From the NCBI GenBank assembly GCA_001567355.1, contig JYNZ01000006.1:18109-82108 (forward strand): DNA of 64,000 nt. Reading direction: 5' to 3'. Shown piece by piece: positions 1-64,000 of this stretch; within the stretch, counting starts at the first letter, position 1, and the number at the start of each line of letters is the position of its first letter. The position numbers were made by a program, and so were the translations under genes. The notes below the pieces were generated by a model that did not search any database, was not told where the DNA came from, and saw only the letters and a program-made list of their open reading frames with translations. The stretch is from a candidate division WS6 bacterium OLB20. GTDB taxonomy: Bacteria > Patescibacteriota > Dojkabacteria > B142 > OLB20.

Positions 1-10
1 CGCACTCAGC

Positions 11-1030
11 ATGGCGAAGAAAGAAGAGTCCGGCGAACCCACGCAGGCCGGAAAAACCAAGGCGCTCAGTATGGCGGTAGCGCAGATTGAGAAACAGTTC
101 GGTAAGGGATCAATCATGAAGCTCGGCGACGGCGCAAAGCGCACCGATGTGGATTCGATTTCGACCGGCGCTCTGTCGCTTGATATCGCGCTTGGTATCG
201 GTGGTGTACCGAAAGGCAGGATTATCGAGATCTACGGCCCTGAATCATCCGGTAAAACCACCCTTGCGCTGCATATCGTGGCAGAGGCACAGGCAAAAGG
301 GGGAGTCGCTGCATTTATCGATGCAGAGCACGCCCTCGACCCCAAATATGCAGAGCAGATCGGGATCAATCTTGATGAGCTGCTCATCTCTCAACCTGAC
401 TACGGCGAGCAGGCGCTTGAGATTCTGGAGACACTGGTCCGGTCAGGTGCTGTTGATGTGATTGTCGTTGACTCGGTTGCAGCCTTGACTCCACGCGCCG
501 AGCTTGAGGGTGATATGGGAGACTCGCATATGGGTCTTCAGGCAAGGCTCATGAGTCAGGCACTCCGCAAGATTACTGCAATCAGTGCCAAGATGGGTAC
601 GACCATCATCTTTCTCAACCAGCTTCGTATGAAGATCGGCGTCATGTTTGGCAATCCCGAGACCACAACAGGCGGTAATGCGCTAAAGTTCTACGCATCT
701 GTGCGTATGGAGATCCGCCGCAAGGAAAAGATTGGTACTCTTGAGAATGTTGAAGGACACAAGGTCAGAGTAAAAGTTGTAAAAAACAAGATGGCCCCTC
801 CGTTTAAGGAGGCAATGTTTGACATCATCTACCCCAATGGAATTGACAAGGTCAGTTCACTGCTGGATGCAGCCACTCAGTTTAATGTGATCGAAAAAGC
901 AGGATCATGGTTCAAAATGGGTGACAACCAGCTGGGTCAGGGGGCTGAAGCAGTAAAAGAACTGCTCAAGAGTGATACGGATCTGCGCAAAAAGGTCTAT
1001 GCCGGAGTTAAAAAAGCTGCCGGTCTGTAA
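11..1030 (+). CDS. recA: Recombinase RecA
   Basis: Walker A '[13 protein letters not shown]', overall RecA architecture, 339 aa; typical RecA N-terminus '[19 protein letters not shown]'. Confidence 0.97.
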
Positions 1031-1053
1031 CGGTTATTTCTTACTGAGCGTTC

Positions 1054-1647
1054 ATGGCCAAACTTACGAAAAGTCTAAACTATCTCTTTATTTCCAAAGT
1101 AAGGATTAAGTGCATCAAATATTTCCTGTTTAATCCTGATGTCCCGATTCACCTGCGGGGTGCAGTCAGAGAACTGAAAGAAGAGATTAATGCGGTCCGT
1201 CGCGAGCTGACCAGGCTTGAGGAGATCAGCTATATAAAGGCTGAGGTTCGCGGTAACCGTAAGTACTTTTCACTCAACTACGAGTATGACTTTCTTAATG
1301 AGCTCCTGGGAATGTTCCACAAAACATTCGGACTGGGCGGAGCCTTGCGCAGCAATGAGGCAAAGCTTGGTGACATCCAGTTTGCTGTTCTGACAGATGC
1401 GTACATTAAAGGAAACAGACTTGGCGGTCAGGATGTGGATCTTGTTGTAGTCGGACAGGTTGACCTGAATGTACTTGGTGAGATCGTCGATGAGGCGGAG
1501 AAGAAGCTCGGACGTGAGATAAACTACACAGTCTTAAAAGGCAGCGAATTTGTGCTGCGCAAAAAGCGACGTGACGCATTTGTAACCGAGCTTCTGATCC
1601 GCGATAAGGTGGTAGTTATCGGAAACAGTTCAGACCTGGCAAACTGA
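1054..1647 (+). CDS. Winged-helix-like N-terminus plus Pol-beta-type nucleotidyltransferase-like C-terminus (motif degenerate: GG..x10..DIQ, second DVD)
   Basis: N-terminal 'KVRIKCIKYFLF...LRGAVRELKEEINAVRRELTRLEE...KAEVRGNRKYFSL' resembles wHTH; C-terminal 'GGALRSNEAKLGDIQFAVL...GQDVDLVVVG' resembles the minimal NTase hG[GS]..DxD. Stop overlaps the next start (TGATG at 1645-1649). Confidence 0.45.
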   Translation: MAKLTKSLNYLFISKVRIKCIKYFLFNPDVPIHLRGAVRELKEEINAVRRELTRLEEISYIKAEVRGNRKYFSLNYEYDFLNELLGMFHKTFGLGGALRSNEAKLGDIQFAVLTDAYIKGNRLGGQDVDLVVVGQVDLNVLGEIVDEAEKKLGREINYTVLKGSEFVLRKKRRDAFVTELLIRDKVVVIGNSSDLAN

Positions 1648-2477
1648 TGCGAGAGCAGCTGATCCCGCTTAAAAACAGACAGAGCAGTGAACGCTACAAG
1701 GTATGGCTTAAACAGGCGCATTACGATCTCAAGGCAGCCGAGTTCAGTCTGGAGCACGGTTTTAATGAGTGGGCCGCATACCAGTCAGAACAGGCTGTTG
1801 AAAAAGCACTCAAGGCTGTCATCATTCACGGTGGCTGGCGTGCACCCCGTATCCATAAACTCCAGGTGCTGATCGGACTTGCAAACGAAGTTAATGACGA
1901 ATTCAGAAACACAAGGCTGGAGTTCCGTCATCTGGAATCGTTCACCTTTATTTCCCGCTATCCGTTTCTGCTGCCCGATAAGGAGGGGACACCTCATGAG
2001 ATCATCCGCAAGGCTGATGCAGCAAAGGCTCTAGGTCAGGCACAGACACTTATTGACCAGATCAACATCATCCTCAAACATGATCCGCAGCCGACAACAG
2101 AGGTCGCGCACCCGGTTAGCGAGATGTATACACAGGCACGGGTAGAGGAACGTCTGGTTGAAGTGAAGGAAAACCTGGTCAGAGAGTTTGACCCTGAGCG
2201 GATCATCCTGTTCGGTCGTTTTGCCAGAACAATGGAGCCGAAACAACCATCCACGCTGGACATCCTGATTATTGCAGAGACTGAGGAGCCGTTTATTGAA
2301 CGGATCAAACGTGCACGAAAAGCGACAAAGGGTGGTGTGCCGGTAGTGGAGCCGCTAATCTACACTCCTGAAGAGTTTACTCTGATGACAGAACAAAAAG
2401 AGGAGACATTTCTGGAATCAGCAGTCGAAGAGGGGAAGGTGTTATACGAAAGATCAGCAGAACCTACTCAATCGTAA
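1647..2477 (+). CDS. HEPN-like domain fused to MNT-type nucleotidyltransferase-like domain
   Basis: N-terminal helical region carries R-x4-H ('RLEFRH') as in HEPN RNases. C-terminal 'ILFGRFARTMEPKQPSTLDILIIAE' resembles the MNT GS-x-ARG-x(5-6)-SDIDLL motif but keeps only one Asp. Confidence 0.5.
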   Translation: MREQLIPLKNRQSSERYKVWLKQAHYDLKAAEFSLEHGFNEWAAYQSEQAVEKALKAVIIHGGWRAPRIHKLQVLIGLANEVNDEFRNTRLEFRHLESFTFISRYPFLLPDKEGTPHEIIRKADAAKALGQAQTLIDQINIILKHDPQPTTEVAHPVSEMYTQARVEERLVEVKENLVREFDPERIILFGRFARTMEPKQPSTLDILIIAETEEPFIERIKRARKATKGGVPVVEPLIYTPEEFTLMTEQKEETFLESAVEEGKVLYERSAEPTQS

Positions 2478-3132
2478 CTGAAGCCAGCGTTTTGGCTATA
2501 GCCTGATCAAATGTCAGCTCGGGTTCTGCAGTTACATCTTCGTTCTTCATGAACAGAAATCCAACCTCATATTTCCCTGCAGGTAGAACATAGAGCTCTG
2601 ATGCCGGCATGCTTTCGTTCCCACGGTACATTGATGAGTCCTGCTGGGCTACTGTTATCTTGGCGCTCAGTTTCCAGCCTGTAACGTTGAGCTTTTCCTG
2701 CTGGCCGCTGCCGTTGATAACAGTCAGTGTGTAGTATTCACGAAGATCATCCTTGTAGACAAAAGTCTGGTGAGCTGCGGCGGGTGCTGTGGCAGTCGTT
2801 ACCGGGTCGCCGATCTCCATCAGTCCCGGCTGCAGATTAAAACTGACACCGGTAGCGTCATAACTGATTACACGCATTTCCTCGGCGAGGACTTCGGGAT
2901 TATTGCCCGAGCTTTCAATCGCTGCTGATGCCTCATCCCCCATTACAATCTGATTAAGCTGCTGCAGCTGATTGTTTACGCTTAAGAGTGTCCGCTGCTG
3001 CTCTGCGAGCTGCTGCTGCATGGAGATGATGGTATAAGACATGCCAATCAGCAACCCCAGAAGTATGACTGTCAGCGGGAAAACGACTCCCGGATAGGTC
3101 TTTCTCGGTGGCATTGCAATTGTGTCATGCAT
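2464..3132 (-). CDS. Hypothetical membrane-anchored protein (N-terminal TM helix, Gln-rich coiled segment)
   Basis: Long ORF with 'VFPLTVILLGLLIGMSYTII' TM helix; no recognisable catalytic motif. Confidence 0.4.
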   Translation of the reverse strand: MHDTIAMPPRKTYPGVVFPLTVILLGLLIGMSYTIISMQQQLAEQQRTLLSVNNQLQQLNQIVMGDEASAAIESSGNNPEVLAEEMRVISYDATGVSFNLQPGLMEIGDPVTTATAPAAAHQTFVYKDDLREYYTLTVINGSGQQEKLNVTGWKLSAKITVAQQDSSMYRGNESMPASELYVLPAGKYEVGFLFMKNEDVTAEPELTFDQAIAKTLASVTIE

Positions 3133-4156
3133 AATAGGCGGCAGAAACCAGTTCTGTCTGTGAAAGTTCTTCTAAAGTACGCGCTCCTGTAGAAAACATA
3201 GCAATTGTCAGCTCTTCGTGCAACTGCTTCAGCACTGATACGCAGGCATCGGTGCTTTCAAGTGACGGTGCCAGCAGTGGTTTAGCAGCTGTTGCGAGTT
3301 TTGCGCCCAGCGCTATGGCTTTTGCAATATGAATGCCGTTGCGGATACCTCCCCCGGCAATAAGGTTGAGACCGCTAATTCCGGCAGCGCCAATCAGCGC
3401 CTCTGCTGTCGGAATACCCTCTCCGCGAAACAGATGACCAATGGTGTCCTCGCGGCGGTAGGCTTCTACGCCGGCCCAGGATGTTCCTCCGGTGCCGGAT
3501 ACATCAATCCAGGTAATGCCTGCGTCAGCGAGTGCTTTGGCGGTGTCTTTATCGATGCCGGTCCCGACCTCTTTTATGACAACAGGTTTCTCGATTTTCG
3601 GGAGTACTTTTTCGAGCTTGGGTAGCAGATCCTTGAAGTTTGTATCACCCTCTGGCTGGATCGCTTCCTGCAGCGGATTGACATGCAGAAAGATACCATC
3701 CGCATTTACAGAATCGATGATTCTGTTGATCTCATCAGCGCCGTAACCGTAATTGAGCTGCACGAGCCCCATGTTTGCGAGCAGAGGAACGTCAGGACAG
3801 TATTTCTTTACATCAAAACTTTTGATCGATTCCGGTTTGCGCAGAATTACGCGCATTGAACCCAGACCCAGTGCAACGCCTGCCTCCTGTGCTGCCTCTG
3901 CCAGATGAGTGTTTATTCCGAGCCCCTTTTCAGGACCGCCGGTCATAGATGATATTACAAACGGAAACTTAAGCTTCTTTCCAAGAAACTCGGTACCCGT
4001 ATCAATCTCTGCCATGTCGATCTCAGGCAGTGCTTTAAAAGGCAACCGGAAATAGTCAAACGATGAGCGGTACGGCTCAACTTCTTCTTCAAGCACAATC
4101 CGGATGTGATCCAGTTTGCGTTCGTTGATTGTTTTGTCGTTGTCTGTACCGCTCAT
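3125..4156 (-). CDS. fni: Isopentenyl-diphosphate delta-isomerase, type 2 (FMN-dependent)
   Basis: 'FPFVISSMTGG', 'VVIKEVGTGI', TIM-barrel FMN-enzyme pattern typical of IDI-2; 343 aa. Confidence 0.85.
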   Translation of the reverse strand: MSGTDNDKTINERKLDHIRIVLEEEVEPYRSSFDYFRLPFKALPEIDMAEIDTGTEFLGKKLKFPFVISSMTGGPEKGLGINTHLAEAAQEAGVALGLGSMRVILRKPESIKSFDVKKYCPDVPLLANMGLVQLNYGYGADEINRIIDSVNADGIFLHVNPLQEAIQPEGDTNFKDLLPKLEKVLPKIEKPVVIKEVGTGIDKDTAKALADAGITWIDVSGTGGTSWAGVEAYRREDTIGHLFRGEGIPTAEALIGAAGISGLNLIAGGGIRNGIHIAKAIALGAKLATAAKPLLAPSLESTDACVSVLKQLHEELTIAMFSTGARTLEELSQTELVSAAYYA

Positions 4157-4170
4157 ACGTTAAGTGTATC

Positions 4171-5715
4171 TTATTTGGCTTCTTCGGTAACACGGAATTC
4201 ACGGATACCGGTGACTTTTACTGAGCCGGGATAGGATTGAGTCTCTTCGATCTCCTTGGCAATCTTCTGGCTGAGAACAGTAACATCGTCGTCCGAAGCC
4301 GAGTCTGGTCTGAAGATCACACGTACCTCGCGTCCTGCATGTACCGCATATGCCTCTTTAACTGCGTCATACTGTTTGGCGATATCCTCAAGAGCTTTAA
4401 CACGCTTGATGTAATCCTCATAGTTATCCCGTCTGGCTCCGGGTCGAGCCCCCGAGATCGCGTCTGCAATCTGAACCAGAACCGCCTCAAGAGTCTTGGG
4501 TTCAATATCACCGTGATGTGACTCTACGGCATTGGCAAGAGTTTCATTCTTCAGGTACTTGCGGACAATATCACCCGAAATGTGGTGATGCGGTTTACCT
4601 TCAATCTCGTGGGTAAGAACTTTACCGATATCATGCAGCAGACATGCCTTCTTGGTCAGTTCAACATTTGCTCCTACCTCTGAAGCAAGCTGTGCGCCAA
4701 GATTGACCATCTCCATGCTGTGTTTGACCAGGTTCTGACCGTAACTGTACCGGTATTTAAACCGTCCAAGCAGTTTGATAACCTCCTGCGGAAGATCGTT
4801 AAACCCTGCGTCGTAAGCCATCTTCTCGCCGGTGCGTTTGATCTCACGGGCGAGTTCGGTTTTGATGTTCTTGATTGTTTCTTCGATGCTTCCGGGGTGA
4901 ACGCGGCCATCCTTCAAAAGCTTCTGAAGAGCAAGAGCTGCTACCTCGCGTCTGATCGGGTCAAAGCAGGACAGCGTCACCTGATTGGGAGCTTCGTCAA
5001 CAATAATGTCTACTCCGGTAAGGCGCTCAAATGTCCGGATATTACGTCCCTCCTTGCCGATAATTTTACCCTTCAGTTCCTCGCTTTCGATGTCGATTGT
5101 GGTAGCGGTGCTTTCTGAGACATAGTCAGTTGCACTCTTCTGCATGACATCAATCAGGATCTCGCGTGCGCGGTCCTCCGACTGGCTCTGAATCTTAAAC
5201 TCGGCTTCACGGATGCTTTTTGCGACCCATTCCTTGAGTTCCTCCTCGGTCTGTGAGATAAGCTCCTTTTTCGCCTCTTCAACGGTCATACGGGCGACCG
5301 CCTCGAGTTCGGTGGCAATTTTGTCACGCATTGATTTGACATCACGTTTCGCCTGCTCCAGGGCGCGTTCTTTTTTCTCAAGCGAATTGAACCGTTCGTC
5401 GATGTCTTTTGAACGGGTCAGCAGTTGTTTTTCGCGTTCATCGAGTCGCTTTTCTTCTTTTTCGATCTCGATACGCAGTTCACGTGATTTGGCAATCGAG
5501 TTCTGTTTGATCTGGTTTGCCTCTTTTTCGGCTTCCAGGATCAGTACCTTTGCCTTTTCACTTGCTTTCTTGATTGCTTCCTCCTCGGAGAGATTTAGAG
5601 CGCCAGTCTTCCTGAGTTTTTCTTCCAGCTCAGTCTTCTGCCTGTTAAACAGGTACGTGCCTCCGGCTCCGAGAGTAGCAATGATGGAAAGCATAATCAG
5701 TATCACATTTTCCAT
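4171..5715 (-). CDS. rny: Ribonuclease Y
   Basis: N-terminal TM, long coiled coil, KH domain 'IIGKEGRNIRTFERLTGVDIIVD', HD domain 'LLHDIGK...H'; 514 aa. Confidence 0.9.
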   Translation of the reverse strand: MENVILIMLSIIATLGAGGTYLFNRQKTELEEKLRKTGALNLSEEEAIKKASEKAKVLILEAEKEANQIKQNSIAKSRELRIEIEKEEKRLDEREKQLLTRSKDIDERFNSLEKKERALEQAKRDVKSMRDKIATELEAVARMTVEEAKKELISQTEEELKEWVAKSIREAEFKIQSQSEDRAREILIDVMQKSATDYVSESTATTIDIESEELKGKIIGKEGRNIRTFERLTGVDIIVDEAPNQVTLSCFDPIRREVAALALQKLLKDGRVHPGSIEETIKNIKTELAREIKRTGEKMAYDAGFNDLPQEVIKLLGRFKYRYSYGQNLVKHSMEMVNLGAQLASEVGANVELTKKACLLHDIGKVLTHEIEGKPHHHISGDIVRKYLKNETLANAVESHHGDIEPKTLEAVLVQIADAISGARPGARRDNYEDYIKRVKALEDIAKQYDAVKEAYAVHAGREVRVIFRPDSASDDDVTVLSQKIAKEIEETQSYPGSVKVTGIREFRVTEEAK

Positions 5716-5992
5716 GATAGATACCCACTAAGTAAAATAGCGATCAACAATCAGCAGATAGAAGAAGAGGGAAGGTGAACGAAGACTCCGCCAGTAACCG
5801 GCGGGTGGTGCTACGTTCTGCTTTGTGGTAACGCCAGGTAGGCGGTGTCACCATTCATAAAGCGAGTATTTCGTCAAAGTAAAAGTAAGAGAAATGCAGT
5901 ATGTGTTCCTTCCTTCTTATCCCTGTGCAACATGGGTTTATGATAAACTGAACGCGATTCAGAGTCAAGTGGATCGGGCGAATTAACGTAAC

Positions 5993-7294
5993 ATGAAAAA
6001 ACCTCAAAAAACTTATCTGACAAGGATTCCGGCTGGATCTGCGGCAGCAGTTCATCTCGCGGTCGTGGTGGCCTGCATAGGCCTGTTTCTGCTTGTCGTA
6101 CGGCTGTTTCCGGTGCCGCCTGCTGTTGATCCACTGGAACACTGGCGCATAGCAGGGGATCTGTCACTCTATTCCAAGGGCGGGGTTATGATTACCGTGT
6201 ACTCTGTTCTGCAGGGATTAGAACCGCATATCGCTGCCGCTCTGGTTAATACCGCATCGTTTGCGGTAATAGGGATTCTCTTGCTGCTGCCTGCTGATGT
6301 CCGGAAAAAAACTCTACAAACCCAGTATCTGTTTACAGCGGTAACACTACTGCTCGGCTTATGGTTGAGCGGCTTTGCGCCTCTTGTCGCGACTGAGCTG
6401 CCGCATCTTGCTTTCGGACTGCTGGCCATCAGGATCATGATACACATTCTCCTCAATGGACCATCATGGCTTGCCGTAGTTGGTGCAGCAGCAGCCGGGG
6501 CAGCCTCGGTAAGCATTCGGCTGCAGACTATGCTGCCTGTACTGTTTATATTGACTGCAGTATCAGGGTATGTGGTACTGAAACGGATACGACTTACGCG
6601 GAGCGTGGTTGCCTGCATTGCAGTGCTGATTCTCTCGGTCACCGGAGGCCGGCTGATTGATGCTGTGTACAGGATGGGTTCACAGGTACCGGAGCGACTG
6701 GCCGCGCATGAGATGCAGGTTGCCCTGAATGGCGTTACACCGGGTCAGTGCGGTCTTAATACAAGGGCTGGAACAGCATATCTGGCCGAACCGCTTGAGA
6801 CAGGAAAAGGTGTTCCTCAAGCGTATGTCGAACTGTTCTCACAGCAGACTCCCAAGGATCTGGCTGCAAATTATGCATGCAAGCTTGACTACTGGCTGAG
6901 CCTGCGGGGGAGCAGCTGGATCATGGTTTCCAGACATCTGAACCCATTGTACTCAGAGGATTTTGAAGAGGTGCGCAATACAAACAGTTCCCCGATGATA
7001 CGGGCCGCACTTCATCTTGAGGCCGTCACAGGTACGATCTTATATCTCATCATGATTGTGCTTGCTGTTCTGCTGTTTAAAGAAAAACGCAGTTCGCTCG
7101 GCAGGCTGCTGCTGCTGGGTTCTCTGTTGCTGTTTTCCGGGTACACCATGCAGCATATGATTATCGAGATTAACACGCGCTATATCGTTCCGCCGATGGT
7201 GTTTTCGCTGTATTTACTGCTGTACGGTTATGCGTTGCGGGACAGATCAGTCAAAAAGATCGCTGAAGGCTCTGAAAAGTCTGTCAACAAATGA
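5993..7294 (+). CDS. Polytopic integral membrane protein, function unknown (possible GT-C-like glycosyltransferase)
   Basis: About 9 hydrophobic helices with a central ~130-aa soluble loop; no signature motif recognised. Confidence 0.4.
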   Translation: MKKPQKTYLTRIPAGSAAAVHLAVVVACIGLFLLVVRLFPVPPAVDPLEHWRIAGDLSLYSKGGVMITVYSVLQGLEPHIAAALVNTASFAVIGILLLLPADVRKKTLQTQYLFTAVTLLLGLWLSGFAPLVATELPHLAFGLLAIRIMIHILLNGPSWLAVVGAAAAGAASVSIRLQTMLPVLFILTAVSGYVVLKRIRLTRSVVACIAVLILSVTGGRLIDAVYRMGSQVPERLAAHEMQVALNGVTPGQCGLNTRAGTAYLAEPLETGKGVPQAYVELFSQQTPKDLAANYACKLDYWLSLRGSSWIMVSRHLNPLYSEDFEEVRNTNSSPMIRAALHLEAVTGTILYLIMIVLAVLLFKEKRSSLGRLLLLGSLLLFSGYTMQHMIIEINTRYIVPPMVFSLYLLLYGYALRDRSVKKIAEGSEKSVNK

Positions 7295-8509
7295 TCCTGT
7301 GTACTTCTGACTCCTGCCTCCCTCTGAAGCGCCGGACTGGGGTTTTGCAGCATTGATCCGTTCATATTGCGATATGCGTTGCTGCAGCTCTGCCAGACCG
7401 CGGTTTTTCTCCTGGATGGAATGCTGCAGATTGTTCAGGATCTGCTGATTGTCGTTGACCTGATTGCGAAGACGTATGAGCTCTGTCTGCTGGTCGTTGT
7501 AGTTCTTTTTAGCAGTTATCACTTCCTGTCTGGCTTTTACCAGGTCTGCATGCTCCTGTGAATCGACCATTTTTTTAAGCAGCTGGTCTTCGGTAATCCC
7601 GATGTTGAGAAAATAGTTTAGATCGTTCTGATTCGGCTCACGCCCCAGTATCTTAACGTAGGTCTTCGTTATCATCTCCTTTCGCTCTTCACGGCTGGGC
7701 ATCGGCGTAAACCCGCCACCGCCGGACTGCGGTGCTGCGGGACCGCCAAAACTGTTGCCGCCAAAACCGCCGGCTGCAGGACTGTTAAAACCTCCTGTAT
7801 TAAATCCTCCGCCTGCTGGAGGAAACACGGGGGCGCCTGCGTTGCCCGGATCAGGTCTTGCTGCCGGCTGGGGTGCTGGAGCAGGATCCCGCACGGGCGC
7901 AGTCACTGACTGTGGAACTGATGTGGCGGCCGGCCGCTGTGAACCTGCCTCACGGAATTCCATTCCGTAATACTGCAGAATGCCTTTAGCGATTCCTTTG
8001 CCGATTTTTTCAATATTCTCCTGCTGCTTCAGAAATGCGGCATCTTTTTCGTTATCAATGAAGCCGCATTCGATAAGCGCTGCAATTGGAAGAGTCTCAT
8101 GAAGAAAAGCGAGTGAGCCAAGCTCATGGTCATATTCGCTTTTTGAGCCCAGATTCTTTAGACCGGTCTCATCCGAGGTGGATCTCAGGACAGCATTAAC
8201 CAGCTTGCTTGAGCTGTTGTTTCCGTCTCCCTCAAACCAGCCCTCAAGGCCTGTGCCGCCGCCATCGTTAATGTGGACTTCGATGGTGATGTCGTTATTC
8301 TGTTCGCTATAGCCGCTCTTGTTGATCCAGAGGATGCGGTTCTGCATGTCCTGGTCTGGCGGGACGGATAAGGAGATGATGCCGTTCTGGCGAAGATAGG
8401 GGAGCGTTGCTTTGACAATGTCACGCGCCACATCGACCTCGCGGAGGCCGTTTGCTTCTGTGCCGGGGCTCCGCTCTGTATGTCCGGAAGATAAAATGAC
8501 TCGTGGCAT
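7247..8509 (-). CDS. N-acetylmuramoyl-L-alanine amidase (Amidase_3 family) with Gly/Pro/Phe-rich low-complexity linker and C-terminal coiled coil
   Basis: 'VILSSGHTERSPG...E.DV', 'IEVHIND', 'IECGFIDNEKD' match Amidase_3 zinc-site blocks. Linker 'GGGFNTGGFNSPAAGGFGGNSFGG'. Heptad-like Q/N/L-rich tail. Confidence 0.7.
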   Translation of the reverse strand: MPRVILSSGHTERSPGTEANGLREVDVARDIVKATLPYLRQNGIISLSVPPDQDMQNRILWINKSGYSEQNNDITIEVHINDGGGTGLEGWFEGDGNNSSSKLVNAVLRSTSDETGLKNLGSKSEYDHELGSLAFLHETLPIAALIECGFIDNEKDAAFLKQQENIEKIGKGIAKGILQYYGMEFREAGSQRPAATSVPQSVTAPVRDPAPAPQPAARPDPGNAGAPVFPPAGGGFNTGGFNSPAAGGFGGNSFGGPAAPQSGGGGFTPMPSREERKEMITKTYVKILGREPNQNDLNYFLNIGITEDQLLKKMVDSQEHADLVKARQEVITAKKNYNDQQTELIRLRNQVNDNQQILNNLQHSIQEKNRGLAELQQRISQYERINAAKPQSGASEGGRSQKYTGSFVDRLFRAFSDLFD

Positions 8510-8542
8510 GAATCTGCGTTGCTTTTGCTAATTATAGCACTG

Positions 8543-9391
8543 TCAGTCCGTCAGCAATGAGTAGATCCTATTGAGCTCTTCATCAGTCTTAAACGGGATC
8601 ACAATCTTGCCTCCGCGCCGTGACCGCTGCAGGCTCAGTTTTTTTCCGAACTTTGTCTGCAGAGTGGATTCCAGCTTCTGTGTGTACTCATCAATGAGAC
8701 GCTCATTTTTTCTGGGCGGTTTGTCTTTTTTGCCCTGGTTAAGTCTGCGGACAAGCTCTTCCACAGCTCGGACGCTGAGTTTGTCTCTGACCGTGATCCG
8801 GGCTGCCTCAACCATTGCCTCCTGTGACGTCAGTCCCAGGATAGCTCGGGCATGTCCCTCGCTCAGCTCTTCATTTAGAAGCATCTTTTTGACGTCAGTA
8901 GGGAGTGTAAGCAGTCTGATTTTATTCGCGATGGCAGGTCTGCTGTATCCGACCTTTTTGGCAATATCAAGATGTGACAGCTTGAACATTGAAACAAGCT
9001 GCTCAAATGCCATAGCTTCTTCAAGCGGGTTAAGGTCGCTGCGCTGTATGTTTTCGACAATCGCAAGCTCCAGCATCTGCTGCGGGGACGCTTCCTTGAC
9101 CACAACGGGAACGGTGGCCATCTTGGCAAGTTTTGCTGCCCGCCAGCGACGTTCTCCGGCGATCAGCTCGTACGTAGTTTCGTTTTTGCGCGTAACAATG
9201 AGCGGTTCGATAATTCCATGCTCACGGATCGAATCAGCAAGTTCAACGAGCGTCTCGGGCTTGATCTCTGCACGAGGCTGGTACGGGTTGGGAACAATAC
9301 GCTCGATTGGCAGGTTTGCGATGTATGCCTGCTTCATCTGCGACATTGTGTCCTCGGTAATCAGTGATGAAAGTCCTTTTCCTAATGCCAT
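8543..9391 (-). CDS. parB: Chromosome partitioning protein ParB/Spo0J
   Basis: 'ALGKGLSSLI' N-terminus and ParB box 'LIAGERRWRAAKLA...VPVVV'. ORF extends to 9442, but ATG at 9391 gives the canonical ParB N-terminus. Confidence 0.88.
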   Translation of the reverse strand: MALGKGLSSLITEDTMSQMKQAYIANLPIERIVPNPYQPRAEIKPETLVELADSIREHGIIEPLIVTRKNETTYELIAGERRWRAAKLAKMATVPVVVKEASPQQMLELAIVENIQRSDLNPLEEAMAFEQLVSMFKLSHLDIAKKVGYSRPAIANKIRLLTLPTDVKKMLLNEELSEGHARAILGLTSQEAMVEAARITVRDKLSVRAVEELVRRLNQGKKDKPPRKNERLIDEYTQKLESTLQTKFGKKLSLQRSRRGGKIVIPFKTDEELNRIYSLLTD

Positions 9392-9672
9392 GGTGGTGAT
9401 AGTTACTGTTCCTACTATAAAGGAGAATGCACGTTCGCTCAAGTTGATATCGCAACCGACTTCCCAGACCGTCTCTAATCTACAGGTTTACCCTACAGGT
9501 CTGCACTTTGCATTGCGGGACAATAGAACCTGGCCCGCGGGCAGACGCGCATACGGTAGAATATCTTCGATAAAAAAAAAAGATCCGGACGTGAATATAT
9601 CTGAGTATCCGTGCTCTGTAAGAAATCAGACCTGCAGATTACACCTGCGGAAGAAAGCTGATCTCGGGCTGC

Positions 9673-10254
9673 TCAGGCTGCAATCTCCTGGGCAATTACC
9701 GCAAAGTGTTTTTCCGGGTCGAGACGCCATTCAAGGACTTTGAATGTTCCCTCAAGCGCATGGCGCAATGCCGGCTCATTAAAGCGGAACGTATGCTCGG
9801 GAGCAGCTTCGTCAGAGATCTTCGATGGGACAACAAGAAACAACAGACCACCGGTTTTGAGCATGCGGTTTATCTCCTTGAGAGTATCAATAAACTCTCC
9901 GCTTGTCTGATAATGCAGGGAGTCAACTGCGATTGCCGCATCAAAAGATGCATCTCCAAATGCTTTAACCTCTTCGTGAATATCGGCAACACTTGCACGT
10001 CCGGGGAGGTTCTTCTCCATCAGCCACTTCTGAGCCAGATCGACTGCTGACGGGGAGAAATCAATACCCTGAACGTCAAAGCCCTCTTCCGCCAGCGGGA
10101 CAAGATGCCTGCCAGACCCGCAGCCCAGGTCAATCACGGTTTTTACATCGTGAGCTTTGAATACGTTTACGACAGAGGTAAGCATGGGATGCGGATCAAG
10201 ATGAAACCGCCCATGGTTGATGTAGTGTTGTTCCCAGGCAGTATATCTGTCCAT
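9673..10254 (-). CDS. Class I SAM-dependent methyltransferase
   Basis: Motif I 'VIDLGCGSGRHL', motif post-I 'VQGIDFS', 'LKTGGLLFLVV'. Confidence 0.7.
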   Translation of the reverse strand: MDRYTAWEQHYINHGRFHLDPHPMLTSVVNVFKAHDVKTVIDLGCGSGRHLVPLAEEGFDVQGIDFSPSAVDLAQKWLMEKNLPGRASVADIHEEVKAFGDASFDAAIAVDSLHYQTSGEFIDTLKEINRMLKTGGLLFLVVPSKISDEAAPEHTFRFNEPALRHALEGTFKVLEWRLDPEKHFAVIAQEIAA

Positions 10255-10472
10255 CAGAGCGAAGAAACAACAGCAATGATGATCATCGCAAGTATCGCAA
10301 CACCGAAGATAAAAATAAATCCGATCACCACATAATTGAAAAAAGGTGTCGGGTTAAGCTCTTTGTCCTCTTTTTTCTCTTCTGTTGCTGGTGGCGCGGG
10401 TACACCGGGGTCCGGCTGCAGATTTCCGTCTGCCGGCAAAGGCGGAAGGTTTTGTAAGGGATCGGTTGCCAT
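10254..10472 (-). CDS. Small Pro-rich membrane-anchored protein
   Basis: 72 aa, C-terminal TM 'FFNYVVIGFIFIFGVAILAMIIIAVV'. Its stop overlaps the methyltransferase start (TGATG). Confidence 0.35.
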   Translation of the reverse strand: MATDPLQNLPPLPADGNLQPDPGVPAPPATEEKKEDKELNPTPFFNYVVIGFIFIFGVAILAMIIIAVVSSL

Positions 10473-10548
10473 TGCTGTATATGTCTAACTGTGATCATTC
10501 TACACAATCGGGAGTTTTATTCATACCTGCAACGTATTATCATGAACT

Positions 10549-11562
10549 ATGCAGGGTTTACCGCTGATCATAATCTGTCTGCTTGGAATGCTCTCTCTGG
10601 GAGCATTGATCGTTCTTCGCTTCTGGTATCAGCGTGTACCGGTGCCAGAGCAGATCCGGGATCCTAAGCTGCTGCACATCCTGATCAGAGATACGGGAGA
10701 ATATTCGCTCGAACATACGCGTGAACTCTTTGACAGGCTTCACGATCTCATAAAGTGGCACAACAGTATCGTCAGTCTTGAGCTGATAGCGGGTGCCTAC
10801 GGGATGCATGTGATTGCAGTAACAGAGGAAAGGATTGCTGTCGAACTGCATGACCTGTTTGCTCAGTTTTATCCCGATGCGGCAATCGACAATGTCGGGG
10901 ACTACACGAGCAGTGTGCATACGACCCATAAACTCATGAGTACGGCAGAATTCGGACTGAAGCGTGAATTTGCCTATCCGGTCAGGCGTTTTGATGAATT
11001 CAGTCACGATCCCCTGGGAGCAGTTTTTGCCGTGCTGCAGAATGTAACGCTTCCTAATGAGTTCTGGCTGCAGCTTGTCCTGCGTCCTGCGCCAGATACC
11101 TGGAAACCGGCAGCCCGCAAGATGATCGGGAATACCGAGCTGGCGCATGAGCGCATGAACAGAGTGGAGCAGAAACTGCAGCAGAAAGGATTTCAGTTTA
11201 TCGTCCGCGGGCTGGTGAAATCCGACAACTTTAATGTGGCAGGCAGTTATTTTCAGGACCTGGCGGACGCATTTGGGATGTTTGATTCCCCTGACCTCAA
11301 CAGCATCGCGCAGAAGAAGCAGGGCAGGCCTGACATATCTGACCTGCTGCGTCACCTGCTGGTCGGCAGGACACTGTATGAACGGACTGACGAGGTTACC
11401 CGCTATGAACACCGCGTGCTGGATCACCTGAGTGAGGATGTGATCACACCTTCAGAGCTTGCAGGGCTCTGGCATGTGCCCGATATTGATAATCCTGTAG
11501 AACTTACACCTGGAGGGACCGAGCTTATGATCGCGCCGGGCCATGACCTGCAGGAATTATAG
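10549..11562 (+). CDS. Hypothetical N-terminally membrane-anchored protein
   Basis: 337 aa, TM 'LPLIIICLLGMLSLGALIVL'. Ends abruptly against convergent parA. Confidence 0.4.
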   Translation: MQGLPLIIICLLGMLSLGALIVLRFWYQRVPVPEQIRDPKLLHILIRDTGEYSLEHTRELFDRLHDLIKWHNSIVSLELIAGAYGMHVIAVTEERIAVELHDLFAQFYPDAAIDNVGDYTSSVHTTHKLMSTAEFGLKREFAYPVRRFDEFSHDPLGAVFAVLQNVTLPNEFWLQLVLRPAPDTWKPAARKMIGNTELAHERMNRVEQKLQQKGFQFIVRGLVKSDNFNVAGSYFQDLADAFGMFDSPDLNSIAQKKQGRPDISDLLRHLLVGRTLYERTDEVTRYEHRVLDHLSEDVITPSELAGLWHVPDIDNPVELTPGGTELMIAPGHDLQEL

Positions 11563-11587
11563 CCAGCTGTAGCAGTGACTGAAAAAA

Positions 11588-12366
11588 TCAGTCGTATCTG
11601 GAGAGAACTTCATCAGCAAGATCGCTGTATGCCTGGGCGCCTTGCGAGTTTGGGTCATACGCTTTGATGGATTTGCCGTGAGAAGGCGCTTCTGACAGAC
11701 GTACGTTGCGCGGAATAATGGTGTTGAACACTTTGTCCCCGAAGAACTTTCGCACTTCTTCGGTGACCTGTTTTGACAGGTTTGTGCGTGAGTCAAACAT
11801 CGTCAGTATCACACCTCCGATCTCAAGCCTTGAGTTGAGCCGGTTTTTAACCAGTTTGATTGTATTCATAAGCTGCCCGAGTCCCTCAAGAGCAAAGTAC
11901 TCTGCCTGCACAGGAATAAAGACCTGGTCACTTGCTGTCAGAGCATTGATGGTCAGAATACCGAGCGAGGAGGACAGTCAATCAGCACAAAATCAAAGCT
12001 TTCGCGAACGGCATCGAGCGCATTGCTTAGTATTGATTCGCGGGACATGGCAGATACAAGTTCGACCTCTGCTCCGGCAAGTTCTATCCCGGCTGGTGCA
12101 AGAAACAGATTTGGTGACGATGTAGCCAGAAATATCTCGTTGACAGTCATTGAACCGGTCAGAACGTCGTAGAGTGTATTGTCGATCTTCTTCTCCTGAC
12201 CCTCTTCTATAGTCATACCAAAACCGATGCCGGAGGTAAGATTTGACTGCGGGTCAAGATCGACAAGCAGCACCTTTTTACCTTTTTCAGCCAGAAACAC
12301 GCCAAGGTTGATCGCTGTTGTCGTTTTGCCCACGCCTCCTTTTTGGTTTGCTACTGCTATGATCAT
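11588..12366 (-). pseudogene. parA: ParA/Soj partition ATPase interrupted by 1-nt frameshift (ORFs 11953..12366 and 11588..11911)
   Basis: N-terminal part 'IAVANQKGGVGKTTTAINLG' (deviant Walker A) ends '...[10 protein letters not shown]'. An alternative frame continues '[32 protein letters not shown]...' into the second ORF. One base appears to be missing near 11966-11970. Confidence 0.8.
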
Positions 12367-13022
12367 TCTCTGGATGATAGTTCCTCGTATTCGCCCTGTC
12401 TTATGATACCAAATTTAGCTACGGGCCAGTATCTGAAGAATACACGGCCCTTAAGCATACTGCGGGGAACAAAACCTACTTCTGCAAATCTTGAATCTTT
12501 TGAGTTTTCGCGGTTATCTCCCATCAGAAAGTAATGACCTTCGGGTACTACAAGTTCTTCGCCTTCTTCCATAAAGGCCTGTCCCTGAAAGGGAACGCGT
12601 GTCCTTGTTGTCTTGGGGATGTATTTCTCGTCAAGTTCGCTGCCGTTTACAAATACGCCGTTATCTTCGATCCTGATTGTATCTCCGCCAACCGCAATGA
12701 TTCTTTTTATCAGGTCTGTCCCTTTGTTGTTGAAAATCACAACATCACCTCTGCGGTAGTTGTAGTCGACTCCCAGAGTGTTGGCCACCTGGCTGCCGCC
12801 AAACCACTCGATCACTTTGTTGGTAAGCAACAGCTCCTGATCCTGAAAGTTCGGTTCCATTGACTGACCGTCAACCTGATTCGGAATTGCAATCAGCATA
12901 TAAATGAACACGCTGATCAGCAGGGCAATGATGACTGTCTGGACTATGTCAACAAAGAATGCCCGGATCTTGTCTTCGGGCTTGTAGAATGATGGATTTA
13001 CGGTTGGTTGTGGTCCCAGCAT
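12363..13022 (-). CDS. lepB: Signal peptidase I
   Basis: Catalytic 'GQSMEPN' (Ser), 'IKRIIAVGGD' (Lys), 'GDNRENSKDSR' box; N-terminal TM. Confidence 0.9.
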   Translation of the reverse strand: MLGPQPTVNPSFYKPEDKIRAFFVDIVQTVIIALLISVFIYMLIAIPNQVDGQSMEPNFQDQELLLTNKVIEWFGGSQVANTLGVDYNYRRGDVVIFNNKGTDLIKRIIAVGGDTIRIEDNGVFVNGSELDEKYIPKTTRTRVPFQGQAFMEEGEELVVPEGHYFLMGDNRENSKDSRFAEVGFVPRSMLKGRVFFRYWPVAKFGIIRQGEYEELSSRE

Positions 13023-13058
13023 GATGCTTGCTAAGTATACCCGCTAATCAGGTGCCGA

Positions 13059-13718
13059 TCAATCAGGCGACACATTTGTCTTGCCGCGTCCTATAAGTCC
13101 AAAGCGGTCAGGTGGCCAGTAGCGGATAAACACACGACCAGACAGCTGTTCGCGTTTCAAAAAGCCGATATCAGCAAATCTCGAGTCCTTGCTGTTGGGA
13201 CGGTTATCGCCTAACACAAAATATGTGCCCTCTGGTACAACCGTATCCACCCCTTCAGGGAATGTTGCCTGCGAGAAGGGCATGGCGGTAGGCTTTTGCG
13301 AGGGATCAATATATTCCTCGTCGAGCAGGATGCCGTTCAGGTAGACACGACCCCCCTCGATCCTGACAGTATCGCCGCCGATTGCAACAATACGTTTGAT
13401 CAGTGATATCTCTCCAAAAGGAAACACAACCACATCGCCACGACCGTAGTCATAACCCTGGGCCTGACCGAAACCGGTTGTTCCGACCATGTTGATGATT
13501 TTGTCGGTAAACAGCTGCTCCTTGTCCAGAAAGTTGGGTTCCATTGACTGCCCGTCTACCTGGTTTGGCAACAGTATCACAAGATAAAGCAGTACAAAAA
13601 CCACCAGAACTACAGCGATTACCTGAAGGACACTGATTATTCTGCTGCCAGCTCCTGATTTTGCGGATTCCGTATAAAAGTATTCATTTGTTTTAACTTC
13701 TGTAGCCATGTTCTTCAT
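13059..13718 (-). CDS. lepB: Signal peptidase I (second, tandem paralog)
   Basis: 'GQSMEPN', 'IKRIVAIGGD', 'GDNRPNSKDSR'; same architecture as the neighbour, about 45% identical by eye. Confidence 0.9.
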   Translation of the reverse strand: MKNMATEVKTNEYFYTESAKSGAGSRIISVLQVIAVVLVVFVLLYLVILLPNQVDGQSMEPNFLDKEQLFTDKIINMVGTTGFGQAQGYDYGRGDVVVFPFGEISLIKRIVAIGGDTVRIEGGRVYLNGILLDEEYIDPSQKPTAMPFSQATFPEGVDTVVPEGTYFVLGDNRPNSKDSRFADIGFLKREQLSGRVFIRYWPPDRFGLIGRGKTNVSPD

Positions 13719-13883
13719 TGACCTTATTCAATCATGAACCATTATTACTGTATTATCAAGCGCACTCAGTCAGAAGCCAAAACGCGCCCGATACCAGTTT
13801 TGCAGCTGTGCTTCTCCTCCTGCTGCCAGCATGGCTCCGGGACCCGGATCTCTATTAAGATCAACGACCTGCTGCAGCCGGGC

Positions 13884-13904
13884 AAAAAAGACCCGGTCCG
13901 GGTC
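13884..13904 (-). terminator. Putative rho-independent terminator downstream of ileS (stem GACCCGG/CCGGGTC followed by T6 on the minus strand)
   Basis: Plus-strand 'aaaaaagacccggtccgggtc' reads on the minus strand as a perfect 7-bp inverted repeat followed by TTTTTT, about 110 nt after the ileS stop. Confidence 0.45.
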
Positions 13905-14015
13905 GTTCATCACGAATGATTGTAGTAAGTTTTGATCATGTTGATTTTGTGCTGCAGCCAATCTAACAGCTGTCCGGGATGGCTGTCAATCACATTGCGG
14001 TCGCGGATAGCAGGC

Positions 14016-17000
14016 TTACCTGCGAAGGTTTACGGAAACATGTGCGCCGTTTACTTCAATAGTTTTCCAGCCATCAGTGGAGTCCTTGCTGACGCTGACA
14101 ACAGCACCTGTACCAGCTTCGATATCTGCTTTCAGCAGGTCGAGGACAATCAGCATATCCCTGTCTTCAGTTGCAACGTCCATCTGCAGTGTCTCGCCCA
14201 TGTCAAAGCCTGATTTTTTACGCAGGTTCTGGACCAGACGCACAAATTCACGCATGGTGCCCTCACGCTTCAATTCTTCTGTGAGGTTGAAATCCATGGC
14301 TATCTGAATATTGCTCTGCTCATGTGCTGCTGTCTCCCAGCCCGGTGCGGCTGTGATCTCTTTTTCTTCGTCAACCGTTTTTACATTCAGCTCATCCTGA
14401 ACAAGTTCTTTCATCCAGGCTTCAAACTCATAGTCGCGTGACGGTTCGCTGTCAGACTTAACTTCCAGCTCGCTCAGCGGCTGACGGACCTTGACACCAT
14501 GCTTGACGCGTAAGGCCTGTCCGAGTGCGACTACATCCCGCACATGCTGCATCTGCATCATCAGTTTGTCTGATTGTTCCAGCAGTTCTACGTCAACCTC
14601 GGGATAATCAGTCAGGTGGACTGATTCGCTTGCATCAAGCACCTTGCCGGTGACCAGATTGCCGTACATGGCTTCGGCCAGAAATGGTGTAAACGGAGCG
14701 ATCAGTTTTGTAAATTCTGTCAGAACAAAGTAGAGCGTGTCCAGCGCCTGCTGATCGCCGTCTGCAAACCGGTCGCGCGATCTGCGGATATACCATTTTG
14801 AGAGATCAGAGAGAAACTCCGGCAGTTCACGCACCGCAGCCGGAAGATTGTACTCATCCATGCGGATGCGCACGTCACGGACTGCAAGCTGCAGCCGGGC
14901 GATTATCCACTGGTCCAGCTTGCTCTCGATAGTTTTAAACGGAACGGTGTCGGTTATCTCTTCATCAGAGTTCTCATCATCCACTGCCAGGTTGTCTGCC
15001 GGCACCCAGTTGTGCATGTTGGCATAGGTGACAAAGAACGAATAACTGTTCCAGAGCGGCAGGATAAAGCTTTTCATCTGTTCGACGAGTCCCTGCTCGT
15101 TGATCAGCATATCGTCGCCAACCATGATGGGAGAACCCATCAGGTAAAGTCGCAGGGATTCAGCCCCGTACTGCTCAAGAACGCCTCTCGGGTCGGGGTA
15201 ATTGCCATAGCTCTTGCTCATTTTGCGGCCATCGGTGCCAAAAATGATGCCGGTGGTAACCACGTTTTTGAATGAGGGTTTCTGCATCAGGGCCGTTGAG
15301 AGTACATGCATGACATAAAACCATGCACGCGTCTGACCGATATACTCAACAATGTAGTCAGCAGGGTAGGACGCTTCAAACTGTTCTTTATTCTCAAACG
15401 GATAATGCTTTTGAGCGTAGGGCATTGATGCGCTGTCCATCCATACATCAAGTACCTCGGCTACACGCTTCAGCTCGCCCTTTTCACCCTTGAGTGTGAT
15501 GTCATCGATCATGGGACGGTGCAGGTCTAGCATCCTGTCACCGACAAAGAACATTGTGACGGTGCCAGTGTACGGCACATCCATGGCAAGTGTCTCTTTA
15601 AGGTTTCTGCCCTCGACAATATGCCGGATTATTGCGATCCGTTCTCCATGGGTAGCAACAAGGATATATTTGCCCTCGTGTGCTTTTAGAAATTCGGACA
15701 GGCCATCCTCGGTCTGTTTGATTATCTGTTTGTAGGCGGCGCGGAGATCTTCTTCAGCAATGTCACTGATCCATTTTGCCTCAGGATGTTTTTCAAGCAG
15801 ATCCGCTTCGATGCGTTCGTACTCCTCGCGCATCGGAATAGTACCGAACACATCCTCAGTGAGCACTTCCTTCCCTTGCATCTGTGCCAGCTCCTCAACT
15901 GTCTGCTGTGCTCTCCGGGTGTCAGAGGCTACGATCAGATCAAACGCCTCATCTTTCATTGTTGTGTTGAATGATTCGACCTGCGCCCAGCCTTCATCAT
16001 TCAGTTTGCCGTCTGCAGCTGATTTGTCACGGGATGCATGCCGGACAAAAACCACCTTGGTGATCTTTTGTGTGGAATGTTCGCGCAGCTCATCACGCGA
16101 ACCGATAACCTTGCGTTCGACCACCGTGCCTTTTTCTTCAAGCTGCCAGACTGGCAGCGGTGTCCCCCAGAAACGTGTGCGGGAAATTCCCCAGTCGGGA
16201 GCGGTCTCGATACCTTTTGCAAACCGTCCGTACTTGAGGTGATCAGGTACCCAGTTGATCTGTTCGTTGAACCTGAGAAGATCGTCGCGGATGTCCTTGA
16301 TGCTGATAAACCATGAATGCTGTGCCTTGTGGATCAGCGGGACACCTGACCTCGGACTGAAAGGATAGCGGTGTGTGATCCGTTCTGACTTAAACAGCAG
16401 TGAACGTTCTTTCAGGTCGGCAAGAATCAGATCGTCAGCCTCTTTAATATAAATACCCTGCCAGCGCGGGACAGCCTCGGTGTATTTGCCTTCATCGCTG
16501 ATGACATCAGCAGCGATGTCGAGATTGTTTGCCAGTCCCATCTCTGTGTCAATGTCTCCAAAACCGGGAGCGGAGTGCACAATACCGACTCCTTCCTTCA
16601 TATGTACCATGCCCTCATACGCGTATACTTTATGGTCGTTTGGACCTGAAGCAATAAAATCAAATGGCGGTTCATAGCTGAGGCCGAGCAGTTTAGTGCC
16701 TTTGAATGTCTCAACCGCTTCGGCATCCATACCTGCAAGTACAGTTTCGGCACGTTTTTCTGCAAGGATGACTTCATCGACACGTGCTGCCTCTGTATAG
16801 TCGTGCGTTTTCTGAACATGTTTTTCGTTAATCGCATTGACCTGTTCGATGGTCATGTCGGCAATCTGCGGCGGATGAACACCCGGCGAGTCAGTAACTT
16901 CCTTGCCAAACCAGGCGGGAGCTGCAAACTCGTTGGCCATACGCGGGCTGGGGAATTCAACCTCTGCAACGATCAGTCCCTGCAGGTTGTTCTGGTAGAC

Positions 17001-18134
17001 ATCAATCTCGGCAGTCAGGTCGTTTTCGAGCGGGAGATAATAGCGTGTCTTTACAACTTTTTTCGTTGATTTTTTTATCAGCTCGACATATTCATCTTTG
17101 GTCAGTTCATCAGTCTTTTCGATCAGACTGCCTGTGGCCGATTTGTCTCCGGCGTAATACTTGCGGGTAAATGTATAACTGTCGTCAAGCTTGCGGATGC
17201 GAACGTCTTTAAGCTCAAGTCCTGACTCGTCACGGTAGTCCTCAAGATAGGCCTGGGTGATTTGCGACTTTTTAAGTTTTTTTGCATCCTCAGGCAGCTG
17301 TGATAGCAGCCAGGCGCGTTCGATTTCACTGTCGGAACGTGTCACACGATAGAGCGTATAGTCTTCCTGTGGATCTATTACCAGAGCCTTGTTTGCCGGC
17401 AGAGTCCAGGGGGTTGTTGTCCACGCAAGGATGCTTTTACCGTTAAACCGTCCCTCGGAGATGACCGGGAATCTGACGGTGATAGCCGGATCCTCAACAT
17501 CCATGTAGGAGTTATCCATGGCTATCTCGAAGTTGGAGATCGGCGTGCCGAGCACTGTGTCGTAAAGTGAAGTTCTGATGCCTTCGTAGATCAGGTTTTT
17601 GTCGTACAGCTGCTTGAAATTCCACATGACCGACTCCATATAGTCCTGATCCATCGTCTTGTAGCTGTTGTTGAAGTCGACCCAGCGACCGATCTTGTCA
17701 ATGTACCACTGCCATTCTGCTGACGTGTTTCGGGTGTACGTGTAGCACTGCTCGATAAACTTATCGATTCCAAATTCTTCAACCTCACGGCGGTTTTTTA
17801 TTCCAAGTTCTTTCTCGACTTTGGTTTCGATTGGCATGCCATGACAATCCCAGCCCCAGACACGTTCAACTCGCTTGCCGCGCATTGTCTGATACCGCGG
17901 AACGACATCCTTGGCAATGCTTCCGAGCAGATGTCCGTAATGTGGGAGACCGGTGATAAACGGAGGACCGTCATAAAAGACATAACTGTTTGCGGGGTCA
18001 CGCTGCTGAACCGATTTTTCAAAGATGTTGTGTTCCTTCCAGAATGCGGTAATGGAGTCTTCAAGTTCAGGAAAATTCTGTTTCGGATTTACTGGTTCAA
18101 ACATTTCGGTACAGCGATGTAAAAAACTGAACAA
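14016..18134 (-). CDS. ileS: Isoleucine--tRNA ligase with two large inserted domains (CYTH-like; histidine-phosphatase-like)
   Basis: HIGH 'PHYGHLL', editing-domain 'WTTTPWTLPAN', 'GRKMSKSYGNYPDP' KMSKS. 1372 aa, about 350 aa longer than typical IleS. Confidence 0.92.
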   Translation of the reverse strand: MFSFLHRCTEMFEPVNPKQNFPELEDSITAFWKEHNIFEKSVQQRDPANSYVFYDGPPFITGLPHYGHLLGSIAKDVVPRYQTMRGKRVERVWGWDCHGMPIETKVEKELGIKNRREVEEFGIDKFIEQCYTYTRNTSAEWQWYIDKIGRWVDFNNSYKTMDQDYMESVMWNFKQLYDKNLIYEGIRTSLYDTVLGTPISNFEIAMDNSYMDVEDPAITVRFPVISEGRFNGKSILAWTTTPWTLPANKALVIDPQEDYTLYRVTRSDSEIERAWLLSQLPEDAKKLKKSQITQAYLEDYRDESGLELKDVRIRKLDDSYTFTRKYYAGDKSATGSLIEKTDELTKDEYVELIKKSTKKVVKTRYYLPLENDLTAEIDVYQNNLQGLIVAEVEFPSPRMANEFAAPAWFGKEVTDSPGVHPPQIADMTIEQVNAINEKHVQKTHDYTEAARVDEVILAEKRAETVLAGMDAEAVETFKGTKLLGLSYEPPFDFIASGPNDHKVYAYEGMVHMKEGVGIVHSAPGFGDIDTEMGLANNLDIAADVISDEGKYTEAVPRWQGIYIKEADDLILADLKERSLLFKSERITHRYPFSPRSGVPLIHKAQHSWFISIKDIRDDLLRFNEQINWVPDHLKYGRFAKGIETAPDWGISRTRFWGTPLPVWQLEEKGTVVERKVIGSRDELREHSTQKITKVVFVRHASRDKSAADGKLNDEGWAQVESFNTTMKDEAFDLIVASDTRRAQQTVEELAQMQGKEVLTEDVFGTIPMREEYERIEADLLEKHPEAKWISDIAEEDLRAAYKQIIKQTEDGLSEFLKAHEGKYILVATHGERIAIIRHIVEGRNLKETLAMDVPYTGTVTMFFVGDRMLDLHRPMIDDITLKGEKGELKRVAEVLDVWMDSASMPYAQKHYPFENKEQFEASYPADYIVEYIGQTRAWFYVMHVLSTALMQKPSFKNVVTTGIIFGTDGRKMSKSYGNYPDPRGVLEQYGAESLRLYLMGSPIMVGDDMLINEQGLVEQMKSFILPLWNSYSFFVTYANMHNWVPADNLAVDDENSDEEITDTVPFKTIESKLDQWIIARLQLAVRDVRIRMDEYNLPAAVRELPEFLSDLSKWYIRRSRDRFADGDQQALDTLYFVLTEFTKLIAPFTPFLAEAMYGNLVTGKVLDASESVHLTDYPEVDVELLEQSDKLMMQMQHVRDVVALGQALRVKHGVKVRQPLSELEVKSDSEPSRDYEFEAWMKELVQDELNVKTVDEEKEITAAPGWETAAHEQSNIQIAMDFNLTEELKREGTMREFVRLVQNLRKKSGFDMGETLQMDVATEDRDMLIVLDLLKADIEAGTGAVVSVSKDSTDGWKTIEVNGAHVSVNLRR

Positions 18135-18139
18135 TTATA

Positions 18140-18331
18140 TCACCCGTTGCGATCCTTTGTGCCGCGTTCGCGCAGGTAGCGAACGACCTCTGCGATCACA
18201 GCAAGCAGTAGAACACCTGCATCGTCAATCAGGCCAATCGGACCAAACAGGTCAGGAAGAATGTCGATCGGCCAGATCAGATAAATCAGTGAGACGATCA
18301 GTACAAAATATCGTTTGAGAAATGACAGCAT
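18140..18331 (-). CDS. Small membrane protein, DUF1232/YkvA-like
   Basis: 'PIDILPDLFGPIGLIDD' matches the DUF1232 signature. Confidence 0.5.
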   Translation of the reverse strand: MLSFLKRYFVLIVSLIYLIWPIDILPDLFGPIGLIDDAGVLLLAVIAEVVRYLRERGTKDRNG

Positions 18332-18342
18332 AGCTGATTATA

Positions 18343-18528
18343 ATGCCGGTAGTGTATAGTAGCAAAACTGTAAATACCGACGAGATGATCGCCGGATACA
18401 AAAAGAGCTGGCTGATCGAGCAGAAAAAACAGCCCTGTCCCCAGTGCGGTGGTCTTATCGGTAACATCAACGGGACCAGGGATGCCGTCTGCAAAAATTG
18501 CGGTTTTAAAGATCCGTGTTGCGAGTAA
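18343..18528 (+). CDS. Small zinc-ribbon protein
   Basis: Two CxxC pairs ('CPQCGG', 'CKNCGF'). Confidence 0.4.
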   Translation: MPVVYSSKTVNTDEMIAGYKKSWLIEQKKQPCPQCGGLIGNINGTRDAVCKNCGFKDPCCE

Positions 18529-18549
18529 TTACTTATTAATCACACCTCC

Positions 18550-18828
18550 ATGGCAGATGACAAAAATCAGGACTTTGACGAGACATACGACGAAGACGCT
18601 GACCCCTCACAGGAGGAGGACGGTTTTTACGCTGACGATGTTCAGGCAGCTGCGATTGCAGATAACAATATGGACCCTGACGAGCTTGAAGAGGATGACG
18701 ATCTCGAGGTGACCAGTGGCGAGATGGAGATCGGGGATCTTGATGATGACAGCATGGTAGCAGAGGGTGACGATGATGAAAGTTACGATGAAGAGAGCGT
18801 ACCGGCAGGAGATAACGTACTGGGATAA
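18550..18828 (+). CDS. Highly acidic small protein (about 45% Asp/Glu)
   Basis: 92 aa 'MADDKNQDFDETYDEDADPSQEEDGFYADD...'; strong compositional bias, no motif. Confidence 0.4.
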   Translation: MADDKNQDFDETYDEDADPSQEEDGFYADDVQAAAIADNNMDPDELEEDDDLEVTSGEMEIGDLDDDSMVAEGDDDESYDEESVPAGDNVLG

Positions 18829-18830
18829 CT

Positions 18831-19526
18831 ATGGCAGTTAAAAATTATCAGGCAACCATTTCAGAAGTCGAAAAGGCGGCGCATGCCACATACCGGGTAC
18901 GGTTTGCGTTGCCCGAAGGTGAAACGATTGAGTTTCAGCCGGGGCAGTTTATGACCATCAAGGTGTCAGACTCTGCCAGGCGCAGTTATTCCATCGCCTC
19001 AGCCCCGGAGAATAATACGTACCTTGAGACATTTGCCGACACTGTCGCGGGAGGTCCGGGTTCACAGTTTTTTGCTCATGCCGAAGTGGGTGGAAAGGCT
19101 GAGTTCCTTGCCCCCCTTGGCAGATTTGTCTACCGCAGTACTGACCGGCCGGCATACTTTTTTGCAACCGGCACCGGACTGACACCGTTTCTGTCAATGG
19201 TACGCTTTGCGCTGGATACAGAAAAAACAACCCGCAAACTGCACCTGCTGTTCGGATTACGTCACGAAGGCGACATCTTCGCTGAAGATATTCTCAAAGC
19301 CTATGCCGAAAAATACAGCAACTTCAGCTACGAAATCTGTCTGTCCCGGCCTGATGCGGGGTGGACTGGCTTTACAGGCAGGGTGACGGCCAGGATTCCG
19401 GATATCGCGGAGACCGATATTGACCTGTACATTTGCGGTTCCCAGAAGATGATCAATGATGTGGAGTCGGCATTCCTCGCTAAAGGTGTCCCCGAAGCAC
19501 AGATATATTATGAACAGTTCTACTAG
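18831..19526 (+). CDS. FAD/NAD(P)-binding oxidoreductase, ferredoxin-NADP reductase family
   Basis: FAD motif 'RSYSIAS', NAD(P) motif 'GTGLTPF', 'LYICGSQKM'. Confidence 0.75.
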   Translation: MAVKNYQATISEVEKAAHATYRVRFALPEGETIEFQPGQFMTIKVSDSARRSYSIASAPENNTYLETFADTVAGGPGSQFFAHAEVGGKAEFLAPLGRFVYRSTDRPAYFFATGTGLTPFLSMVRFALDTEKTTRKLHLLFGLRHEGDIFAEDILKAYAEKYSNFSYEICLSRPDAGWTGFTGRVTARIPDIAETDIDLYICGSQKMINDVESAFLAKGVPEAQIYYEQFY

Positions 19527-20355
19527 TCTGCGTCTGCTTGTCTATACTGCAGCATCTGTGGCCATTGTTGCTGGTGTGATCCTGTTTGCAGCTGCATATG
19601 CGGGTGCGGTCGAGCTCCCCCGGGCAATTGAACTGGGACCGGTCAGTATCCGTCTGTATGCGATTATTATAATGACAGGAGTGGGCGTGTCCGCCTGGCT
19701 GCTCAGCCGGCATGCGCAGTATCATCCCGAACTTACCGGTTTCAGAGTTGACGATGCTCTGCTCTGGGCTGTGGTGCCGGCGATAATCGGAGCACGTCTG
19801 TGGCACTTTGTGGCTGAATATCCTCTCTATGCTGAAGATCCCATTACCGTTCTGTACATCTGGCAGGGAGGTGTGACCATCCTTGGTGCAATCGCCGGCG
19901 GTGCGCTGGGAGCTGTCATCTATGCACGCAGACAGGGACTGCCTGCACTCAAACTGCTGGAACTGGCATTTGTTTTTGTTCCACTGGCACAGATTATCGG
20001 CCGGTTCGGAAACTTTGTGAACCAGGAGCTGTACGGACCCCAGACAGATCTGCCGTGGGGGGTGTATATTAGCGATACGGGTATGCGGCACCATCCAGCT
20101 TTTCTGTATGAACAGATCGGCAACGCAATCCTGTTCTATATTCTGTACAGAATTTACCGGCGTTACGGTCTGGAGGGCAACGGCCGCCTTGTTGCATCCT
20201 ACCTGCTTGGGTATGCGGCAGTCAGATTTACAGTTGATCTGGTCCGCCTTGACCGGAAAATAGCATTCGGCCTGACCAGTCCGCAGCTGACAGCAGTTAT
20301 AATAGCAGTTGCTGCAGGGCTTTATCTGATACGTTTACGCGTACATCATGACTGA
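19510..20355 (+). CDS. lgt: Phosphatidylglycerol--prolipoprotein diacylglyceryl transferase
   Basis: Lgt signature 'GRFGNFVNQELYGPQTDLPWGV', multiple TM helices. ORF opens at 19456, but the ATG at 19510 is the likely start (overlaps the oxidoreductase end). Confidence 0.85.
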   Translation: MNSSTSLRLLVYTAASVAIVAGVILFAAAYAGAVELPRAIELGPVSIRLYAIIIMTGVGVSAWLLSRHAQYHPELTGFRVDDALLWAVVPAIIGARLWHFVAEYPLYAEDPITVLYIWQGGVTILGAIAGGALGAVIYARRQGLPALKLLELAFVFVPLAQIIGRFGNFVNQELYGPQTDLPWGVYISDTGMRHHPAFLYEQIGNAILFYILYRIYRRYGLEGNGRLVASYLLGYAAVRFTVDLVRLDRKIAFGLTSPQLTAVIIAVAAGLYLIRLRVHHD

Positions 20356-21505
20356 ACCAGTAAGCATCCTTTTTTTCGGTTCCGGCACGTTTGCGGTACC
20401 TGTGTTGCGTGCTCTGCTGCGGTCAGATAGTGTCACTGTTGCAGCGGTCGTGACCCAGCCGGACAAACCGGCAGGCCGTAAAAAACAGCTGCAACCGGTG
20501 CCCGTCAAGCAGATGCTTCTGAAAGAATTCCCCGACATATCCATCGTCCAGCCGGAGCGGTTTCGCGATGAATCGGACGGTATCCTTGCCAGGTTTGAGC
20601 CCGACCTGATCATCGTCGCCGACTACGGGCAGATTTTGCGTCAGGAAACCCTGGACGCGCCGCGGTACGGCAGCCTGAACGTGCATGCCTCGCTTCTGCC
20701 GCGCTGGAGAGGGGCAGTCCCCATACAGATGGCAATACTGCACGGTGACCGCATCAGCGGAGTCACTATTATGCGAATGACTGCAGGACTTGATGAAGGA
20801 CCGATAATCGCCCAGCGCGAGGTCGCGATAAATGATGATGACACAGCTGAGACTCTCGAAGCCAGACTCGCTGAGCAGGGCAGTCATCTTCTGCTCGAAG
20901 TGATACAGCCGTGGATAGATGGCGCTTTGCTGCCACGGGAGCAGGATGACAGTAATGCAACGGTTTGCAGCAAGGCGGACCTTGCCAAGGATAACGCAAT
21001 GATAACAATCGATGACAAACCTGATGAGATACAAAGAATGGTCAGAGCCTACTATCCATGGCCGGTGGCCTGGATGGAGGTGATTGTCCGTGGACAGCGA
21101 AAACGGCTGAAAATTTTTTCTGTCTCAGAAACAGCAAATGCAAGTGCCGGCGATCCTGGGGCTTTTATAAAGGAGGGCAGATCGCTGCTGCTTAATTTTA
21201 CATCCGGTACACTCAGGCTGGATGACATTCAGCTTGAGGGTCTGCGACGCATGCCCGGAAGCGATTATCTCTTTCTGGCGGATAGCCCGATACTTATGTT
21301 CCTGACTGATGTACGAGTACGATTTTTTTTAAATTTCTGGCAAAGTGGCGCGCCTCAGGCAGGTATCCTGAGGGGTACGCATGGCCGCAGACACTGGAGT
21401 TCGGACGCACATTCTGGGAGACGATCAAAACATTGCACAGATATACCGAAAAAGACGGGCATGAGTATGAGGCCAGCCTGTTTTATGAAGGTAATCAGAT
21501 CCTGA
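20348..21505 (+). CDS. fmt: Methionyl-tRNA formyltransferase (C-terminal ~60 aa likely read-through past a T8 homopolymer)
   Basis: 'ILFFGSGTFAVPVL', 'SLNVHASLLPRWRGAVPIQMAIL', 'RMTAGLDEGPI'. Fmt homology ends near 21330; the tail is Arg/His/Ser-rich low complexity. One T fewer at 21323-21330 would give a stop. Confidence 0.85.
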   Translation: MTEPVSILFFGSGTFAVPVLRALLRSDSVTVAAVVTQPDKPAGRKKQLQPVPVKQMLLKEFPDISIVQPERFRDESDGILARFEPDLIIVADYGQILRQETLDAPRYGSLNVHASLLPRWRGAVPIQMAILHGDRISGVTIMRMTAGLDEGPIIAQREVAINDDDTAETLEARLAEQGSHLLLEVIQPWIDGALLPREQDDSNATVCSKADLAKDNAMITIDDKPDEIQRMVRAYYPWPVAWMEVIVRGQRKRLKIFSVSETANASAGDPGAFIKEGRSLLLNFTSGTLRLDDIQLEGLRRMPGSDYLFLADSPILMFLTDVRVRFFLNFWQSGAPQAGILRGTHGRRHWSSDAHSGRRSKHCTDIPKKTGMSMRPACFMKVIRS

Positions 21506-21659
21506 CAACAAAACCTCTGCGTGGAACTGAAAAACAAACGTAACAGCCAACCATTCACTGCAGGTTAAGTTTGTACCCGACAATCACCGTCAGATCTACC
21601 AGAAGCAGATTATTCTTGACGGCTCGGTTATCTCGCGGCAGACAGTCCGCCCGGATCAG

Positions 21660-22010
21660 TTGCCTGACAGGATCGAGTCCGGCTTTCTGTTTAATGTGCA
21701 TACGCATCCGGATCATACTAATTCAAGCGGAGAGAAAACATACGGTTTCTTTTCTGATGTTGATATCACAAGTCTGCTTGGCTCAAATGCGTATCTGATG
21801 GGACTGGTCACTGATGAATTCTGGCTGGCATGCAAAACCTCGTCAGTAATCAAACAGATCGGTGGTGTGGGCCAGGAGATGCTGATGCGTATTACTGAAG
21901 AAACATACGAGAGCCGTGAGTTTCTTGCTGACGTGGTGCGGCGCGAGATGAAAAACTGGGGGCTCGTATTTTACCGCGGGACCTTTTCGGGCAGGCTTGA
22001 GAAGATCTGA
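21660..22010 (+). CDS. Hypothetical protein with HxH...SxxD motif (possible JAB/MPN-like metalloenzyme; weak)
   Basis: 'HTHPDHTNSSGEKTYGFFSDVD'. Only a TTG start is available; the frame is open upstream to 21531 without an ATG. Confidence 0.3.
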   Translation: MPDRIESGFLFNVHTHPDHTNSSGEKTYGFFSDVDITSLLGSNAYLMGLVTDEFWLACKTSSVIKQIGGVGQEMLMRITEETYESREFLADVVRREMKNWGLVFYRGTFSGRLEKI

Positions 22011-22054
22011 AGATTTTGCCGCCTGCTCCTGGTCAGTTATAATAGCCTGATTCT

Positions 22055-22840
22055 ATGAAACAGACTCTGCCAAAACTGAAACGTAATCAGATTGACCTGC
22101 TCAAAGAGCTGATACGCAGCAACCTGAAGTTGCGCTACAGTGATTCCATCCTGGGCGTGCTCTGGGTACTTATGAAGCCGCTCCTCAACTTCCTGACACT
22201 GTTTTTCGTCTTCGGGGCGTTCCGTCAGGGCTTTTCTGATGATAATTTTGCTGCGCGCCTGATGGTTGGACTGATCGTGTATACGTATTTTCAGGAGGGT
22301 ATAACCATCGGTATGAACTCTCTGATCAACATGAGCAACATCATTCTCAAGGTAAACTTCCCGCGCAATCTCGCCGTTCTTGGATCTCTGCTTGTCTCGC
22401 TGGTTAATTTTTTTATCAACCTCCTGATCATTCTTGTCCTGACGCTGACGATCAGTTTTGTTCCCGATCCGGTCGGGACTGTGTACTTTTTTGCCATCAT
22501 GTTTGTCCTGTTTATCTTTATGTACAGTGTGTCACTGATCAGCTCAATACTCGTGATTCGGATCAGGGACCTTCAGAATATTGTGCCGGTGATGTTTCAG
22601 CTCCTGTTCTGGGGATCAGCGATCTTTTACGACATTGATGAGCTTGATGGAACGATCGGTGATATTGTCAGGGCCAACCCCATTGCGATTATTATTGATG
22701 CCTGCAGAAACGCGGTTGTTGACGGTCAGATTACCTATCTGCCGCAGTTTCTGGCATTGATTGCGATTACGCTTGTCATGTTTGTACTCGCGCGTATCTA
22801 CTTCTCTCATCAGGTAAAACTTGTTGCAGAACACATCTAA
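22055..22840 (+). CDS. wzm: ABC-2 type polysaccharide export permease (Wzm/TagG-like)
   Basis: 6-TM ABC-2 pattern, 'LKLRYSDSILGVLWVLMKPLL'. Stop is adjacent to the ATG of the following ATPase. Confidence 0.85.
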   Translation: MKQTLPKLKRNQIDLLKELIRSNLKLRYSDSILGVLWVLMKPLLNFLTLFFVFGAFRQGFSDDNFAARLMVGLIVYTYFQEGITIGMNSLINMSNIILKVNFPRNLAVLGSLLVSLVNFFINLLIILVLTLTISFVPDPVGTVYFFAIMFVLFIFMYSVSLISSILVIRIRDLQNIVPVMFQLLFWGSAIFYDIDELDGTIGDIVRANPIAIIIDACRNAVVDGQITYLPQFLALIAITLVMFVLARIYFSHQVKLVAEHI

Positions 22841-24205
22841 ATGAATACACCGATAATCGAAGTTAACAATCTGACCAAGTACTTCAGTATTCCGCACGAA
22901 CGGCGCGATACGTTGAAGAGTGTTGTAATCAATCCCTTCAAACGCATTAAGAAGGAGACCTTCAGAGCGCTCGAAAATGTCAGTTTTACGATCAACAAGG
23001 GTGAGTTTGTCGGCCTTATCGGTCGTAACGGAAGCGGAAAAAGCACGCTGCTGCAGGTACTTGCCGGTATCTATGCTCCGAGTTCAGGCACCGCGGACGT
23101 GAACGGTACAGTCATCCCGTTTCTTCAGCTGGGCGTAGGCTTTAATGACGAACTGTCGGGTCGCGAGAATGTCTTTCTCAACGGAACAATCCTGGGCATG
23201 ACGCGCGAGTATCTTGAAAAACGCTATGAAGACATTGTCGACTTCGCCGAGATCGGTGACTTTATGGATCTGCAGCTGAAAAACTATTCCAGCGGAATGC
23301 GGATACGTCTTGCGCTGGCGATTGCGGTTCAGGCTCATGCGGACATCTATCTGCTGGACGAGGTGCTGTCTGTCGGCGATGATGCGTTCCGCCAGAAGAG
23401 TCTGGCAAAAATGCAGGAATTTCTCCGTAATGGAGCCACGGTTATTTATGTGTCGCACGGGATGGATACGATCAGACAGATGTGCAGCAGGGTGCTCCTT
23501 CTTGAGGACGGCAAGCTGACATTTGACGGTGATGTGGATGAAGGTCTGACACGCTATCAGCTCTCGTATCTCAATAACAGGCAGGATTCGTCAAAACGGT
23601 TTGGCAAAGCACCTGACGAGCGGGTGATAGATTTCGTTAATCCCTACCGCTCCTCATACGGTGAGGTAAAACTGACGGATGTGAGTCTTAACGGACAGAG
23701 CGACCAGAACACGTTTCACCTTGCTACAGACCAGGAGTACACAATGAGCTTTGAGCTGGAACTTGTCTCTGAAGAGCTGCAGGATCCATGGGTCGGACTG
23801 AGCGCAACCCGGGTGCAGAATCCGGAACTTGATATTTACTATGTCGTAAAGCCTCATGTGCTCGAGGATATAAAAAAACTGAAGAAAGGTGAGAGGCTGA
23901 CGCTTACGTTTAAGGATCGCATGCCGCTAAATCCAGGTGAATATGTCTTCAGGCTGCGAATGGGATCACACGTCGGAGCAGAAGAACGTCAGAAGCACAA
24001 CGCCATGGTTGAAGCCAAGGGACTTAAAAATTATGACCGTTCGAACATGATCTTTCAGCAGGCGTTCATCATCAAAGTAGGACTGTCTGATACTGAACAG
24101 AACGCAGCAGAAAAACGTCCGCGTCAGGGTATGCTGTCCAATAGCGGTACCGTGACTGTTGAACCTGAGGCTGTTGTTTTACAGGCAGTGAATGTTGTAC
24201 TATAA
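22841..24205 (+). CDS. wzt: ABC polysaccharide export ATP-binding protein (Wzt/TagH-like) with extra ~200-aa C-terminal domain
   Basis: Walker A 'GRNGSGKST', signature 'YSSGMRIRLALA', Walker B 'IYLLDEVLSVGDD'. The C-terminal extension is consistent with a substrate-recognition domain. Confidence 0.85.
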   Translation: MNTPIIEVNNLTKYFSIPHERRDTLKSVVINPFKRIKKETFRALENVSFTINKGEFVGLIGRNGSGKSTLLQVLAGIYAPSSGTADVNGTVIPFLQLGVGFNDELSGRENVFLNGTILGMTREYLEKRYEDIVDFAEIGDFMDLQLKNYSSGMRIRLALAIAVQAHADIYLLDEVLSVGDDAFRQKSLAKMQEFLRNGATVIYVSHGMDTIRQMCSRVLLLEDGKLTFDGDVDEGLTRYQLSYLNNRQDSSKRFGKAPDERVIDFVNPYRSSYGEVKLTDVSLNGQSDQNTFHLATDQEYTMSFELELVSEELQDPWVGLSATRVQNPELDIYYVVKPHVLEDIKKLKKGERLTLTFKDRMPLNPGEYVFRLRMGSHVGAEERQKHNAMVEAKGLKNYDRSNMIFQQAFIIKVGLSDTEQNAAEKRPRQGMLSNSGTVTVEPEAVVLQAVNVVL

Positions 24206-24238
24206 TCCCGTAATTCTACTAAGTTACTAGACAATGTC

Positions 24239-25387
24239 ATGAACGAGCCACACGGCGGTAAACTTATCAACCGGATCATCCCGAAAGAGGAGCTTGATCT
24301 GGATAATATCGATCTTGAACTCACACTCGACAGCGACCAGGTGAGTGAGGTGAAAAATATTGCGACTGGTATCTACAGCCCCCTCACGGGATACATGAAT
24401 CAGGATGATCTGGAAAGTGTGATTGCAAAGTCACGACTTGCTGACGGGACACCCTGGACCATCCCGGTGTTTCTCCCGCTGAGCAAGGCAGATTTTGACA
24501 AGGTCAAGCCCGGCTCGCAGATTCTGCTCAAACGCACTGAAGGTGACAGTGATGTCCCGTTCGCTGTTCTGATTGTGTCCAGCACCTTCACGTATGACCA
24601 GGAGGAGTACGTTCAGAGTGTCTATGGCACAAAAGATAGCGACCATCCGGGAGTTGCGATGGTAAAAAGCAGGGAACCCCGTGCCGCAGGAGGAGACATC
24701 TGGGTATTCGGCGAACTGCCCCGGCTGCATGACCAGTATGACATGACACCCGAAGAGACACGTGCACTGTTTGCCAGCAAAGGCTGGAAGACCATCACCG
24801 GTTTTCAGACCCGCAACGCCGCTCACCGGGCGCATGAATTTATCCAGAAACTCTGTCTCGAGTTTGTAGACGGGTTGTTCGTCAATCCGATCATCGGAAA
24901 AAAGAAATCGGGCGACTTCAAGGACGAGGTCATCCTCGCAGTATACAGTATGCTCATCCGCGACTTCTATCCCGATAACTCGACTGCTCTGGGTATTTAC
25001 ACCTCGCGTATGAACTACGCCGGTCCCAAAGAGGCGATCTTTCATGCGATTGCCCGTAAAAACTTTGGCTGTACACACTTCATTGTTGGAAGGGATCATG
25101 CGGGAGTAGGAAATTACTATGACAAGCTTGCCTCTCACAGAATCTTTGACGAATTCGAGGATCTGGGAATAACACCGATGCGTGTAAGTAACGCATTTTT
25201 TGATAAAAAGTCGGACATGTACACAACCCAGAAGACATCACCGTTTGGACCCGAGCACTGGATTGCACCAAGCGGAACCGAGGTTAGGCGTCTTATCAAG
25301 GAAAAGGATTATGACGGGCTGTTCTACATTCTCCGCAAGGAAGTGCTTGACGAGATTTTGAAATTCGACAATCCTTTTGTAGAATAA
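24239..25387 (+). CDS. sat: Sulfate adenylyltransferase (ATP sulfurylase)
   Basis: 'PHGGKLI', 'QTRNAAHRAHE', 'GRDHAGVG'. Confidence 0.9.
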   Translation: MNEPHGGKLINRIIPKEELDLDNIDLELTLDSDQVSEVKNIATGIYSPLTGYMNQDDLESVIAKSRLADGTPWTIPVFLPLSKADFDKVKPGSQILLKRTEGDSDVPFAVLIVSSTFTYDQEEYVQSVYGTKDSDHPGVAMVKSREPRAAGGDIWVFGELPRLHDQYDMTPEETRALFASKGWKTITGFQTRNAAHRAHEFIQKLCLEFVDGLFVNPIIGKKKSGDFKDEVILAVYSMLIRDFYPDNSTALGIYTSRMNYAGPKEAIFHAIARKNFGCTHFIVGRDHAGVGNYYDKLASHRIFDEFEDLGITPMRVSNAFFDKKSDMYTTQKTSPFGPEHWIAPSGTEVRRLIKEKDYDGLFYILRKEVLDEILKFDNPFVE

Positions 25388-25410
25388 ACGTTCATTTTTC
25401 AACTATCAGC

Positions 25411-25956
25411 ATGAAAGTAAAAAACTCGTTTTGCATGTGGTTTACCGGCCTCCCGTCATCCGGTAAAACGACAACAGCTGCAGCACTCAGGCAGCGTCTG
25501 TACGATGAAGGGGTAACCGTGATCCATCTCGATGGTGACGTCGTGCGCAAGGGACTTAACTCTGATCTCGGACTTTCCGAGAAGGACCGTGAAGAAAACA
25601 ACCGCCGTATCATCCATGTCAGTGAGATCGTAGTCAGTGGGGGTGTCCCTGTCTTAAGTTCTTTTATTTCGCCGTTCAAAAAGACGCGTGATTTCGCCAA
25701 AGAGATCATCCCCAATTATATCGAAGTGTACGTCAGTACTCCGGTTGAAGTCTGTATGGAGCGTGATGTTAAGGGACTCTATGCCAAAGCTAAAAAGGGC
25801 GAGATAACCGGAATGACCGGACTGGACGCACCGTACGAAGTCCCCGAGTCGCCGGAGATTGTGCTGGAAACAACAGAGCACTCGCTGAAGGACAATATCG
25901 ACTCCATCGTGCGTTATCTGACAGAGAACGACTATCTGGAGGAGACTGACAGGTAG
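25411..25956 (+). CDS. cysC: Adenylyl-sulfate kinase (APS kinase)
   Basis: 'CMWFTGLPSSGKTT' P-loop, 'SFISPF', 181 aa. Confidence 0.9.
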   Translation: MKVKNSFCMWFTGLPSSGKTTTAAALRQRLYDEGVTVIHLDGDVVRKGLNSDLGLSEKDREENNRRIIHVSEIVVSGGVPVLSSFISPFKKTRDFAKEIIPNYIEVYVSTPVEVCMERDVKGLYAKAKKGEITGMTGLDAPYEVPESPEIVLETTEHSLKDNIDSIVRYLTENDYLEETDR

Positions 25957-26049
25957 CGACCGAATGCTCCTGGTTACAGTGTAACCTGCGGGTTTGCCAT
26001 ACGGACACCCTCTGGTACAATCATATGTACCTGAAACCTGAAGTGTCGC

Positions 26050-26946
26050 ATGAAGAAAATACGTGAGCTTATCCCGGCGCTGTCCCCAAAAGACATCGTA
26101 TTGTTTGGTGTGGGCCGCAGCGGAACAACCTGGCTGGGACAGCTGCTGGCGAGTGCCGGACTTGAATATGTGTTTGAACCCGAAGCCTACTGGAACTTTC
26201 TCCCGCACGAAGAAACCCGCGACCGCAAGCGCTACCCGATGCCGCATCACTACCTGCGCGCAGGTCAGAAGACCCCCTACGATCACTTCTTCACAAAGGC
26301 ATTACGTGGAGAGTACAAGAACGAAGAAACAGTTCGAGCCAATCCCGGAGCAAAGCGCAAGGTAATCAAGGTTATCAGGATGAACCTCATGATCCCCTGG
26401 ATTCTTGAACGGGTGAATGTCCAGCCTGTGTATCTGATGCGTGATCCGATGGCCACAATCGCGTCACAGGTTTCATGCGACTTCGAGACAACTGTCCCGC
26501 GTCTAACCAGCTATTTTTATCAGGATGAGCTGTTTGAGGACCACCTCGAGCCGTTTCGTGACCTTATAGAACAGGCAGATTCAAGCAAAGGCAGAACATC
26601 TTACATTGAGTACCTGACCATTCTCTGGTGTGTTCAGACTTACGTAGCCAGACGACAGGGGGTATTTGATACTGTTCATACCATCAGGTACAGAATGCTG
26701 CTGCTTCAGCCGTATAAGCTGCTCTGGGATATTGCAAACAGATTTTCGCTCGACTTCAATTTTGAGGCTCTGGATCGTGAGATTGCGAAAAAATCATTTA
26801 CCACACACTCGCTCGACGAGAATCACGATCCCCTGAATAACTGGCGGAATGTGTTTTCTGATGACGAAGTAAAGCTGATTGTAGATATCATTAAGGTATT
26901 TGGACTTGCCGAATACATCGGATCAGATGACCTGAAGCAACAGTAA
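26050..26946 (+). CDS. PAPS-dependent sulfotransferase
   Basis: 5'-PSB 'VGRSGTTWLG' and 3'-PB 'YLMRDPMATIAS' motifs. Confidence 0.75.
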   Translation: MKKIRELIPALSPKDIVLFGVGRSGTTWLGQLLASAGLEYVFEPEAYWNFLPHEETRDRKRYPMPHHYLRAGQKTPYDHFFTKALRGEYKNEETVRANPGAKRKVIKVIRMNLMIPWILERVNVQPVYLMRDPMATIASQVSCDFETTVPRLTSYFYQDELFEDHLEPFRDLIEQADSSKGRTSYIEYLTILWCVQTYVARRQGVFDTVHTIRYRMLLLQPYKLLWDIANRFSLDFNFEALDREIAKKSFTTHSLDENHDPLNNWRNVFSDDEVKLIVDIIKVFGLAEYIGSDDLKQQ

Positions 26947-26995
26947 AGCTTTGCCTGTGTATCTGCTATAATTCCCCAAATACTACAAAATCGCT

Positions 26996-28150
26996 ATGAA
27001 GCAAGCACAACCGGCGCTGCCTCCTGTTTTCATTATCGGTGCGGAACGTTCGGGAACAACACTGCTTCGTCTGATGCTCAATGCCCACCCTGACCTTGCA
27101 ATACCCCCGGAGTCTCTGTTCGTTGATGAGCTGTACAGGACGTTTTCCGGTAAGGATCTGACCCGACAAGACATTCCGGTTATTGTTGATGCCATGTTTG
27201 CAGACCTCAAATTCCCGGACTGGGGGCTGGACCGTGCTGAGGTTACAGAAGCGCTGGGACAGCTTTCGACACTTGATCTCAGCTCTGTAGCAGCGGTACC
27301 GTACCGGCTCTACGCGAAGAGGAACAAAGCGAAATTCTGGGGTGACAAGAACCCGTATTATTCCCTCAGGACGGACATGCTGCGTGAGCTGTTCCCTGAT
27401 GCATTGTTTGTTCATCTCAAACGTGATGGCAGGGATAATGTGATCTCGCTGCTTGAGGTAAACTGGGACTTCGGCCCGAAGTCAGTGGCTGATGCGACTA
27501 TCCGCTGGAGAGACTATATTGTGGCTGCCCACAACGCTGCGCAGGAGCATCCTGACAGCTTCATAGAGCTTTCCTATGAGGATCTTGTCTCTCAACCTGA
27601 AGCAGAGATCAAGCGCATCTGTAAGTTCCTCGGACTCGGATTTGATCCGGCTATGCTGGAATTTCATAAAGAGAACGAGGGAGGAAAACTCATTCCCGAC
27701 AGTCAGAAACGCTTTCAGGAGAGTACATTTAAGCCGGTAAACACATCTCGGCTTGGCAGAGGGCTCAGTAAAATGTCTGCATCTGATGTGTTCACTTTCC
27801 AGGCGCTGTCTGTGGATACGCTTCTGGCAAACGGATATGAGTTTCTCGATCCTGTGACAAGAAAACCTGCAGATGCTGCAGCAAACTATGCGCAGTATCG
27901 GACTGCCGGACTGGTGCTCGAGATGGAATCAGAGCTTAAGCGTCAGCTTGCCGATATGCTTGACGAGAGAACCGAGCAGATGCGTCAGGAAAAAGAGATT
28001 GCCGTAAAACGTCAGAACGAATTTATCACAAAAGAGCTTGAACGCATGCACAATCTCATGAAGGATTATGTAGCGGAACGTACCAGCTTTAAACATAAAA
28101 TTGATTACGCACTATCGCGACTTATCCCATGGCGAAGAAAACGCAGATAA
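26996..28150 (+). CDS. PAPS-dependent sulfotransferase (second) with C-terminal coiled-coil tail
   Basis: 5'-PSB 'GAERSGTTLL', 3'-PB 'LKRDGRDNVIS'. C-terminal 'ELKRQLADMLDERTEQMRQEKEIAVKRQNEF'. Confidence 0.75.
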   Translation: MKQAQPALPPVFIIGAERSGTTLLRLMLNAHPDLAIPPESLFVDELYRTFSGKDLTRQDIPVIVDAMFADLKFPDWGLDRAEVTEALGQLSTLDLSSVAAVPYRLYAKRNKAKFWGDKNPYYSLRTDMLRELFPDALFVHLKRDGRDNVISLLEVNWDFGPKSVADATIRWRDYIVAAHNAAQEHPDSFIELSYEDLVSQPEAEIKRICKFLGLGFDPAMLEFHKENEGGKLIPDSQKRFQESTFKPVNTSRLGRGLSKMSASDVFTFQALSVDTLLANGYEFLDPVTRKPADAAANYAQYRTAGLVLEMESELKRQLADMLDERTEQMRQEKEIAVKRQNEFITKELERMHNLMKDYVAERTSFKHKIDYALSRLIPWRRKRR

Positions 28151-28953
28151 ATTTCAGTGTCGTCATCCCGTATTACAATATGGGAGCATATGTCGACGAA
28201 GCGATTGCAGCTGTCGACGCACAGACTCTGGATGGAGTCGAACTGATCATCGTCAATGACGGCTCGACAGAACCCGAGTCTCTTGCAGTGCTTGATCGTA
28301 TCCGTCGTGAACGCACTGATATCAAAATTATCGACCAGCAAAACAAAAAACTCCCCGGCGCCCGCAATACAGGTGTAAAAGAAGCCTCAGGGCGATATGT
28401 AGCCTGCCTTGATGCGGACGATTCATGGGATCCGGAGTATCTGAAGAAGGCATTTGAGGTCTACGAACGCGATACACAGAACATGATTGCAATAGTCACA
28501 AGCTGGGTGCAGTTTTTTGGTGAGCGCAATGATATCTGGCAGGTTCCTGATTTTGATCTCCCGCAGATGTTCATTGCCAACCCGCTGCAGAGTTCAAGCA
28601 CATTCCGCAGGTCTGTCTGGCAGGAGCTCGGAGGGTTTGATGAGACCATGGTGCACGGATATGAGGACTGGGATTTCTGGATGAGAGCTGTAGCAAAGGG
28701 GTACGAATGGCGTTCCATACCTGAGACGCTGATCAGATATCGGAGCAGGTCGGATTCAATGGTGGTTGATTCTGATAAACGGCGCTACGAACTGTACGAG
28801 TACATTCTCACTAAAAACAGTAAAATGCTGGCGGAATCCGCTGTGCCAGTACTGGTGCAGGCACTCAGGAGGTATGATGATTTACACCGGCGGTATAATG
28901 ATGCGAAGGGCCGGTCACTGGTCTCGCGTATTGCCAATCTTATAAAGCCATAA
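28129..28953 (+). CDS. Family 2 glycosyltransferase
   Basis: 'FSVVIPYYN', 'LIIVNDGSTEP', 'ACLDADD'. Confidence 0.8.
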   Translation: MAKKTQINFSVVIPYYNMGAYVDEAIAAVDAQTLDGVELIIVNDGSTEPESLAVLDRIRRERTDIKIIDQQNKKLPGARNTGVKEASGRYVACLDADDSWDPEYLKKAFEVYERDTQNMIAIVTSWVQFFGERNDIWQVPDFDLPQMFIANPLQSSSTFRRSVWQELGGFDETMVHGYEDWDFWMRAVAKGYEWRSIPETLIRYRSRSDSMVVDSDKRRYELYEYILTKNSKMLAESAVPVLVQALRRYDDLHRRYNDAKGRSLVSRIANLIKP

Positions 28954-28958
28954 CAGTT

Positions 28959-31900
28959 ATGAAAAAGGCCAAGACAACCGGACGTATCGGCTGGCTGATC
29001 GACTTTCCGATCAAACGGTCCGGCGGTCACAAGACATTTATTGATTATGCCAACGCCCTGATAGAACATGGCTTTGAGGTTGATCTCTATGTCCGTCAGG
29101 AGGGCAGTCACTCCGCTGCCGAGCTGTTGGACATTATTGCCGACTACCTGGTCCCCACCACTGCAAACGTCATTCCCGGCTGGAATGTGACCGGACGGTA
29201 CGACATGCTGATTGCGACCTGGTTCAAGAATGCGCAGATTGTAGCTGACTACCCGTTTGCAGCGCACAAGCTCTACTTCGTTCAGGACTATGACCCGTAT
29301 CTGCAGATGATGGGTGACGATTATATTCTTGCGGAGCATTCATACAGTCTGGGACTGCCTTCGTTTACGATGGGCAGATGGCTGGGCCATAAACTGCAGA
29401 GCGAGTTTGATGCACAGGTAATTCCGTCGTTTCTCGGTGCTGATCTGGAAACCTATTCGGATCTAGGACAGACTCGTGAACATGCGGTCTGTATTCTGTT
29501 TCAACCCGAAAAAGCACGCCGGCTTGCCGGACTGGCTGTAAAAACCATGGAGACTATCCGCAGGGTACGACCTGATCTGACGGTCTATTCATACGGGTCA
29601 TGGGTTGATCCTAATATTGAAGGAGTTGAACATCTGGGACTGTTAGAACTTAACGAGCTGAACGCGCTTTACAACCGATGCAGGGCGGGTATCGGATTCA
29701 GTCCGACAAACCCGTCACGTACACCGTTCGAGATGATGGCAGCAGGTCTTCCGGTTGTCGAGCTTTACCGTGATAACAACCTGTTTGACATGCCTGAGAA
29801 GGGTGTTGTTCTCGCGGATGCGGATCCGATTGATGTCGCAGCTGCTGTCGTCCGCCTGATTGATGATGAAGCATTCTGGTTTACGCACCATCAGGGTGGC
29901 AAGGAGTTTATGCAGACCAGATCTCTGTCCACTGCCACAAAGGAATTTGTAACAGCGGTCAGTGCGCAGATAGCTGGAAAGAAGCCGGGCGCAAAGACGC
30001 TCAAACAATCATATACCCTGCAACCGTTTACCGCAGAGAGCGACTTTCTGGTTAAAGACCGTGTCATGAGTGATTACCGCAGCGAGGTAGAAAAAGCTGC
30101 AGTACTTGAACGTTCCGGGCTGGACAGTTTTCTCGAACGCAGACGCAGATTTGAGACTCTGTTCAAGCCGCTGATCAAGCTTGCAAAAATAAGTATCAGA
30201 GCACTTCAGATCTCTGTTGCAACCGTCTATCTGGCGATCCGTGATCTGACAGCCGGTATCGCGGGTTTCATTGCGGCCAGGGTATCTGCAGCGTGGCGCA
30301 CTGCCCGGACACAGTTTCAGACCGCAGTTGCGTTTCAGCGGTCATGGAAGCTAGTGAGTTTTGACATTTTTGACACATTACTCAGGCGCGTCTGTCATCC
30401 GGAGGTATCAAATATAAAACCGCGCTTCTGATCTATCTTCGTTTCTATGAGCATCTCCGTGAGATGAGCGTTGCAGGGATATACTGGGAACGACGCAGAA
30501 TCGAGGACAGTCTCGGACGCCTCAGCTCTGCAGCCGGTAAAGATCATGAGTACGTTCTGCAGGAGGTGTTGGAACAGCTGCTGAGAGCACTTCTGCCTGA
30601 TACGGGAACAGACTTCGCGGCTGAGGCGGACCGCTTCACTGACCTTGAGATCGAACATGAGCAGCTAGTCACATATCCCGATTCGCGGGCCTTGCGGCTG
30701 CTCGGTAAGGTAAAGGCGGAGACGTGTATTCTGCTGTCAGACTTCTATATGACTTCACAGCAGCTCGCGAGGATTGTCCAGAAACACATTGATTCTGATC
30801 TTTACAATACACTGATCACATCTGCAGATTCGCTCAGAAATAAAGTAAGCGGCGAAGCGTTCCGGCAGGTGATGGATACGTATAAAGTTAAACCGCACGA
30901 GTATCTGCATATCGGCGACAGTCTGCCTGCTGATATCGAGGGAGCGGCGAAGGCAGGTGTACGCTCACTCAGATTCAGCAATGAGGGACCTGACCGGCGA
31001 AAACACATTCTGGGGGATAAGTTTAATAAACGTATCAATCGTGAGTTTGCCTACAGAGACGAATTTGCCCGCGCACTTGCTACAGTTAAACCGTCAAAAC
31101 CATTGAGCAGTGAGCAGCGCAGGCTGTATGACGCCGGCGTCAGGTATGCACCGCTGTTTTATTTTTACGTACAGTCAACGATCGAGACTGCACTCAGATA
31201 CGGCATTGACGCGGTCTACTACTTTACCCGCGAGGGAGTCTTCTTTAAAAACGTACATCACGAAATACAGAAGAACAATCCACTGGGTCTGGAGCTTCCG
31301 GAGGCGCGTCTGCTCGAAGTCAGCAGAGTAGCAACGTTTGGTGCTTCAGTCACAGAGGTCAGTACAAAAGAATTGATGCGGATCTGGAACCTGTATAAGC
31401 AGCAGTCATGGAAGGGGTTATTTAAATCACTTGATGTGCCTGTTGCAGATTATAAGGAACACTTTGCCAGACATCTGATTGACCCGGATGAAGTAATCGA
31501 GATCGCCCGTCACGAAAAAAGCCTTACTCTGCTCAAGGACAAGGCGTTTATTACACAGCTTCAGTCGGCACTGTCAGAAAAAGCACGCCTGCTTAAGGTA
31601 TATCTGACAAGTAAAGGTATTGATACCAGCGCAGATGGACGGCTGCTGATCAGTGACATCGGCTGGCGCGGGTCGATCCAGGACAACCTCTCGTATCTGA
31701 TGCCGCAGAAAGAGATCTTCGGATCATATCTCGGCCTGCTGCCGCTGCTTAATCCACAGCCTCTGCAAGTGTTTAAAGCTGCATATGGTCCAAACTACAT
31801 GACAGAAAAGGGCAGAATGTGGGAGATGCTGACCGGTATTACCTTTCTTGAACTGATTACCAACACCGATACCGGCAGCGCGCTGGGTTACCGTGAGCAT

Positions 31901-32392
31901 GACGGGAAGATTACCGTACTGAAAAAAGACCTGCCCGAGGAAAACGACGTGTACCGCACATTTACGACATACTTCCAGCAGGGTGTGCTGGAGGCTGTTC
32001 CTGCAATAGCTCAGGTTGTCAGTGCTTTCGGGATCTCGAGTCTGGAGGCTCGACCATACGCGCTGGAACTTACAGAAGCAATGATGCTGCGCCCCGAACG
32101 TATACTGACAAGAGCCTACTTCAGCCTGGTTCACAATGACACCTTTGGAGATGCACGAGAACTGGATATGAAAAAACTTTCAGGACTGCCGTTGTGGCAG
32201 ATGCTGCTGGCACCTCTTGTACCGGCCGTGTTCAGGTCCGTTATGCACAAAGCTGACAGATCAATGTGGCATAACGGCTTTTTTATTTATAATGATCCGA
32301 CAGGTCTGTTTAACAGGTACATTCTGCTGCGCAAACAGATCCGTCGCAAACTTACTGCTTTGCGCATCAAGGTCTCTACATACCGGGGCTGA
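28959..32392 (+). pseudogene. Large multidomain protein (GT4 glycosyltransferase + HAD-like phosphatase + unknown C-terminal domain) split by 1-nt frameshift (ORFs 28959..30431 and 30464..32392)
   Basis: GT4 'FSPTNPSRTPFEMMAAGLPVVE'. HAD motif I 'FDIFDTLL' sits at the end of ORF1, and HAD motifs II-IV ('ILLSDFYMTS', 'LHIGDSLPADIEGAAKAG') sit at the start of ORF2. ORF2's frame is open upstream to 30374. Adding one A to the A4 run at 30416-30419 fuses them. Confidence 0.6.
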
Positions 32393-32424
32393 TCGCAGGC
32401 ATTATATGCTAAGATTTCTGTACC

Positions 32425-33399
32425 ATGAAGATCACCGTAATAGTAAATACGCTTAACCGTCCCGAGTCACTTGCTCTGTGCCTTGAATCTCTCCGCAAAC
32501 AGACATACAAGGATTTTGAAGTTGTGGTCGTCGATCAGAGCCGCAACAGACGAAGCAAGGCAGTCTGCAAACCGTATAATCTCAAGTATTACCGTATTCG
32601 TAAACGGAACAATCTTTCTGTCTCGCGTAATTACGGTATCAACATGGCAGCAGGAGATGTGCTTGCATTCATCGATGATGATGCACAGGCGCGAGAGGAT
32701 TGGATAGAACGTATCGCTGCAGCTTTCAGCTCCGAAGAGGCACCTGATCTGATCGCCGGACGGGTAATTGACGTATCGGATCCCGAAAATCCCGTCACGC
32801 AGTTTCAGAATGGAATAGTGTCATCATTCGGTTACACAGAGGATATCCGTCCATCTGACGAGCGCCGCTACGGCAAAGGTCATGCAGGCTGGTATCTGCG
32901 ACCCATGGGGGCAAACATGATTCTTCGCAAGCAGGCCGCTGTCGCGGCTGGCGGTTTTGACGAGTTTTACGAATACATCCATGACGAGACCGACATTGCC
33001 GTCAGGTTGATAAAAAACGGCGGCACTGCTGTCTACGATGACCAGCTGATTGTAGAACACAATCCGGCACTTGGAAGAAACCGAAAAAAGCGTGGCGGCA
33101 CCAACTGGTTTGCACTTGCCAAAAACAATCTCTACTTTGCACTCAAAAACGGAACCGGTCCTGCACCGCTTAAGATACTGCGCGCGCTCTGGCGTGTGCT
33201 TGGCGGCAGGGGGCCTTACGCAACACTTCTGCAGATGTTTGTCCACCGCAGGATCTGGCTTGTGGCGTTTGTGTTTAATGTACTCAAGGTTACTGCCGGT
33301 ATTGCAAAAGGATTTAATGGCGGCCTGCTGAAACGAAGACGTACAAGAACATTTGGCGAGCCCACAGAATATGTGTTATTCGCAAAACGTCATGAGTAG
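32425..33399 (+). CDS. Family 2 glycosyltransferase
   Basis: 'KITVIVNTLNRPESL', 'AFIDDDA'. Confidence 0.8.
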   Translation: MKITVIVNTLNRPESLALCLESLRKQTYKDFEVVVVDQSRNRRSKAVCKPYNLKYYRIRKRNNLSVSRNYGINMAAGDVLAFIDDDAQAREDWIERIAAAFSSEEAPDLIAGRVIDVSDPENPVTQFQNGIVSSFGYTEDIRPSDERRYGKGHAGWYLRPMGANMILRKQAAVAAGGFDEFYEYIHDETDIAVRLIKNGGTAVYDDQLIVEHNPALGRNRKKRGGTNWFALAKNNLYFALKNGTGPAPLKILRALWRVLGGRGPYATLLQMFVHRRIWLVAFVFNVLKVTAGIAKGFNGGLLKRRRTRTFGEPTEYVLFAKRHE

Positions 33400-33679
33400 C
33401 ATGCCTCCCAAACCCGAAGAACTGCTAAGTCGTCTTCGTGATCTTCTTGAACAGGAGGGGATTTCCACTCCGGCCGGAGCTGCGGCTGATGACCGTATTA
33501 TCGCAGAGTATGTTCTGCCTGCTCTAGAACACAGTCAGAATGTTCTTGCCGATCTGTACTCATCCGTCAGTGGAGGCAGCGGAAGTCTTAAATCTCTCAA
33601 GCAGAAAATAATCGGCAAGGTTGCAAGTGTGTCCCGCAATACCGTTGAAAAAAAGTCTGATGCGACAGCAGCGCTATAA
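33392..33679 (+). CDS. Small hypothetical protein inside the glycan locus
   Basis: 96-aa ORF (from second ATG) overlapping the preceding stop by 8 nt; no motif. Confidence 0.3.
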   Translation: MSSMPPKPEELLSRLRDLLEQEGISTPAGAAADDRIIAEYVLPALEHSQNVLADLYSSVSGGSGSLKSLKQKIIGKVASVSRNTVEKKSDATAAL

Positions 33680-33745
33680 CGAGATGATGCTGACCCTTGT
33701 CAGGTATCTTTACGAACAGCAGCGAGCAAAAGAAACTAAAGACTA

Positions 33746-35953
33746 ATGCATATTCAGATAGTCGGCCCGGCAGTATCGGAGTATTCCCTTGCCCGGGTAA
33801 ACAGACTCCTTGCCCGGCACCTTGCTTTGATTCCGGATACAAAGGTAACACTATACGCACCGGAGCTGCTTGCGGGCAGGGATGTACGGCCGGCCGATCT
33901 TGATCGCTATCCCTGGCTCCGTGAGATGTACGTGACAGAACAGGGACGTCCCGATGTTCAGATCTTCTGCGCGTTTCCTAAAAGCACCGGGGATTCACTG
34001 GGCTTGCAGGCTCTTACTGCACCGCACAGGATGATCTATCTTGCCTGGGAGGAAACGGGGTTTCCGTCAGAGTGGGTGGACGAGATCAACCGTCACATCA
34101 CTGTTGTGCTGGCTCCCAGCGTTCATGTCGCCCGGGTGCTTGAGCGGGCAGGTGTTAACCGTCCTGTCAGCGTGATACCGCTGGGCATTGAAAAAGTTAC
34201 TCCCGATAAGGCCTATCAGACAGTAACGGATGCAGAATGCACATTCCTCCATATCAGTTCGGGTCATGCCCGCAAGGGGCTTGATGTACTGCTGGATGCC
34301 TATGAGCAGGCGTTTACCGGCGGGGACAACACTCTGCTTGTACTTAAGCTGTTTCCAAACCCCAACCTTGACCTTGATGCGATACGGTCACGGTTTGCAA
34401 CGACGGGTAAGCCCCGTCTGCAACTGATTGATGATCCTGAACTCACAGACAGTCAGATCGCCGCACTGTATCAGCAGGCAGACTGCGTTGTTCTGCCTAC
34501 ACGTGCTGAGGGCTTCGGTTTGCCTATGGCAGAGGCAATGCAGACCGGTGCTCTGCTGATTACAACAGGATACAGCGGCCAGATGGATTTCTGTGATGAG
34601 CGTTCGGCTCTGCTTCTTCCGTACAAACTGGTCCCGGCAGTAGAATCACATCACGGGCTGCCCGGATCAATGTGGGCACAACCGGATACAGATGCTCTGG
34701 CAAAGCTTATGAAACGGGTTTACAAAAACCCTGATGGAGCAGAATTCTCTGCCATGCGCGAGCAGGCAAAAAAGAACGTTGCAGATCTGACATGGGAGAA
34801 TACAGCTTCCGCCGTTGCTGCTGTTGCCGCCCAGCTGCCGCGTCTGTCGTCTCTGTCGGTTAAGCGTGCTGCTGTTGTGAGTCCGATTCATACACCTGGC
34901 GGAGTAGCGGAGTATACCCGTGAGCTCTACCAGCCGTTACGCAGTGTTTTTTCGGAACTTCGTTTCTTTGCAGATATTGCAGTCCCGGTGACTGAAGATC
35001 CTGCTGTTGACCGGTGCTGGAACGGCAGAGACACGCAAACACTGACTGACCGACTCAAAGAGTATGCGCCTGATATCCTGCATATCCAGTACCACACCGA
35101 CTTCTTTACACCCGAGCAGCTGGGTATGCTGCTGGCTGAGTCCGCCGGTCATACCGATATGTATGTGACACTGCATATTGTGCCGGAGGGACTTCCCGTA
35201 GCAGCACTGGAGCAGTGCAGAACAGTCTGGGTTCATTCTGTCGCAGATCAGTCCAGGATGCATGCGGCTGGACTTGAAAACGTGAGGATTGCACCACACG
35301 GGATTCCTGATGCCCTGCCGCGACCCGCTGATCAGCTCAGGGACAGGCTTGGAATCCCGCATCAGCCGGTTGTGGCGACCCACGGCCTGCTGCATGACCG
35401 TAAAGGTGTGCTGGAGCTGGTCGACAGTCTGCCAATGCTGCTGAATACATTCCCCGATATGCTCTTGCTGCTGGTTAGTGCTGTCAGCTCTGCAAACAGT
35501 ACATCGCAGGGTGTAAGTGCTCAATTACATCACAAAATCAAAGACCTGCAGCTGGAGCACCATGTCGTTCATATCTCTGACTTCCTGTCGTTCCCCGAAG
35601 TTGTAACGATGCTGCAGCTTGCTGACCTGATTGTACTCCCGTACCACGAGCTTGGAGAGGGTACAAGCGGTGCTGCCCGGACTGCCATGGCTGCAGTAAG
35701 ACCAATGGTGACGAGCGATATCGGAATGTTCGCGGAAGTACCTGCGCACAGAATCTCAGACAGCACGCCGGTTTCTATAGCAGGAGCGGTTGCTGAGGTT
35801 CTAAATGACAAATCATTGCTTGATGATCTGCGCAGGCAGGTCCGTGACAAACTGGAGCTGCAGGCGTGGAGACGTGTGAGTTACGAGTACGCAATCTCGC
35901 TGTCCGAGAGTTCTGCGTCATCATCTGCAACTTTAAATACCCAGACCTTGTAG
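33746..35953 (+). CDS. Two-module GT4 glycosyltransferase (tandem GT-B domains, WbdA-like)
   Basis: Two GT4 C-terminal cores: 'VVLPTRAEGFGLPMAEAMQTGALLITT' and 'IVLPYHELGEGTSGAARTAMAAVRPMVTSD'; 735 aa. Confidence 0.8.
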   Translation: MHIQIVGPAVSEYSLARVNRLLARHLALIPDTKVTLYAPELLAGRDVRPADLDRYPWLREMYVTEQGRPDVQIFCAFPKSTGDSLGLQALTAPHRMIYLAWEETGFPSEWVDEINRHITVVLAPSVHVARVLERAGVNRPVSVIPLGIEKVTPDKAYQTVTDAECTFLHISSGHARKGLDVLLDAYEQAFTGGDNTLLVLKLFPNPNLDLDAIRSRFATTGKPRLQLIDDPELTDSQIAALYQQADCVVLPTRAEGFGLPMAEAMQTGALLITTGYSGQMDFCDERSALLLPYKLVPAVESHHGLPGSMWAQPDTDALAKLMKRVYKNPDGAEFSAMREQAKKNVADLTWENTASAVAAVAAQLPRLSSLSVKRAAVVSPIHTPGGVAEYTRELYQPLRSVFSELRFFADIAVPVTEDPAVDRCWNGRDTQTLTDRLKEYAPDILHIQYHTDFFTPEQLGMLLAESAGHTDMYVTLHIVPEGLPVAALEQCRTVWVHSVADQSRMHAAGLENVRIAPHGIPDALPRPADQLRDRLGIPHQPVVATHGLLHDRKGVLELVDSLPMLLNTFPDMLLLLVSAVSSANSTSQGVSAQLHHKIKDLQLEHHVVHISDFLSFPEVVTMLQLADLIVLPYHELGEGTSGAARTAMAAVRPMVTSDIGMFAEVPAHRISDSTPVSIAGAVAEVLNDKSLLDDLRRQVRDKLELQAWRRVSYEYAISLSESSASSSATLNTQTL

Positions 35954-36399
35954 ATCAGAAAAGTCCAGATAGTCTGCAGGCCGGTGACAATTATTTTTGC
36001 CACAACCGGATTGATTCGCAAGTGTTCCACCTGCACAGACAGGATCAGATTGTTAAACAGGAAATTGAATGCAGAAATCGCCGCATACTTCATCAGTTTA
36101 CTGCGTTTTCTGCCGCCGCCTGCTTTAAAGGTCCAGTAGTTGGATGCTGTAAAGTTGAAACTGAGTGATGTCAGCAGCGAAATAACATTGGAGGCAAGAA
36201 CCAGAACAGCTTCCGGCGAGAGGCTGACTGCGGTACCGACTGCAAATGCCCAGTCAGGCGTAGGCTGAGAGCGGAAAAAGTTAAGAAGAAAGTTATACAA
36301 GAGAAAGTCGATGGCAAATGACGTCACACCGACCAGCAGATAGCGGAAGTAACTGCGCATAAGAATCTGTCTGGCTGTTGCTTTAATTCGCTTTTTCAT
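35881..36399 (-). CDS. gtrA: GtrA-family membrane protein (polyprenyl-phosphate-sugar translocation)
   Basis: 4-TM, 'YFRYLLVGVTSFAIDFLLY', 'NYWTF'. Its 3' end overlaps the convergent GT4 gene by 73 nt. Confidence 0.75.
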   Translation of the reverse strand: MKKRIKATARQILMRSYFRYLLVGVTSFAIDFLLYNFLLNFFRSQPTPDWAFAVGTAVSLSPEAVLVLASNVISLLTSLSFNFTASNYWTFKAGGGRKRSKLMKYAAISAFNFLFNNLILSVQVEHLRINPVVAKIIVTGLQTIWTFLIYKVWVFKVADDDAELSDSEIAYS

Positions 36400-37466
36400 C
36401 AGGATTCAATTATTGACAGCAGTCTGTCTGCGGTTACGTCCCAGTTATACCGTTCTGTTACAAACGTTCTGGCATCGGGCGGCGTTGTATTCAGAAGTGA
36501 CGTAAGTGCAGAACTGATTATAGCCGGATCGGTCGGGTTAGTGAAGAGCGCATGGCCTGCAAGCGTCTCCCGAAATACCGGTATATCAGATACCAGAACG
36601 GGGACGTTATTATACAGAGCTTCAACAGGTGGCATCCCGAATCCCTCGTAGAAGCTGATATAGACAAAACCTGCGGCCCGTTTATACAGTCCTGCCAGGT
36701 CTTCGTTGCGGACATAGCCAAGGAAGATGACATCCTTTTCCAGCCCCAGCCTGCTTACTGTTTCAAATATGTCTTTATAAAACCAGCCCTTCTTGCCAAC
36801 AACCACAAGAGGCATTCCGGCTGATTCACGGATTTTCGCATATGCCTCGATCATATTGATATGGTTCTTGCGAGGTTCAAGGGTTGACACGCTCAACAGG
36901 AAACGATTAGGCAGCTGCTGCAGTATCTCAGATGATTCGTCACTGTGATTGCTTACGATCCACGGATTGAGACCCGGATAGAGCACACTGATGTCAGGAG
37001 TTTTCCTGCCGGCAAATGTTTCAAGTTCCGTTCTGACTGCCTCGGAGACGGTTGCGACCTTCCATGCATGTTTCAGCAGTTTTGCGGCTGATCGTTTATA
37101 GGTGAATGCTGCTTTGCGACTGAAGTATTGCGGGTATATAACCGGCGCGAGATCGTGGATAAACTGTATAGTCTTGGGGAAAAGCCACGCAAATGAGTGA
37201 TTTGATGGAGAGATAAACAGATCAAGGTTTTTGCGCTTTGCATCACGGACAACTGCACCTATCCAGCGTCTGCCTGATAGCGGCAGGCTCCTGTTGACCC
37301 GGATTACAATGTTTTCAGCCTGGGGCAGAAACCGCGGAGCCGATGTATATATGTAATACCTGTTTCGCTTATCACGTTCGACAAGGCGTGAGATCAGACT
37401 GATGGTGTACTGCCCGATACCAGCAGGGGACAGTTCAACCGGTGACAGATCAACACCTATCTTCAT
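36399..37466 (-). CDS. Family 4 glycosyltransferase
   Basis: 'SFYEGFGMPPVEALYNNVPVLVSDIPVFRE' (E-x7-E). Confidence 0.8.
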   Translation of the reverse strand: MKIGVDLSPVELSPAGIGQYTISLISRLVERDKRNRYYIYTSAPRFLPQAENIVIRVNRSLPLSGRRWIGAVVRDAKRKNLDLFISPSNHSFAWLFPKTIQFIHDLAPVIYPQYFSRKAAFTYKRSAAKLLKHAWKVATVSEAVRTELETFAGRKTPDISVLYPGLNPWIVSNHSDESSEILQQLPNRFLLSVSTLEPRKNHINMIEAYAKIRESAGMPLVVVGKKGWFYKDIFETVSRLGLEKDVIFLGYVRNEDLAGLYKRAAGFVYISFYEGFGMPPVEALYNNVPVLVSDIPVFRETLAGHALFTNPTDPAIISSALTSLLNTTPPDARTFVTERYNWDVTADRLLSIIES

Positions 37467-38154
37467 GGTTCAAATCGTAAGCGGATTACCTGAAGAATAA
37501 TATCCAGTCCGTCCTTCATGTTAATTTTTTTCCCTTCTTTTTTATCGCGGGGAAAGTAGGCAACTTCAAATTCGCGGAATGACCACTTCTTCCGGAGTGC
37601 CTTGACCACCCATTCTATCTCAAGCCCGAAGCGTTCGGCTTTGATGTGCAGTGTTTTAAACTTGTTCAGCTTACAGAGCTTGTACGCGCAGAGAGGATCG
37701 GCAATGCTGCGGCCATAGAGGACTTTTAAAAGAAGTGTAGTGGTAAATTTGCCCAGCCTTGTAACAGTATTCACCTTTTCCTTCAGAACCCGCTTGCCGA
37801 AGATGATGTCGACCGGTTCGCGTTCGATCAGCTCAAGCATTCTAAGAATATCATCCGGATCCAGTTCTGAATCTGCATCTTCCACGATCATATACTCTCC
37901 TTTAGCGTGGGATGCACCATTCTGAACGCTGCGCCTTTTCCTTTATTGTGTGCATGCAGTATTAGCTTGAGTCGAAGCTCAGGTTGCAGTTTTTTCAGAA
38001 TCTCACGGCTGCCATCGGTGGAGTAGTCGTCGATAACGATAATTTCCTTATCGACAGGCAGAGCATGGATGCGCCTGACAGCGGTTTCAACTGTTTTACG
38101 TTCATTCCAGACCGGCATAATGACGGTAAGTTTAGGCCGGCGGATCTCAGGCAT
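37463..38154 (-). pseudogene. gtrB: Polyprenyl-phosphate glycosyltransferase (GT2, GtrB/DPM1-like) split by 1-nt frameshift (ORFs 37888..38208 and 37463..37891)
   Basis: 'LTVIMPVWNE', 'IIVIDDYSTDGS', 'HNKGKGAAFR' then a frame change. The alternative frame reads '...NGASHAKGEYMIVEDADSELDP', matching the GT2 consensus. The deletion is in a T/A run near 37905-37912. Confidence 0.7.
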
Positions 38155-39147
38155 AGTCGGCATCGGTTCTTTTCTGTTCCCATTCCCAGGCGCTGGAAAT
38201 GATGTCATCTAATGTATATCTGGCTTCCCAGCCCATTGCCTCTTTGATCCTGGAGGGATTAGCAACAAGTCTGGCAGAGTCACCTTCGCGTCTGGGGGCT
38301 GTATCATATTCCACTTTTTTACCCGTGACTTTCTCGGTCGTTTTGATTACATCAAGAATGCTCGACCCGGTACCGTCCCGACATTAAAAGCGCTAAAACC
38401 TTTATGGTGCTGCAGATAGTCGATGCATGCAGCATGTGCATCAGCCAGATCCATGACATGGATGTAGTCTCTGAGCGCGGTGCCGTCCGGCGTGTCATAG
38501 TCTGTCCCGAAAACTTTGAGTCTGAAGTCATCAGCAAGCAGGCCATGCAGCAGTCTTGGTATCAGATGTGTCTCGGGGCGGTGACGTTCTCCCATGACAC
38601 CTTTGTATGAGCCTGCGGGATTAAAATAGCGCAGTGCCACAACGTTAATACCTGCAAACTTTGTGTAGGACTCCAGAATCTGCTCTGTGATGTGTTTTGT
38701 CAGTGCGTAGGGGTTTTCGGGGTGCAGCGGGTCGTCCTCTTTAATCGGTACACGTTCCGGTGTTCCGTAGACTGCGGCAGAACTGCTGAAGACGAAGTTT
38801 TTCACCCCGTTTGTAATGAGGATATCAAACAGATGCTGACTTCCGACTACATTGTTGTTTACAAACTGTACAGGTTCCTGTGTGGAAATACCGACCTCTA
38901 TTGATGCGGCAAAGTGAATAACTGCATCAAATGTCCGGCCTGCAAGTTTTGTTCTGACCTCAGCCAGGGATTTAAGTTCTGTCTGCAGCAGCTCAAATTC
39001 GCCGCCGTGTGTTCTGACAGCATTGAGGATCTCCTCCTTGTCTTTTTCGAGGTGGTCGAGAATGGTGACTGTGTGTCCCTGCTGCAACAGGACGAGGGCA
39101 GTATGAGACCCGATGTAGCCCGCACCACCGGTGATAAGAATATGCAT
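38147..39147 (-). pseudogene. galE: UDP-glucose 4-epimerase with 1-nt frameshift near 38370-38378
   Basis: 'MHILITGGAGYIGSH', 'YxxxK' region. The ORF stops at '...FNVGTVPGRAFLM*', but the -1 frame continues 'GTGSSILDVIKTTEKVTGKKVEYDTAPRREGDSARLVANPSRIKEAMGWEARYTLDDIISSAWEWEQ' (canonical GalE C-terminus) down to a stop at 38147. Confidence 0.8.
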
Positions 39148-39158
39148 GTCAGTTCAGT

Positions 39159-40969
39159 TTATAAGTAGAGTATATCATCCCATGGGTGACGATACAGACC
39201 TTCGTTCATACGCTTCTGGTCAAGAATGTGACCTATCATGCCGATGCTCCGGGACAGAGCGAACAGACCGTTTAACGCGCCGGCGTCGATTATCGTTCGG
39301 ACCTCCTCATCGCTGAAGCGTCCCTGTTTAAGAATATCAAGAAAGATAACTGCTACAGCACCATCGACGTTCAAAATCAGGTTGTTTTTCTTTTTTAATG
39401 TCTCTGACTCTACGGCAAGAGCAAAATCAAGATACGGTGTTTTTTTCAGTTCACGACCTGCAAACTTTTTCAGCAGTTCTACACGTTTGTCCGGATTCTG
39501 CACAGTCTTGATCCGGTGACCGATTCCCATGATCAGTTCGCCTTTGCGCTTCATCTGTAATACAAAATCGCGTGCGGAAAGCCCGGCTGCCACTGATTCA
39601 AATGCCCATCTGGCAGCCCCGTCAACGGCACCGCCATGTCTGGGGCCGATGGTAAGCAGCCCGGCTGCAAGCGAGTCAACCAGATCTTTACCTGCGCGTG
39701 CAGTGACGATTGCGTTATGTGCGGTTGCAACCGCAGGACCGTGGTCGGCCATGATTTTAACGGCGTATTCCAGAAAATCCTCGCCGGTTTTTGGAAGCGG
39801 CCCTGGAACCAGAGCTGGTTGAGCAGATGTCCAAACGGTTTATTCAGAAACGTGCTGATCTCTTTTTTGTTGTAGGTGGGCTCCTCACCACGGTCGTCGG
39901 AAACTGAACTGACAATCGATGTCGGGCGGCGGACCTTGTTCTGCTTCAGAGCGTCTGCAAACTCAAGTGGTGGCAGCCTGTACCCGTTATCTGCGGGCTC
40001 TCTATAGTTTCTCTTTGCTGACACATGTTCACTGAAGACTTTACCGATAAGCTTTCCCAGGTCGTTAAACGATGCTGGTACGTAAGCACCGGCATCCTTG
40101 AGAGCTTTGTTTTTGGCCTGTGCTGACTCGTCATCGGCCCCTGATTTTGCTCCGGCATGGCCAAACTGCACTTCGGTCGCGAACTGCCTGGCTACTGTCC
40201 CGGTTACCCAGATCACAAGCGGCTTTTTGATCCGTCCATCTTTGAGAGCCTTTGCGATTTCGTATTCTGCCGTTCCGCCTATCTCGCCAAGGACGACATG
40301 CATTTTTACACCCTGGTCAGCCTCCAGTCGGAGAATGTTATCAAGAAGGGTGGAGCCGGGCCAGGTATCTCCGCCGATAGCGATACCTTCGTAGACGCCG
40401 TCTGTCTGCTGAGCAACGATATGATAGATTTCTAGTGACATTCCGCCAGAGATGGTTACAACACCGACGCTGCCGGGACGGTACAGCCTGGCTTCGATAA
40501 TACTCTCGATTGAACCTGCTGTGTTGCCGATCCGAAATGCACCGGGTTTGATTCCACCCACTGTCGCAGGGCCGATAAGCCAGGTGTCGTTTTCGGCGGA
40601 TGCCCGGATAAGATCCCTTGTCTGATTTTCGGGCATGCCCTCTGCTGTTATGGCGACCGTTCTGATTGATTTCGTCATGATCGCTTCCAGACTTGTTGCG
40701 TATGCTGAGCGCATTGATGCAAAACTCACCATGACATCGGCATCAGGATGTGCTGCTGCTGCCTCTGTTATGGTCGTATATACAGGTATCAGAATCTCGG
40801 CTGATCCGAAAAATGTCTTGTGCATTCCGCTGCGGTTGGGGTTGACGATTGCAGCAATGCTTGGTTTCTCCCTGTTGCAGAGCCAGTCATAATCAAGCAT
40901 ACGCTGTATCGGGAGCGGATGTTCATTGTAAAAAATCGCCTGTGTATCTGTGGAAAAAAGCTGTTTCAT
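39159..40969 (-). pseudogene. aclA: ATP-citrate lyase large subunit (CoA-binding/SucD-like + citrate-synthase-like) with 1-nt frameshift near 39785-39792
   Basis: 'ATVGGIKPG', catalytic 'EVQFGHAGA', then '...LLNQLWFQ' goes out of frame. The -1 frame gives 'RLPKTGEDFLEYAVKIMADHGPAV...GIGHRIK...LYRHPWDDI', collinear with eukaryotic ACLY. Confidence 0.8.
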
Positions 40970-42249
40970 GAAAGTGCCTGTGTTGCTTTAGCTAGAATTG
41001 CGGTCATATATGTCTCCGGACCGTAGACTTCGATCGGCAGTCCCATGGCAGTAACTGCATTTCTGATCAGTGATAGTCCAGCCTCATAGTTGGGGCCGCC
41101 ACGCCTGACAAAGATTTTCACTTTGTCCTTCTTAAGCATCGATTCATGTTTTTTAAGAGCGCTGATGACTCCGGTAAACGTTTTCTTTACGTCAGTAAAG
41201 TTTGCTATACCACCCCCAATAATCAGAACTTTCTTTTTGGCGCTGCTCTTAGCCATCTCGGTAAGAACAATATCCGCATAGGCTTCGGTCTCGTCCGTTG
41301 TCGGATTGCCACTGTACTCACCATAGTTGGCAAGTCTGTCAGCAAATCCGAGATCACCTACTGTATCAGCAAAGATGACACTTCCACCGCCACCCGATGT
41401 CAGCATCCAGATGCTGCCGTTGGGGTTTAGGATCTTTAGCTTTAGCGATGCCCCTGACTTTGCATCAAGTTTCTCGATCTTACGCTCCGCCTCACTGTCA
41501 CTGGTCCCGAACGGTTTTGGAAAGTCAACCTGTGCTGGTGCCCACTTAGTCTCGTTCATGTATTCTGCAGTGTCATCAAGCCGTGCGACACAGTCAAGCA
41601 GGTGATACTGCCCGTCCTCGATCACAAGGGGGTTGATCTCAAGATAGGTAAAATCAAGAAAGCTGAACACCTGATGCAGTGCAGAAGCAAAATCAATCAG
41701 TAAGTCACGGTTGTCTGACTGCAGTCTGCCCCACAGCTCTTTACGGATATCCTCTGACAGAGGCTTAGCCTCAAGCGAAAACGGGATCTGTACCGTAATC
41801 ACTTTGTCCCAGTTATCTTCCACGTCAACACCACCGGATTCTGACAGGTAAAGTTCGTTGTGCGTGCGTTTTGCTGAAATGGCAACGTAGTACTCCCCGG
41901 TATGTGCAACTTTTGGTTCGACAAGGAAGGTTTTCAGTTTGCCGCTGATGCCGCGGTCGCCCCTGCCGCGCAGAACGGTTACGGTCTGGGCTGATTTGTC
42001 GCGTATCCAGCGCAGTATGTCGTCAGCATTATCAGAAAGATAGATCAGATTGTTTTTGCCGCGTTTGCCGAACAGTTCATCCGGTTTTGCAACGTAGCCG
42101 TTTTGAAATCCGGGGAGGCTGTACCGGTGTACATCATCGGCATCGATGGCGATACCCTGATATTTCTGATTGAAGCCGTTCAGATACAGCGGGAGGTAAT
42201 GGTAAAGCAGCTGTTTAGCAGTAAACTCACGGATTGCTTTTTGCGCCAT
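40966..42249 (-). CDS. aclB: ATP-citrate lyase small subunit (ATP-grasp/SucC-like)
   Basis: Collinear with the ACLY N-terminus: 'DAKSGASLKLKILNPNGSIWMLTSGGGGSV', 'ANYGEYSGNPT', 'IIGGGIANFTDV', 'IFVRRGGPNY'. 4-nt overlap with aclA. Confidence 0.85.
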   Translation of the reverse strand: MAQKAIREFTAKQLLYHYLPLYLNGFNQKYQGIAIDADDVHRYSLPGFQNGYVAKPDELFGKRGKNNLIYLSDNADDILRWIRDKSAQTVTVLRGRGDRGISGKLKTFLVEPKVAHTGEYYVAISAKRTHNELYLSESGGVDVEDNWDKVITVQIPFSLEAKPLSEDIRKELWGRLQSDNRDLLIDFASALHQVFSFLDFTYLEINPLVIEDGQYHLLDCVARLDDTAEYMNETKWAPAQVDFPKPFGTSDSEAERKIEKLDAKSGASLKLKILNPNGSIWMLTSGGGGSVIFADTVGDLGFADRLANYGEYSGNPTTDETEAYADIVLTEMAKSSAKKKVLIIGGGIANFTDVKKTFTGVISALKKHESMLKKDKVKIFVRRGGPNYEAGLSLIRNAVTAMGLPIEVYGPETYMTAILAKATQALS

Positions 42250-43130
42250 TTAAAGTGAATGCATCAATTAACATAGCTTTGGCAGCATCAAACCTGCGAG
42301 CGGGCAGCAGACCGTATTCACTGCTGTCCGTATCGGTTTCGTGATGAGTCAGTTTGAAAAAATCTTCAAGCTGCTGCCTGAAGCTGTCGTTGTACTCGGC
42401 GGCGATACATGCCGCTTCACGAAGATGCAGATATGAAATACCCTTCCAGTCCTGGATCGCATTAACTATGTTTATAGCATCTTTTGCTTCACTGAGTCTA
42501 TAAAACGGAGATGACACTATATGTTCCATCAGATCCGGCTGAGCAATCCCGACAAGAAACTGCTCCAGTTTGCTGATTACTGCTTTGCGCTTTGCCGGGA
42601 ACAGTCTCGCGAGGTTAATGTAAACCGAATAGACAACCCCCTTACGGTCATTGTGTGTAAGCATCCGGATGTCATAAAACGGTCCTGATATCTCAGGCAC
42701 CTCCTGTGTGTAGTGTCCCCGGTAAAATACCTTCGGCGGCATAAAATCGACGTAGCAGAATTCACCATCACGGATGCGGTAGACAAAGTTACGCACGGAG
42801 GTATCAATCCCGACCGGCAGCAGATCACGGTCGGTAGAGGTAAGCAGGGGTTTGTAAATATCCTGCAACATGCGCTCCACATACATCTCAAAATTTGATT
42901 CGTCGACAACATCTACAAAATCCAGCCCTTCAAACCGCTCTACTACAACCAGACTGAAGTCGTTGTCGTTTTTTGATGATCTCAATGGTTTTCAGCTCAG
43001 ACGTAGGAATGTGCATGTCCTCAAATGCGTTTCTCTGCAGGACAATGCGTTGTCTCAGGTCATCAATTTCATTCCGGCTTAAAAACGTAAGCGGATATTT
43101 TTTTTTCGATAAGTTTATTACCGTTGTCAT
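42227..43130 (-). pseudogene. Hypothetical protein; two ORFs (42930..43130, 42227..42985) joined if the T6 run at 42969-42974 is T5
   Basis: The downstream part starts only at TTG. Removing one base from the homopolymer yields a continuous ~300-aa ORF '...TIEIIKNDNDFSLVVVERFEG...'. No motif recognised. Confidence 0.35.
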
Positions 43131-43177
43131 GATATATCCTGATTTCGGAGTAGTACTTGGTCTGAGTGCTCATATGT

Positions 43178-44266
43178 TCAGAGGAATTTTTCCAGCTCGG
43201 TGCCGTCAAACTCCTTCAGCATTTTTTTAATGGTCGGGATCTGGTTCTTATGACAGACCAGGATTGCATCAGGAGTGTTTACAACAATAAAGCCGTCCAG
43301 GCCGATTGTGGTAACCAGCTGTTTTTTGACAAAGTTATAGACAAGTGAGTCACGGGTGTCGTGGTTATAGACGAGTCCTTTGCTGACATTATCCCCGTCA
43401 CTCTCCTGCAGAAACTGTTTGAGAGCGTAGAGCGTTCCAGGATCAGCCCATTCATAATCACCTCCCAGAACGAGATTGCGATCATTATCCATCAGTTCGA
43501 GGATCGCATCATCAAACGAGATGCTTTCCATTTCCGGATAGATTTTTTCTATGGCATCATTTTCGTGGTCAGTATCAAGGGCTTTCTGTATCTGCATCAG
43601 CTGCTCGTACATTGCCGGCTGAAGCTGTCTGTACTGGTCGAGGACAAAATCAGGCGTTGTAACAAAGTATCCCGGATTCCAGAGATGGGTGCCTGCCTCA
43701 AACCACTCCTGCGCTTTCTTGAGTTCCGGCCGGTAGGTAAAGCTTTTTTTGCGGAATATCTTCAGTCCGTTACGCTCCTCAACCTCTTCGCCTTTTTCAA
43801 TCCAGCCAAGGTTTTCGTTGGGATACTGCGGCTGCTCACCCAGAAACAGCAGACGCTCGGGATCATCTTTGATGAACTGCTCAGCAGTAGTCAGAGCTTT
43901 GTGAAAGTTGTCTGTGTTACCGATAACGCTGTCACTCCAGAGAATCGCTACCGGTTCGCTGCCTGAGCCCATCTTGGCGAGCTTAACCATCGACAGTCCC
44001 ACGGCCGGGGCCAGATCGCGTCTCTCGGGCTCGGTAACAATATGGGTAAGCGGCAGAGCAGGAAAGGTGTTTTTGACCAGAGCAGCAAGAAGCTCTGTGG
44101 TTGATACGAATATACTGTTCCAGCCGTACCACTCTGACAGCTTTCCAAGCTGCATTTCAATAGTAGACTGGTTGTTGATCAGAGGTATAAACTGCTTGGG
44201 GAATTTGTTCCGGCTGATCGGCCAGAATCTTGTGCCTGAGCCACCTGCGAATACGATTATCTTCAT
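43178..44266 (-). CDS. manC: Mannose-1-phosphate guanylyltransferase-like sugar nucleotidyltransferase
   Basis: 'IVFAGGSGTRFWPISRNKFPKQF' signature; 362 aa (no isomerase domain). Confidence 0.75.
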   Translation of the reverse strand: MKIIVFAGGSGTRFWPISRNKFPKQFIPLINNQSTIEMQLGKLSEWYGWNSIFVSTTELLAALVKNTFPALPLTHIVTEPERRDLAPAVGLSMVKLAKMGSGSEPVAILWSDSVIGNTDNFHKALTTAEQFIKDDPERLLFLGEQPQYPNENLGWIEKGEEVEERNGLKIFRKKSFTYRPELKKAQEWFEAGTHLWNPGYFVTTPDFVLDQYRQLQPAMYEQLMQIQKALDTDHENDAIEKIYPEMESISFDDAILELMDNDRNLVLGGDYEWADPGTLYALKQFLQESDGDNVSKGLVYNHDTRDSLVYNFVKKQLVTTIGLDGFIVVNTPDAILVCHKNQIPTIKKMLKEFDGTELEKFL

Positions 44267-44351
44267 AAGGTTTATCCAACTCTAATGACTGGATTCTAGC
44301 ACATCCGAGGCTGTTCTGTACCTGCACGCAGCTGTCTGGTTGATATACAAG

Positions 44352-45362
44352 CTATATCGGGATATGTATGATGTGCTCGGCAATCCTTGCAGGATCATGC
44401 CTGATGAAGCTGCGTGGAACCACATCGCTTGATACACGCTTAAATTCCTGACCCTCAAGCCAGAGCTTGTCGCGGATGACTTTGTAACCGCTGTCGTCTC
44501 CAAGATCGTCATTGACCATTTCCCATTTTTCCTCCTCATATTTTTTGTTGATGTCTTCAGGAAGATCCGAGTCGTTTACGATCACATAATCGATCGGGCT
44601 TTTAAGGTAGTTCTGGACTTCGTGAACAAAGTCTGAAGCCCGCCATCCGTGTGTCTGGTTGAATTTTGTCATCAGGTTGCAGACGTAAACCACCTGTGCG
44701 TTTGATTCGGCAATCGCATCAGCAATACCCTCGACAAGAAGGTTGGCAACGATGTTTGAGTAGATATCACCCGGACCGAGCACGATCTTGTCGGCATTTC
44801 GCAAAACATCCAGAGCCTGATCGTATGCCTTTGGTGATGGTTTCAGATACGCACGCACCACTTTACGGCCGTTCATAAGCGGCAGGTTGTCAATCTCGTG
44901 CTGACTCTCAAGCACTGTGCCGTCATCGTATTCGCATCCCAGTTTGATACTTTCGGTTGTTGAAGGGTACACCTCGCCGCGAACTCGCAGGATTTTATGT
45001 GCGATCTTAAGCGCTTCGGGGATATCTCCTTTGGTAGCCTCAAACAGTCCCAGCAGAATGATGTTTCCGACACTGTGACCCTTAAGATCGGATCCGTGCT
45101 CAAATCTGTGCATGAAAACGCGTGCAAGTTCTTCGTTTTCTGCCAGTCCGACCAGCGCATCCCTGAAGTCGCCCCCGAAACTGGGCATGTTGTACTCCTC
45201 ACGCATGCGTCCGGTACTGCCTCCGTCATCAGCCATCGCGAGGATGGTTGCAACCTCCGCCTGGGCATAATCGCGCAGTCCGGTAAGAATCATCAGTGAT
45301 CCTGTGCCGCCGCCAAGTGTCACAATCTTCTGTTTCATAATTTGGTCAGTCAGATATGTCAC
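44352..45362 (-). CDS. YvcK/CofD-family (UPF0052) protein
   Basis: 'TLGGGTGS', 'ADDGGSTG'. Confidence 0.75.
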   Translation of the reverse strand: MTYLTDQIMKQKIVTLGGGTGSLMILTGLRDYAQAEVATILAMADDGGSTGRMREEYNMPSFGGDFRDALVGLAENEELARVFMHRFEHGSDLKGHSVGNIILLGLFEATKGDIPEALKIAHKILRVRGEVYPSTTESIKLGCEYDDGTVLESQHEIDNLPLMNGRKVVRAYLKPSPKAYDQALDVLRNADKIVLGPGDIYSNIVANLLVEGIADAIAESNAQVVYVCNLMTKFNQTHGWRASDFVHEVQNYLKSPIDYVIVNDSDLPEDINKKYEEEKWEMVNDDLGDDSGYKVIRDKLWLEGQEFKRVSSDVVPRSFIRHDPARIAEHIIHIPI

Positions 45363-45377
45363 CGTGATTGTACATAA

Positions 45378-46322
45378 TTATGTCAGCAGAGAGAACCCCC
45401 GGCTTGAATGCACTGAGCCGTCCGAGCTGATGAGCATCCCCTCGATATCATTCTCTTTTTCCAGAAGACGGATGCCATCGCTTCCTGTCACAAACAGAGC
45501 AGTCGACCACAGATCAGCAGCAGTTGCTGATGCGGCTGTAACATAGCTCTGGCTGGATGTGTTATCGGGCAGTCCGCTTTTCGGGTTAAGCAGATGATGA
45601 AACCAGGCGACACGTCGCACCCAACCACCTGACCCTGCCAGCGCAGCTGCCTCGGTTTCGATGTAGCCGAGCAGCTCGGGGTCACTGATCGCCTTGTTGG
45701 GCAGGCCGAGTTTGACCACGCCAAGCTTCCACGGAGATCCGTCAGCATGTGTACCGCCGGCACGGAGGTCGCCGCCGGCATTGATTTTGAAGCCCGTGTG
45801 CCCGGACAGTTTCTCAGCCGCAAGATCGATGGCATACCCCTTGCCGATGCTGCCCAGATCGAGTCTTTGTCCCCGGACAAGTCTGACTGTCATTGCATCG
45901 CGGTCAAGCTCGATCTCACGAAAAGAAGGCCGGTCCTTCACGTACGAACGGATGTTGCCAAGAAAGTCAGGGTCATTCATCCTCGTGTAATCCTGTTCTT
46001 TTGAGAATCCGTACATCTCAAGCAGGTCAATGATTGTCGGGTCAAACGCCCCATCTGTTTTTTCCGCCACAGAGAGCATGGTCTCGATCAGGCTGAACAG
46101 GTCTTCTGATACAGGGAATATCTGACCGGAGGATGCATTGAGTCTGGACAGCTCGCTCGACGGTTCAAAACGGGTAAAACGTTTTACTACGTTATCAAAC
46201 TGGGTGTAAGCATCATTAATGGCGGTGCGGGCTGCAACCGTACCGCGGTCTGATATCAGGGTGATCTGTATCCGGGTGTTCATAAACACCCGCTCGTCAG
46301 TGAATTCTGTTGCGGCGGGCAT
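45378..46322 (-). CDS. apbE: FAD:protein FMN transferase (ApbE family)
   Basis: 'RFEPSSELSRLN', 'GAFDPT', 'LDLGSIGKGYAID', 'INAGGDL'. Confidence 0.8.
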   Translation of the reverse strand: MPAATEFTDERVFMNTRIQITLISDRGTVAARTAINDAYTQFDNVVKRFTRFEPSSELSRLNASSGQIFPVSEDLFSLIETMLSVAEKTDGAFDPTIIDLLEMYGFSKEQDYTRMNDPDFLGNIRSYVKDRPSFREIELDRDAMTVRLVRGQRLDLGSIGKGYAIDLAAEKLSGHTGFKINAGGDLRAGGTHADGSPWKLGVVKLGLPNKAISDPELLGYIETEAAALAGSGGWVRRVAWFHHLLNPKSGLPDNTSSQSYVTAASATAADLWSTALFVTGSDGIRLLEKENDIEGMLISSDGSVHSSRGFSLLT

Positions 46323-47028
46323 AGGCTATCTTTCTGATAAGCAGGATGCCGAAACTGATAAACAGCGCACCCAGAAACAGTCCCGCGCCGCCTCCAAGAT
46401 CGCTCGCGAGATCGTTTTTCGGCAGCTGCGTCGGAAAGAGGGTGCCGCCTCCTCCTGTTGGCAGGGGTGTTACGGTACCGGTGCTGTCGCTGACCGTAAT
46501 ACTGACACTGTTTACAGACTGCAGGATGTCGGTATTGTTGCTGCTGACGAGAGAACTGTTGTTTTTGATGATCTCGACCTGTCCCAGACCTTCCTGCACA
46601 GCACGAAACTCAATTGTAGCCACACTTCGTCCCGAAATACTGGCTGCTCCCTGATCGCTGGCGCCCTTCAGGTTGATGATGCCGCTTGCCGTGCTTGCCT
46701 GGTTGGTTTCGGCAATGAAAAATGTATCGAGGTAACTGATCTGTGTGTTTGGGGTGCCGGGTTCGGCATCAACAACCTCCAGCAGTTGCGGGTTGTAGGT
46801 TATCTGCACATTAAACTCCTGCACCTCCTGACCGCGTGTGTCGATAACAATGTCTACTTCAATGGTCTGGCCGGTAGCTATGCCGAACTGATCGGTGCTC
46901 AGTGAGATCGATGGACCCGAAACAGCCGTCGGCGTTGGTGAGCCTGTCCCGCCTGGCGGATTGAACGGTATGGTCGGGACAGCAACATCATCCAGACCCT
47001 GTGCTTGTACAGCGGGAAAAAGATCCAT
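46297..47028 (-). CDS. Cell-surface protein with cohesin-like beta domain and C-terminal hydrophobic anchor + basic tail
   Basis: 'IEVDIVIDTRGQEVQEFNVQITYNPQLLEVVD' resembles cohesin/Ig-like folds. Ends '...LPKND...GGGAGLFLGALFISFGILLIRKIAYARRNRIH'. Confidence 0.4.
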   Translation of the reverse strand: MDLFPAVQAQGLDDVAVPTIPFNPPGGTGSPTPTAVSGPSISLSTDQFGIATGQTIEVDIVIDTRGQEVQEFNVQITYNPQLLEVVDAEPGTPNTQISYLDTFFIAETNQASTASGIINLKGASDQGAASISGRSVATIEFRAVQEGLGQVEIIKNNSSLVSSNNTDILQSVNSVSITVSDSTGTVTPLPTGGGGTLFPTQLPKNDLASDLGGGAGLFLGALFISFGILLIRKIAYARRNRIH

Positions 47029-47292
47029 GCTATCAGTTTTACACGCCCGACAACCTTTGTAAAGTCATGAATCACGCGGTGATTGCCTTTCAACTGTATC
47101 GGCTATCTGACCGGTAAGTCTGTCCAGTTTCTGATTCAGTTTCCAGATGTCGCTTCTGATCGCTGCTTCTGTCCTGCGCAGTTCGGATAGTATTTTTTCT
47201 GCGGCAGTGCATGTGTTCTTTCTGATAATTTTTGGCATATGTGCTAGTATTCATGCGAATGTAGCATCTAGTTCTTAACTCCTCACTAAATC

Positions 47293-48003
47293 ATGGAAAA
47301 GGTCTCCGTAATCAAACTGGGCGGATCAATGGTCTCCAAGGGAATGGATAACCTGTTCGACTTCGCTTATCTGGCAAGACTTAAAGACGTACTTCTCAAG
47401 CGAACACAGGATGGTGAGAAATTCTTTATTGTGCTCGGCGGCGGATACCTGATGAGGATGTATCGTGACATGGCCCGCGAGGCTGGCGTCAGTGACCACA
47501 CGCAGCTGCACTGGATCGGTACAACAGTCAATGTGCTGCACGGAGAGATCGTCCGCGCATATCTTAGTGATCACGCCGATGATGGTGTGTACAAATATGA
47601 TGAATATTACTCGGACGAGCCCTTGCGAATAGAAAAATCATTTAAAATAGGCGGTGGCGGCAGACCCGGACACAGCGGAGATGTCGATGCAATCCTTGCA
47701 GCAAAAAAGCTTGGTGCCGATCGTATCTACAGTCTTAAAAATGTAGATGCGGTCTATGATAAAGATCCTTCAAAGTTTGACGACGCAATACGTGTCCCCG
47801 AGGCAACATGGGATGATTACTTTGCGATTATCGGCAACAAAAAAGAGCATGAACCGGGCGGTAATTATCCGATTGACCCCGTTGCTGCAGGTATGGCTCA
47901 GGAATCTGGGCTGGAATTTGTTATCTTGGATGGAAAAGATCTGCCAAACTTCGAGCATGCTTTGAATGGCGAGCAATTTACGGGTACAATTGTGTCAGAT
48001 TAA
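47293..48003 (+). CDS. Amino-acid-kinase family protein (UMP kinase-like; isopentenyl phosphate kinase not excluded)
   Basis: 'VIKLGGSMVS', 'FIVLGGG', 'GGGGRPGHSGD', 'VDAVYDKDP'. Confidence 0.55.
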   Translation: MEKVSVIKLGGSMVSKGMDNLFDFAYLARLKDVLLKRTQDGEKFFIVLGGGYLMRMYRDMAREAGVSDHTQLHWIGTTVNVLHGEIVRAYLSDHADDGVYKYDEYYSDEPLRIEKSFKIGGGGRPGHSGDVDAILAAKKLGADRIYSLKNVDAVYDKDPSKFDDAIRVPEATWDDYFAIIGNKKEHEPGGNYPIDPVAAGMAQESGLEFVILDGKDLPNFEHALNGEQFTGTIVSD

Positions 48004-48014
48004 CACTACCCGCT

Positions 48015-48425
48015 ATGAATAATATGTTCCGTATCGTACTTAACATAATGCTGTTTATCACCTTCATGGTGATAATGCCCGGTATCAGCTCGCCAAAGGG
48101 GCCCGTAGCTGCAATCATTGCAGGCTTCGGCTTTGCTCTGATCATGACGCTGCTTGCCAATATTCTCAACTTTTTCAAATTTCCTGATAACTTCTGGGGT
48201 AATTTTCTGATCGGCACACTACTGACGCTGCTGTACTTTGTGCTGCTGCAGTTCCTGATCAGGGGGATTATCGAGTTCGGAGCCGGGTATATCGGCGGCA
48301 GCGACTTTATTATTTTCACACTGCCTAAACTAGTCACTCTTGCTGATCCGCTTTTTGTTCTGGTATTCAGTGCTGTAGCACTCGTCCTGTGTAGTATAAT
48401 ACTCGACAAGCTGTCCGACAGTTAA
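48015..48425 (+). CDS. Small 4-TM membrane protein (holin-like/DUF360-like)
   Basis: Four hydrophobic helices; no motif. Confidence 0.35.
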   Translation: MNNMFRIVLNIMLFITFMVIMPGISSPKGPVAAIIAGFGFALIMTLLANILNFFKFPDNFWGNFLIGTLLTLLYFVLLQFLIRGIIEFGAGYIGGSDFIIFTLPKLVTLADPLFVLVFSAVALVLCSIILDKLSDS

Positions 48426-48441
48426 TTATTTCTTTGTACAC

Positions 48442-48672
48442 ATGCTCAACGCACTTAATCTTGCAGAAATCATCATCAGTGTTGCGCTGATAATCGTCAT
48501 TCTGCTGCAGCAGCAGGGTTCCGGTCTGGGTACAATGTTCGGTGGTGCAGGAGGCGAAAGCTATCGTTCCAAACGCGGAGCGGAGGCGGTCCTGTTCAAT
48601 CTGACGATTGTTCTCGTAACCCTTTTCATCGTCGTCGGAGTAGCTATCGCTGTAGTCAGCGCAAACGCCTGA
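48442..48672 (+). CDS. secG: Preprotein translocase subunit SecG
   Basis: 76 aa, two TM helices flanking Gly-rich 'QQQGSGLGTMFGGAGGES'. Confidence 0.6.
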   Translation: MLNALNLAEIIISVALIIVILLQQQGSGLGTMFGGAGGESYRSKRGAEAVLFNLTIVLVTLFIVVGVAIAVVSANA

Positions 48673-48682
48673 TCCGTTCAAC

Positions 48683-50506
48683 ATGTTCATACTCAGACAA
48701 CTGGAAAAGCTCGTCTATTCGCTGCGCGATTCGTTGTGGATCTATCCCGAGCTGGTTTTTGTCGATAAAAATTCATTCTGGTTTCAGCTGAGATCTCTCT
48801 ACCATACTGCCCGCCCGGTCAGTCATTATCTGTTTTACGGACTGCTGACTGTCGTATTCTTTGCATATGCCAGTTCTCATGTGTCCGCTGTCCTGCGGGT
48901 CAATACAGACATTCTTCATGAGGGCGTAATTGTGGGTGTGGACGAGAACGGTCAGCTGCAGCGGCTGAGCAGGATCAATCCGCTTATTAATACAAACATT
49001 CAGCTGGAGCAGGATCTGATTGAACTGATCTATGACGATCTCATCATCGTAAACCAGGATGGTGAGAGCATAGGCGGACTTGCCGACTACGGAGAACTTG
49101 AGAAGGGCAAGCTGTACCGCTTCCGCCTCTACCCGGATCGTTACTGGCATGACGGACAGAAAGTGACGACTGCTGATGTCGAAGCCACATTTAACCTCCT
49201 GCAGATGCTCGAAGAAGATCCTGTGACGAGTACGCTGCATTCGCGTGCGGTAAGCAAGATGGAGATGAATGTTCTTGATGAGTATTCGTTTGAGCTGAAA
49301 CTCAACTCTGTCATCCCCGGTTTCTTCGAGGCTGTGGGATTTAAGGTTCTGCCTGCTCATCTGATTGCCGAGCTCGACACCCGAAATATCGTTACCTCTG
49401 ATCCGGTTATTAACAGAAACCCTGTCGGTACAGGTCCGTTCAGATTCGGTATCGTCGATGATGACTCAATCACGCTGACAGCAAATCCGGATTATCCTTC
49501 AGATACCGGTTCGATCAGAGAGATTCATTTTCACCTCTATCCTGATGAAAACAGCGCAATATCCGCTCTACGCGGAGGAAAGATCCATACATTGCCTGGT
49601 GTGTCACTGAATAAGCTTCGCGAACTTGAACAGGTGCCGAATCTGCAGATTTACGAGAGTTCTGTTATATACAATCAGTACTGGGGAATGTACTTTAATC
49701 TGAACGACGAAGGGCCTGCAGCGTTCGACGATATCAATGTACGTCGTGCAATCTCCAGCGCCATTAACCGTGAACGTATCATCGAAACATTGCTTGGTTA
49801 TGCAGTAGAGGCAAAGGGGGCAATTCCTCCGGACTCGTGGGCACATGTAGTCACATCGGGCTATCTCTACGACGCGGCCAAGGCACGCGAACTGCTCGAG
49901 GAAGCCGGCTGGAAGATACCGGATGGTGATACGGTAAGACAGAAGGACGGAACCAGACTCAGCTTTAAACTGCTGCTTGTCGACAATGCCGACAGATCTC
50001 AACTGGCCAGGAGTATTCAGCAGGATCTTGCTGATGTCGGTATTGAGGTGACAATTGAGGCAAAACCAAAAGAGCAGGTCGTGTCTGAGCATATTGTCCC
50101 GCGTGTCTTTGATGCGCTTCTGTATGGTGTCGAAACATTCGATGATCCTGACCGCTACGAGCTCTTTCACAGTTCTCAGATTGAGCATCCCGGAATCAAT
50201 ATTTCGTCGTATGCATCAATCGAAAAGGTGCTGACAGTCCGCGAGGGTAAGCAGGAACGTATACCTGAAGTTGACGATCTTCTTGATGATGCCCGCAGTC
50301 TGATCGAGCAGGACGAACGCAAACAGAAGTACGAAATCTTCCAGACTATTATCGCCCGGGAGGTGCCTGTTGTGTTTCTGTTTCATCCAAAAGAGGTCTA
50401 TATGGCAAATAAGCGGGTGAACGGTATCCGGCTGGATAATATTGAGACAGTAGAGGAACGGTTCCGCAACATCAGCGAGTGGACAATAAAGGCTGGCTCG
50501 ACCTGA
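48683..50506 (+). CDS. ABC transporter substrate-binding protein, family 5 (peptide/nickel type), membrane-anchored
   Basis: 'GTGPFRF', 'YRFRLYPDRYWHDG', overall SBP_bac_5 architecture; N-terminal TM. Confidence 0.7.
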   Translation: MFILRQLEKLVYSLRDSLWIYPELVFVDKNSFWFQLRSLYHTARPVSHYLFYGLLTVVFFAYASSHVSAVLRVNTDILHEGVIVGVDENGQLQRLSRINPLINTNIQLEQDLIELIYDDLIIVNQDGESIGGLADYGELEKGKLYRFRLYPDRYWHDGQKVTTADVEATFNLLQMLEEDPVTSTLHSRAVSKMEMNVLDEYSFELKLNSVIPGFFEAVGFKVLPAHLIAELDTRNIVTSDPVINRNPVGTGPFRFGIVDDDSITLTANPDYPSDTGSIREIHFHLYPDENSAISALRGGKIHTLPGVSLNKLRELEQVPNLQIYESSVIYNQYWGMYFNLNDEGPAAFDDINVRRAISSAINRERIIETLLGYAVEAKGAIPPDSWAHVVTSGYLYDAAKARELLEEAGWKIPDGDTVRQKDGTRLSFKLLLVDNADRSQLARSIQQDLADVGIEVTIEAKPKEQVVSEHIVPRVFDALLYGVETFDDPDRYELFHSSQIEHPGINISSYASIEKVLTVREGKQERIPEVDDLLDDARSLIEQDERKQKYEIFQTIIAREVPVVFLFHPKEVYMANKRVNGIRLDNIETVEERFRNISEWTIKAGST

Positions 50507-50564
50507 AGCAGCAATTGCGCTACAATGTGCGGGTAATGAACTGATTATTTTTTAGTGAGTTTGC

Positions 50565-51140
50565 ATGCCAATTCTTATCATTCTGTGTCTTATCGGTTTG
50601 CCCCTTACCGTCATAATCGGTGGACTTCTGTTTATTGTCGGCCTCTATAACGGTCTTGTCCGTGCCAAGGTTCTTGTCGACGAGGCCTGGAGCGGTATTG
50701 ATGTGCAGCTTAAGCGCCGGTATGACCTGATCCCGAATCTTGTAGAGACAGTTAAGGGATATGCTTCGCACGAAAAATCAACATTCGAAGAGGTCACCAA
50801 GTTGCGCTCCATGGCAATGCAGGCAACTGATGTCGCAGAAAAAAGCAAGCTTGAGAATCAGCTGACAAATACACTTAAGAGTCTGTTCGCTGTCGCAGAA
50901 AACTACCCTGAACTTAAGGCCAACGAGAATTTTCTCAACCTGCAGGGGACGCTGAACGAGATCGAAACAGAGATTCAGGGTGCACGCAGATACTACAATG
51001 GTGCTGTTCGCGATTTCAACACAAAGATCATGGTCTTCCCGAATAATCTGATTGCCGGAATGCTCGGCTTTACTGCCCGTGAGTTCTTTGAGGCAGAAGA
51101 GGGGGAACGGGAAAACGTAAAAGTAGACTTCAAATCTTAA
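50565..51140 (+). CDS. lemA: LemA family protein
   Basis: N-terminal TM, 'AWSGIDVQLKRRYDLIPNLVE', 'YPELKANENF', 'RRYYNGAVRDFN'. Confidence 0.85.
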   Translation: MPILIILCLIGLPLTVIIGGLLFIVGLYNGLVRAKVLVDEAWSGIDVQLKRRYDLIPNLVETVKGYASHEKSTFEEVTKLRSMAMQATDVAEKSKLENQLTNTLKSLFAVAENYPELKANENFLNLQGTLNEIETEIQGARRYYNGAVRDFNTKIMVFPNNLIAGMLGFTAREFFEAEEGERENVKVDFKS

Positions 51141-51146
51141 ACAACT

Positions 51147-53180
51147 GTGAACTACCTGGCTACATGGTTGCGGCTTGTGCCGGCAGGAATTGCTGCTGCA
51201 TTTCTTCTGCTGCTTGCGCCTCATGCAGTGTCAGCCCAGGAACGCACATACGTATACGACTCCATTGATGTAACGATTGACGTTCATGAGGACTCAACGG
51301 TTGATGTCACCGAGCGGATAACGCAGCGTTTTGATGGTACTTTCCGTGGTGTGCGACGTGATATCGCTCTTACGGACCCGGCTGCGCTTGCGCGCTGTCA
51401 GACAAATCCCGCGCTGCAGTGCGGAGGATTCTCGTACATGGAGATCACCGGGGTCTATGATAACGAAGGCCGGCTGATTTCACCGAGCCGCTACTCGGTG
51501 GAGCCCATTGTTTCGGGTGGTGAACAACGACTTGAGGTTGTCTGGGTATTCTCGGAAAACGGCAGAGTATTTGAGGACGAACTGTTCACCTGGACTGTGA
51601 CATATCGTGTTTACGGCAGTCTCGGCTTTTTTGATGACTACGATCTGCTTTACTGGGATGCCATCTTCTCTGACAGGGATGTGAATGTCGAGGATGCATC
51701 GGTGACTGTTCTCTTCCCCGGCGATGTAAAACTCGAGAGAGATGATGTCAGCGTTCCATCACAGGGATTTGACTACAGCTTTGAGTACGTACCTGCTGAA
51801 TCGCGCCTCCGGCTGGAGACAGGACTGCTTCGTCCCTATGAGGACTTCACGGTGCTCGTGCAGTTTCCCAAGGATATTGTAACGCCGCCCGCTACGCTGC
51901 TGCTGAACACTGATCCGGATCCGATCGATGTAAGTGTTGACGGAATAATGCTCCGGGGAATCAGCGATAAACTGACCGGTCTTACAGCCGGCGAGCATAC
52001 ACTGATATTCAGTGCGGACGGCTACCAGTCAAAAGAGGTGAAGGTAAATGTTGAGGCGGGTACCAGCTCGGGTCCGCTGACTGTTGAGCTGGATCGTTCA
52101 CCCCTGGCCATGCTGATCCTGATTGCGCTTGTACTTTGCAACTGTCTGGGAATTCTTATACTACCATTCGGTATTCTGCTTCTATACAGGCAGTACAGAG
52201 CAAGTGGTGTGGACATCGGCAGAGCAAAGGTGATAGTCCCTGAGTTCGCTCCACCTGAGGGGATACGACCCTATCTGCTGGGATCGCTCAAGGATGAGAG
52301 TGTTGATCTGGTGGATGTTACCGCAACGCTGATTGATGTCGCATACAGAGGGTACATCAAGATACGGGAGTTTGAAGCTAAAACGGTACTTGGCATTAAA
52401 CTATCATCACGCGAGTATGAGTTCATCAAACAGAAGGAATTTGGAGACCTGACTCCGGTTGAACAAAAGATTCTTAATGGAATTTTCTCCGGCAAGGACA
52501 GGGTGACTACAGACACGCTGAAAAACAGCTTCTATACAAAACTTCCTGGTATCCGGGACGCAATCTATGCCGAGATGGTCAGTCGTGACTACTTCCCGCG
52601 CCGGCCTGACAAAGTACGTTCCCGCTATCAGACTATGGGCGGATTTATGATTGCAGCCGGTTTCGGGATGGCGGCTGTTTTCGTTTTCCTGCCGGTGCTG
52701 ATCGGCACTGCTGTATCGCTTGGTGTGCTCGGAATCATCACACTGGTTGCTGCGGGAAGTATGCCCGCCAAGACAGCGCTTGGATCAAAAGTCTTTGACA
52801 AGGTTCTCGGCTTTAAAATGTATATGGAGACCGCCGAACGCTTCCGGGTCCAGGATCTTACGCCTGAGACGTTTGAAAAGTATCTTTCGTATGCAATGGT
52901 GTTCGGTATCGAGAATGAATGGGCTGAACGTTTTATGGATATCTATAAAGAAGCTCCGGAATGGTTTGAGGGCAGTTCTGCAGACAGAATGCTCAATACA
53001 ATTTACATCGCTAATGCGCTGTCAAACTTCAACTCGGTTGCTGCGCAATCAATCTCTTCATCTCCATCAAGCAGCAGCAGTAGCAGCGGCTGGAGTGGTG
53101 GCGGCTGGAGCGGTGGTGGCGGTTTTTCCGGGGGATTCTCCGGTGGCGGCGGAGGAGGAGGAGGCGGGGGCGCCTTTTAG
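51147..53180 (+). CDS. DUF2207-family membrane protein with poly-Gly C-terminus
   Basis: Signal/TM, central TM pair, C-terminal 'SSSGWSGGGWSGGGGFSGGFSGGGGGGGGGGAF'. Canonical LemA partner. Confidence 0.7.
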   Translation: MNYLATWLRLVPAGIAAAFLLLLAPHAVSAQERTYVYDSIDVTIDVHEDSTVDVTERITQRFDGTFRGVRRDIALTDPAALARCQTNPALQCGGFSYMEITGVYDNEGRLISPSRYSVEPIVSGGEQRLEVVWVFSENGRVFEDELFTWTVTYRVYGSLGFFDDYDLLYWDAIFSDRDVNVEDASVTVLFPGDVKLERDDVSVPSQGFDYSFEYVPAESRLRLETGLLRPYEDFTVLVQFPKDIVTPPATLLLNTDPDPIDVSVDGIMLRGISDKLTGLTAGEHTLIFSADGYQSKEVKVNVEAGTSSGPLTVELDRSPLAMLILIALVLCNCLGILILPFGILLLYRQYRASGVDIGRAKVIVPEFAPPEGIRPYLLGSLKDESVDLVDVTATLIDVAYRGYIKIREFEAKTVLGIKLSSREYEFIKQKEFGDLTPVEQKILNGIFSGKDRVTTDTLKNSFYTKLPGIRDAIYAEMVSRDYFPRRPDKVRSRYQTMGGFMIAAGFGMAAVFVFLPVLIGTAVSLGVLGIITLVAAGSMPAKTALGSKVFDKVLGFKMYMETAERFRVQDLTPETFEKYLSYAMVFGIENEWAERFMDIYKEAPEWFEGSSADRMLNTIYIANALSNFNSVAAQSISSSPSSSSSSSGWSGGGWSGGGGFSGGFSGGGGGGGGGGAF

Positions 53181-53252
53181 TATTGCCCAGATTGCGCTGT
53201 TTCCTGTATGATACAATCATCTTCGTAACATTTACTTAAGCACGCAGAAGGC

Positions 53253-54638
53253 TTGAAACGCTCAACTATCCGACTGATCTTCACTGCTCTTGTTACTATT
53301 GTCGCATTCCTGATTGCAATACCGACGATCACCTTCAGTACAGGCGAGGGGTATACACGCATCCGCGGTCTCAACCCCGAAGACTTAAATTCCAGCTTTC
53401 TGACCCGTGAGTTCGGCTTCCGTCCGTCACTTGATTTTCAGGAGGGACAGGAGACCGAGTTCACTGTCGATCTGTCAGTCGTTCCACCGCGTGATCGTGA
53501 GTCTACACTGACCAGGATCAGAAACATTTTCTACCGCAGACTTCAGATATCAGGACTTGGTGATTTTGAGCTGGATTCACTCCAGAACCACCAGACTGAA
53601 TCATACAAGCTGATTCTGCACACGTCAGAACGACTCAACCCGCTGCTGCTCGAGCTGTTGGGTAGCAGAGGGCAGATTTCGGCCTGGATCGATGACGCCA
53701 CAGTCGATAGAAACGAAGCCACTGACGAACAGTTACAGGACCCGTTTTTCGGACGGCTGCAGACAGGAATTACTAACGAGGATATCGAATCAGCAGCTGT
53801 AATCTCGGATTCACGAATATACCTGTTTGATCCTTCTGCACCGCAGAACTTCGGCATCCGGCTCACATTCCGCCCTGAAGCAGCATCTTCCTATGTGACT
53901 GCAGCTCAGCAGAGCATCGGCAGCTCGCCTATACTCTATGCAATAGACAGCGATCCGATCGCGTTTCAGTCGCCCGGGCAGACCTTTGATTACCTTAATC
54001 CTGGCAGAACATCACTGCTTGCAACACTTTCAGAGGACAGTCGCGAGACTAATGCGGTTATTGCCTCGATCTTCTCAACACCGACAATTGATTTTCCTGT
54101 CAATCTGACCGAGCAGCAGACGCTTCATCCACGCTACGGTCAGGTAACTATCACTGTCCTGCAGCTTGGGGCACTTGTCGCGTTCCTTCTCGTTCAGGGA
54201 GCGTTCTGGATCTACTTCCGCAGGCAAGCAGTGTTTTCGTTTGCAGTCCAGCTGCTGTTTGCTATCTGGGGTGTGGCTCTACTGAAGATGTTCAACGTGA
54301 CGCTCAGTCTCGGAACGCTGCTTGGCTTCATGAGCGGGCTGGCAATGTTTATGATATTTATGGCTTTTATGCTGTTCCGTCTGCGGGACTTTGCCAAAGA
54401 AGGCTACAGCAAGGATGAGCTTAAGCAGGTGTACGAAGAATCATTCGGCAGCTACAGAATGTTTGCCATTGCAGCGTTGTTTCTGGTTCTTGTCGCACAG
54501 ACTCTCGGTTTCCTCTCGCTTGCACAATTTGGTAACGGTATCGGGTTTGCTCTCGTTACCGGAATCCTGATAATACTGATCGCTGTCCGCGCGTTGCTGC
54601 CACAGTTCTACCTAAGCAGAAATAAGAAGAAATCATGA
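53253..54638 (+). CDS. secD: SecD-like protein-export membrane protein
   Basis: N-terminal TM, periplasmic domain, C-terminal helix bundle with 'LSLGTLLGFMSGLAMFMIFMAFMLFRLRDF' resembling the SecD TM4-6 block. Confidence 0.5.
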   Translation: MKRSTIRLIFTALVTIVAFLIAIPTITFSTGEGYTRIRGLNPEDLNSSFLTREFGFRPSLDFQEGQETEFTVDLSVVPPRDRESTLTRIRNIFYRRLQISGLGDFELDSLQNHQTESYKLILHTSERLNPLLLELLGSRGQISAWIDDATVDRNEATDEQLQDPFFGRLQTGITNEDIESAAVISDSRIYLFDPSAPQNFGIRLTFRPEAASSYVTAAQQSIGSSPILYAIDSDPIAFQSPGQTFDYLNPGRTSLLATLSEDSRETNAVIASIFSTPTIDFPVNLTEQQTLHPRYGQVTITVLQLGALVAFLLVQGAFWIYFRRQAVFSFAVQLLFAIWGVALLKMFNVTLSLGTLLGFMSGLAMFMIFMAFMLFRLRDFAKEGYSKDELKQVYEESFGSYRMFAIAALFLVLVAQTLGFLSLAQFGNGIGFALVTGILIILIAVRALLPQFYLSRNKKKS

Positions 54639-55551
54639 AGCTTCTGAGGTCCAATACAGCCCGTTTACTGGCACTTCTGATCGTAATAGCCGCTGGCGCC
54701 GGTCTTCAGCTTGCCTATGACTTCCGTCAGGGAGTAGATCTGGATAACGCGACAGTACTTGAGGTAACCTTTGATCATCCCGAGACAGTGCAGACCGTGA
54801 CAAGGGCGGCAAATGAAGCGCATGTACCGGTCCGCATGGACAGGACAGGCGATGCCTCGTTCAGGCTTTATTATCAGAACAGATCACCGGAAGAGATTGA
54901 ATCGGTTCGCCAGCGCCTGGAAGAGAATCTGGGTACGATAACACAGCATTCTGTCTACCAGAGCATTCCCGGCACATCCTTTGTTGTATCTCAGAGTCGC
55001 TGCAGAACGCTGTCGGGTTTTCTGCTGCCACGGTCGTCCTGTTTCTGCTGATTGCCTTCAGGGGTAAAAACTTCCGCCTGATTGATGTCCTGACATTTAT
55101 CCTGGCTCTGCTTGTCGTTATGCTTTTGTGGCATACATCTGTTCTGCTTATTGCAATGGCTGCAATCAGTGCAGCAGGTTTTGGATTATCACTCTGGATG
55201 CTGCCTGTAATCGCCATCTGGTTCGGAATCTTCGCCACTGTCTTTGTGTTCTCGCTCTACCGTTTTCTGTTTATGCTTAAAGATGCGCGGCCGGACAGGA
55301 TTGCTCTGCACTGGAATACTTTTGCTTCGGAGAACTTCCAGACTGCTGCCTTTGCGGCTGTTGTCAGCGCCGTACCGTTTCTGATCTTCATTATCATGCC
55401 GCTGCCGCAATCACTGCTCGTTGCAATGATTGCAGGATCAGCTGCTGCATCGCTTGTTGGAGTCTATTACATCTTTGGTGCATTCCTGCACCTGCTTGTG
55501 TCCGGATCACGTAAACTCAAGCTTCACAAGCGTGTCAGCCGCAGATGGTAA
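54635..55551 (+). pseudogene. secF: SecF-like protein split by 1-nt frameshift (ORFs 54635..55051 and 55120..55551)
   Basis: The -1 frame is open from about 54990 ('...LQNAVGFSAATVVLFLLIAFRGKNFRLIDVLTFILALLVVMLLWHTSVLL...') and runs straight into the second ORF. 4-nt overlap with upstream secD-like. Confidence 0.5.
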
Positions 55552-56051
55552 TAGCAGATCTTCAGGCGCAGTCGTTCCCGGAGTTCTACAAAGTGTTTTC
55601 TGATCTGATGCATGAGGGGTATGCAGGGTTTCCAAAGCGCCTGCAGGATCATTTCCTCCGGTATGACTACTCAGCCAGCGCCATGCAGAACTGGTTGGAA
55701 CTCGGCCTGCGCAAATTTCTCATAGCATTCGACGATGACGGCATCTCAGGGTTTCTTGTCGGCGACAACAGCTACGGGGGAGTGGCATTTGTCAGCTGGA
55801 TAGGCGTCGCCAGGGAAAAGCGCAATGCGGGGGTTGGCAGTTCGCTGCTTGAAGCGTATGAGCAGTTTGCGAAATCTCGTGCCGCACACTTGATAGAACT
55901 CTTCACATTTGATACAGTCAAGCCGTTTTATATAGCCCGGGGATATAAAGAGGCTGGCAGGCGTGAATCAGGGTATTACGGAAGACAGAACGTGATCATG
56001 AATAAAACGATCGGCTCCTGGTCAGAAAAAAACCTCCCCGCGCTGACGTAA
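55545..56051 (+). CDS. GNAT family N-acetyltransferase
   Basis: Motif A 'VAREKRNAGVGSSLLEAYEQFA', 'ARGYKEAG'. Confidence 0.65.
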   Translation: MVIADLQAQSFPEFYKVFSDLMHEGYAGFPKRLQDHFLRYDYSASAMQNWLELGLRKFLIAFDDDGISGFLVGDNSYGGVAFVSWIGVAREKRNAGVGSSLLEAYEQFAKSRAAHLIELFTFDTVKPFYIARGYKEAGRRESGYYGRQNVIMNKTIGSWSEKNLPALT

Positions 56052-56087
56052 CAATTATTTGAACTGATCGTATGGAAGAATGAGCCC

Positions 56088-57497
56088 TTGTGGCTCTTGT
56101 TTTTTATCATGGCAGAAGCACAGACAAACCAGACAAGACCGATCGTATTCCCTCAAGGAGTAGGCATGACCCGATCTGTAGATAGCGGCATGACGCCGCG
56201 TCTGCAGCCGCGTGCTACTCAGGTAATCAATCCCGATAGTCTGCACGGCATAACATTTACCGGCGAAACAGGGACCGTGGAGATCAACGGACATGAACCG
56301 CTGTTTGTCACGGGAGACAGTATCGGATACGTTCTTGACGGACAACGACTGCTGAAGATCGCTCTGCAGCCTACACCTGAGAACGATCCATTCAGGCTGC
56401 CCGACGAGGCAGGTATTGTCTCGGGTATACACGGGCAGATGGATACTGAGCGGCGTGTAGGAGAGAATGTTGAACATCCGTATCTGCGCAGAGTAACCAC
56501 GCTGCATATGCTGACACATCCTGAGCTGACGCCGCGAGGCTTTGTAACACTCGCTTTAGAGGCTGACTACATTCCCGGCTCGTCCGTGGCAGAAATCCTT
56601 GATCAGATCCGTCTGCAGGAAGAGGATGCAGAACTGAGACAAAACGCCGCCAGAACACGGCGAAATCTGGCACAGTCTATGGTGACTGCGGCGAGTGCAA
56701 ATCAGCAGATGCTTCGCAAGGGTCTGTTGCACAGAGATATAAAGCCTTCAAACATGATTGTGCCCGAAGGGCATGTAGAAGAGATTGCAGTACACGCCGG
56801 TGTCACACATCTGATCGATACTGGTTGTGCTCAGGGAGTAGATGATGCAATACCTGCAGATCGCGATGGGACAGAGGACTACAAGGATCCGCTGCTGACT
56901 GAAATAGGGGCACGCGCTGTTGGCATCGGCAATGATGTCTATTCTCATGGTGCAGCAGCTGCGGAAATGCTTACAGACATAAAAGGTCAGAGCAACTTTG
57001 CAGGTCCGCTGCTTGAGCGCCATGGTGGCAGCATCAGATCGCTGTATGCGGTAAACCGTCTGCTGAATGCTGCGATGGATTCTGTTTATGAAAAACGCAT
57101 CAGTTCACCGCTTCTGTTCAGTCTTCTTCTGCGCGAGCTGTTGCGCGATGATGCAGATGCACGACCTGATTTTGCCGAGATGCTGATTAACTATGCAACA
57201 GAAGTCCGCCGTCCTGACCAGCCGCAGTATGCTGTCCATGCAGAACGTGATTTCGTTGAGGTTCTTGAGTTTGCGACCAATGATGACATGCGTGAAGAGC
57301 TGCTCGTTAAACTGAGACGTAACCCCTTACGCACCAGACAGTATCTGGTCGATCTTGAGCTTATCAGTCATGGTGACAGTCATCACGGGACCGATTATGC
57401 TGAAATGCTGGTTCGCGAACTTGAAAAGACGCCCTCTCAGAAAGAGGCTGAACTCACGGGCAGAAGCACGATTGAATTTCCTGTAACCTCTGACTGA
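56088..57497 (+). CDS. Divergent eukaryotic-like Ser/Thr protein kinase domain protein
   Basis: Catalytic loop 'LLHRDIKPSNMIV', 'DTG' in place of DFG, subdomain IX-like 'DVYSHGAAAAEMLTD', candidate beta3 Lys 'RLLKIAL'. Confidence 0.55.
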   Translation: MWLLFFIMAEAQTNQTRPIVFPQGVGMTRSVDSGMTPRLQPRATQVINPDSLHGITFTGETGTVEINGHEPLFVTGDSIGYVLDGQRLLKIALQPTPENDPFRLPDEAGIVSGIHGQMDTERRVGENVEHPYLRRVTTLHMLTHPELTPRGFVTLALEADYIPGSSVAEILDQIRLQEEDAELRQNAARTRRNLAQSMVTAASANQQMLRKGLLHRDIKPSNMIVPEGHVEEIAVHAGVTHLIDTGCAQGVDDAIPADRDGTEDYKDPLLTEIGARAVGIGNDVYSHGAAAAEMLTDIKGQSNFAGPLLERHGGSIRSLYAVNRLLNAAMDSVYEKRISSPLLFSLLLRELLRDDADARPDFAEMLINYATEVRRPDQPQYAVHAERDFVEVLEFATNDDMREELLVKLRRNPLRTRQYLVDLELISHGDSHHGTDYAEMLVRELEKTPSQKEAELTGRSTIEFPVTSD

Positions 57498-57509
57498 TCA
57501 GGGATCCTG

Positions 57510-57956
57510 TCAGTTATACTCCTGGCTGTAAAATCCGGAGATGACCTTGGCACGTTCGTCGTAAACCTGGATATATATTCTGAAGGGGCGGGGAATTGAT
57601 TCCATGTCCGGTATTACAAACGCCTCGTTATCTGCGGCTGTGATATTGATCTCTTTGCCTTCGAGTCTCAACCACTGTCCATCCTGCAGCACCTCCACGC
57701 TGCCGATGCAGGTGTGTTCGGCACAGACAATATATGCATCATCGTCAAGATCCGGCTCCAGTCGAACACCGTCTCCATCCTCATTAAGACTGCGAATATC
57801 CACATTTGATGTGTCTTCGGACAGGGCACGGACTTCCGGATAGGAGAGCGGTTCTCTGGAAGTGCTGTTGCCTGGCTGCATCGCATTGTAAAGAGACAGT
57901 GCAAATACAAACAAAACGGTGGCGACTGTCAGAACAATGAGTGTCCGACGGTTCAT
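57510..57956 (-). CDS. Small secreted/anchored hypothetical protein
   Basis: Signal-like 'MNRRTLIVLTVATVLFVFALSLYNA'. Confidence 0.35.
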   Translation of the reverse strand: MNRRTLIVLTVATVLFVFALSLYNAMQPGNSTSREPLSYPEVRALSEDTSNVDIRSLNEDGDGVRLEPDLDDDAYIVCAEHTCIGSVEVLQDGQWLRLEGKEINITAADNEAFVIPDMESIPRPFRIYIQVYDERAKVISGFYSQEYN

Positions 57957-58681
57957 CAGTCAAATACCCGCTCAATCTTGCGGGCGATGTAATAGGTATT
58001 ACCGTTACCGTTTCTGCCGTCTGCGGTATATATGCTTACAATTTCAAGTCCTGCGTTTGTACAAAGCTGACGTACTTCATCCTGTGTGTAGGCATGAGCA
58101 TAGCGGAGTAATCGTGGATCACCTTTCCAGTCAAGCAGAAAATCACCCTGATCTACATCTTCAGGGCTGAGGCCGATCTCCGCCCAGGAGTGCTGTCTGC
58201 GGATAAGCCAGGGCTGGTCTTTAAAGTTCCAGGTAGTGAAGATTGTATATCCCTGAAGATCTATGTGCTTGCTCAGCTCGGAAAAGAACACCTGACGGGT
58301 TGAGATACCAGGCAGATGATGGGTAATCCCGAATGCGGCAACCAGGTCAAAATGTCCGACGGGCCAGGGGTATTCCAGAATATCATGTTTAAACAGTTTA
58401 AGATCCGGGTTGCGCAGTGCTGCGATCGAGAGCAGTTCTTCTGATGTATCCATGCCGCGGTAGTCGACCTTGAACTTGCTTCTGAGAAAATCATAAAAGC
58501 GCGCATTGCCGCAGGCGACATCGAGGACATGCAGCGGCTGGAATTTAAGCTTTTTAAATTCCTCCAGCATCAGCACCCACCCGTCCCACGGCTCCGACCT
58601 GCTGTCTGAGAAGTCCTGGGAGGCATTACGGTACATTCTGATATTGAGGCTGTTAAGTTTTTGAATGGTATCGGGGGTCAT
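57956..58681 (-). CDS. Class I SAM methyltransferase, Trm9/ALKBH8-like
   Basis: 'LDVACGNARFYDFL' (GCGNGKY-like), 'FDLVAAFGITHHL' (AVIHHF-like), 'YTIFTTWNFK'. Divergent from ELP3. Confidence 0.6.
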   Translation of the reverse strand: MTPDTIQKLNSLNIRMYRNASQDFSDSRSEPWDGWVLMLEEFKKLKFQPLHVLDVACGNARFYDFLRSKFKVDYRGMDTSEELLSIAALRNPDLKLFKHDILEYPWPVGHFDLVAAFGITHHLPGISTRQVFFSELSKHIDLQGYTIFTTWNFKDQPWLIRRQHSWAEIGLSPEDVDQGDFLLDWKGDPRLLRYAHAYTQDEVRQLCTNAGLEIVSIYTADGRNGNGNTYYIARKIERVFD

Positions 58682-58708
58682 AATGATACAATTATACCGC
58701 TTAGAACG

Positions 58709-60463
58709 ATGAATAAATACGCCTTTGATCCAAAACCATACCGTGACGATATTCTTGCTATCGTCAATGAAGTCGCCGCAGTAAAGCGCTGGACACCAAA
58801 ATCTCTGCAGAAGATTCTACCGCGGCATCCGCGTGACGGCAATGCCATATTCAGCAGGGATCAGCTTGTGATGGGTTACCGCCTGCTGGTATCCGAAAAG
58901 CTTGCAGATGAGAACCCGCTTGTACTTGAGCGCATCCGGATGAAGCCGACACGGACGGTGTCGGGCGTGGCACCTGTAACCGTTCTGACAAAGCCATTCC
59001 CGTGTCCCGGTAAATGTATCTTCTGTCCAAACGACGTACGTATGCCGAAGAGCTATCTGGCCGATGAGCCGGGGGCACAGCGGGCAGAGCGCAACATGTT
59101 TGATCCTTACCTGCAGGTGTTTAACCGTCTGCGTGCTTTCATGAACACCGGACACAGCACCGACAAGGTTGAGCTGATTGTGCTTGGAGGGACCTGGTCG
59201 TTCTATCCTGAGGAGTATCAGATCTGGTTTATCAAGCGCTGCTTTGATGCTTTGAACGATTTTGGCGTGCGTGACCGTCGTGACGAGGTAAAGTCAGTTA
59301 ACATGTTTGAGGAGGCAAACCGTATTCCCCGCAAAACAGCTGACGGTCGGACGCGATCGTACAACGAGATCGTGCATGCTGTATCGCGCGGTGCTACAAG
59401 GGATCTGTTAACTGCTTCCGAACTGTCGTCATGGTCGGAACTTGAAGAGGCCCAGGTGGCAAATGAATCGGCTTCTTCGCGCTGCGTTGGTCTGGTAATC
59501 GAAACCAGGCCCGACTATATTGACGAACATGAGGTCATCAAGATCCGCCGTCTTGGCGCCACCAAGGTGCAGATCGGGATTCAGAGTCTTAATGACCGTG
59601 TGATGGAGTTGAACAGGCGCGGACATGGTGCAAAAGAGACAGCTGCCGCAATCCATCTGCTCCGCAGGGCAGGCTTTAAGATACATGCCCACTGGATGCC
59701 TAATCTCTATGGGTCCACACCCGATTCGGATATTGATGACTACAAAAAACTCTGGCAGCCAGAGTTTTCCCCGGATGAGCTGAAGATATATCCGACATCA
59801 GTTATTGCCAATACCGTCCTGCATGAAAAGTACAAACAGGGAGAGTACAGCCCCTACACTTACGAAGAACTGCTGCAGGTTCTGACAGGAACAATGCCGC
59901 TCACACCCCGCTATTGCAGGCTGACAAGAGTTGTGCGCGATATTCCTTCTACCGATATAGTCGCCGGAAACAAACGTACCAACTTCCGTCAGATTGCCGA
60001 AGAGGAACTTAACAAAATGGGCAGTCCGTGTCAGTGTATTCGCTGTCGTGAGATCAGAGGCAGAAAGATCAGCCCTGAAGATCTGCAGGAAGAGCGGATA
60101 GAATACAAAACTTCAGCAGGCACAGAGCATTTTCTGTCATGGAAAACCCGATCGGATGACAGGATTGTCGGTTTTCTGCGCTTGCTTCTGCCTGATGATG
60201 GCGACCATTTTATTCCCGAGCTTGCCGGTAATGCTGTCATCCGTGAAGTTCACGTATACGGACAGGTAGTAGCACTTGGTGAGCGGCAGGAAGGTCGGAC
60301 GCAGCATCTTGGTATCGGCAGCCGGCTCATCCGGACCGCAGAAGATATCGCGCGTTCGGGCGGGTTTTCTGCAATCAGCGTCATATCAGCCATCGGTACG
60401 CGAAAGTATTATTACCGGCTGGGCTTCAGACTGCACAGTCTCTACATGCACAAACCCCTCTGA
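58709..60463 (+). CDS. elp3: Elongator Elp3-like radical-SAM / GNAT tRNA wobble-uridine modification enzyme
   Basis: Radical SAM 'CPGKCIFCPND', Elp3-collinear core, C-terminal GNAT 'HLGIGSRLIRTAEDIA'. ORF opens at a TTG at 58661; ATG at 58709 preferred. Confidence 0.85.
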   Translation: MNKYAFDPKPYRDDILAIVNEVAAVKRWTPKSLQKILPRHPRDGNAIFSRDQLVMGYRLLVSEKLADENPLVLERIRMKPTRTVSGVAPVTVLTKPFPCPGKCIFCPNDVRMPKSYLADEPGAQRAERNMFDPYLQVFNRLRAFMNTGHSTDKVELIVLGGTWSFYPEEYQIWFIKRCFDALNDFGVRDRRDEVKSVNMFEEANRIPRKTADGRTRSYNEIVHAVSRGATRDLLTASELSSWSELEEAQVANESASSRCVGLVIETRPDYIDEHEVIKIRRLGATKVQIGIQSLNDRVMELNRRGHGAKETAAAIHLLRRAGFKIHAHWMPNLYGSTPDSDIDDYKKLWQPEFSPDELKIYPTSVIANTVLHEKYKQGEYSPYTYEELLQVLTGTMPLTPRYCRLTRVVRDIPSTDIVAGNKRTNFRQIAEEELNKMGSPCQCIRCREIRGRKISPEDLQEERIEYKTSAGTEHFLSWKTRSDDRIVGFLRLLLPDDGDHFIPELAGNAVIREVHVYGQVVALGERQEGRTQHLGIGSRLIRTAEDIARSGGFSAISVISAIGTRKYYYRLGFRLHSLYMHKPL

Positions 60464-60517
60464 CTTGCGCATCAGGCAGAATTGAGAGAAACTGAAGACA
60501 GGTAACCTTCAATAAAT

Positions 60518-61474
60518 ATGACCACCACCAAAACAGCAGTTGCGGGGATCTCACTCGGTGTCGGGGCGTTTGTTGTTGTCGTATTCGGAATGCTTCTGTG
60601 TTTCTGCTGCATGTGCTGCATGCTGCTCTTGCTGCCGTTTGCAACTGTACCCGGTCCAACTGATTATCCGTATCTTACAGCAACTCCAACACCATACGAT
60701 CAGGGTGGTACACCAACCCCGCCAGAAAGCGGACAGGCACAACCTCTTCCCGTGCCGGACAGCGGTCAGTTCTTATGGGAGAACTTCGCCGAGCAGGGTG
60801 AGGACTACAGACGCTCGGTTATTCGCGAACAGGATACAATTGTTGTCAGGTTTACAGAACTGGTTGCTTCTGGCGCATGCACTGCGTATCTCACAGACAA
60901 TGCTCACCTGGCACAGAATCGCGGTCAGAGGATCAGCTGCTATTCCTATGCGGTTTCTGACGGCAGGGTCTATTCGCTTGAATCCAGGAGCGGTCAGTCA
61001 CTGTTTGTTGTATACGATACAGATAGAGAACGCACACAGACATATACTATTGGATCCGAGGCCTTTTACTCCGGCCTGACATTTGACCGCGGATCAGTCT
61101 ATTTTGTTTCGTACGAATGTCCCTTCCCGCAAGGTCCGCAGGCATGTCTTACCGGTATCAACCTGCAGGAGGATCAGATCTTCCGGGTTCGTCTGCAGGA
61201 CGTTGCATACCTTCCTGGTGCACGGGGATTATACGAACTGCCGGTTGTGTCACCATCAGGGGAATTTATTGCTGTGCCTCTGATCAACCACGAGCGCAAT
61301 CGTGCAGGTGCAACAATAGTTTCAAGCGAAGGTCTTATTGTCAGAGAGTATACGTATGACCTGTCGCTGCTGTCTGCTGATATATCAGAAGGCCTGAATG
61401 TCGAGTGGATTGATGTTCATTCTCTCAGGATAATCGCCGAAGACGGGCAGACAGTGAGTACGATTAATTTTTAA
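60518..61474 (+). CDS. Membrane-anchored protein with Cys-rich TM helix and Pro/Thr-rich stalk
   Basis: 'LLCFCCMCCMLLLLPF', then 'PTPYDQGGTPTPPESGQAQPLP', then a ~230-aa beta-rich domain. Confidence 0.4.
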   Translation: MTTTKTAVAGISLGVGAFVVVVFGMLLCFCCMCCMLLLLPFATVPGPTDYPYLTATPTPYDQGGTPTPPESGQAQPLPVPDSGQFLWENFAEQGEDYRRSVIREQDTIVVRFTELVASGACTAYLTDNAHLAQNRGQRISCYSYAVSDGRVYSLESRSGQSLFVVYDTDRERTQTYTIGSEAFYSGLTFDRGSVYFVSYECPFPQGPQACLTGINLQEDQIFRVRLQDVAYLPGARGLYELPVVSPSGEFIAVPLINHERNRAGATIVSSEGLIVREYTYDLSLLSADISEGLNVEWIDVHSLRIIAEDGQTVSTINF

Positions 61475-61483
61475 GTTCAGAGA

Positions 61484-61927
61484 ATGATTTACCTGGCAGC
61501 AGATCACCGGGGATTTGAGTCTAAAGCTAAAATTGCGGCTTTTCTGGAATCAGCAGGTCATGAGGTCAGTGATCTTGGTCCGCACAGTTATGACAAGGAT
61601 GATGATTATCCTGACTATGCAATCCCTCTCGCAGAGACGGTTGCAGGAGAAGACGGAGCCAGAGGTATCCTGATCTGCGGTTCCGGGGTCGGGGTTACTA
61701 TTGCGGCCAACAAAGTTAAGGGAGCACGTGCCGGTTATATCGAATCGGTCAGACATGCAGAGGCCGCCCGGACGGATGATGACATCAATATACTTGTTCT
61801 TGACGAGTTTACATTCAGTCCTGAAACAGACTTCCCGATCATTGAAGCCTTTCTGGGTACGCCGTTTTCTGATGAGGACCGTCACAATCGCCGCCTGCAG
61901 AAGATATCTGATTACGAACAGTCATGA
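61484..61927 (+). CDS. rpiB: Ribose-5-phosphate isomerase B
   Basis: 'IYLAADHRGFESK', 'ILICGSGVGVTIAANK'. Confidence 0.9.
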   Translation: MIYLAADHRGFESKAKIAAFLESAGHEVSDLGPHSYDKDDDYPDYAIPLAETVAGEDGARGILICGSGVGVTIAANKVKGARAGYIESVRHAEAARTDDDINILVLDEFTFSPETDFPIIEAFLGTPFSDEDRHNRRLQKISDYEQS

Positions 61928-62559
61928 ACGTACATCCTGCAATTCTTGAAGACACAAGGACCGGTTTTGAGCAGCAGCTGAGCAGAGTCAGGGGATTTGC
62001 GCTCGATATTGATATTGATGTAATTGACTGGGAACGCACACCCGGCAAAACCATCTCTGCTGCAATCGCCCTTGAGTCAGACTTTGGAGATGCCGGACTG
62101 CATTTTGACCTGATGATGGACCGGCCCGCGGATACAGTCGCAACACTGATCAGTGATGCACGTGTCAGGACTGTGATCGTAAACCTTGAATCTGCCGATG
62201 ACGTCTGGCTGCTGCTGAAGCGTATTTCTGCCGAAGGTAAACTCGCAGGCATCTCGGTAAATCCCGAGACGGGTATTGAAACGGTACGTCAGTATTATGA
62301 GCAGGCGGGACTGATCCAGGTTATGACCATTGAACCCGGTGTTCAGGGCAACCCATTCATGGAGGAACGCCTCCAGCTGCTCAGGGATGTGCGTGAGGAC
62401 GGATATACCGGTCTGCTTGGTGTTGACGGGCACATAACCCCGGACACCATTGCTGCTGCACATGCAGCAGGCGCATCACGGTTCAGTGTCGGATCGGCAA
62501 TACTCAAAGCCCCGGATCCTGAAGCTGTGTATATGTCTCTGGTGGCAAAAGTATCCTGA
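61924..62559 (+). CDS. rpe: Ribulose-phosphate 3-epimerase (divergent)
   Basis: 'HFDLMMDR', 'VMTIEPGVQGNPF', 'LGVDGHI'. 4-nt overlap with rpiB. Confidence 0.7.
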   Translation: MNVHPAILEDTRTGFEQQLSRVRGFALDIDIDVIDWERTPGKTISAAIALESDFGDAGLHFDLMMDRPADTVATLISDARVRTVIVNLESADDVWLLLKRISAEGKLAGISVNPETGIETVRQYYEQAGLIQVMTIEPGVQGNPFMEERLQLLRDVREDGYTGLLGVDGHITPDTIAAAHAAGASRFSVGSAILKAPDPEAVYMSLVAKVS

Positions 62560-62583
62560 GAGGCAGTTGGATTTCAGACAGGG

Positions 62584-63441
62584 GTGTACTATACTAAACC
62601 AACTGACCTGCCCATGGACGTTAAAGATCTTCAACTCAAAGCCAACAGTATTCGCAAAAGCATTGTTACGATGCTTAATGCGGCCGGTTCCGGACACCCC
62701 GGGGGCGCAATGGGTATTGCTGATGTACTCACGTTTCTGTACTTCTCCGAGATGCGGGTTAATCCTAAAGATCCGCATATGAGTGACCGCGACCGCTTTG
62801 TACTTTCCGCCGCGCATATGGTCCCGGGTCTCTACGCAACGCTTGCAGAAGCGGGATTTTTTCCAAAGGAAGAGCTGACTACATTGCGCAAATTCGGTTC
62901 TCGCCTTGAGGGTCATACCGTCCGCAATCTTGATATCGGGGTTGAGACAACCGGCGGATCGCTAGGGCAGGGTGTATCGATAGCATGCGGTATGGCTGCT
63001 GCTGCCAAGGTGGACGGAGCATCATGGAGAACGTACTGTATAGTCGGTGACGGCGAATCCAATGAGGGTTCCGTCTGGGAGGCGGCGCTCTTCGGATCCA
63101 AGTTTGAGCTTGATAATCTTGTCTTCATCATTGACCGTAATAACATTCAACTCTCCGGAACGGGACAGGAGGTAATGCCGCTTGACCCGGTTGCAGACAA
63201 GTGGAGGGCTTTCAACTGGAACGTAATTGAAATTGACGGCAACAGCTTTGATGATATCGCAGGAGCATTCCGCACGGCACGCGAGGTTAAACACAGGCCT
63301 ACATGCATAGTTGCAAATACGGTGCCCGGCAAAGGTGTCAGTTTTATGGAAAACAAGGCGGAATGGCACGGAAAAACTCCTGATGATGAACAGACAAAAC
63401 AGGCTTTAGCTGAACTGGACTCACTCAATGCAAACGGTTAA
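62584..63441 (+). CDS. tkt: Transketolase, N-terminal (TPP-binding) subunit
   Basis: 'AAGSGHPGGAMGIADV', 'GDGESNEGSVWEAALFG', 'DRNNIQLSG'. Confidence 0.9.
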   Translation: MYYTKPTDLPMDVKDLQLKANSIRKSIVTMLNAAGSGHPGGAMGIADVLTFLYFSEMRVNPKDPHMSDRDRFVLSAAHMVPGLYATLAEAGFFPKEELTTLRKFGSRLEGHTVRNLDIGVETTGGSLGQGVSIACGMAAAAKVDGASWRTYCIVGDGESNEGSVWEAALFGSKFELDNLVFIIDRNNIQLSGTGQEVMPLDPVADKWRAFNWNVIEIDGNSFDDIAGAFRTAREVKHRPTCIVANTVPGKGVSFMENKAEWHGKTPDDEQTKQALAELDSLNANG

Positions 63442-64000
63442 TCTGCGCAATCTGTCGGAACTTGAACTTAAACCCATCCGTGACGGTTTCGGGGAGGGAT
63501 TTCTCAATATCGGTGCTGCAATCCCTGATGTTATCGGTCTTAACGCTGACCTGACCGAGTCAGTCAGGATGCATCTGTTTGAAGAAAAGTATCCTGAGCG
63601 TTTCTTCCAGGTCGGAATCTGTGAGCAGAATATGGCAGGAGTCGCCGCAGGTATGGCTCTTTCAGGTAAGATCCCGTATATGGGCAGCTTTGCCAACTTC
63701 TCTCCGGGGCGTAATTATGATCAGATCAGAACGTCTATCTGTATGATGAATGCCAACGTGAAGATTGTCTCTTCGCATGCCGGATTCAGTCATGGATCTG
63801 ATGGTATTACAGTGCAGATGCTCGAAGACATTGCCATGATGCGTTCGCTTCCAAACATGACTGTACTTGTTCCCGCGGATGCCTATCAGGCCATGCAGAT
63901 GGCAGAAGCTGCCGCTACAATCGAGGGACCTGTCTATCTGCGGCTCGGCCGTTCTGAAACACCGCTGTTATTTGCCGAGGGGACGCCGTTTGTTCCCGGA
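63428..64000 (+). CDS. tkt: Transketolase, C-terminal subunit (partial, runs off window end)
   Basis: Frame open from ATG 63428: 'GICEQNMAGVAAGMAL', 'SHAGFSHGSDGITVQ'. Overlaps the N-subunit stop by 14 nt. Confidence 0.85.
   Translation, partial: MQTVNLRNLSELELKPIRDGFGEGFLNIGAAIPDVIGLNADLTESVRMHLFEEKYPERFFQVGICEQNMAGVAAGMALSGKIPYMGSFANFSPGRNYDQIRTSICMMNANVKIVSSHAGFSHGSDGITVQMLEDIAMMRSLPNMTVLVPADAYQAMQMAEAAATIEGPVYLRLGRSETPLLFAEGTPFVPG

Follow-up and report, generated by a model that had tools for sequence, protein, structure and literature searches.

Chain-capping terminators of surface-glycan pathways, such as WbdD and WbbB, have as their hallmark a coiled-coil enzyme together with a binding module on Wzt (PMC11231755). 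The WbdD/Wzt-CBM systems of E. coli O9a and K. pneumoniae O3 make ABC-transporter-dependent O-antigens with a capped chain (PMC11231755). WbbB (K. pneumoniae O12) and ORF7 (O4) are β-Kdo terminators with coiled-coil rulers; the terminator is placed at the coiled coil's distal end and export relies on the Wzt CBM (PMC11231755). Sulfation enters in other systems. The capsule clusters of the marine Gammaproteobacteria Vibrio sp. KMM 8419 and Cobetia marina are ABC-transporter-dependent and combine PAPS genes with several sulfotransferases (STs), and the Vibrio capsule is sulfated within the repeat unit (PMC11641403). NodH and NoeE with NodPQ are Sulfotransfer_3-type enzymes, supplied with PAPS by dedicated genes, that sulfate carbohydrate (PMC11625862). 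The locus described here shares features with all of these.

The window, a 64,000-nucleotide stretch of DNA from the uncultured, ultra-small CPR bacterium OLB20 (Dojkabacteria, candidate division WS6), contains sat, cysC and two sulfotransferase genes (ST1 and ST2) directly 3′ of a Wzm/Wzt exporter and directly 5′ of about seven glycosyltransferase genes (Table 1). It is well supported that these four genes serve as the sulfation module of a Dojkabacteria surface-glycan pathway that depends on an ABC transporter. All four are intact ORFs on the plus strand, each with a family match, and encode 382, 181, 298 and 384 aa; the gaps are 23 nt (sat–cysC), 93 nt (cysC–ST1) and 49 nt (ST1–ST2). The sequence-only reading had given the coordinates and lengths of these ORFs exactly, and its identification of Sat, CysC and two sulfotransferases is borne out by the family matches. 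The row of four genes it described is not stand-alone, being part of a Wzm/Wzt(CBD) glycan export cluster. Sat and CysC are indeed separate ORFs, as it had noted, which is an ordinary arrangement. Sat matches Pfam ATP-sulfurylase (1.8e-72) and PUA_2 (1.9e-41) and scores 424.7 bits against NCBIfam NF003166 (cut-off 387). Its translation carries GFQTRNAAHRAH and VGRDHAG, and the QTRN, HRAH and GRDHAG motifs are all found; it falls in a clade of 50–71% identical proteins, several of them named Candidatus Dojkabacteria. CysC scores 210 bits against TIGR00455 (cut-off 138.7) and its P-loop is GLPSSGKTT.

Table 1. Features of the sulfation and glycan export cluster (positions in the window)
Feature	Position	Strand	Description and basis
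Wzm	22055..22840	+	Wzm-type ABC-2 permease, polysaccharide exporter; Pfam ABC2_membrane 1.2e-13
Wzt	22841..24205	+	Wzt-type ATPase; Pfam ABC_tran 8e-23 and Wzt_C
sat	24239..25387	+	Homo-oligomeric-type ATP sulfurylase (sulfate + ATP -> APS); Pfam PUA_2 and ATP-sulfurylase
cysC	25411..25956	+	APS kinase (APS + ATP -> PAPS); Pfam APS_kinase 5.4e-56
ST1	26050..26946	+	Tail-less PAPS-type sulfotransferase, divergent subfamily; Pfam Sulfotransfer_3 3.5e-8
ST2, whole gene	26996..28150	+	384 aa
ST2, catalytic domain	26996..27844	+	Residues 1–283; TPST-like Sulfotransfer_3 fold
ST2, C-terminal stalk	27875..28147	+	Single 90-residue helix, residues 294–383; AF2 secondary structure
GT2 glycosyltransferase	28129..28953	+	Start overlaps ST2 end by 22 nt; Pfam Glycos_transf_2 1.4e-28
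WsaF_C-type glycosyltransferase	28959..32392	+	With HAD-like domain and ~450-aa C-terminal domain; Pfam
GT2 glycosyltransferase	32425..33399	+	Pfam Glycos_transf_2 2e-26; 68% identical to L165 counterpart
Dual-GT4-module protein	33746..35953	+	Two Glycos_transf_1/GT4 stretches; Pfam
GtrA-like membrane protein	35881-36399	-	Pfam GtrA_DPMS_TM 6e-21
GT4	36399-37466	-	Pfam Glycos_transf_1 4e-26
DPM1-like GT2	37463-37891 and 37888-38208	-	Two split ORFs; ORF translations
GalE	38147..39147	-	UDP-glucose 4-epimerase in two split ORFs (266 aa, and a 55-aa C-terminal remnant); TIGR01179

The best NCBIfam models for the permease are Wzm/RfbD and KpsM, both scoring under their cut-offs; Wzm lies directly 5′ of Wzt in every Dojkabacteria locus examined. 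Wzt has a nucleotide-binding domain (NBD, approximately residues 1–250) and a C-terminal carbohydrate-binding domain (CBD, about 23603–24202), for which the Wzt_C match is barely over the Pfam threshold (31.1 bits, gathering score 30.4). Full-length Wzt of Aquifex aeolicus (8dku/7k2t) heads the PDB sequence matches (E 1.3e-57), the alignment spanning query residues 9–384 and thus running through the CBD; taken by itself, the C-terminal part has a weak match to the A. aeolicus CBD (E 0.06). Across eight Dojkabacteria loci the NBD is 51–76% identical and the C-terminal domain 18–34%. A hypervariable C-terminal domain on a conserved NBD is what would be expected of a module whose task is to read a terminal structure that differs from strain to strain.

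The order Wzm–Wzt(C domain)–Sat–CysC is kept in eight or nine related Dojkabacteria loci. The P0023 contig, L164/L165 (the complete 1.17-Mb genome CP129475.1), L166 and L169 share a longer order, IleRS–FNR–Lgt–Fmt–x–Wzm–Wzt(+C domain)–Sat–CysC, which L167, L168, L170 and L171 show in part. The sulfotransferases behind this conserved core vary, from one to four and of different families; in L168, L170 and L171 the core is present and no ST was found within the stretch seen.

Downstream of the sulfotransferases lie seven glycosyltransferase-type genes, GtrA, GalE and ManC. The WsaF_C-type gene (Pfam WsaF_C 2.6e-9, Hydrolase 3e-10) is split by a frame change into ORFs 28959–30431 and 30464–32392, which align end to end with residues 4–462 and 483–1103 of a single 1141-aa L165 protein; the L169 equivalent has 1143 aa. 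The dual-GT4 protein shares 43% identity along its whole length with a 725-aa L165 protein and resembles, by architecture alone, dual-module polymerases such as WbdA. The GtrA–GT4–GT2 trio is also found in L164/L165, and GalE scores 291 bits against TIGR01179 galE (cut-off 262). Several of these neighbouring genes are frameshift-split in the OLB20 assembly, which may reflect partial decay of the pathway or an error-prone assembly; GC content is even across the window.

Structure prediction followed by Foldseek, the check proposed in the sequence-only reading, gave a sulfotransferase fold for both ST models. ST2 (Pfam Sulfotransfer_3 5.6e-41; AF2 pLDDT 93.7) has TPST1/2 as its top PDB matches by sequence, followed by the CurM/OLS sulfotransferase domains (TPST1 1.3e-17, CurM 6.8e-10); Foldseek also returns TPST1/2 (about 1e-13) as well as the mycobacterial Stf1 and Stf9. 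The ST2 sequence has 100% identity to a protein of candidate division WS6 bacterium OLB20. Besides the fold, ST2 shares with the TPSTs the 5′-PSB loop GxxRSGTT, a Glu about 21 residues further on, a Lys and the 3′-PB Arg...Ser. R18, S19, G20, T21, T22, E39, K118, R143 and S151 are all present and are invariant or near-invariant across 94 homologues; a Trp found in 90 of the 94 is missing from ST2. The match of ST1 to Sulfotransfer_3 is weak (34.4 bits, gathering score 27). Its AF2 model is nevertheless confident (pLDDT 90.1), and all 50 of its 50 best Foldseek matches in the PDB are sulfotransferases. ST1 belongs to a very large subfamily distinct from that of ST2 (9,501 profile matches) and has an extra helical insertion of roughly 40 residues relative to ST2. 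R23, G25, E43, K107, R131 and S139 are present and invariant or near-invariant across 87 homologues. Orthologues of ST1 occur in L002 (62%) and L169 (STa, 37%) and are absent from the P0023, L165 and L166 loci; ST1 is an accessory gene, found in only some related loci.

ST1 and ST2 do not match significantly by pairwise BLASTP (E 0.17), whereas profile–profile comparison aligns them with 99% probability (E 1.6e-18, 16% identity) and superposes the PSB loop, a Glu, a Lys and the 3′-PB Arg/Ser. The sequence-only reading, in which the two share only PAPS-binding motifs, was essentially right; its term paralogs therefore holds at the superfamily level and not below it. It had also looked to a conserved catalytic Lys, His and Ser. 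Lys (ST2 K118/ST1 K107) and Ser (S151/S139) are conserved in both enzymes, as are two Arg (R18/R23 and R143/R131). A catalytic His is not expected, since both are TPST-like with an invariant Glu at the TPST catalytic-base position (ST2 E39, ST1 E43). No PAPS-binding or catalytic-type residue is lost in either ST.

Far from being a curiosity, the tail is the feature of ST2 that tells us most. The coiled coil of about 90 aa described earlier is, in the AF2 monomer model, a continuous helix over residues 294–383, its pLDDT staying above 90 as far as about residue 360; clear heptads are confined to residues ~330–379 (a/d hydrophobic occupancy 75–88%, z = 4.4 against shuffles). The proximal third has poor heptad character, residues 305–330 forming a strongly charged helix rich in E/R/K. 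The protein ends in nine residues, LIPWRRKRR, and this terminal segment is basic yet weakly amphipathic (hydrophobic moment 0.34).

Exactly one tailed ST, with a C-terminal heptad-periodic helix and a basic end, is encoded in each of the six Dojkabacteria loci that encode STs (6/6). Three ST families unrelated to one another carry these tails, which are 60–105 aa long. In the window the tailed enzyme is ST2, and in P0023 it is a 370-aa ST with a ~90-aa tail; the tailed STs of L165, L166, L167, L169 and P0023 are not orthologues of ST2. A second family, with 26–32% mutual identity and no BLASTP match to ST2 at E <= 1e-3 in an all-against-all comparison, is made up of the L166 (327 aa), L167 (332 aa) and L169 (STd, 363 aa) enzymes. 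The tailed ST of L165 is a Sulfotransfer_2 (PF03567) enzyme of 297 aa whose tail is helical, basic and 60 aa long. Heptad periodicity is clear (z = 4.4–9.5) save in L165 (1.7), and the last 15 residues carry a net charge of +3 to +7. ST1 and L169 STa, STb and STc have no tail; the best heptad windows of tail-less STs are weak (z 1.4, 0.5) or lie within the catalytic domain. Saccharibacteria and Dojkabacteria also have close, tail-less homologues of ST2 (P0025, P0029, L001, L006, L007); these occur in GT2–ST–methyltransferase contexts, and no Wzm/Wzt was found near them. The ST tail thus tracks the exporter cluster. We note that CBD similarity does not clearly follow the type of tailed ST.

Pairing of the predicted coiled-coil tail of ST2 with the Wzt binding module makes ST2 a probable terminator, like WbdD and WbbB. 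Our preferred reading, which we hold tentatively, is PAPS-dependent sulfation of an ABC-exported glycan in which ST2 is a sulfate-capping terminator and ST1 an accessory decorator. Sat and CysC would turn sulfate and ATP into PAPS in the cytoplasm. The downstream glycosyltransferases (two GT2s, the WsaF-like multidomain enzyme, the dual-GT4 protein and GT4) would build the polymer on the membrane's cytoplasmic face, with a polyprenyl-phosphate as the presumed carrier, using sugar nucleotides from GalE and ManC. We infer that a glycan is the sulfate acceptor. ST1, soluble-type and tail-less, would transfer sulfate from PAPS to one glycan position as an accessory decoration. The modelled tail of ST2 may bind the membrane and oligomerise, its basic C-terminus keeping the enzyme near the membrane and its ~90-residue helix holding the catalytic domain up to ~12–13 nm away if fully extended. 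When a chain had grown far enough to reach ST2, the enzyme would most likely sulfate that chain's non-reducing terminal sugar, and in this way each finished chain would be capped. The terminal sulfate would stop extension and create the epitope that the Wzt CBD must bind before export by Wzm/Wzt.

ST2 would thus be a sulfate-adding functional analogue of WbdD/WbbB-type terminators. It has in common with WbdD an N-terminal catalytic domain that is not a glycosyltransferase, a long helical/coiled-coil spacer and a C-terminus suited to membrane association; both systems also have a C-terminal carbohydrate-binding domain on the exporter ATPase and a dual-GT4-module protein (WbdA in the known system) encoded nearby. 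The differences are substantial. ST2 is a PAPS sulfotransferase and WbdD a kinase/methyltransferase, with no sequence relationship; the ST2 helix is shorter, its host is a CPR bacterium not known to make LPS, and capping is predicted, unlike that by WbdD. WbbB and ORF7 cap with Kdo by means of glycosyltransferase folds, whereas in Dojkabacteria sulfate is the predicted cap, and one or other of several interchangeable ST families would add it.

It is possible, although in our view less likely, that both STs decorate in-chain positions, the ST2 tail only tethering and/or dimerising the enzyme at the membrane with its lipid-linked substrate; chain length and export would be set otherwise and the Wzt C-terminal domain would read the repeat unit or another cap. 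Across the wider ST2 family long helical tails are rare and most homologues, with basic tails (median 45 aa), have the look of plain membrane-tethered enzymes. Outside Dojkabacteria, family members adjoin Wzt both with and without a C-terminal domain (without in L011, L018, L019 and L029) and mostly have only the ~45-aa basic tail, so membrane tethering alone could explain the tails. Known sulfated capsules with PAPS genes, several STs and an ABC cluster are moreover sulfated within the repeat unit (PMC11641403). These marine clusters differ from the present locus in having CysNDC, KpsMT-type export and sulfate on a repeat-unit rhamnose; neither a coiled-coil ST nor a CBD-bearing Wzt has been described in them, and they belong to large genomes in which the PAPS genes are second copies. 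In-chain decoration leaves unexplained both the heptad-periodic tails borne independently by three unrelated families and the single tailed ST per locus beside tail-less STs. It also leaves the CBD-bearing Wzt without a terminator, as no methyltransferase, kinase or Kdo-transferase candidate was found in the cluster. The earlier suggestion of two sulfation positions or substrates is reasonable, given the different subfamilies and the ST1 insertion, but the one-tailed-ST pattern across unrelated families points to different roles, capping versus decoration; overall, that interpretation is partly supported.

Action on a lipid or small glycolipid, as for rhizobial NodH/NoeE (Nod factors) or mycobacterial Stf0 (sulfolipids), we consider unlikely. 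The Stf1 and Stf9 Foldseek matches point that way, as does a weak NCBIfam NoeE match of ST2 (1.1e-10), but its 40.8 bits are far under the 500-bit cut-off. The genes sit, with conserved synteny, between a polysaccharide exporter and the glycosyltransferases, and the cluster has no lipid-synthesis genes; NodH/NoeE differ in acting on a lipo-chitooligosaccharide and in having neither an exporter CBD nor a coiled-coil tail. That ST2 is a TPST/RaxST-type protein-tyrosine sulfotransferase for a secreted or surface protein is very unlikely, even though TPST1 and TPST2 are its closest solved structures and the catalytic Glu, Lys and Arg equivalents align. Identity to the TPSTs is only 22–27% (about 25%), and with the polyketide domains of CurM and OLS next-best the similarity is at the subfamily-fold level. 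TPSTs, which are type II membrane proteins of the Golgi, have an anchor and stem at the N-terminus and act on protein tyrosines, whereas ST2 has its stalk at the C-terminus and lies in a glycan cluster; 161 homologue neighbourhoods show glycan genes and not peptide precursors or type I secretion, and the exporter here is of the Wzm/Wzt ABC-2 type. Sulfate assimilation, too, begins with Sat and CysC in many bacteria, but an assimilatory role with incidental ST adjacency is hardly credible, as the window's ORFs yielded no cysH, sulfite reductase or sulfate-transporter gene and sat and cysC lie directly 3′ of Wzt in 8 of 9 Dojkabacteria loci, with STs next in five. The recurring core synteny therefore ties the PAPS genes to the exporter rather than to a cysteine pathway.

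The four co-directional open reading frames of the sat–cysC–sulfotransferase row were recovered by ORF calling with exactly the positions and sizes claimed in the sequence-only reading, and their gene-identity matches could not be chance. Sat is matched over its full length by NCBIfam NF003166 (sulfate adenylyltransferase) at 424.7 bits, against a curated cut-off of 387, and its translation shows the QTRN, HRAH (HxxH) and GRDHAG active-site motifs; we assign it from sequence as an ATP sulfurylase of the Sat type. CysC scores 210.2 bits with TIGR00455 against a curated cut-off of 138.7 and is likewise assigned as an APS kinase. No sulfate-reduction genes and no sulfate transporter were found in the cluster among the ORFs of the window. 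Sat and CysC are unlikely to serve assimilation, a reading rejected from context.

Features of the window, with positions, strands and matches
Feature	Position	Strand	Product (aa)	Match or remark
Isoleucyl-tRNA synthetase	14016-18134	-	1372
Fmt	within 20348-22010	+	385	over-long; ~315-325 aa in relatives
Remnant ORF after Fmt	21660-22010	+	116	231-233 aa in relatives, no Pfam match
Wzm	22055-22840			ABC-2 permease
Wzt	22841-24205		454	Wzt_C, 31.1 bits (gathering score 30.4)
Sat	24239-25387	+	382	Pfam ATP-sulfurylase (PF01747) 1.8e-72, PUA_2
CysC	25411-25956	+	181	APS_kinase 5.4e-56; P-loop GLPSSGKTT
ST1	26050-26946	+	298	weak Pfam match, 3.5e-8
ST1 residue 215	26692-26694	+		Arg
ST2	26996-28150	+	384	Sulfotransfer_3 5.6e-41, clear match
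ST2 residue 256	27761-27763	+		Gly
WsaF/HAD, first ORF	28959-30431
WsaF/HAD, second ORF	30464-32392			frame differs from first ORF
Small ORF	33353-33679	+	108	just upstream of dual-GT4 gene
DPM1-like GT2	37463-38208	-		in two ORFs
GalE	38147-39147	-	266 + 55	in two ORFs
ATP-citrate-lyase alpha-like	39159-40969	-		two ORFs overlapping ~200 nt
ATP-citrate-lyase-like genes	39159-42249	-

The identity of ST1 and ST2, the two sulfotransferase genes that follow cysC, was settled by structure prediction, the check proposed in the sequence-only reading, which gave a sulfotransferase fold for both. The AF2 models have a pLDDT of 90.1 (ST1) and 93.7 (ST2), and the best 50 Foldseek matches of each in the PDB are all sulfotransferases; ST1 has no sequence match in the PDB. 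For the ST2 model the nearest structures are tyrosylprotein sulfotransferases (TPST) and CurM/OLS sulfotransferase domains. ST1 and ST2 are not significantly similar in pairwise BLASTP (E 0.17); their family profiles do align, with a probability of 99% and an identity of 16%, and show an insertion of about 40 residues in ST1 relative to ST2. A word-indexed homology search gave only six matches for ST1, which made it appear an orphan. An exhaustive profile search overturned this: its 9,501 matches among 1.8 billion representatives place ST1 in a separate, large subfamily.

Residue conservation was counted over 94 ST2-family and 87 ST1-family homologues. The 5′-phosphosulfate-binding loop reads GAERSGTT in ST2 (R18–T22) and GVGRSGTT in ST1 (R23–T27); the residues of both spans are invariant or near-invariant, the arginine being kept in 92/94 and 87/87 homologues respectively. 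The glutamate about 20 residues past the loop (E39 in ST2, E43 in ST1) is invariant in both families, as are the arginine (R143, R131) and the serine (S151, S139) of the 3′-phosphate motif. A lysine (K118, K107) is kept in all 94 ST2-family members and in 86 of the 87 of the ST1 family. When aligned with TPST1, E39 and K118 of ST2 fall on the glutamate of ‘GEET’ and the lysine of ‘NKDP’, which we take from structure work on TPST2 to be the catalytic base (E99) and the transition-state lysine (K158); E43 and K107 of ST1 align with the same two positions. A catalytic histidine is thus not expected. The refuting condition built on a Lys/His/Ser set needs rewording: the lysine and serine are present, and an invariant glutamate aligns with the presumed base of TPST. 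Two near-invariant columns deviate in the window. Residue 256 of ST2 is tryptophan in 90/94 homologues and cysteine in the orthologue from the related locus L002; residue 215 of ST1 is glutamate in 85/87 and also arginine in the orthologue from P0122. Since these orthologues deviate at the same positions, both residues are traits of the lineage and not errors.

ST2 carries a C-terminal tail that had been described as a coiled coil of about 90 residues. In the AF2 monomer model, residues 294–383 form a single unbroken helix of 90 residues, in agreement with the length. Between about residues 305 and 330 Glu, Arg and Lys abound and the heptad pattern is poor. Between about 330 and 379, hydrophobic residues fill 75–88% of the a/d positions and the 3.5-residue periodicity stands 4.4 sd over shuffles. 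A coiled coil is plausible for the distal half of the modelled tail; the remainder is more safely called a long helical stalk. The protein ends in LIPWRRKRR, and its last 15 residues have a net charge of +5. The usual C-terminal extension in the wider ST2 family is basic and some 45 residues long, and long helical tails are rare. Analogous heptad-periodic helical tails are found on non-orthologous sulfotransferases of five related loci.

A polysaccharide ABC exporter pair, made up of a Wzm-type ABC-2 permease and a Wzt ATPase, directly precedes sat. The C-terminal 200 residues of Wzt pass the Pfam Wzt_C threshold only barely; the whole protein aligns with the full-length Aquifex aeolicus O-antigen transporter ATPase, through the binding domain to residue 384. 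By sequence Wzt carries a C-terminal carbohydrate-binding module, one feature of the capped-glycan ABC-transporter pathway, and Wzt_C was also called in six related loci. On the downstream side the first gene overlaps the end of ST2 by 22 nt. The genes there comprise two GT2 genes, a WsaF_C-type enzyme fused to a HAD-like domain and a dual-GT4 protein, followed by a GtrA-like protein, a GT4, a DPM1-like GT2 and GalE, with ManC slightly further on. No methyltransferase or kinase was found in the cluster, and the sulfotransferases are its sole modifying enzymes. Candidate division WS6 bacterium OLB20 (Dojkabacteria, CPR) has a protein that matches ST2 at 100% identity. GC content is flat over the whole window; this, with synteny kept in the lineage, led us to reject a horizontal-transfer island. 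Scans of the window for tRNAs and Rfam families were empty. Scanning 21400-36500 for promoters and terminators gave the numbers expected from shuffling (15 against 14.2 and 12 against 12.8), which are uninformative on operon structure. We note that the 108-aa ORF ahead of the dual-GT4 gene may encode a small partner protein that is conserved; ORFs of 119–124 aa with no Pfam match occupy the equivalent position in L164/L165, L166 and L168.

Eight further loci were reached through Sat proteins 50–71% identical to that of the window; several members of this clade carry a Dojkabacteria label. The order IleRS, ferredoxin-reductase-like, Lgt, Fmt, small protein, Wzm, Wzt (with C-terminal extension), Sat, CysC is full in L164/L165 (from a complete 1.17-Mb genome), L166 and L169, and partial in the others. 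What follows CysC varies. The window and L002 have ST1 then ST2; the P0023 contig has a single ST2-like enzyme whose tail is about 90 aa long; L165 has a single PF03567 Sulfotransfer_2 enzyme and L166 a single enzyme of a third family. In L169 four sulfotransferases stand in a row (11691-15384): an ST1 relative (STa, 37% identical), two oppositely oriented Sulfotransfer_1-like genes (STb, STc; about 260 aa) and a 363-aa tailed enzyme. The number of sulfotransferases in the cluster thus ranges from one to four between strains. The sulfotransferase of L167 is 9 kb away, and none lies within the stretch retrieved for L168, L170 and L171. In each of the six loci that bear sulfotransferases, exactly one carries a tail that is helical and heptad-periodic and has a basic end (60–105 residues, z up to 9.5, terminal charge +3 to +7); the co-resident ST1, STa, STb and STc have none. 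The tailed enzymes fall into three families, between which all-against-all BLASTP shows no significant similarity (E <= 1e-3). Saccharibacteria and Dojkabacteria also have close relatives of ST2 without a tail, and these sit away from transporter clusters.

In the eight loci, Wzt is 51–76% identical over its nucleotide-binding domain but only 18–34% over its C-terminal domain. Similarity of this C-terminal domain gave no clear signal when compared with the type of tailed sulfotransferase. Outside Dojkabacteria there is no strict link between the ST2 family and a Wzt bearing the carbohydrate-binding domain (CBD), as short and long Wzt both occur. The ST2 orthologues in L002 and P0023 were found through a protein index. 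A scan of genome contigs with ST2 alone found no relative, and alignment-based scans of genomes and metagenomes gave only homologues of at most 43% identity, none with the tail seen in the window; in these collections, therefore, the orthologue group is rare. A tblastn search of 163 loci with the ST2 tail and the Wzt C-terminal domain gave no match, both being too divergent.

Taken as a whole, the cluster very probably directs the synthesis of a PAPS-dependent sulfated glycan exported by Wzm/Wzt. Clusters combining PAPS genes and sulfotransferases are already known from marine Proteobacteria; we found no report of sulfotransferases in CPR or Patescibacteria in the open-access literature. The most economical reading of the two enzymes is that ST2 would cap the chain with sulfate, while ST1 would add a second, accessory sulfate. 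We infer the acceptor, the cap and the export coupling from architecture and synteny. Capped-glycan ABC-transporter systems have two hallmarks, a terminating enzyme carried on the distal tip of a coiled-coil molecular ruler and a Wzt carbohydrate-binding module that admits terminated chains only (PMC11231755). By analogy both architectural hallmarks appear to be present in the window, and we put the capping role of ST2 at just short of an even chance. ST2 would then be a functional analogue of WbdD, alike in architecture. Membership of the WbdD family itself was ruled out: that family has kinase and/or SAM-methyltransferase domains, whereas ST2 matches sulfotransferase families only (Pfam, NCBIfam).

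The main rival has the tail as merely a membrane tether or dimerisation device, with both sulfotransferases decorating internal residues. Sulfated Vibrio capsules, from clusters in which PAPS genes and sulfotransferases likewise accompany an ABC transporter, are described as decorated internally (PMC11641403), and a tether would fit the short tails and CBD-less Wzt partners outside Dojkabacteria. We consider this rival possible, though less likely than not. Tyrosylprotein sulfotransferases are structurally nearest to ST2, and match it in sequence at E ~1e-17 and 22–27% identity. These enzymes have an N-terminal type II membrane anchor, whereas the topology of ST2 is reversed: its stalk is C-terminal and no N-terminal hydrophobic segment is visible in its sequence. 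Its genomic context is one of glycan genes, in which protein-tyrosine sulfation by ST2 is unlikely. RaxST-like peptide sulfation was rejected as unlikely given the same glycan genes. Sulfation of a lipid or glycolipid is also unlikely, as the genomic context counts against it.

Should ST2-type enzymes cap with sulfate, this would be new chemistry beside the small set of experimentally established terminators, namely methyl, methyl-phosphate and beta-Kdo. We found no report of a sulfotransferase terminator in the open-access literature, a scope outside which fall the census of Mann, Kimber & Whitfield (Glycobiology 2019), which may already list sulfotransferase candidates, and the review of Whitfield et al. 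(JBC 2020). If capping is true, the loci would also amount to natural swap experiments, with three sulfotransferase families on the same kind of stalk. We tentatively suggest that sulfate could be a so far uncharacterised chain-terminating cap and export signal in ABC-transporter-dependent glycan assembly. Unrelated sulfotransferase families of Dojkabacteria would each have acquired a coiled-coil ‘ruler’ and a hypervariable Wzt binding domain as partner, and the reduced CPR genomes would retain a PAPS pathway, tied to the exporter, solely for the polymer. If ST2 is not a cap, a clear but ordinary sulfated-glycan gene cluster remains. Because the cluster is conserved and sits beside housekeeping genes, Dojkabacteria are predicted to share, as a lineage trait, a sulfated and strongly anionic polymer at the cell surface, which could mediate attachment to hosts or surfaces. 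To our knowledge, almost nothing is known of Dojkabacteria envelopes or partner attachment. A compact cluster with its own PAPS supply and exporter could also serve the engineering of sulfated polysaccharides.

Several neighbouring genes are split or fused; sat, cysC, ST1 and ST2 themselves are intact. The two adjacent WsaF/HAD ORFs correspond to one WsaF_C–HAD–unknown-domain protein of 1141–1143 aa in L165 and L169. They align with residues 4–462 and 483–1103 of the L165 protein, and HAD motif I (FDIFDTLL) sits at the extreme end of the first ORF. The split is a frameshift, by assembly error or gene decay. Together with the divided DPM1-like, GalE and ATP-citrate-lyase alpha-like genes, the over-long Fmt and the remnant behind it, the pattern suggests indel errors in assembly, although the locus may instead be partly decayed. 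The full-length version of the remnant, between Fmt and Wzm, is kept in most related Dojkabacteria loci. The remnant ORF has an HTHPD...S..D pattern resembling the JAB/MPN metalloprotease motif. In the isoleucyl-tRNA synthetase orthologues of L166, L169 and L170 (1183–1363 aa) the tRNA-synt_1 segments are interrupted by a His_Phos_1 (histidine phosphatase) domain, an unusual insertion conserved in the lineage. The ATP-citrate-lyase-like genes are unexpected for a reduced CPR genome: the pair combines Citrate_bind and an ATP-citrate synthase ATP-grasp with, in the next gene, CoA-ligase and a citrate synthase C-terminal domain.

Follow-up and report, generated by a model that had tools for sequence, protein, structure and literature searches.

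A divergent gene pair of Elp3 and a Trm9-like methyltransferase in a candidate division WS6 bacterium: a predicted module for tRNA wobble-uridine modification

In eukaryotes the methyltransferase Trm9/ALKBH8 is placed downstream of Elp3, and eukaryotic and archaeal Trm9 both require Trm112. Mutagenesis of yeast Trm9 identified R29, D72, H116, W145, W168, R241, Y243 and N271 as essential (PMC4678810). The archaeal systems consist of a stand-alone Elp3, without Elp1, Elp2 or Elp4-6, and a Trm9 homologue; in Sulfolobus solfataricus the two genes have been observed to cluster (PMC2584109), H. volcanii has documented mcm5U-type chemistry, and archaeal Trm9 homologues are confined to a few lineages. 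The sole bacterial Elp3 to have been studied, that of Dehalococcoides mccartyi, has very weak activity in vitro according to a review. Reviews regard bacterial Elp3 as an oddity of Dehalococcoides and find no detectable bacterial homologues of the Trm112-dependent methyltransferases, Trm9 included, and according to one, direct evidence for bacterial xcm5U34 derivatives is lacking. In the literature that could be searched, we found no description of a bacterial Trm9. Bacteria likewise decorate C5 of U34, by way of the MnmE/MnmG(/MnmC) pathway and CmoM, the latter of which methyl-esterifies a wobble-uridine carboxylate in converting cmo5U to mcmo5U. The enzymes and chemistry of these routes, either the folate/FAD-dependent formation of cmnm5U or a carboxy-SAM route, are unrelated to those of the gene pair described here.

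The window, a 64-kb stretch of contig JYNZ01000006.1 from the candidate division WS6 bacterium OLB20, carries an Elp3 gene and a methyltransferase gene back to back:

57956..58681, minus strand: gene for a Trm9-like class I SAM-dependent methyltransferase (241 aa, ATG start), a predicted tRNA (carboxymethyluridine34-5-O)-methyltransferase
58682..58708: divergent intergenic spacer of 27 nt, start codon to start codon
58709..60463, plus strand: Elp3 gene (584 aa, radical-SAM/GNAT), a predicted tRNA U34 carboxymethyl-forming enzyme

Inspection of the ORFs found both genes where the original prediction had put them, and the measured gap agrees with its account of divergent genes starting about 27 nt apart. 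The longest ORF over Elp3 spans 58661..60463 on the plus strand (600 aa, TTG start); since the alignments with Elp3 homologues begin at the ATG at 58709 (query starts of 1-5 in tblastn at many loci), we took the gene to begin there. With the genes so close together on opposite strands, the promoters necessarily overlap, and co-regulation is probable. Read directly, the spacer bears TACAAT on the plus strand (58687-58692) and, overlapping it, a perfect TATAAT on the minus strand (58696-58691). A promoter and terminator scan of 57400-60700 called none in the spacer, and the four promoter-like sites that it returned over the whole region, with 3.6 expected, are at chance level, so that the two hexamers can be considered putative promoter elements only. 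At its other end, the methyltransferase gene overlaps a neighbouring, unrelated ORF by its stop codon. No tRNA genes were found in the 64-kb window, nor was there a compositional island, the GC content being flat at ~0.50 throughout.

The larger protein proved to be Elp3, as had been claimed. It scores 501.5 bits against TIGR01211 (cutoff 350), with residues 67-582 matching positions 47-521 of the 522 in the model, its Pfam domains are Radical_SAM, Radical_SAM_C and a C-terminal Acetyltransf_1 (GNAT/KAT, residues 460-572), and its best relatives in the PDB are the Elp3 proteins of M. infernus and D. mccartyi (358-363 bits). Three motifs can be located in it:

59003..59029, plus strand: radical-SAM iron-sulfur motif 'CPGKCIFCP', CX3CX2C (aa 99-107)
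60029..60046, plus strand: 'CQCIRC' cysteine cluster in the linker (aa 441-446)
60302..60322, plus strand: 'QHLGIGS' of the GNAT/KAT domain, within the Acetyltransf_1 match (aa 532-538)

The radical-SAM/GNAT description, with 'CPGKCIFCP' and the GNAT tail, therefore stands, and only the length given for the protein, 583 aa, was one residue short. The CX3CX2C spacing is kept in all 57 of the methyltransferase-linked bacterial Elp3 sequences. The segment 'QHLGIGS', which going by GNAT enzymes generally we take to be the acetyl-CoA-binding loop, aligns with 'QHMGYGR' of M. infernus Elp3, and 'CQCIRC' aligns with 'CRCIRC', the cysteines of the zinc site described for archaeal Elp3 (PMC6367351). 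By alignment, then, the cysteine motif, the zinc cysteines and the GNAT domain are all intact. Elp3 of D. mccartyi (5L7J) is also bacterial, stand-alone and composed of radical-SAM and KAT domains, and it aligns with the window Elp3 at 358 bits; its chain has 459 aa, whereas the window protein starts with some 65 additional residues and contains an insertion (aa ~184-243, about 60 residues) that splits the alignment into two blocks. The original prediction calls Elp3 homologues rare in bacteria, a view that no longer holds, as 403 metagenome stretches were confirmed to carry Elp3 of the window-type clade, which is present in at least seven phyla. A search of a phage collection with the window Elp3 gave no match, the single match among plasmids was a haloarchaeal megaplasmid, and in the haloarchaeal replicon examined (Natrinema, L168) no annotated methyltransferase lies beside Elp3.

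For the methyltransferase, Pfam returned the generic Methyltransf_11/23/25 only and NCBIfam gave matches that were generic or below threshold (e.g. BioC, UbiE, UbiG, Tam), so that these collections are unable to settle between Trm9 and other families. The PDB searches placed Yarrowia lipolytica Trm9 (5cm2_Z, from the Trm9-Trm112 structure 5CM2) first each time: with the single sequence (E 1.9e-6), with a 6-sequence profile (E 4.3e-17, the runner-up being at 2.3e-12) and with an 83-sequence profile (E 1.7e-20, 76.3 bits, positions 26-227), where the lower-ranked matches reached at most 66 bits and were mostly confined to the Rossmann core. CmoM was not among the PDB matches listed for the single sequence or for either profile. 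Foldseek with an AF2 model (pLDDT 92.9) likewise ranked 5cm2_Z first, with an E-value of 8.5e-15 and a target-normalised TM-score of 0.78, the E-values of other methyltransferases lying within one or two orders of magnitude of that of Trm9. The class I fold is shared with the eukaryotic Trm9/ALKBH8 methyltransferase domain over the whole length, from the N-terminal helix to the region of the C-terminal beta-hairpin, at about 20-23% identity and in a bacterial host. In hhalign, the bacterial family and 20 fungal Trm9 sequences aligned end to end over 200 columns (probability 99.84%, E 2.4e-30), and a Yarrowia Trm9 fragment matched just one of the 469 ORFs of the window, the methyltransferase (E 3e-8). 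Against an HMM of fungal Trm9, the window protein reaches 46.8 bits (HMM positions 18-210), a narrow margin over the 41.9 bits of the best non-Trm9 methyltransferase in the PDB; the median of the bacterial family is 38.2 bits, and a subclade of five loci (L042, L080, L083, L086 and L087) scores 90-124 bits, a clear margin.

The predicted resemblance to Trm9 is thus borne out by the first rank of Trm9 in the PDB, Foldseek and hhalign comparisons and by the active-site residues discussed below, and the methyltransferase did not cluster with an unrelated family, modest as the similarity of the window protein itself is. By these comparisons, it falls within a large Trm9-related family of bacterial proteins, which comprises 2,374 clusters at 50% identity (E <= 1e-30) and many members of which are named 'tRNA (uracil-5-)-methyltransferase TRM9' by JGI. 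One member (L014) is fused in a single ORF with a TrmB (PF02390) tRNA m7G methyltransferase domain, and another carries a C-terminal GNAT fusion.

The pairing with Elp3 recurs well beyond the window. Among 72 GTDB species loci anchored on the methyltransferase and having more than 2.5 kb of upstream flank, Elp3 lies within 5 kb in 59, being directly adjacent and divergent (under 400 nt) in 43, divergent with an insert of 0.5-2.3 kb in 15 and 4.9 kb away on the same strand in one; in the other 13, Elp3 is absent within about 5-8 kb. Conversely, of 75 metagenome loci anchored on Elp3, 39 carry an adjacent, divergent methyltransferase gene, and 28 have no methyltransferase partner nearby. Linkage of the family to Elp3 is therefore strong, yet not universal, and the co-occurrence in other genomes that the original prediction called for is found in both directions. 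The pair spans at least seven phyla (Patescibacteria, Chloroflexota, Acidobacteriota, Myxococcota, Pseudomonadota, Spirochaetota and Actinomycetota), across which the module behaves as one unit, in a manner distinct from eukaryotes, where the corresponding genes are dispersed. In all of the first four distant homologues inspected, the gene stood divergently beside an Elp3-type gene, with otherwise unrelated neighbours. All-against-all clustering of the ORFs from 84 loci showed only the methyltransferase, Elp3 and shadow ORFs to recur, with no conserved third gene among these loci. Where genes intervene between the two, they are of mixed kinds (SDR, Uma2-like, kinase and membrane proteins), the SDR gene occurring in L043, L056, L060, L067 and L075. 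The most divergent Elp3 proteins (L080, L083, L086 and L087; 37-40% identity) co-occur with the methyltransferases closest to fungal Trm9 (90-114 bits). A motif search of low sensitivity detected no Trm112/YcaR-like zinc-knuckle ORF, either in the 64-kb window or among 84 related loci. At the loci searched, the bacterial gene differs from eukaryotic Trm9 in having no linked Trm112 gene. Archaeal Trm9, compared by description, has been shown to work with Trm112 (HVO_1032 of H. volcanii).

Both methyltransferase motifs quoted in the original prediction, 'LDVACGNARFYDFL' and 'AAFGITHHLPG', are present in the protein, and the following segments bear on its active site:

58598..58612, minus strand: N-terminal 'FSDSR' (aa 24-28), R28 corresponding to yeast R29
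58502..58525, minus strand: SAM-binding motif I 'LDVACGNA' (aa 53-60)
58307..58330, minus strand: 'GITHHLPG' (aa 118-125), H121/H122 corresponding to yeast H115/H116
58088..58147, minus strand: predicted C-terminal substrate-binding segment, from 'GDFLLDW' to 'LRYAHAY', placed by alignment columns

Seven of the eight essential residues of yeast Trm9 are kept in the window methyltransferase, the exception being Y243, and the equivalents of these seven are invariant in the 20 fungal Trm9 sequences that we compared with 83 sequences of the bacterial family. R28 is kept in 82 of the 83, and the preceding F24, invariant in fungal Trm9, in 81; slightly upstream, Y17 (yeast Y18) is found in every bacterial and every fungal sequence. 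In yeast Trm9, R29 is the proposed binder of the cm5U carboxylate, which Y18 also positions (PMC4678810). Beyond motif I lies D78, the counterpart of yeast D72, which is D in 82 of the 83 bacterial and all 20 fungal sequences; the D72A substitution in yeast Trm9 abolishes SAM binding (PMC4678810). H122 is present in all of the bacterial sequences and H121 in 81 of them, both being invariant in the fungal set, and yeast H116 is catalytically essential, the H116A protein being inactive (PMC4678810). W151 (yeast W145) and R193 (yeast R241) occur in 83 of 83, position 185 (W185, yeast W168) is W in 74 and F in 9, and Y194 (yeast Y242) and H196 are also conserved in the family. The position of yeast Y243 is taken by A195 in the window protein; among the 83 bacterial sequences the residue is most often C (60), followed by V (12), Y (5) and A (4), whereas all 20 fungal ones have Y. 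The Y243A protein of yeast retains about 10% activity (PMC4678810). Finally, hhalign pairs D221 and N228 of the window protein (conserved in 69 and 71 of the 83) with fungal D221 and N222, i.e. yeast D270 and N271, with a 6-residue insertion between the two relative to fungal Trm9. The equivalents of Y18, R29, D72, H115, H116, W145, W168, R241, Y242, D270 and N271 are all kept, and the departures from eukaryotic Trm9 are the loss of Y243, for which the window protein has A and the majority of the family C, and the insertion between D270 and N271.

The interpretation that we favor, and consider likely, is that the pair forms a two-gene tRNA wobble-uridine module, in which Elp3 would make cm5U34 and the methyltransferase would esterify it to mcm5U34. 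Borrowing the chemistry of the first step from work on archaeal and eukaryotic Elp3, the radical-SAM domain would generate a 5'-deoxyadenosyl radical, which would activate acetyl-CoA held in the GNAT domain, so that a carboxymethyl group is put on C5 of U34. The methyltransferase, as a bacterial member of the Trm9 lineage with a predicted role downstream of Elp3, would then methyl-esterify the carboxylate of cm5U34 with SAM. As proposed for yeast Trm9, the carboxylate would be positioned by R28, H122, R193 and Y17, with W151 and W185 in contact with the nucleotide. The comparisons show homology, conservation of active-site residues and a gene linkage that is itself conserved, and from these features of the sequences we infer tRNA as the substrate, position 34 as the target, mcm5U as the product and independence of Trm112.

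The methyltransferase might instead act with Elp3 on tRNA to give an end product that is not simply mcm5U34, either because the methyl ester is an intermediate to some other xcm5U (amide, hydroxylated or thiolated) or because bacterial Elp3 installs a different acyl-derived group that the methyltransferase caps. Yeast trm9 mutants are reported to accumulate ncm5U (PMC3110198), a build-up that hints at additional steps in the pathway. Position 195 is systematically unlike its fungal counterpart, the 6-residue insertion lies just ahead of N228, an SDR gene stands between the pair in some lineages, and the GNAT fusion of one family member could be read in the same direction. However, the proposed binders of the cm5U carboxylate (R29, H116, R241 and Y18 in yeast) are all conserved, and no third gene is conserved beside the pair, and we consider a different end product rather unlikely.

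Less probable still, the protein could be a carboxyl or other methyltransferase of Trm9 fold with a non-tRNA substrate, a small molecule or a protein, its linkage to Elp3 reflecting a different joint function. The generic or sub-threshold family matches, the weakness of D. mccartyi Elp3 as a tRNA enzyme in vitro and the modest raw score that the window protein reaches against fungal Trm9 would be in keeping with this. On the other hand, bacterial, archaeal and eukaryotic Elp3 are all triggered specifically by tRNA (PMC6367351), the tRNA-binding and catalytic residues of Trm9 are conserved, one family member is fused to TrmB, and Trm9 is the best relative in structure and sequence over the whole length. 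That the adjacency is coincidental and the methyltransferase an unrelated housekeeping enzyme, as the tight packing of CPR genomes and the overlap of its stop codon with an unrelated ORF might suggest, is effectively refuted by the recurrence of the divergent pair amid unrelated neighbours in 43 of 72 species genomes (at least seven phyla) and 39 of 75 metagenome loci.

Extending the mcm5U34 interpretation from this locus to the family, it is possible, and we propose it tentatively, that bacteria of at least seven phyla make mcm5U34 or mcm5s2U34 via a horizontally mobile, Trm112-free Elp3-Trm9 module, which in some lineages may replace MnmE/MnmG. Many CPR/Patescibacteria, Chloroflexota, Acidobacteriota and Myxococcota would be covered by this proposal. 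The existence of a large, Elp3-coupled bacterial family related to Trm9 by sequence points in the opposite direction to the reviews cited at the outset. If the interpretation is true, the taxonomic range of mcm5U chemistry would reach into bacteria, and the pair would offer a minimal two-protein system for the study of the Elongator pathway, possibly without Trm112. It would also raise the question of how such bacteria, many of them genome-reduced, decode split codon boxes without or alongside MnmE/MnmG. With the pair present in seven or more bacterial phyla, the supposedly non-bacterial mcm5U modification becomes directly testable in bacteria.

Both genes that the original prediction paired, one for a bacterial Elp3 and one for a Trm9-like methyltransferase, are present as ORFs in the window with every motif quoted for them, and counting on the sequence puts their divergent starts 27 nt apart, as had been proposed. 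The longest Elp3 ORF in the ORF listing is 58661..60463; homologue alignments begin at the ATG at 58709, so the start was set there. The host, candidate division WS6 bacterium OLB20, belongs to the Dojkabacteria of the candidate phyla radiation, and NCBI lists an identical 241-aa protein under that name. The pair and its neighbours are arranged as follows.

55545-56051 (+), small GNAT acetyltransferase
56088-57497 (+), 469-aa protein, weak match to a protein-kinase domain (40.5 bits)
57510-57956 (-), 148-aa ORF whose N-terminal segment is hydrophobic
57956..58681 (-), Trm9-like methyltransferase, 241 aa
58709..60463 (+), Elp3, 584 aa
61484-63441 (+), RpiB, ribulose-phosphate 3-epimerase and the N-terminal half of transketolase, in a row

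Overlapping -10-like hexamers can be read on both strands of the 27-nt spacer, which suggests that the two promoters overlap and are possibly co-regulated, with very short leaders; a consensus promoter scan spoke neither for nor against promoters there. Since GC is about 0.50 throughout, with a flat profile, the window has no compositional island. Neither the kinase-like gene nor the GNAT gene upstream is conserved with the pair across loci. The start codon of the 148-aa ORF shares 1 nt with the stop codon of the methyltransferase (TGATG); this ORF gave zero matches in Pfam and NCBIfam searches and, by ORF clustering, is not kept beside the methyltransferase at related loci. The downstream genes form a pentose-phosphate cluster with no relation to the pair.

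On the NCBIfam model TIGR01211, whose cutoff is 350, the Elp3 protein reaches 501.5 bits, and it has Radical_SAM, Radical_SAM_C and GNAT domains. Among PDB structures, the Elp3 proteins of M. infernus and D. mccartyi come closest (358-363 bits), ahead of eukaryotic Elp3. The window protein keeps intact the cysteines of the radical-SAM motif (CPGKCIFCP) and of the linker (CQCIRC), as well as the GNAT loop (QHLGIGS). Its N-terminus is longer (aa 1-66) than in the archaeal and Dehalococcoides proteins of known crystal structure, and an insert of some 60 residues within its radical-SAM domain (aa ~184-243) breaks the PDB alignment into two blocks. All 57 methyltransferase-linked bacterial Elp3 proteins (57/57) have the spacing CX3CX2C, whereas M. 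infernus Elp3 has one residue more (CPHGKCIFCP). The NCBI product name of TIGR01211, also found in the annotation of CP031304.1 (locus L168), contains the words '5-carboxymethylaminomethyl modification'; the product given in the Elp3 literature is 5-carboxymethyl (cm5U), and the name appears to borrow the product of MnmE/MnmG.

For the methyltransferase, Pfam and NCBIfam returned a generic class I methyltransferase and nothing more specific, so these libraries cannot separate Trm9 from other families; five further lines of evidence can. In the PDB, the Trm9 structure of Yarrowia lipolytica (5cm2_Z) ranked first with the single sequence (E 1.9e-6; next-best 2.2e-5), with a 6-sequence profile (E 4.3e-17; next-best 2.3e-12) and with a profile of 83 bacterial homologues (E 1.7e-20, 76 bits over positions 26-227; next-best 66 bits), where lower-ranked matches mostly cover the Rossmann core alone. 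Foldseek with the AlphaFold model (mean pLDDT 92.9) also placed 5cm2_Z first (E 8.5e-15, target TM-score 0.78), with other methyltransferases close behind. By hhalign, the bacterial family matched 20 named fungal Trm9 sequences with a probability of 99.84% and E 2.4e-30 over 200 columns, approximately the full length of both; the clustering with an unrelated family that would have spoken against the original prediction was thus not seen. In the reverse direction, the fungal Trm9 HMM gave the window protein 46.8 bits (HMM positions 18-210), against 41.9 bits for the highest-scoring PDB methyltransferase other than Trm9 and a median of 38.2 bits for the bacterial family, which favours Trm9 by a narrow margin. 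Five homologues (from loci L042, L080, L083, L086 and L087, in CPR and other MAGs) score 90-124 bits on the same HMM and form a subclade that bridges the main bacterial clade and eukaryotic Trm9. We therefore place the window protein in the Trm9 lineage, as a divergent member from bacteria and not as a close orthologue.

In yeast Trm9, Létoquart et al. (PMC4678810) mutated a conserved patch that lies round the SAM methyl group, and R29, D72, H116, W145, W168, R241, Y243 and N271 proved to be required. Their equivalents were read from alignments of the 83 bacterial and 20 fungal sequences.

Yeast Trm9 residues (invariant in 20/20 fungal sequences), window equivalents, and occurrence among the 83 bacterial sequences
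R29, window R28, 82/83
D72, window D78, 82/83
H116, window H122, 83/83
W145, window W151, 83/83
W168, window W185, 74 W and 9 F
R241, window R193, 83/83
N271, window N228, 71/83
Y243, window A195, C 60, V 12, Y 5, A 4
Y18, window Y17, 83/83
H115, window H121, 81/83

The sole required residue not matched in the window protein is Y243 (A195), and yeast Y243A keeps about 10% activity (PMC4678810). The five sequences that keep Y at this position are probably those of the bridging subclade.

An exhaustive profile search returned 2,374 clusters (50% identity, E <= 1e-30), a count that may take in archaeal and eukaryotic Trm9. An independent tie between the family and tRNA comes from an Aggregatilineales MAG (CAXXWG010000039.1, L014:7983-9704 (+)), in which a single 574-aa ORF fuses a Trm9-like part (residues ~7-220) to PF02390 Methyltransf_4/TrmB (residues 267-433, 138.8 bits). 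TrmB is the tRNA m7G methyltransferase, and the fusion would be a bifunctional tRNA methyltransferase. In two other members from the search (P0248, 421 aa; P0255, 547 aa), a DUF559 (Vsr-like endonuclease) domain splits the methyltransferase domain near residue 94, an arrangement that resembles the insertion of mobile DNA within the gene. A third (P0281, 429 aa) is a fusion of the Trm9-like methyltransferase with a C-terminal GNAT (Acetyltransf_9) domain.

The four distant homologues looked up first (31-36% identity), which include one in a Thermoanaerobaculia MAG, lie without exception divergently beside an Elp3-type gene (4/4), among other neighbours unrelated to one another. Anchored on the methyltransferase, a scan of GTDB in which a single genome stood for each species gave 80 loci, and at 72 of these the upstream flank was longer than 2.5 kb. 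Elp3 was directly adjacent and divergent (<400 nt) at 43/72, divergent across 0.5-2.3 kb of varied inserted genes at 15, and on the same strand 4.9 kb off at one; 13 were without Elp3 within about 5-8 kb. By record labels, the linked taxa are Saccharibacteria, Pacebacteria, WWE3, Dojkabacteria, Parcubacteria and Peregrinibacteria among the Patescibacteria, and beyond them Chloroflexota, Acidobacteriota, Myxococcota with 'Deltaproteobacteria', Pseudomonadales, Spirochaetota and, in the Actinomycetota, one Ellagibacter. The complete genomes AP024679.1, OZ252299.1 and OZ241363.1 are among those that carry the pair. In the reverse count, anchored on Elp3 in 75 metagenome contigs with enough flank, the methyltransferase was adjacent and divergent on 39/75 and nearby on a few more, and 28 were without it within 4 kb or less. 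The co-occurrence with elp3 in other genomes that the original prediction called for is therefore borne out, and the pair is distributed over several bacterial phyla.

Clustering of all ORFs at the loci revealed no third conserved gene, and a motif search of the window and the locus flanks no Trm112-like ORF. Elp3 was absent from the phage collection searched; in the plasmid collection it occurred on a haloarchaeal megaplasmid only, with no methyltransferase annotated beside it. The most divergent Elp3 proteins accompany the most Trm9-like methyltransferases, which is consistent with inheritance of the pair as a unit: those adjoining the bridging methyltransferases of L080, L083, L086 and L087 are shorter, with 37-40% identity and a query start at 43-52, and at L042 Elp3 was not found within 8 kb. 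At five Thermoanaerobaculia loci of the 'Multivorans' group (L043, L056, L060, L067, L075), and confined to that group, a gene that is short-chain dehydrogenase-like, as judged from its translation alone, lies between the two. At two loci of a single lineage (L005:629-2900, L006:979-3250), the methyltransferase is followed by metallophosphoesterase and GidB/RsmG genes. Usually gidB comes after gidA; here MnmG/GidA is missing beside it, and the MnmG route may therefore have been lost in this lineage.

Homology, residue conservation and synteny of the pair are direct observations. By homology, Elp3 would use acetyl-CoA and SAM to make cm5U34, which the methyltransferase would then esterify to mcm5U34; R28, H122, R193 and Y17 would hold the carboxylate in place, as proposed for yeast Trm9 (PMC4678810). 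This substrate and product we infer, together with independence from Trm112.

It was noted in 2008 that the Elp3 and Trm9 genes of the archaeon S. solfataricus are clustered (PMC2584109), and Trm9-Trm112 from archaea has been characterised. The pair in the window would be the bacterial form of a known pathway. Reviews give the bacterial range of Elp3 as Dehalococcoides alone, 'some clades' or 'numerous bacteria', hold that evidence for xcm5U34 in bacteria is lacking, and describe homologues of the Trm112-partner methyltransferases as undetectable in bacterial genomes. In the literature searched, which lay outside subscription journals, neither a bacterial Trm9 nor the present gene pair was found to be described. 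In JGI/IMG, many proteins of the family already carry the label 'tRNA (uracil-5-)-methyltransferase TRM9', and NCBI labels the same family 'class I SAM-dependent methyltransferase'. Automatic annotation anticipated the pair in part; the literature apparently did not. A clear and testable prediction follows from the pair: bacteria of several phyla should have a wobble modification of the mcm5U type.
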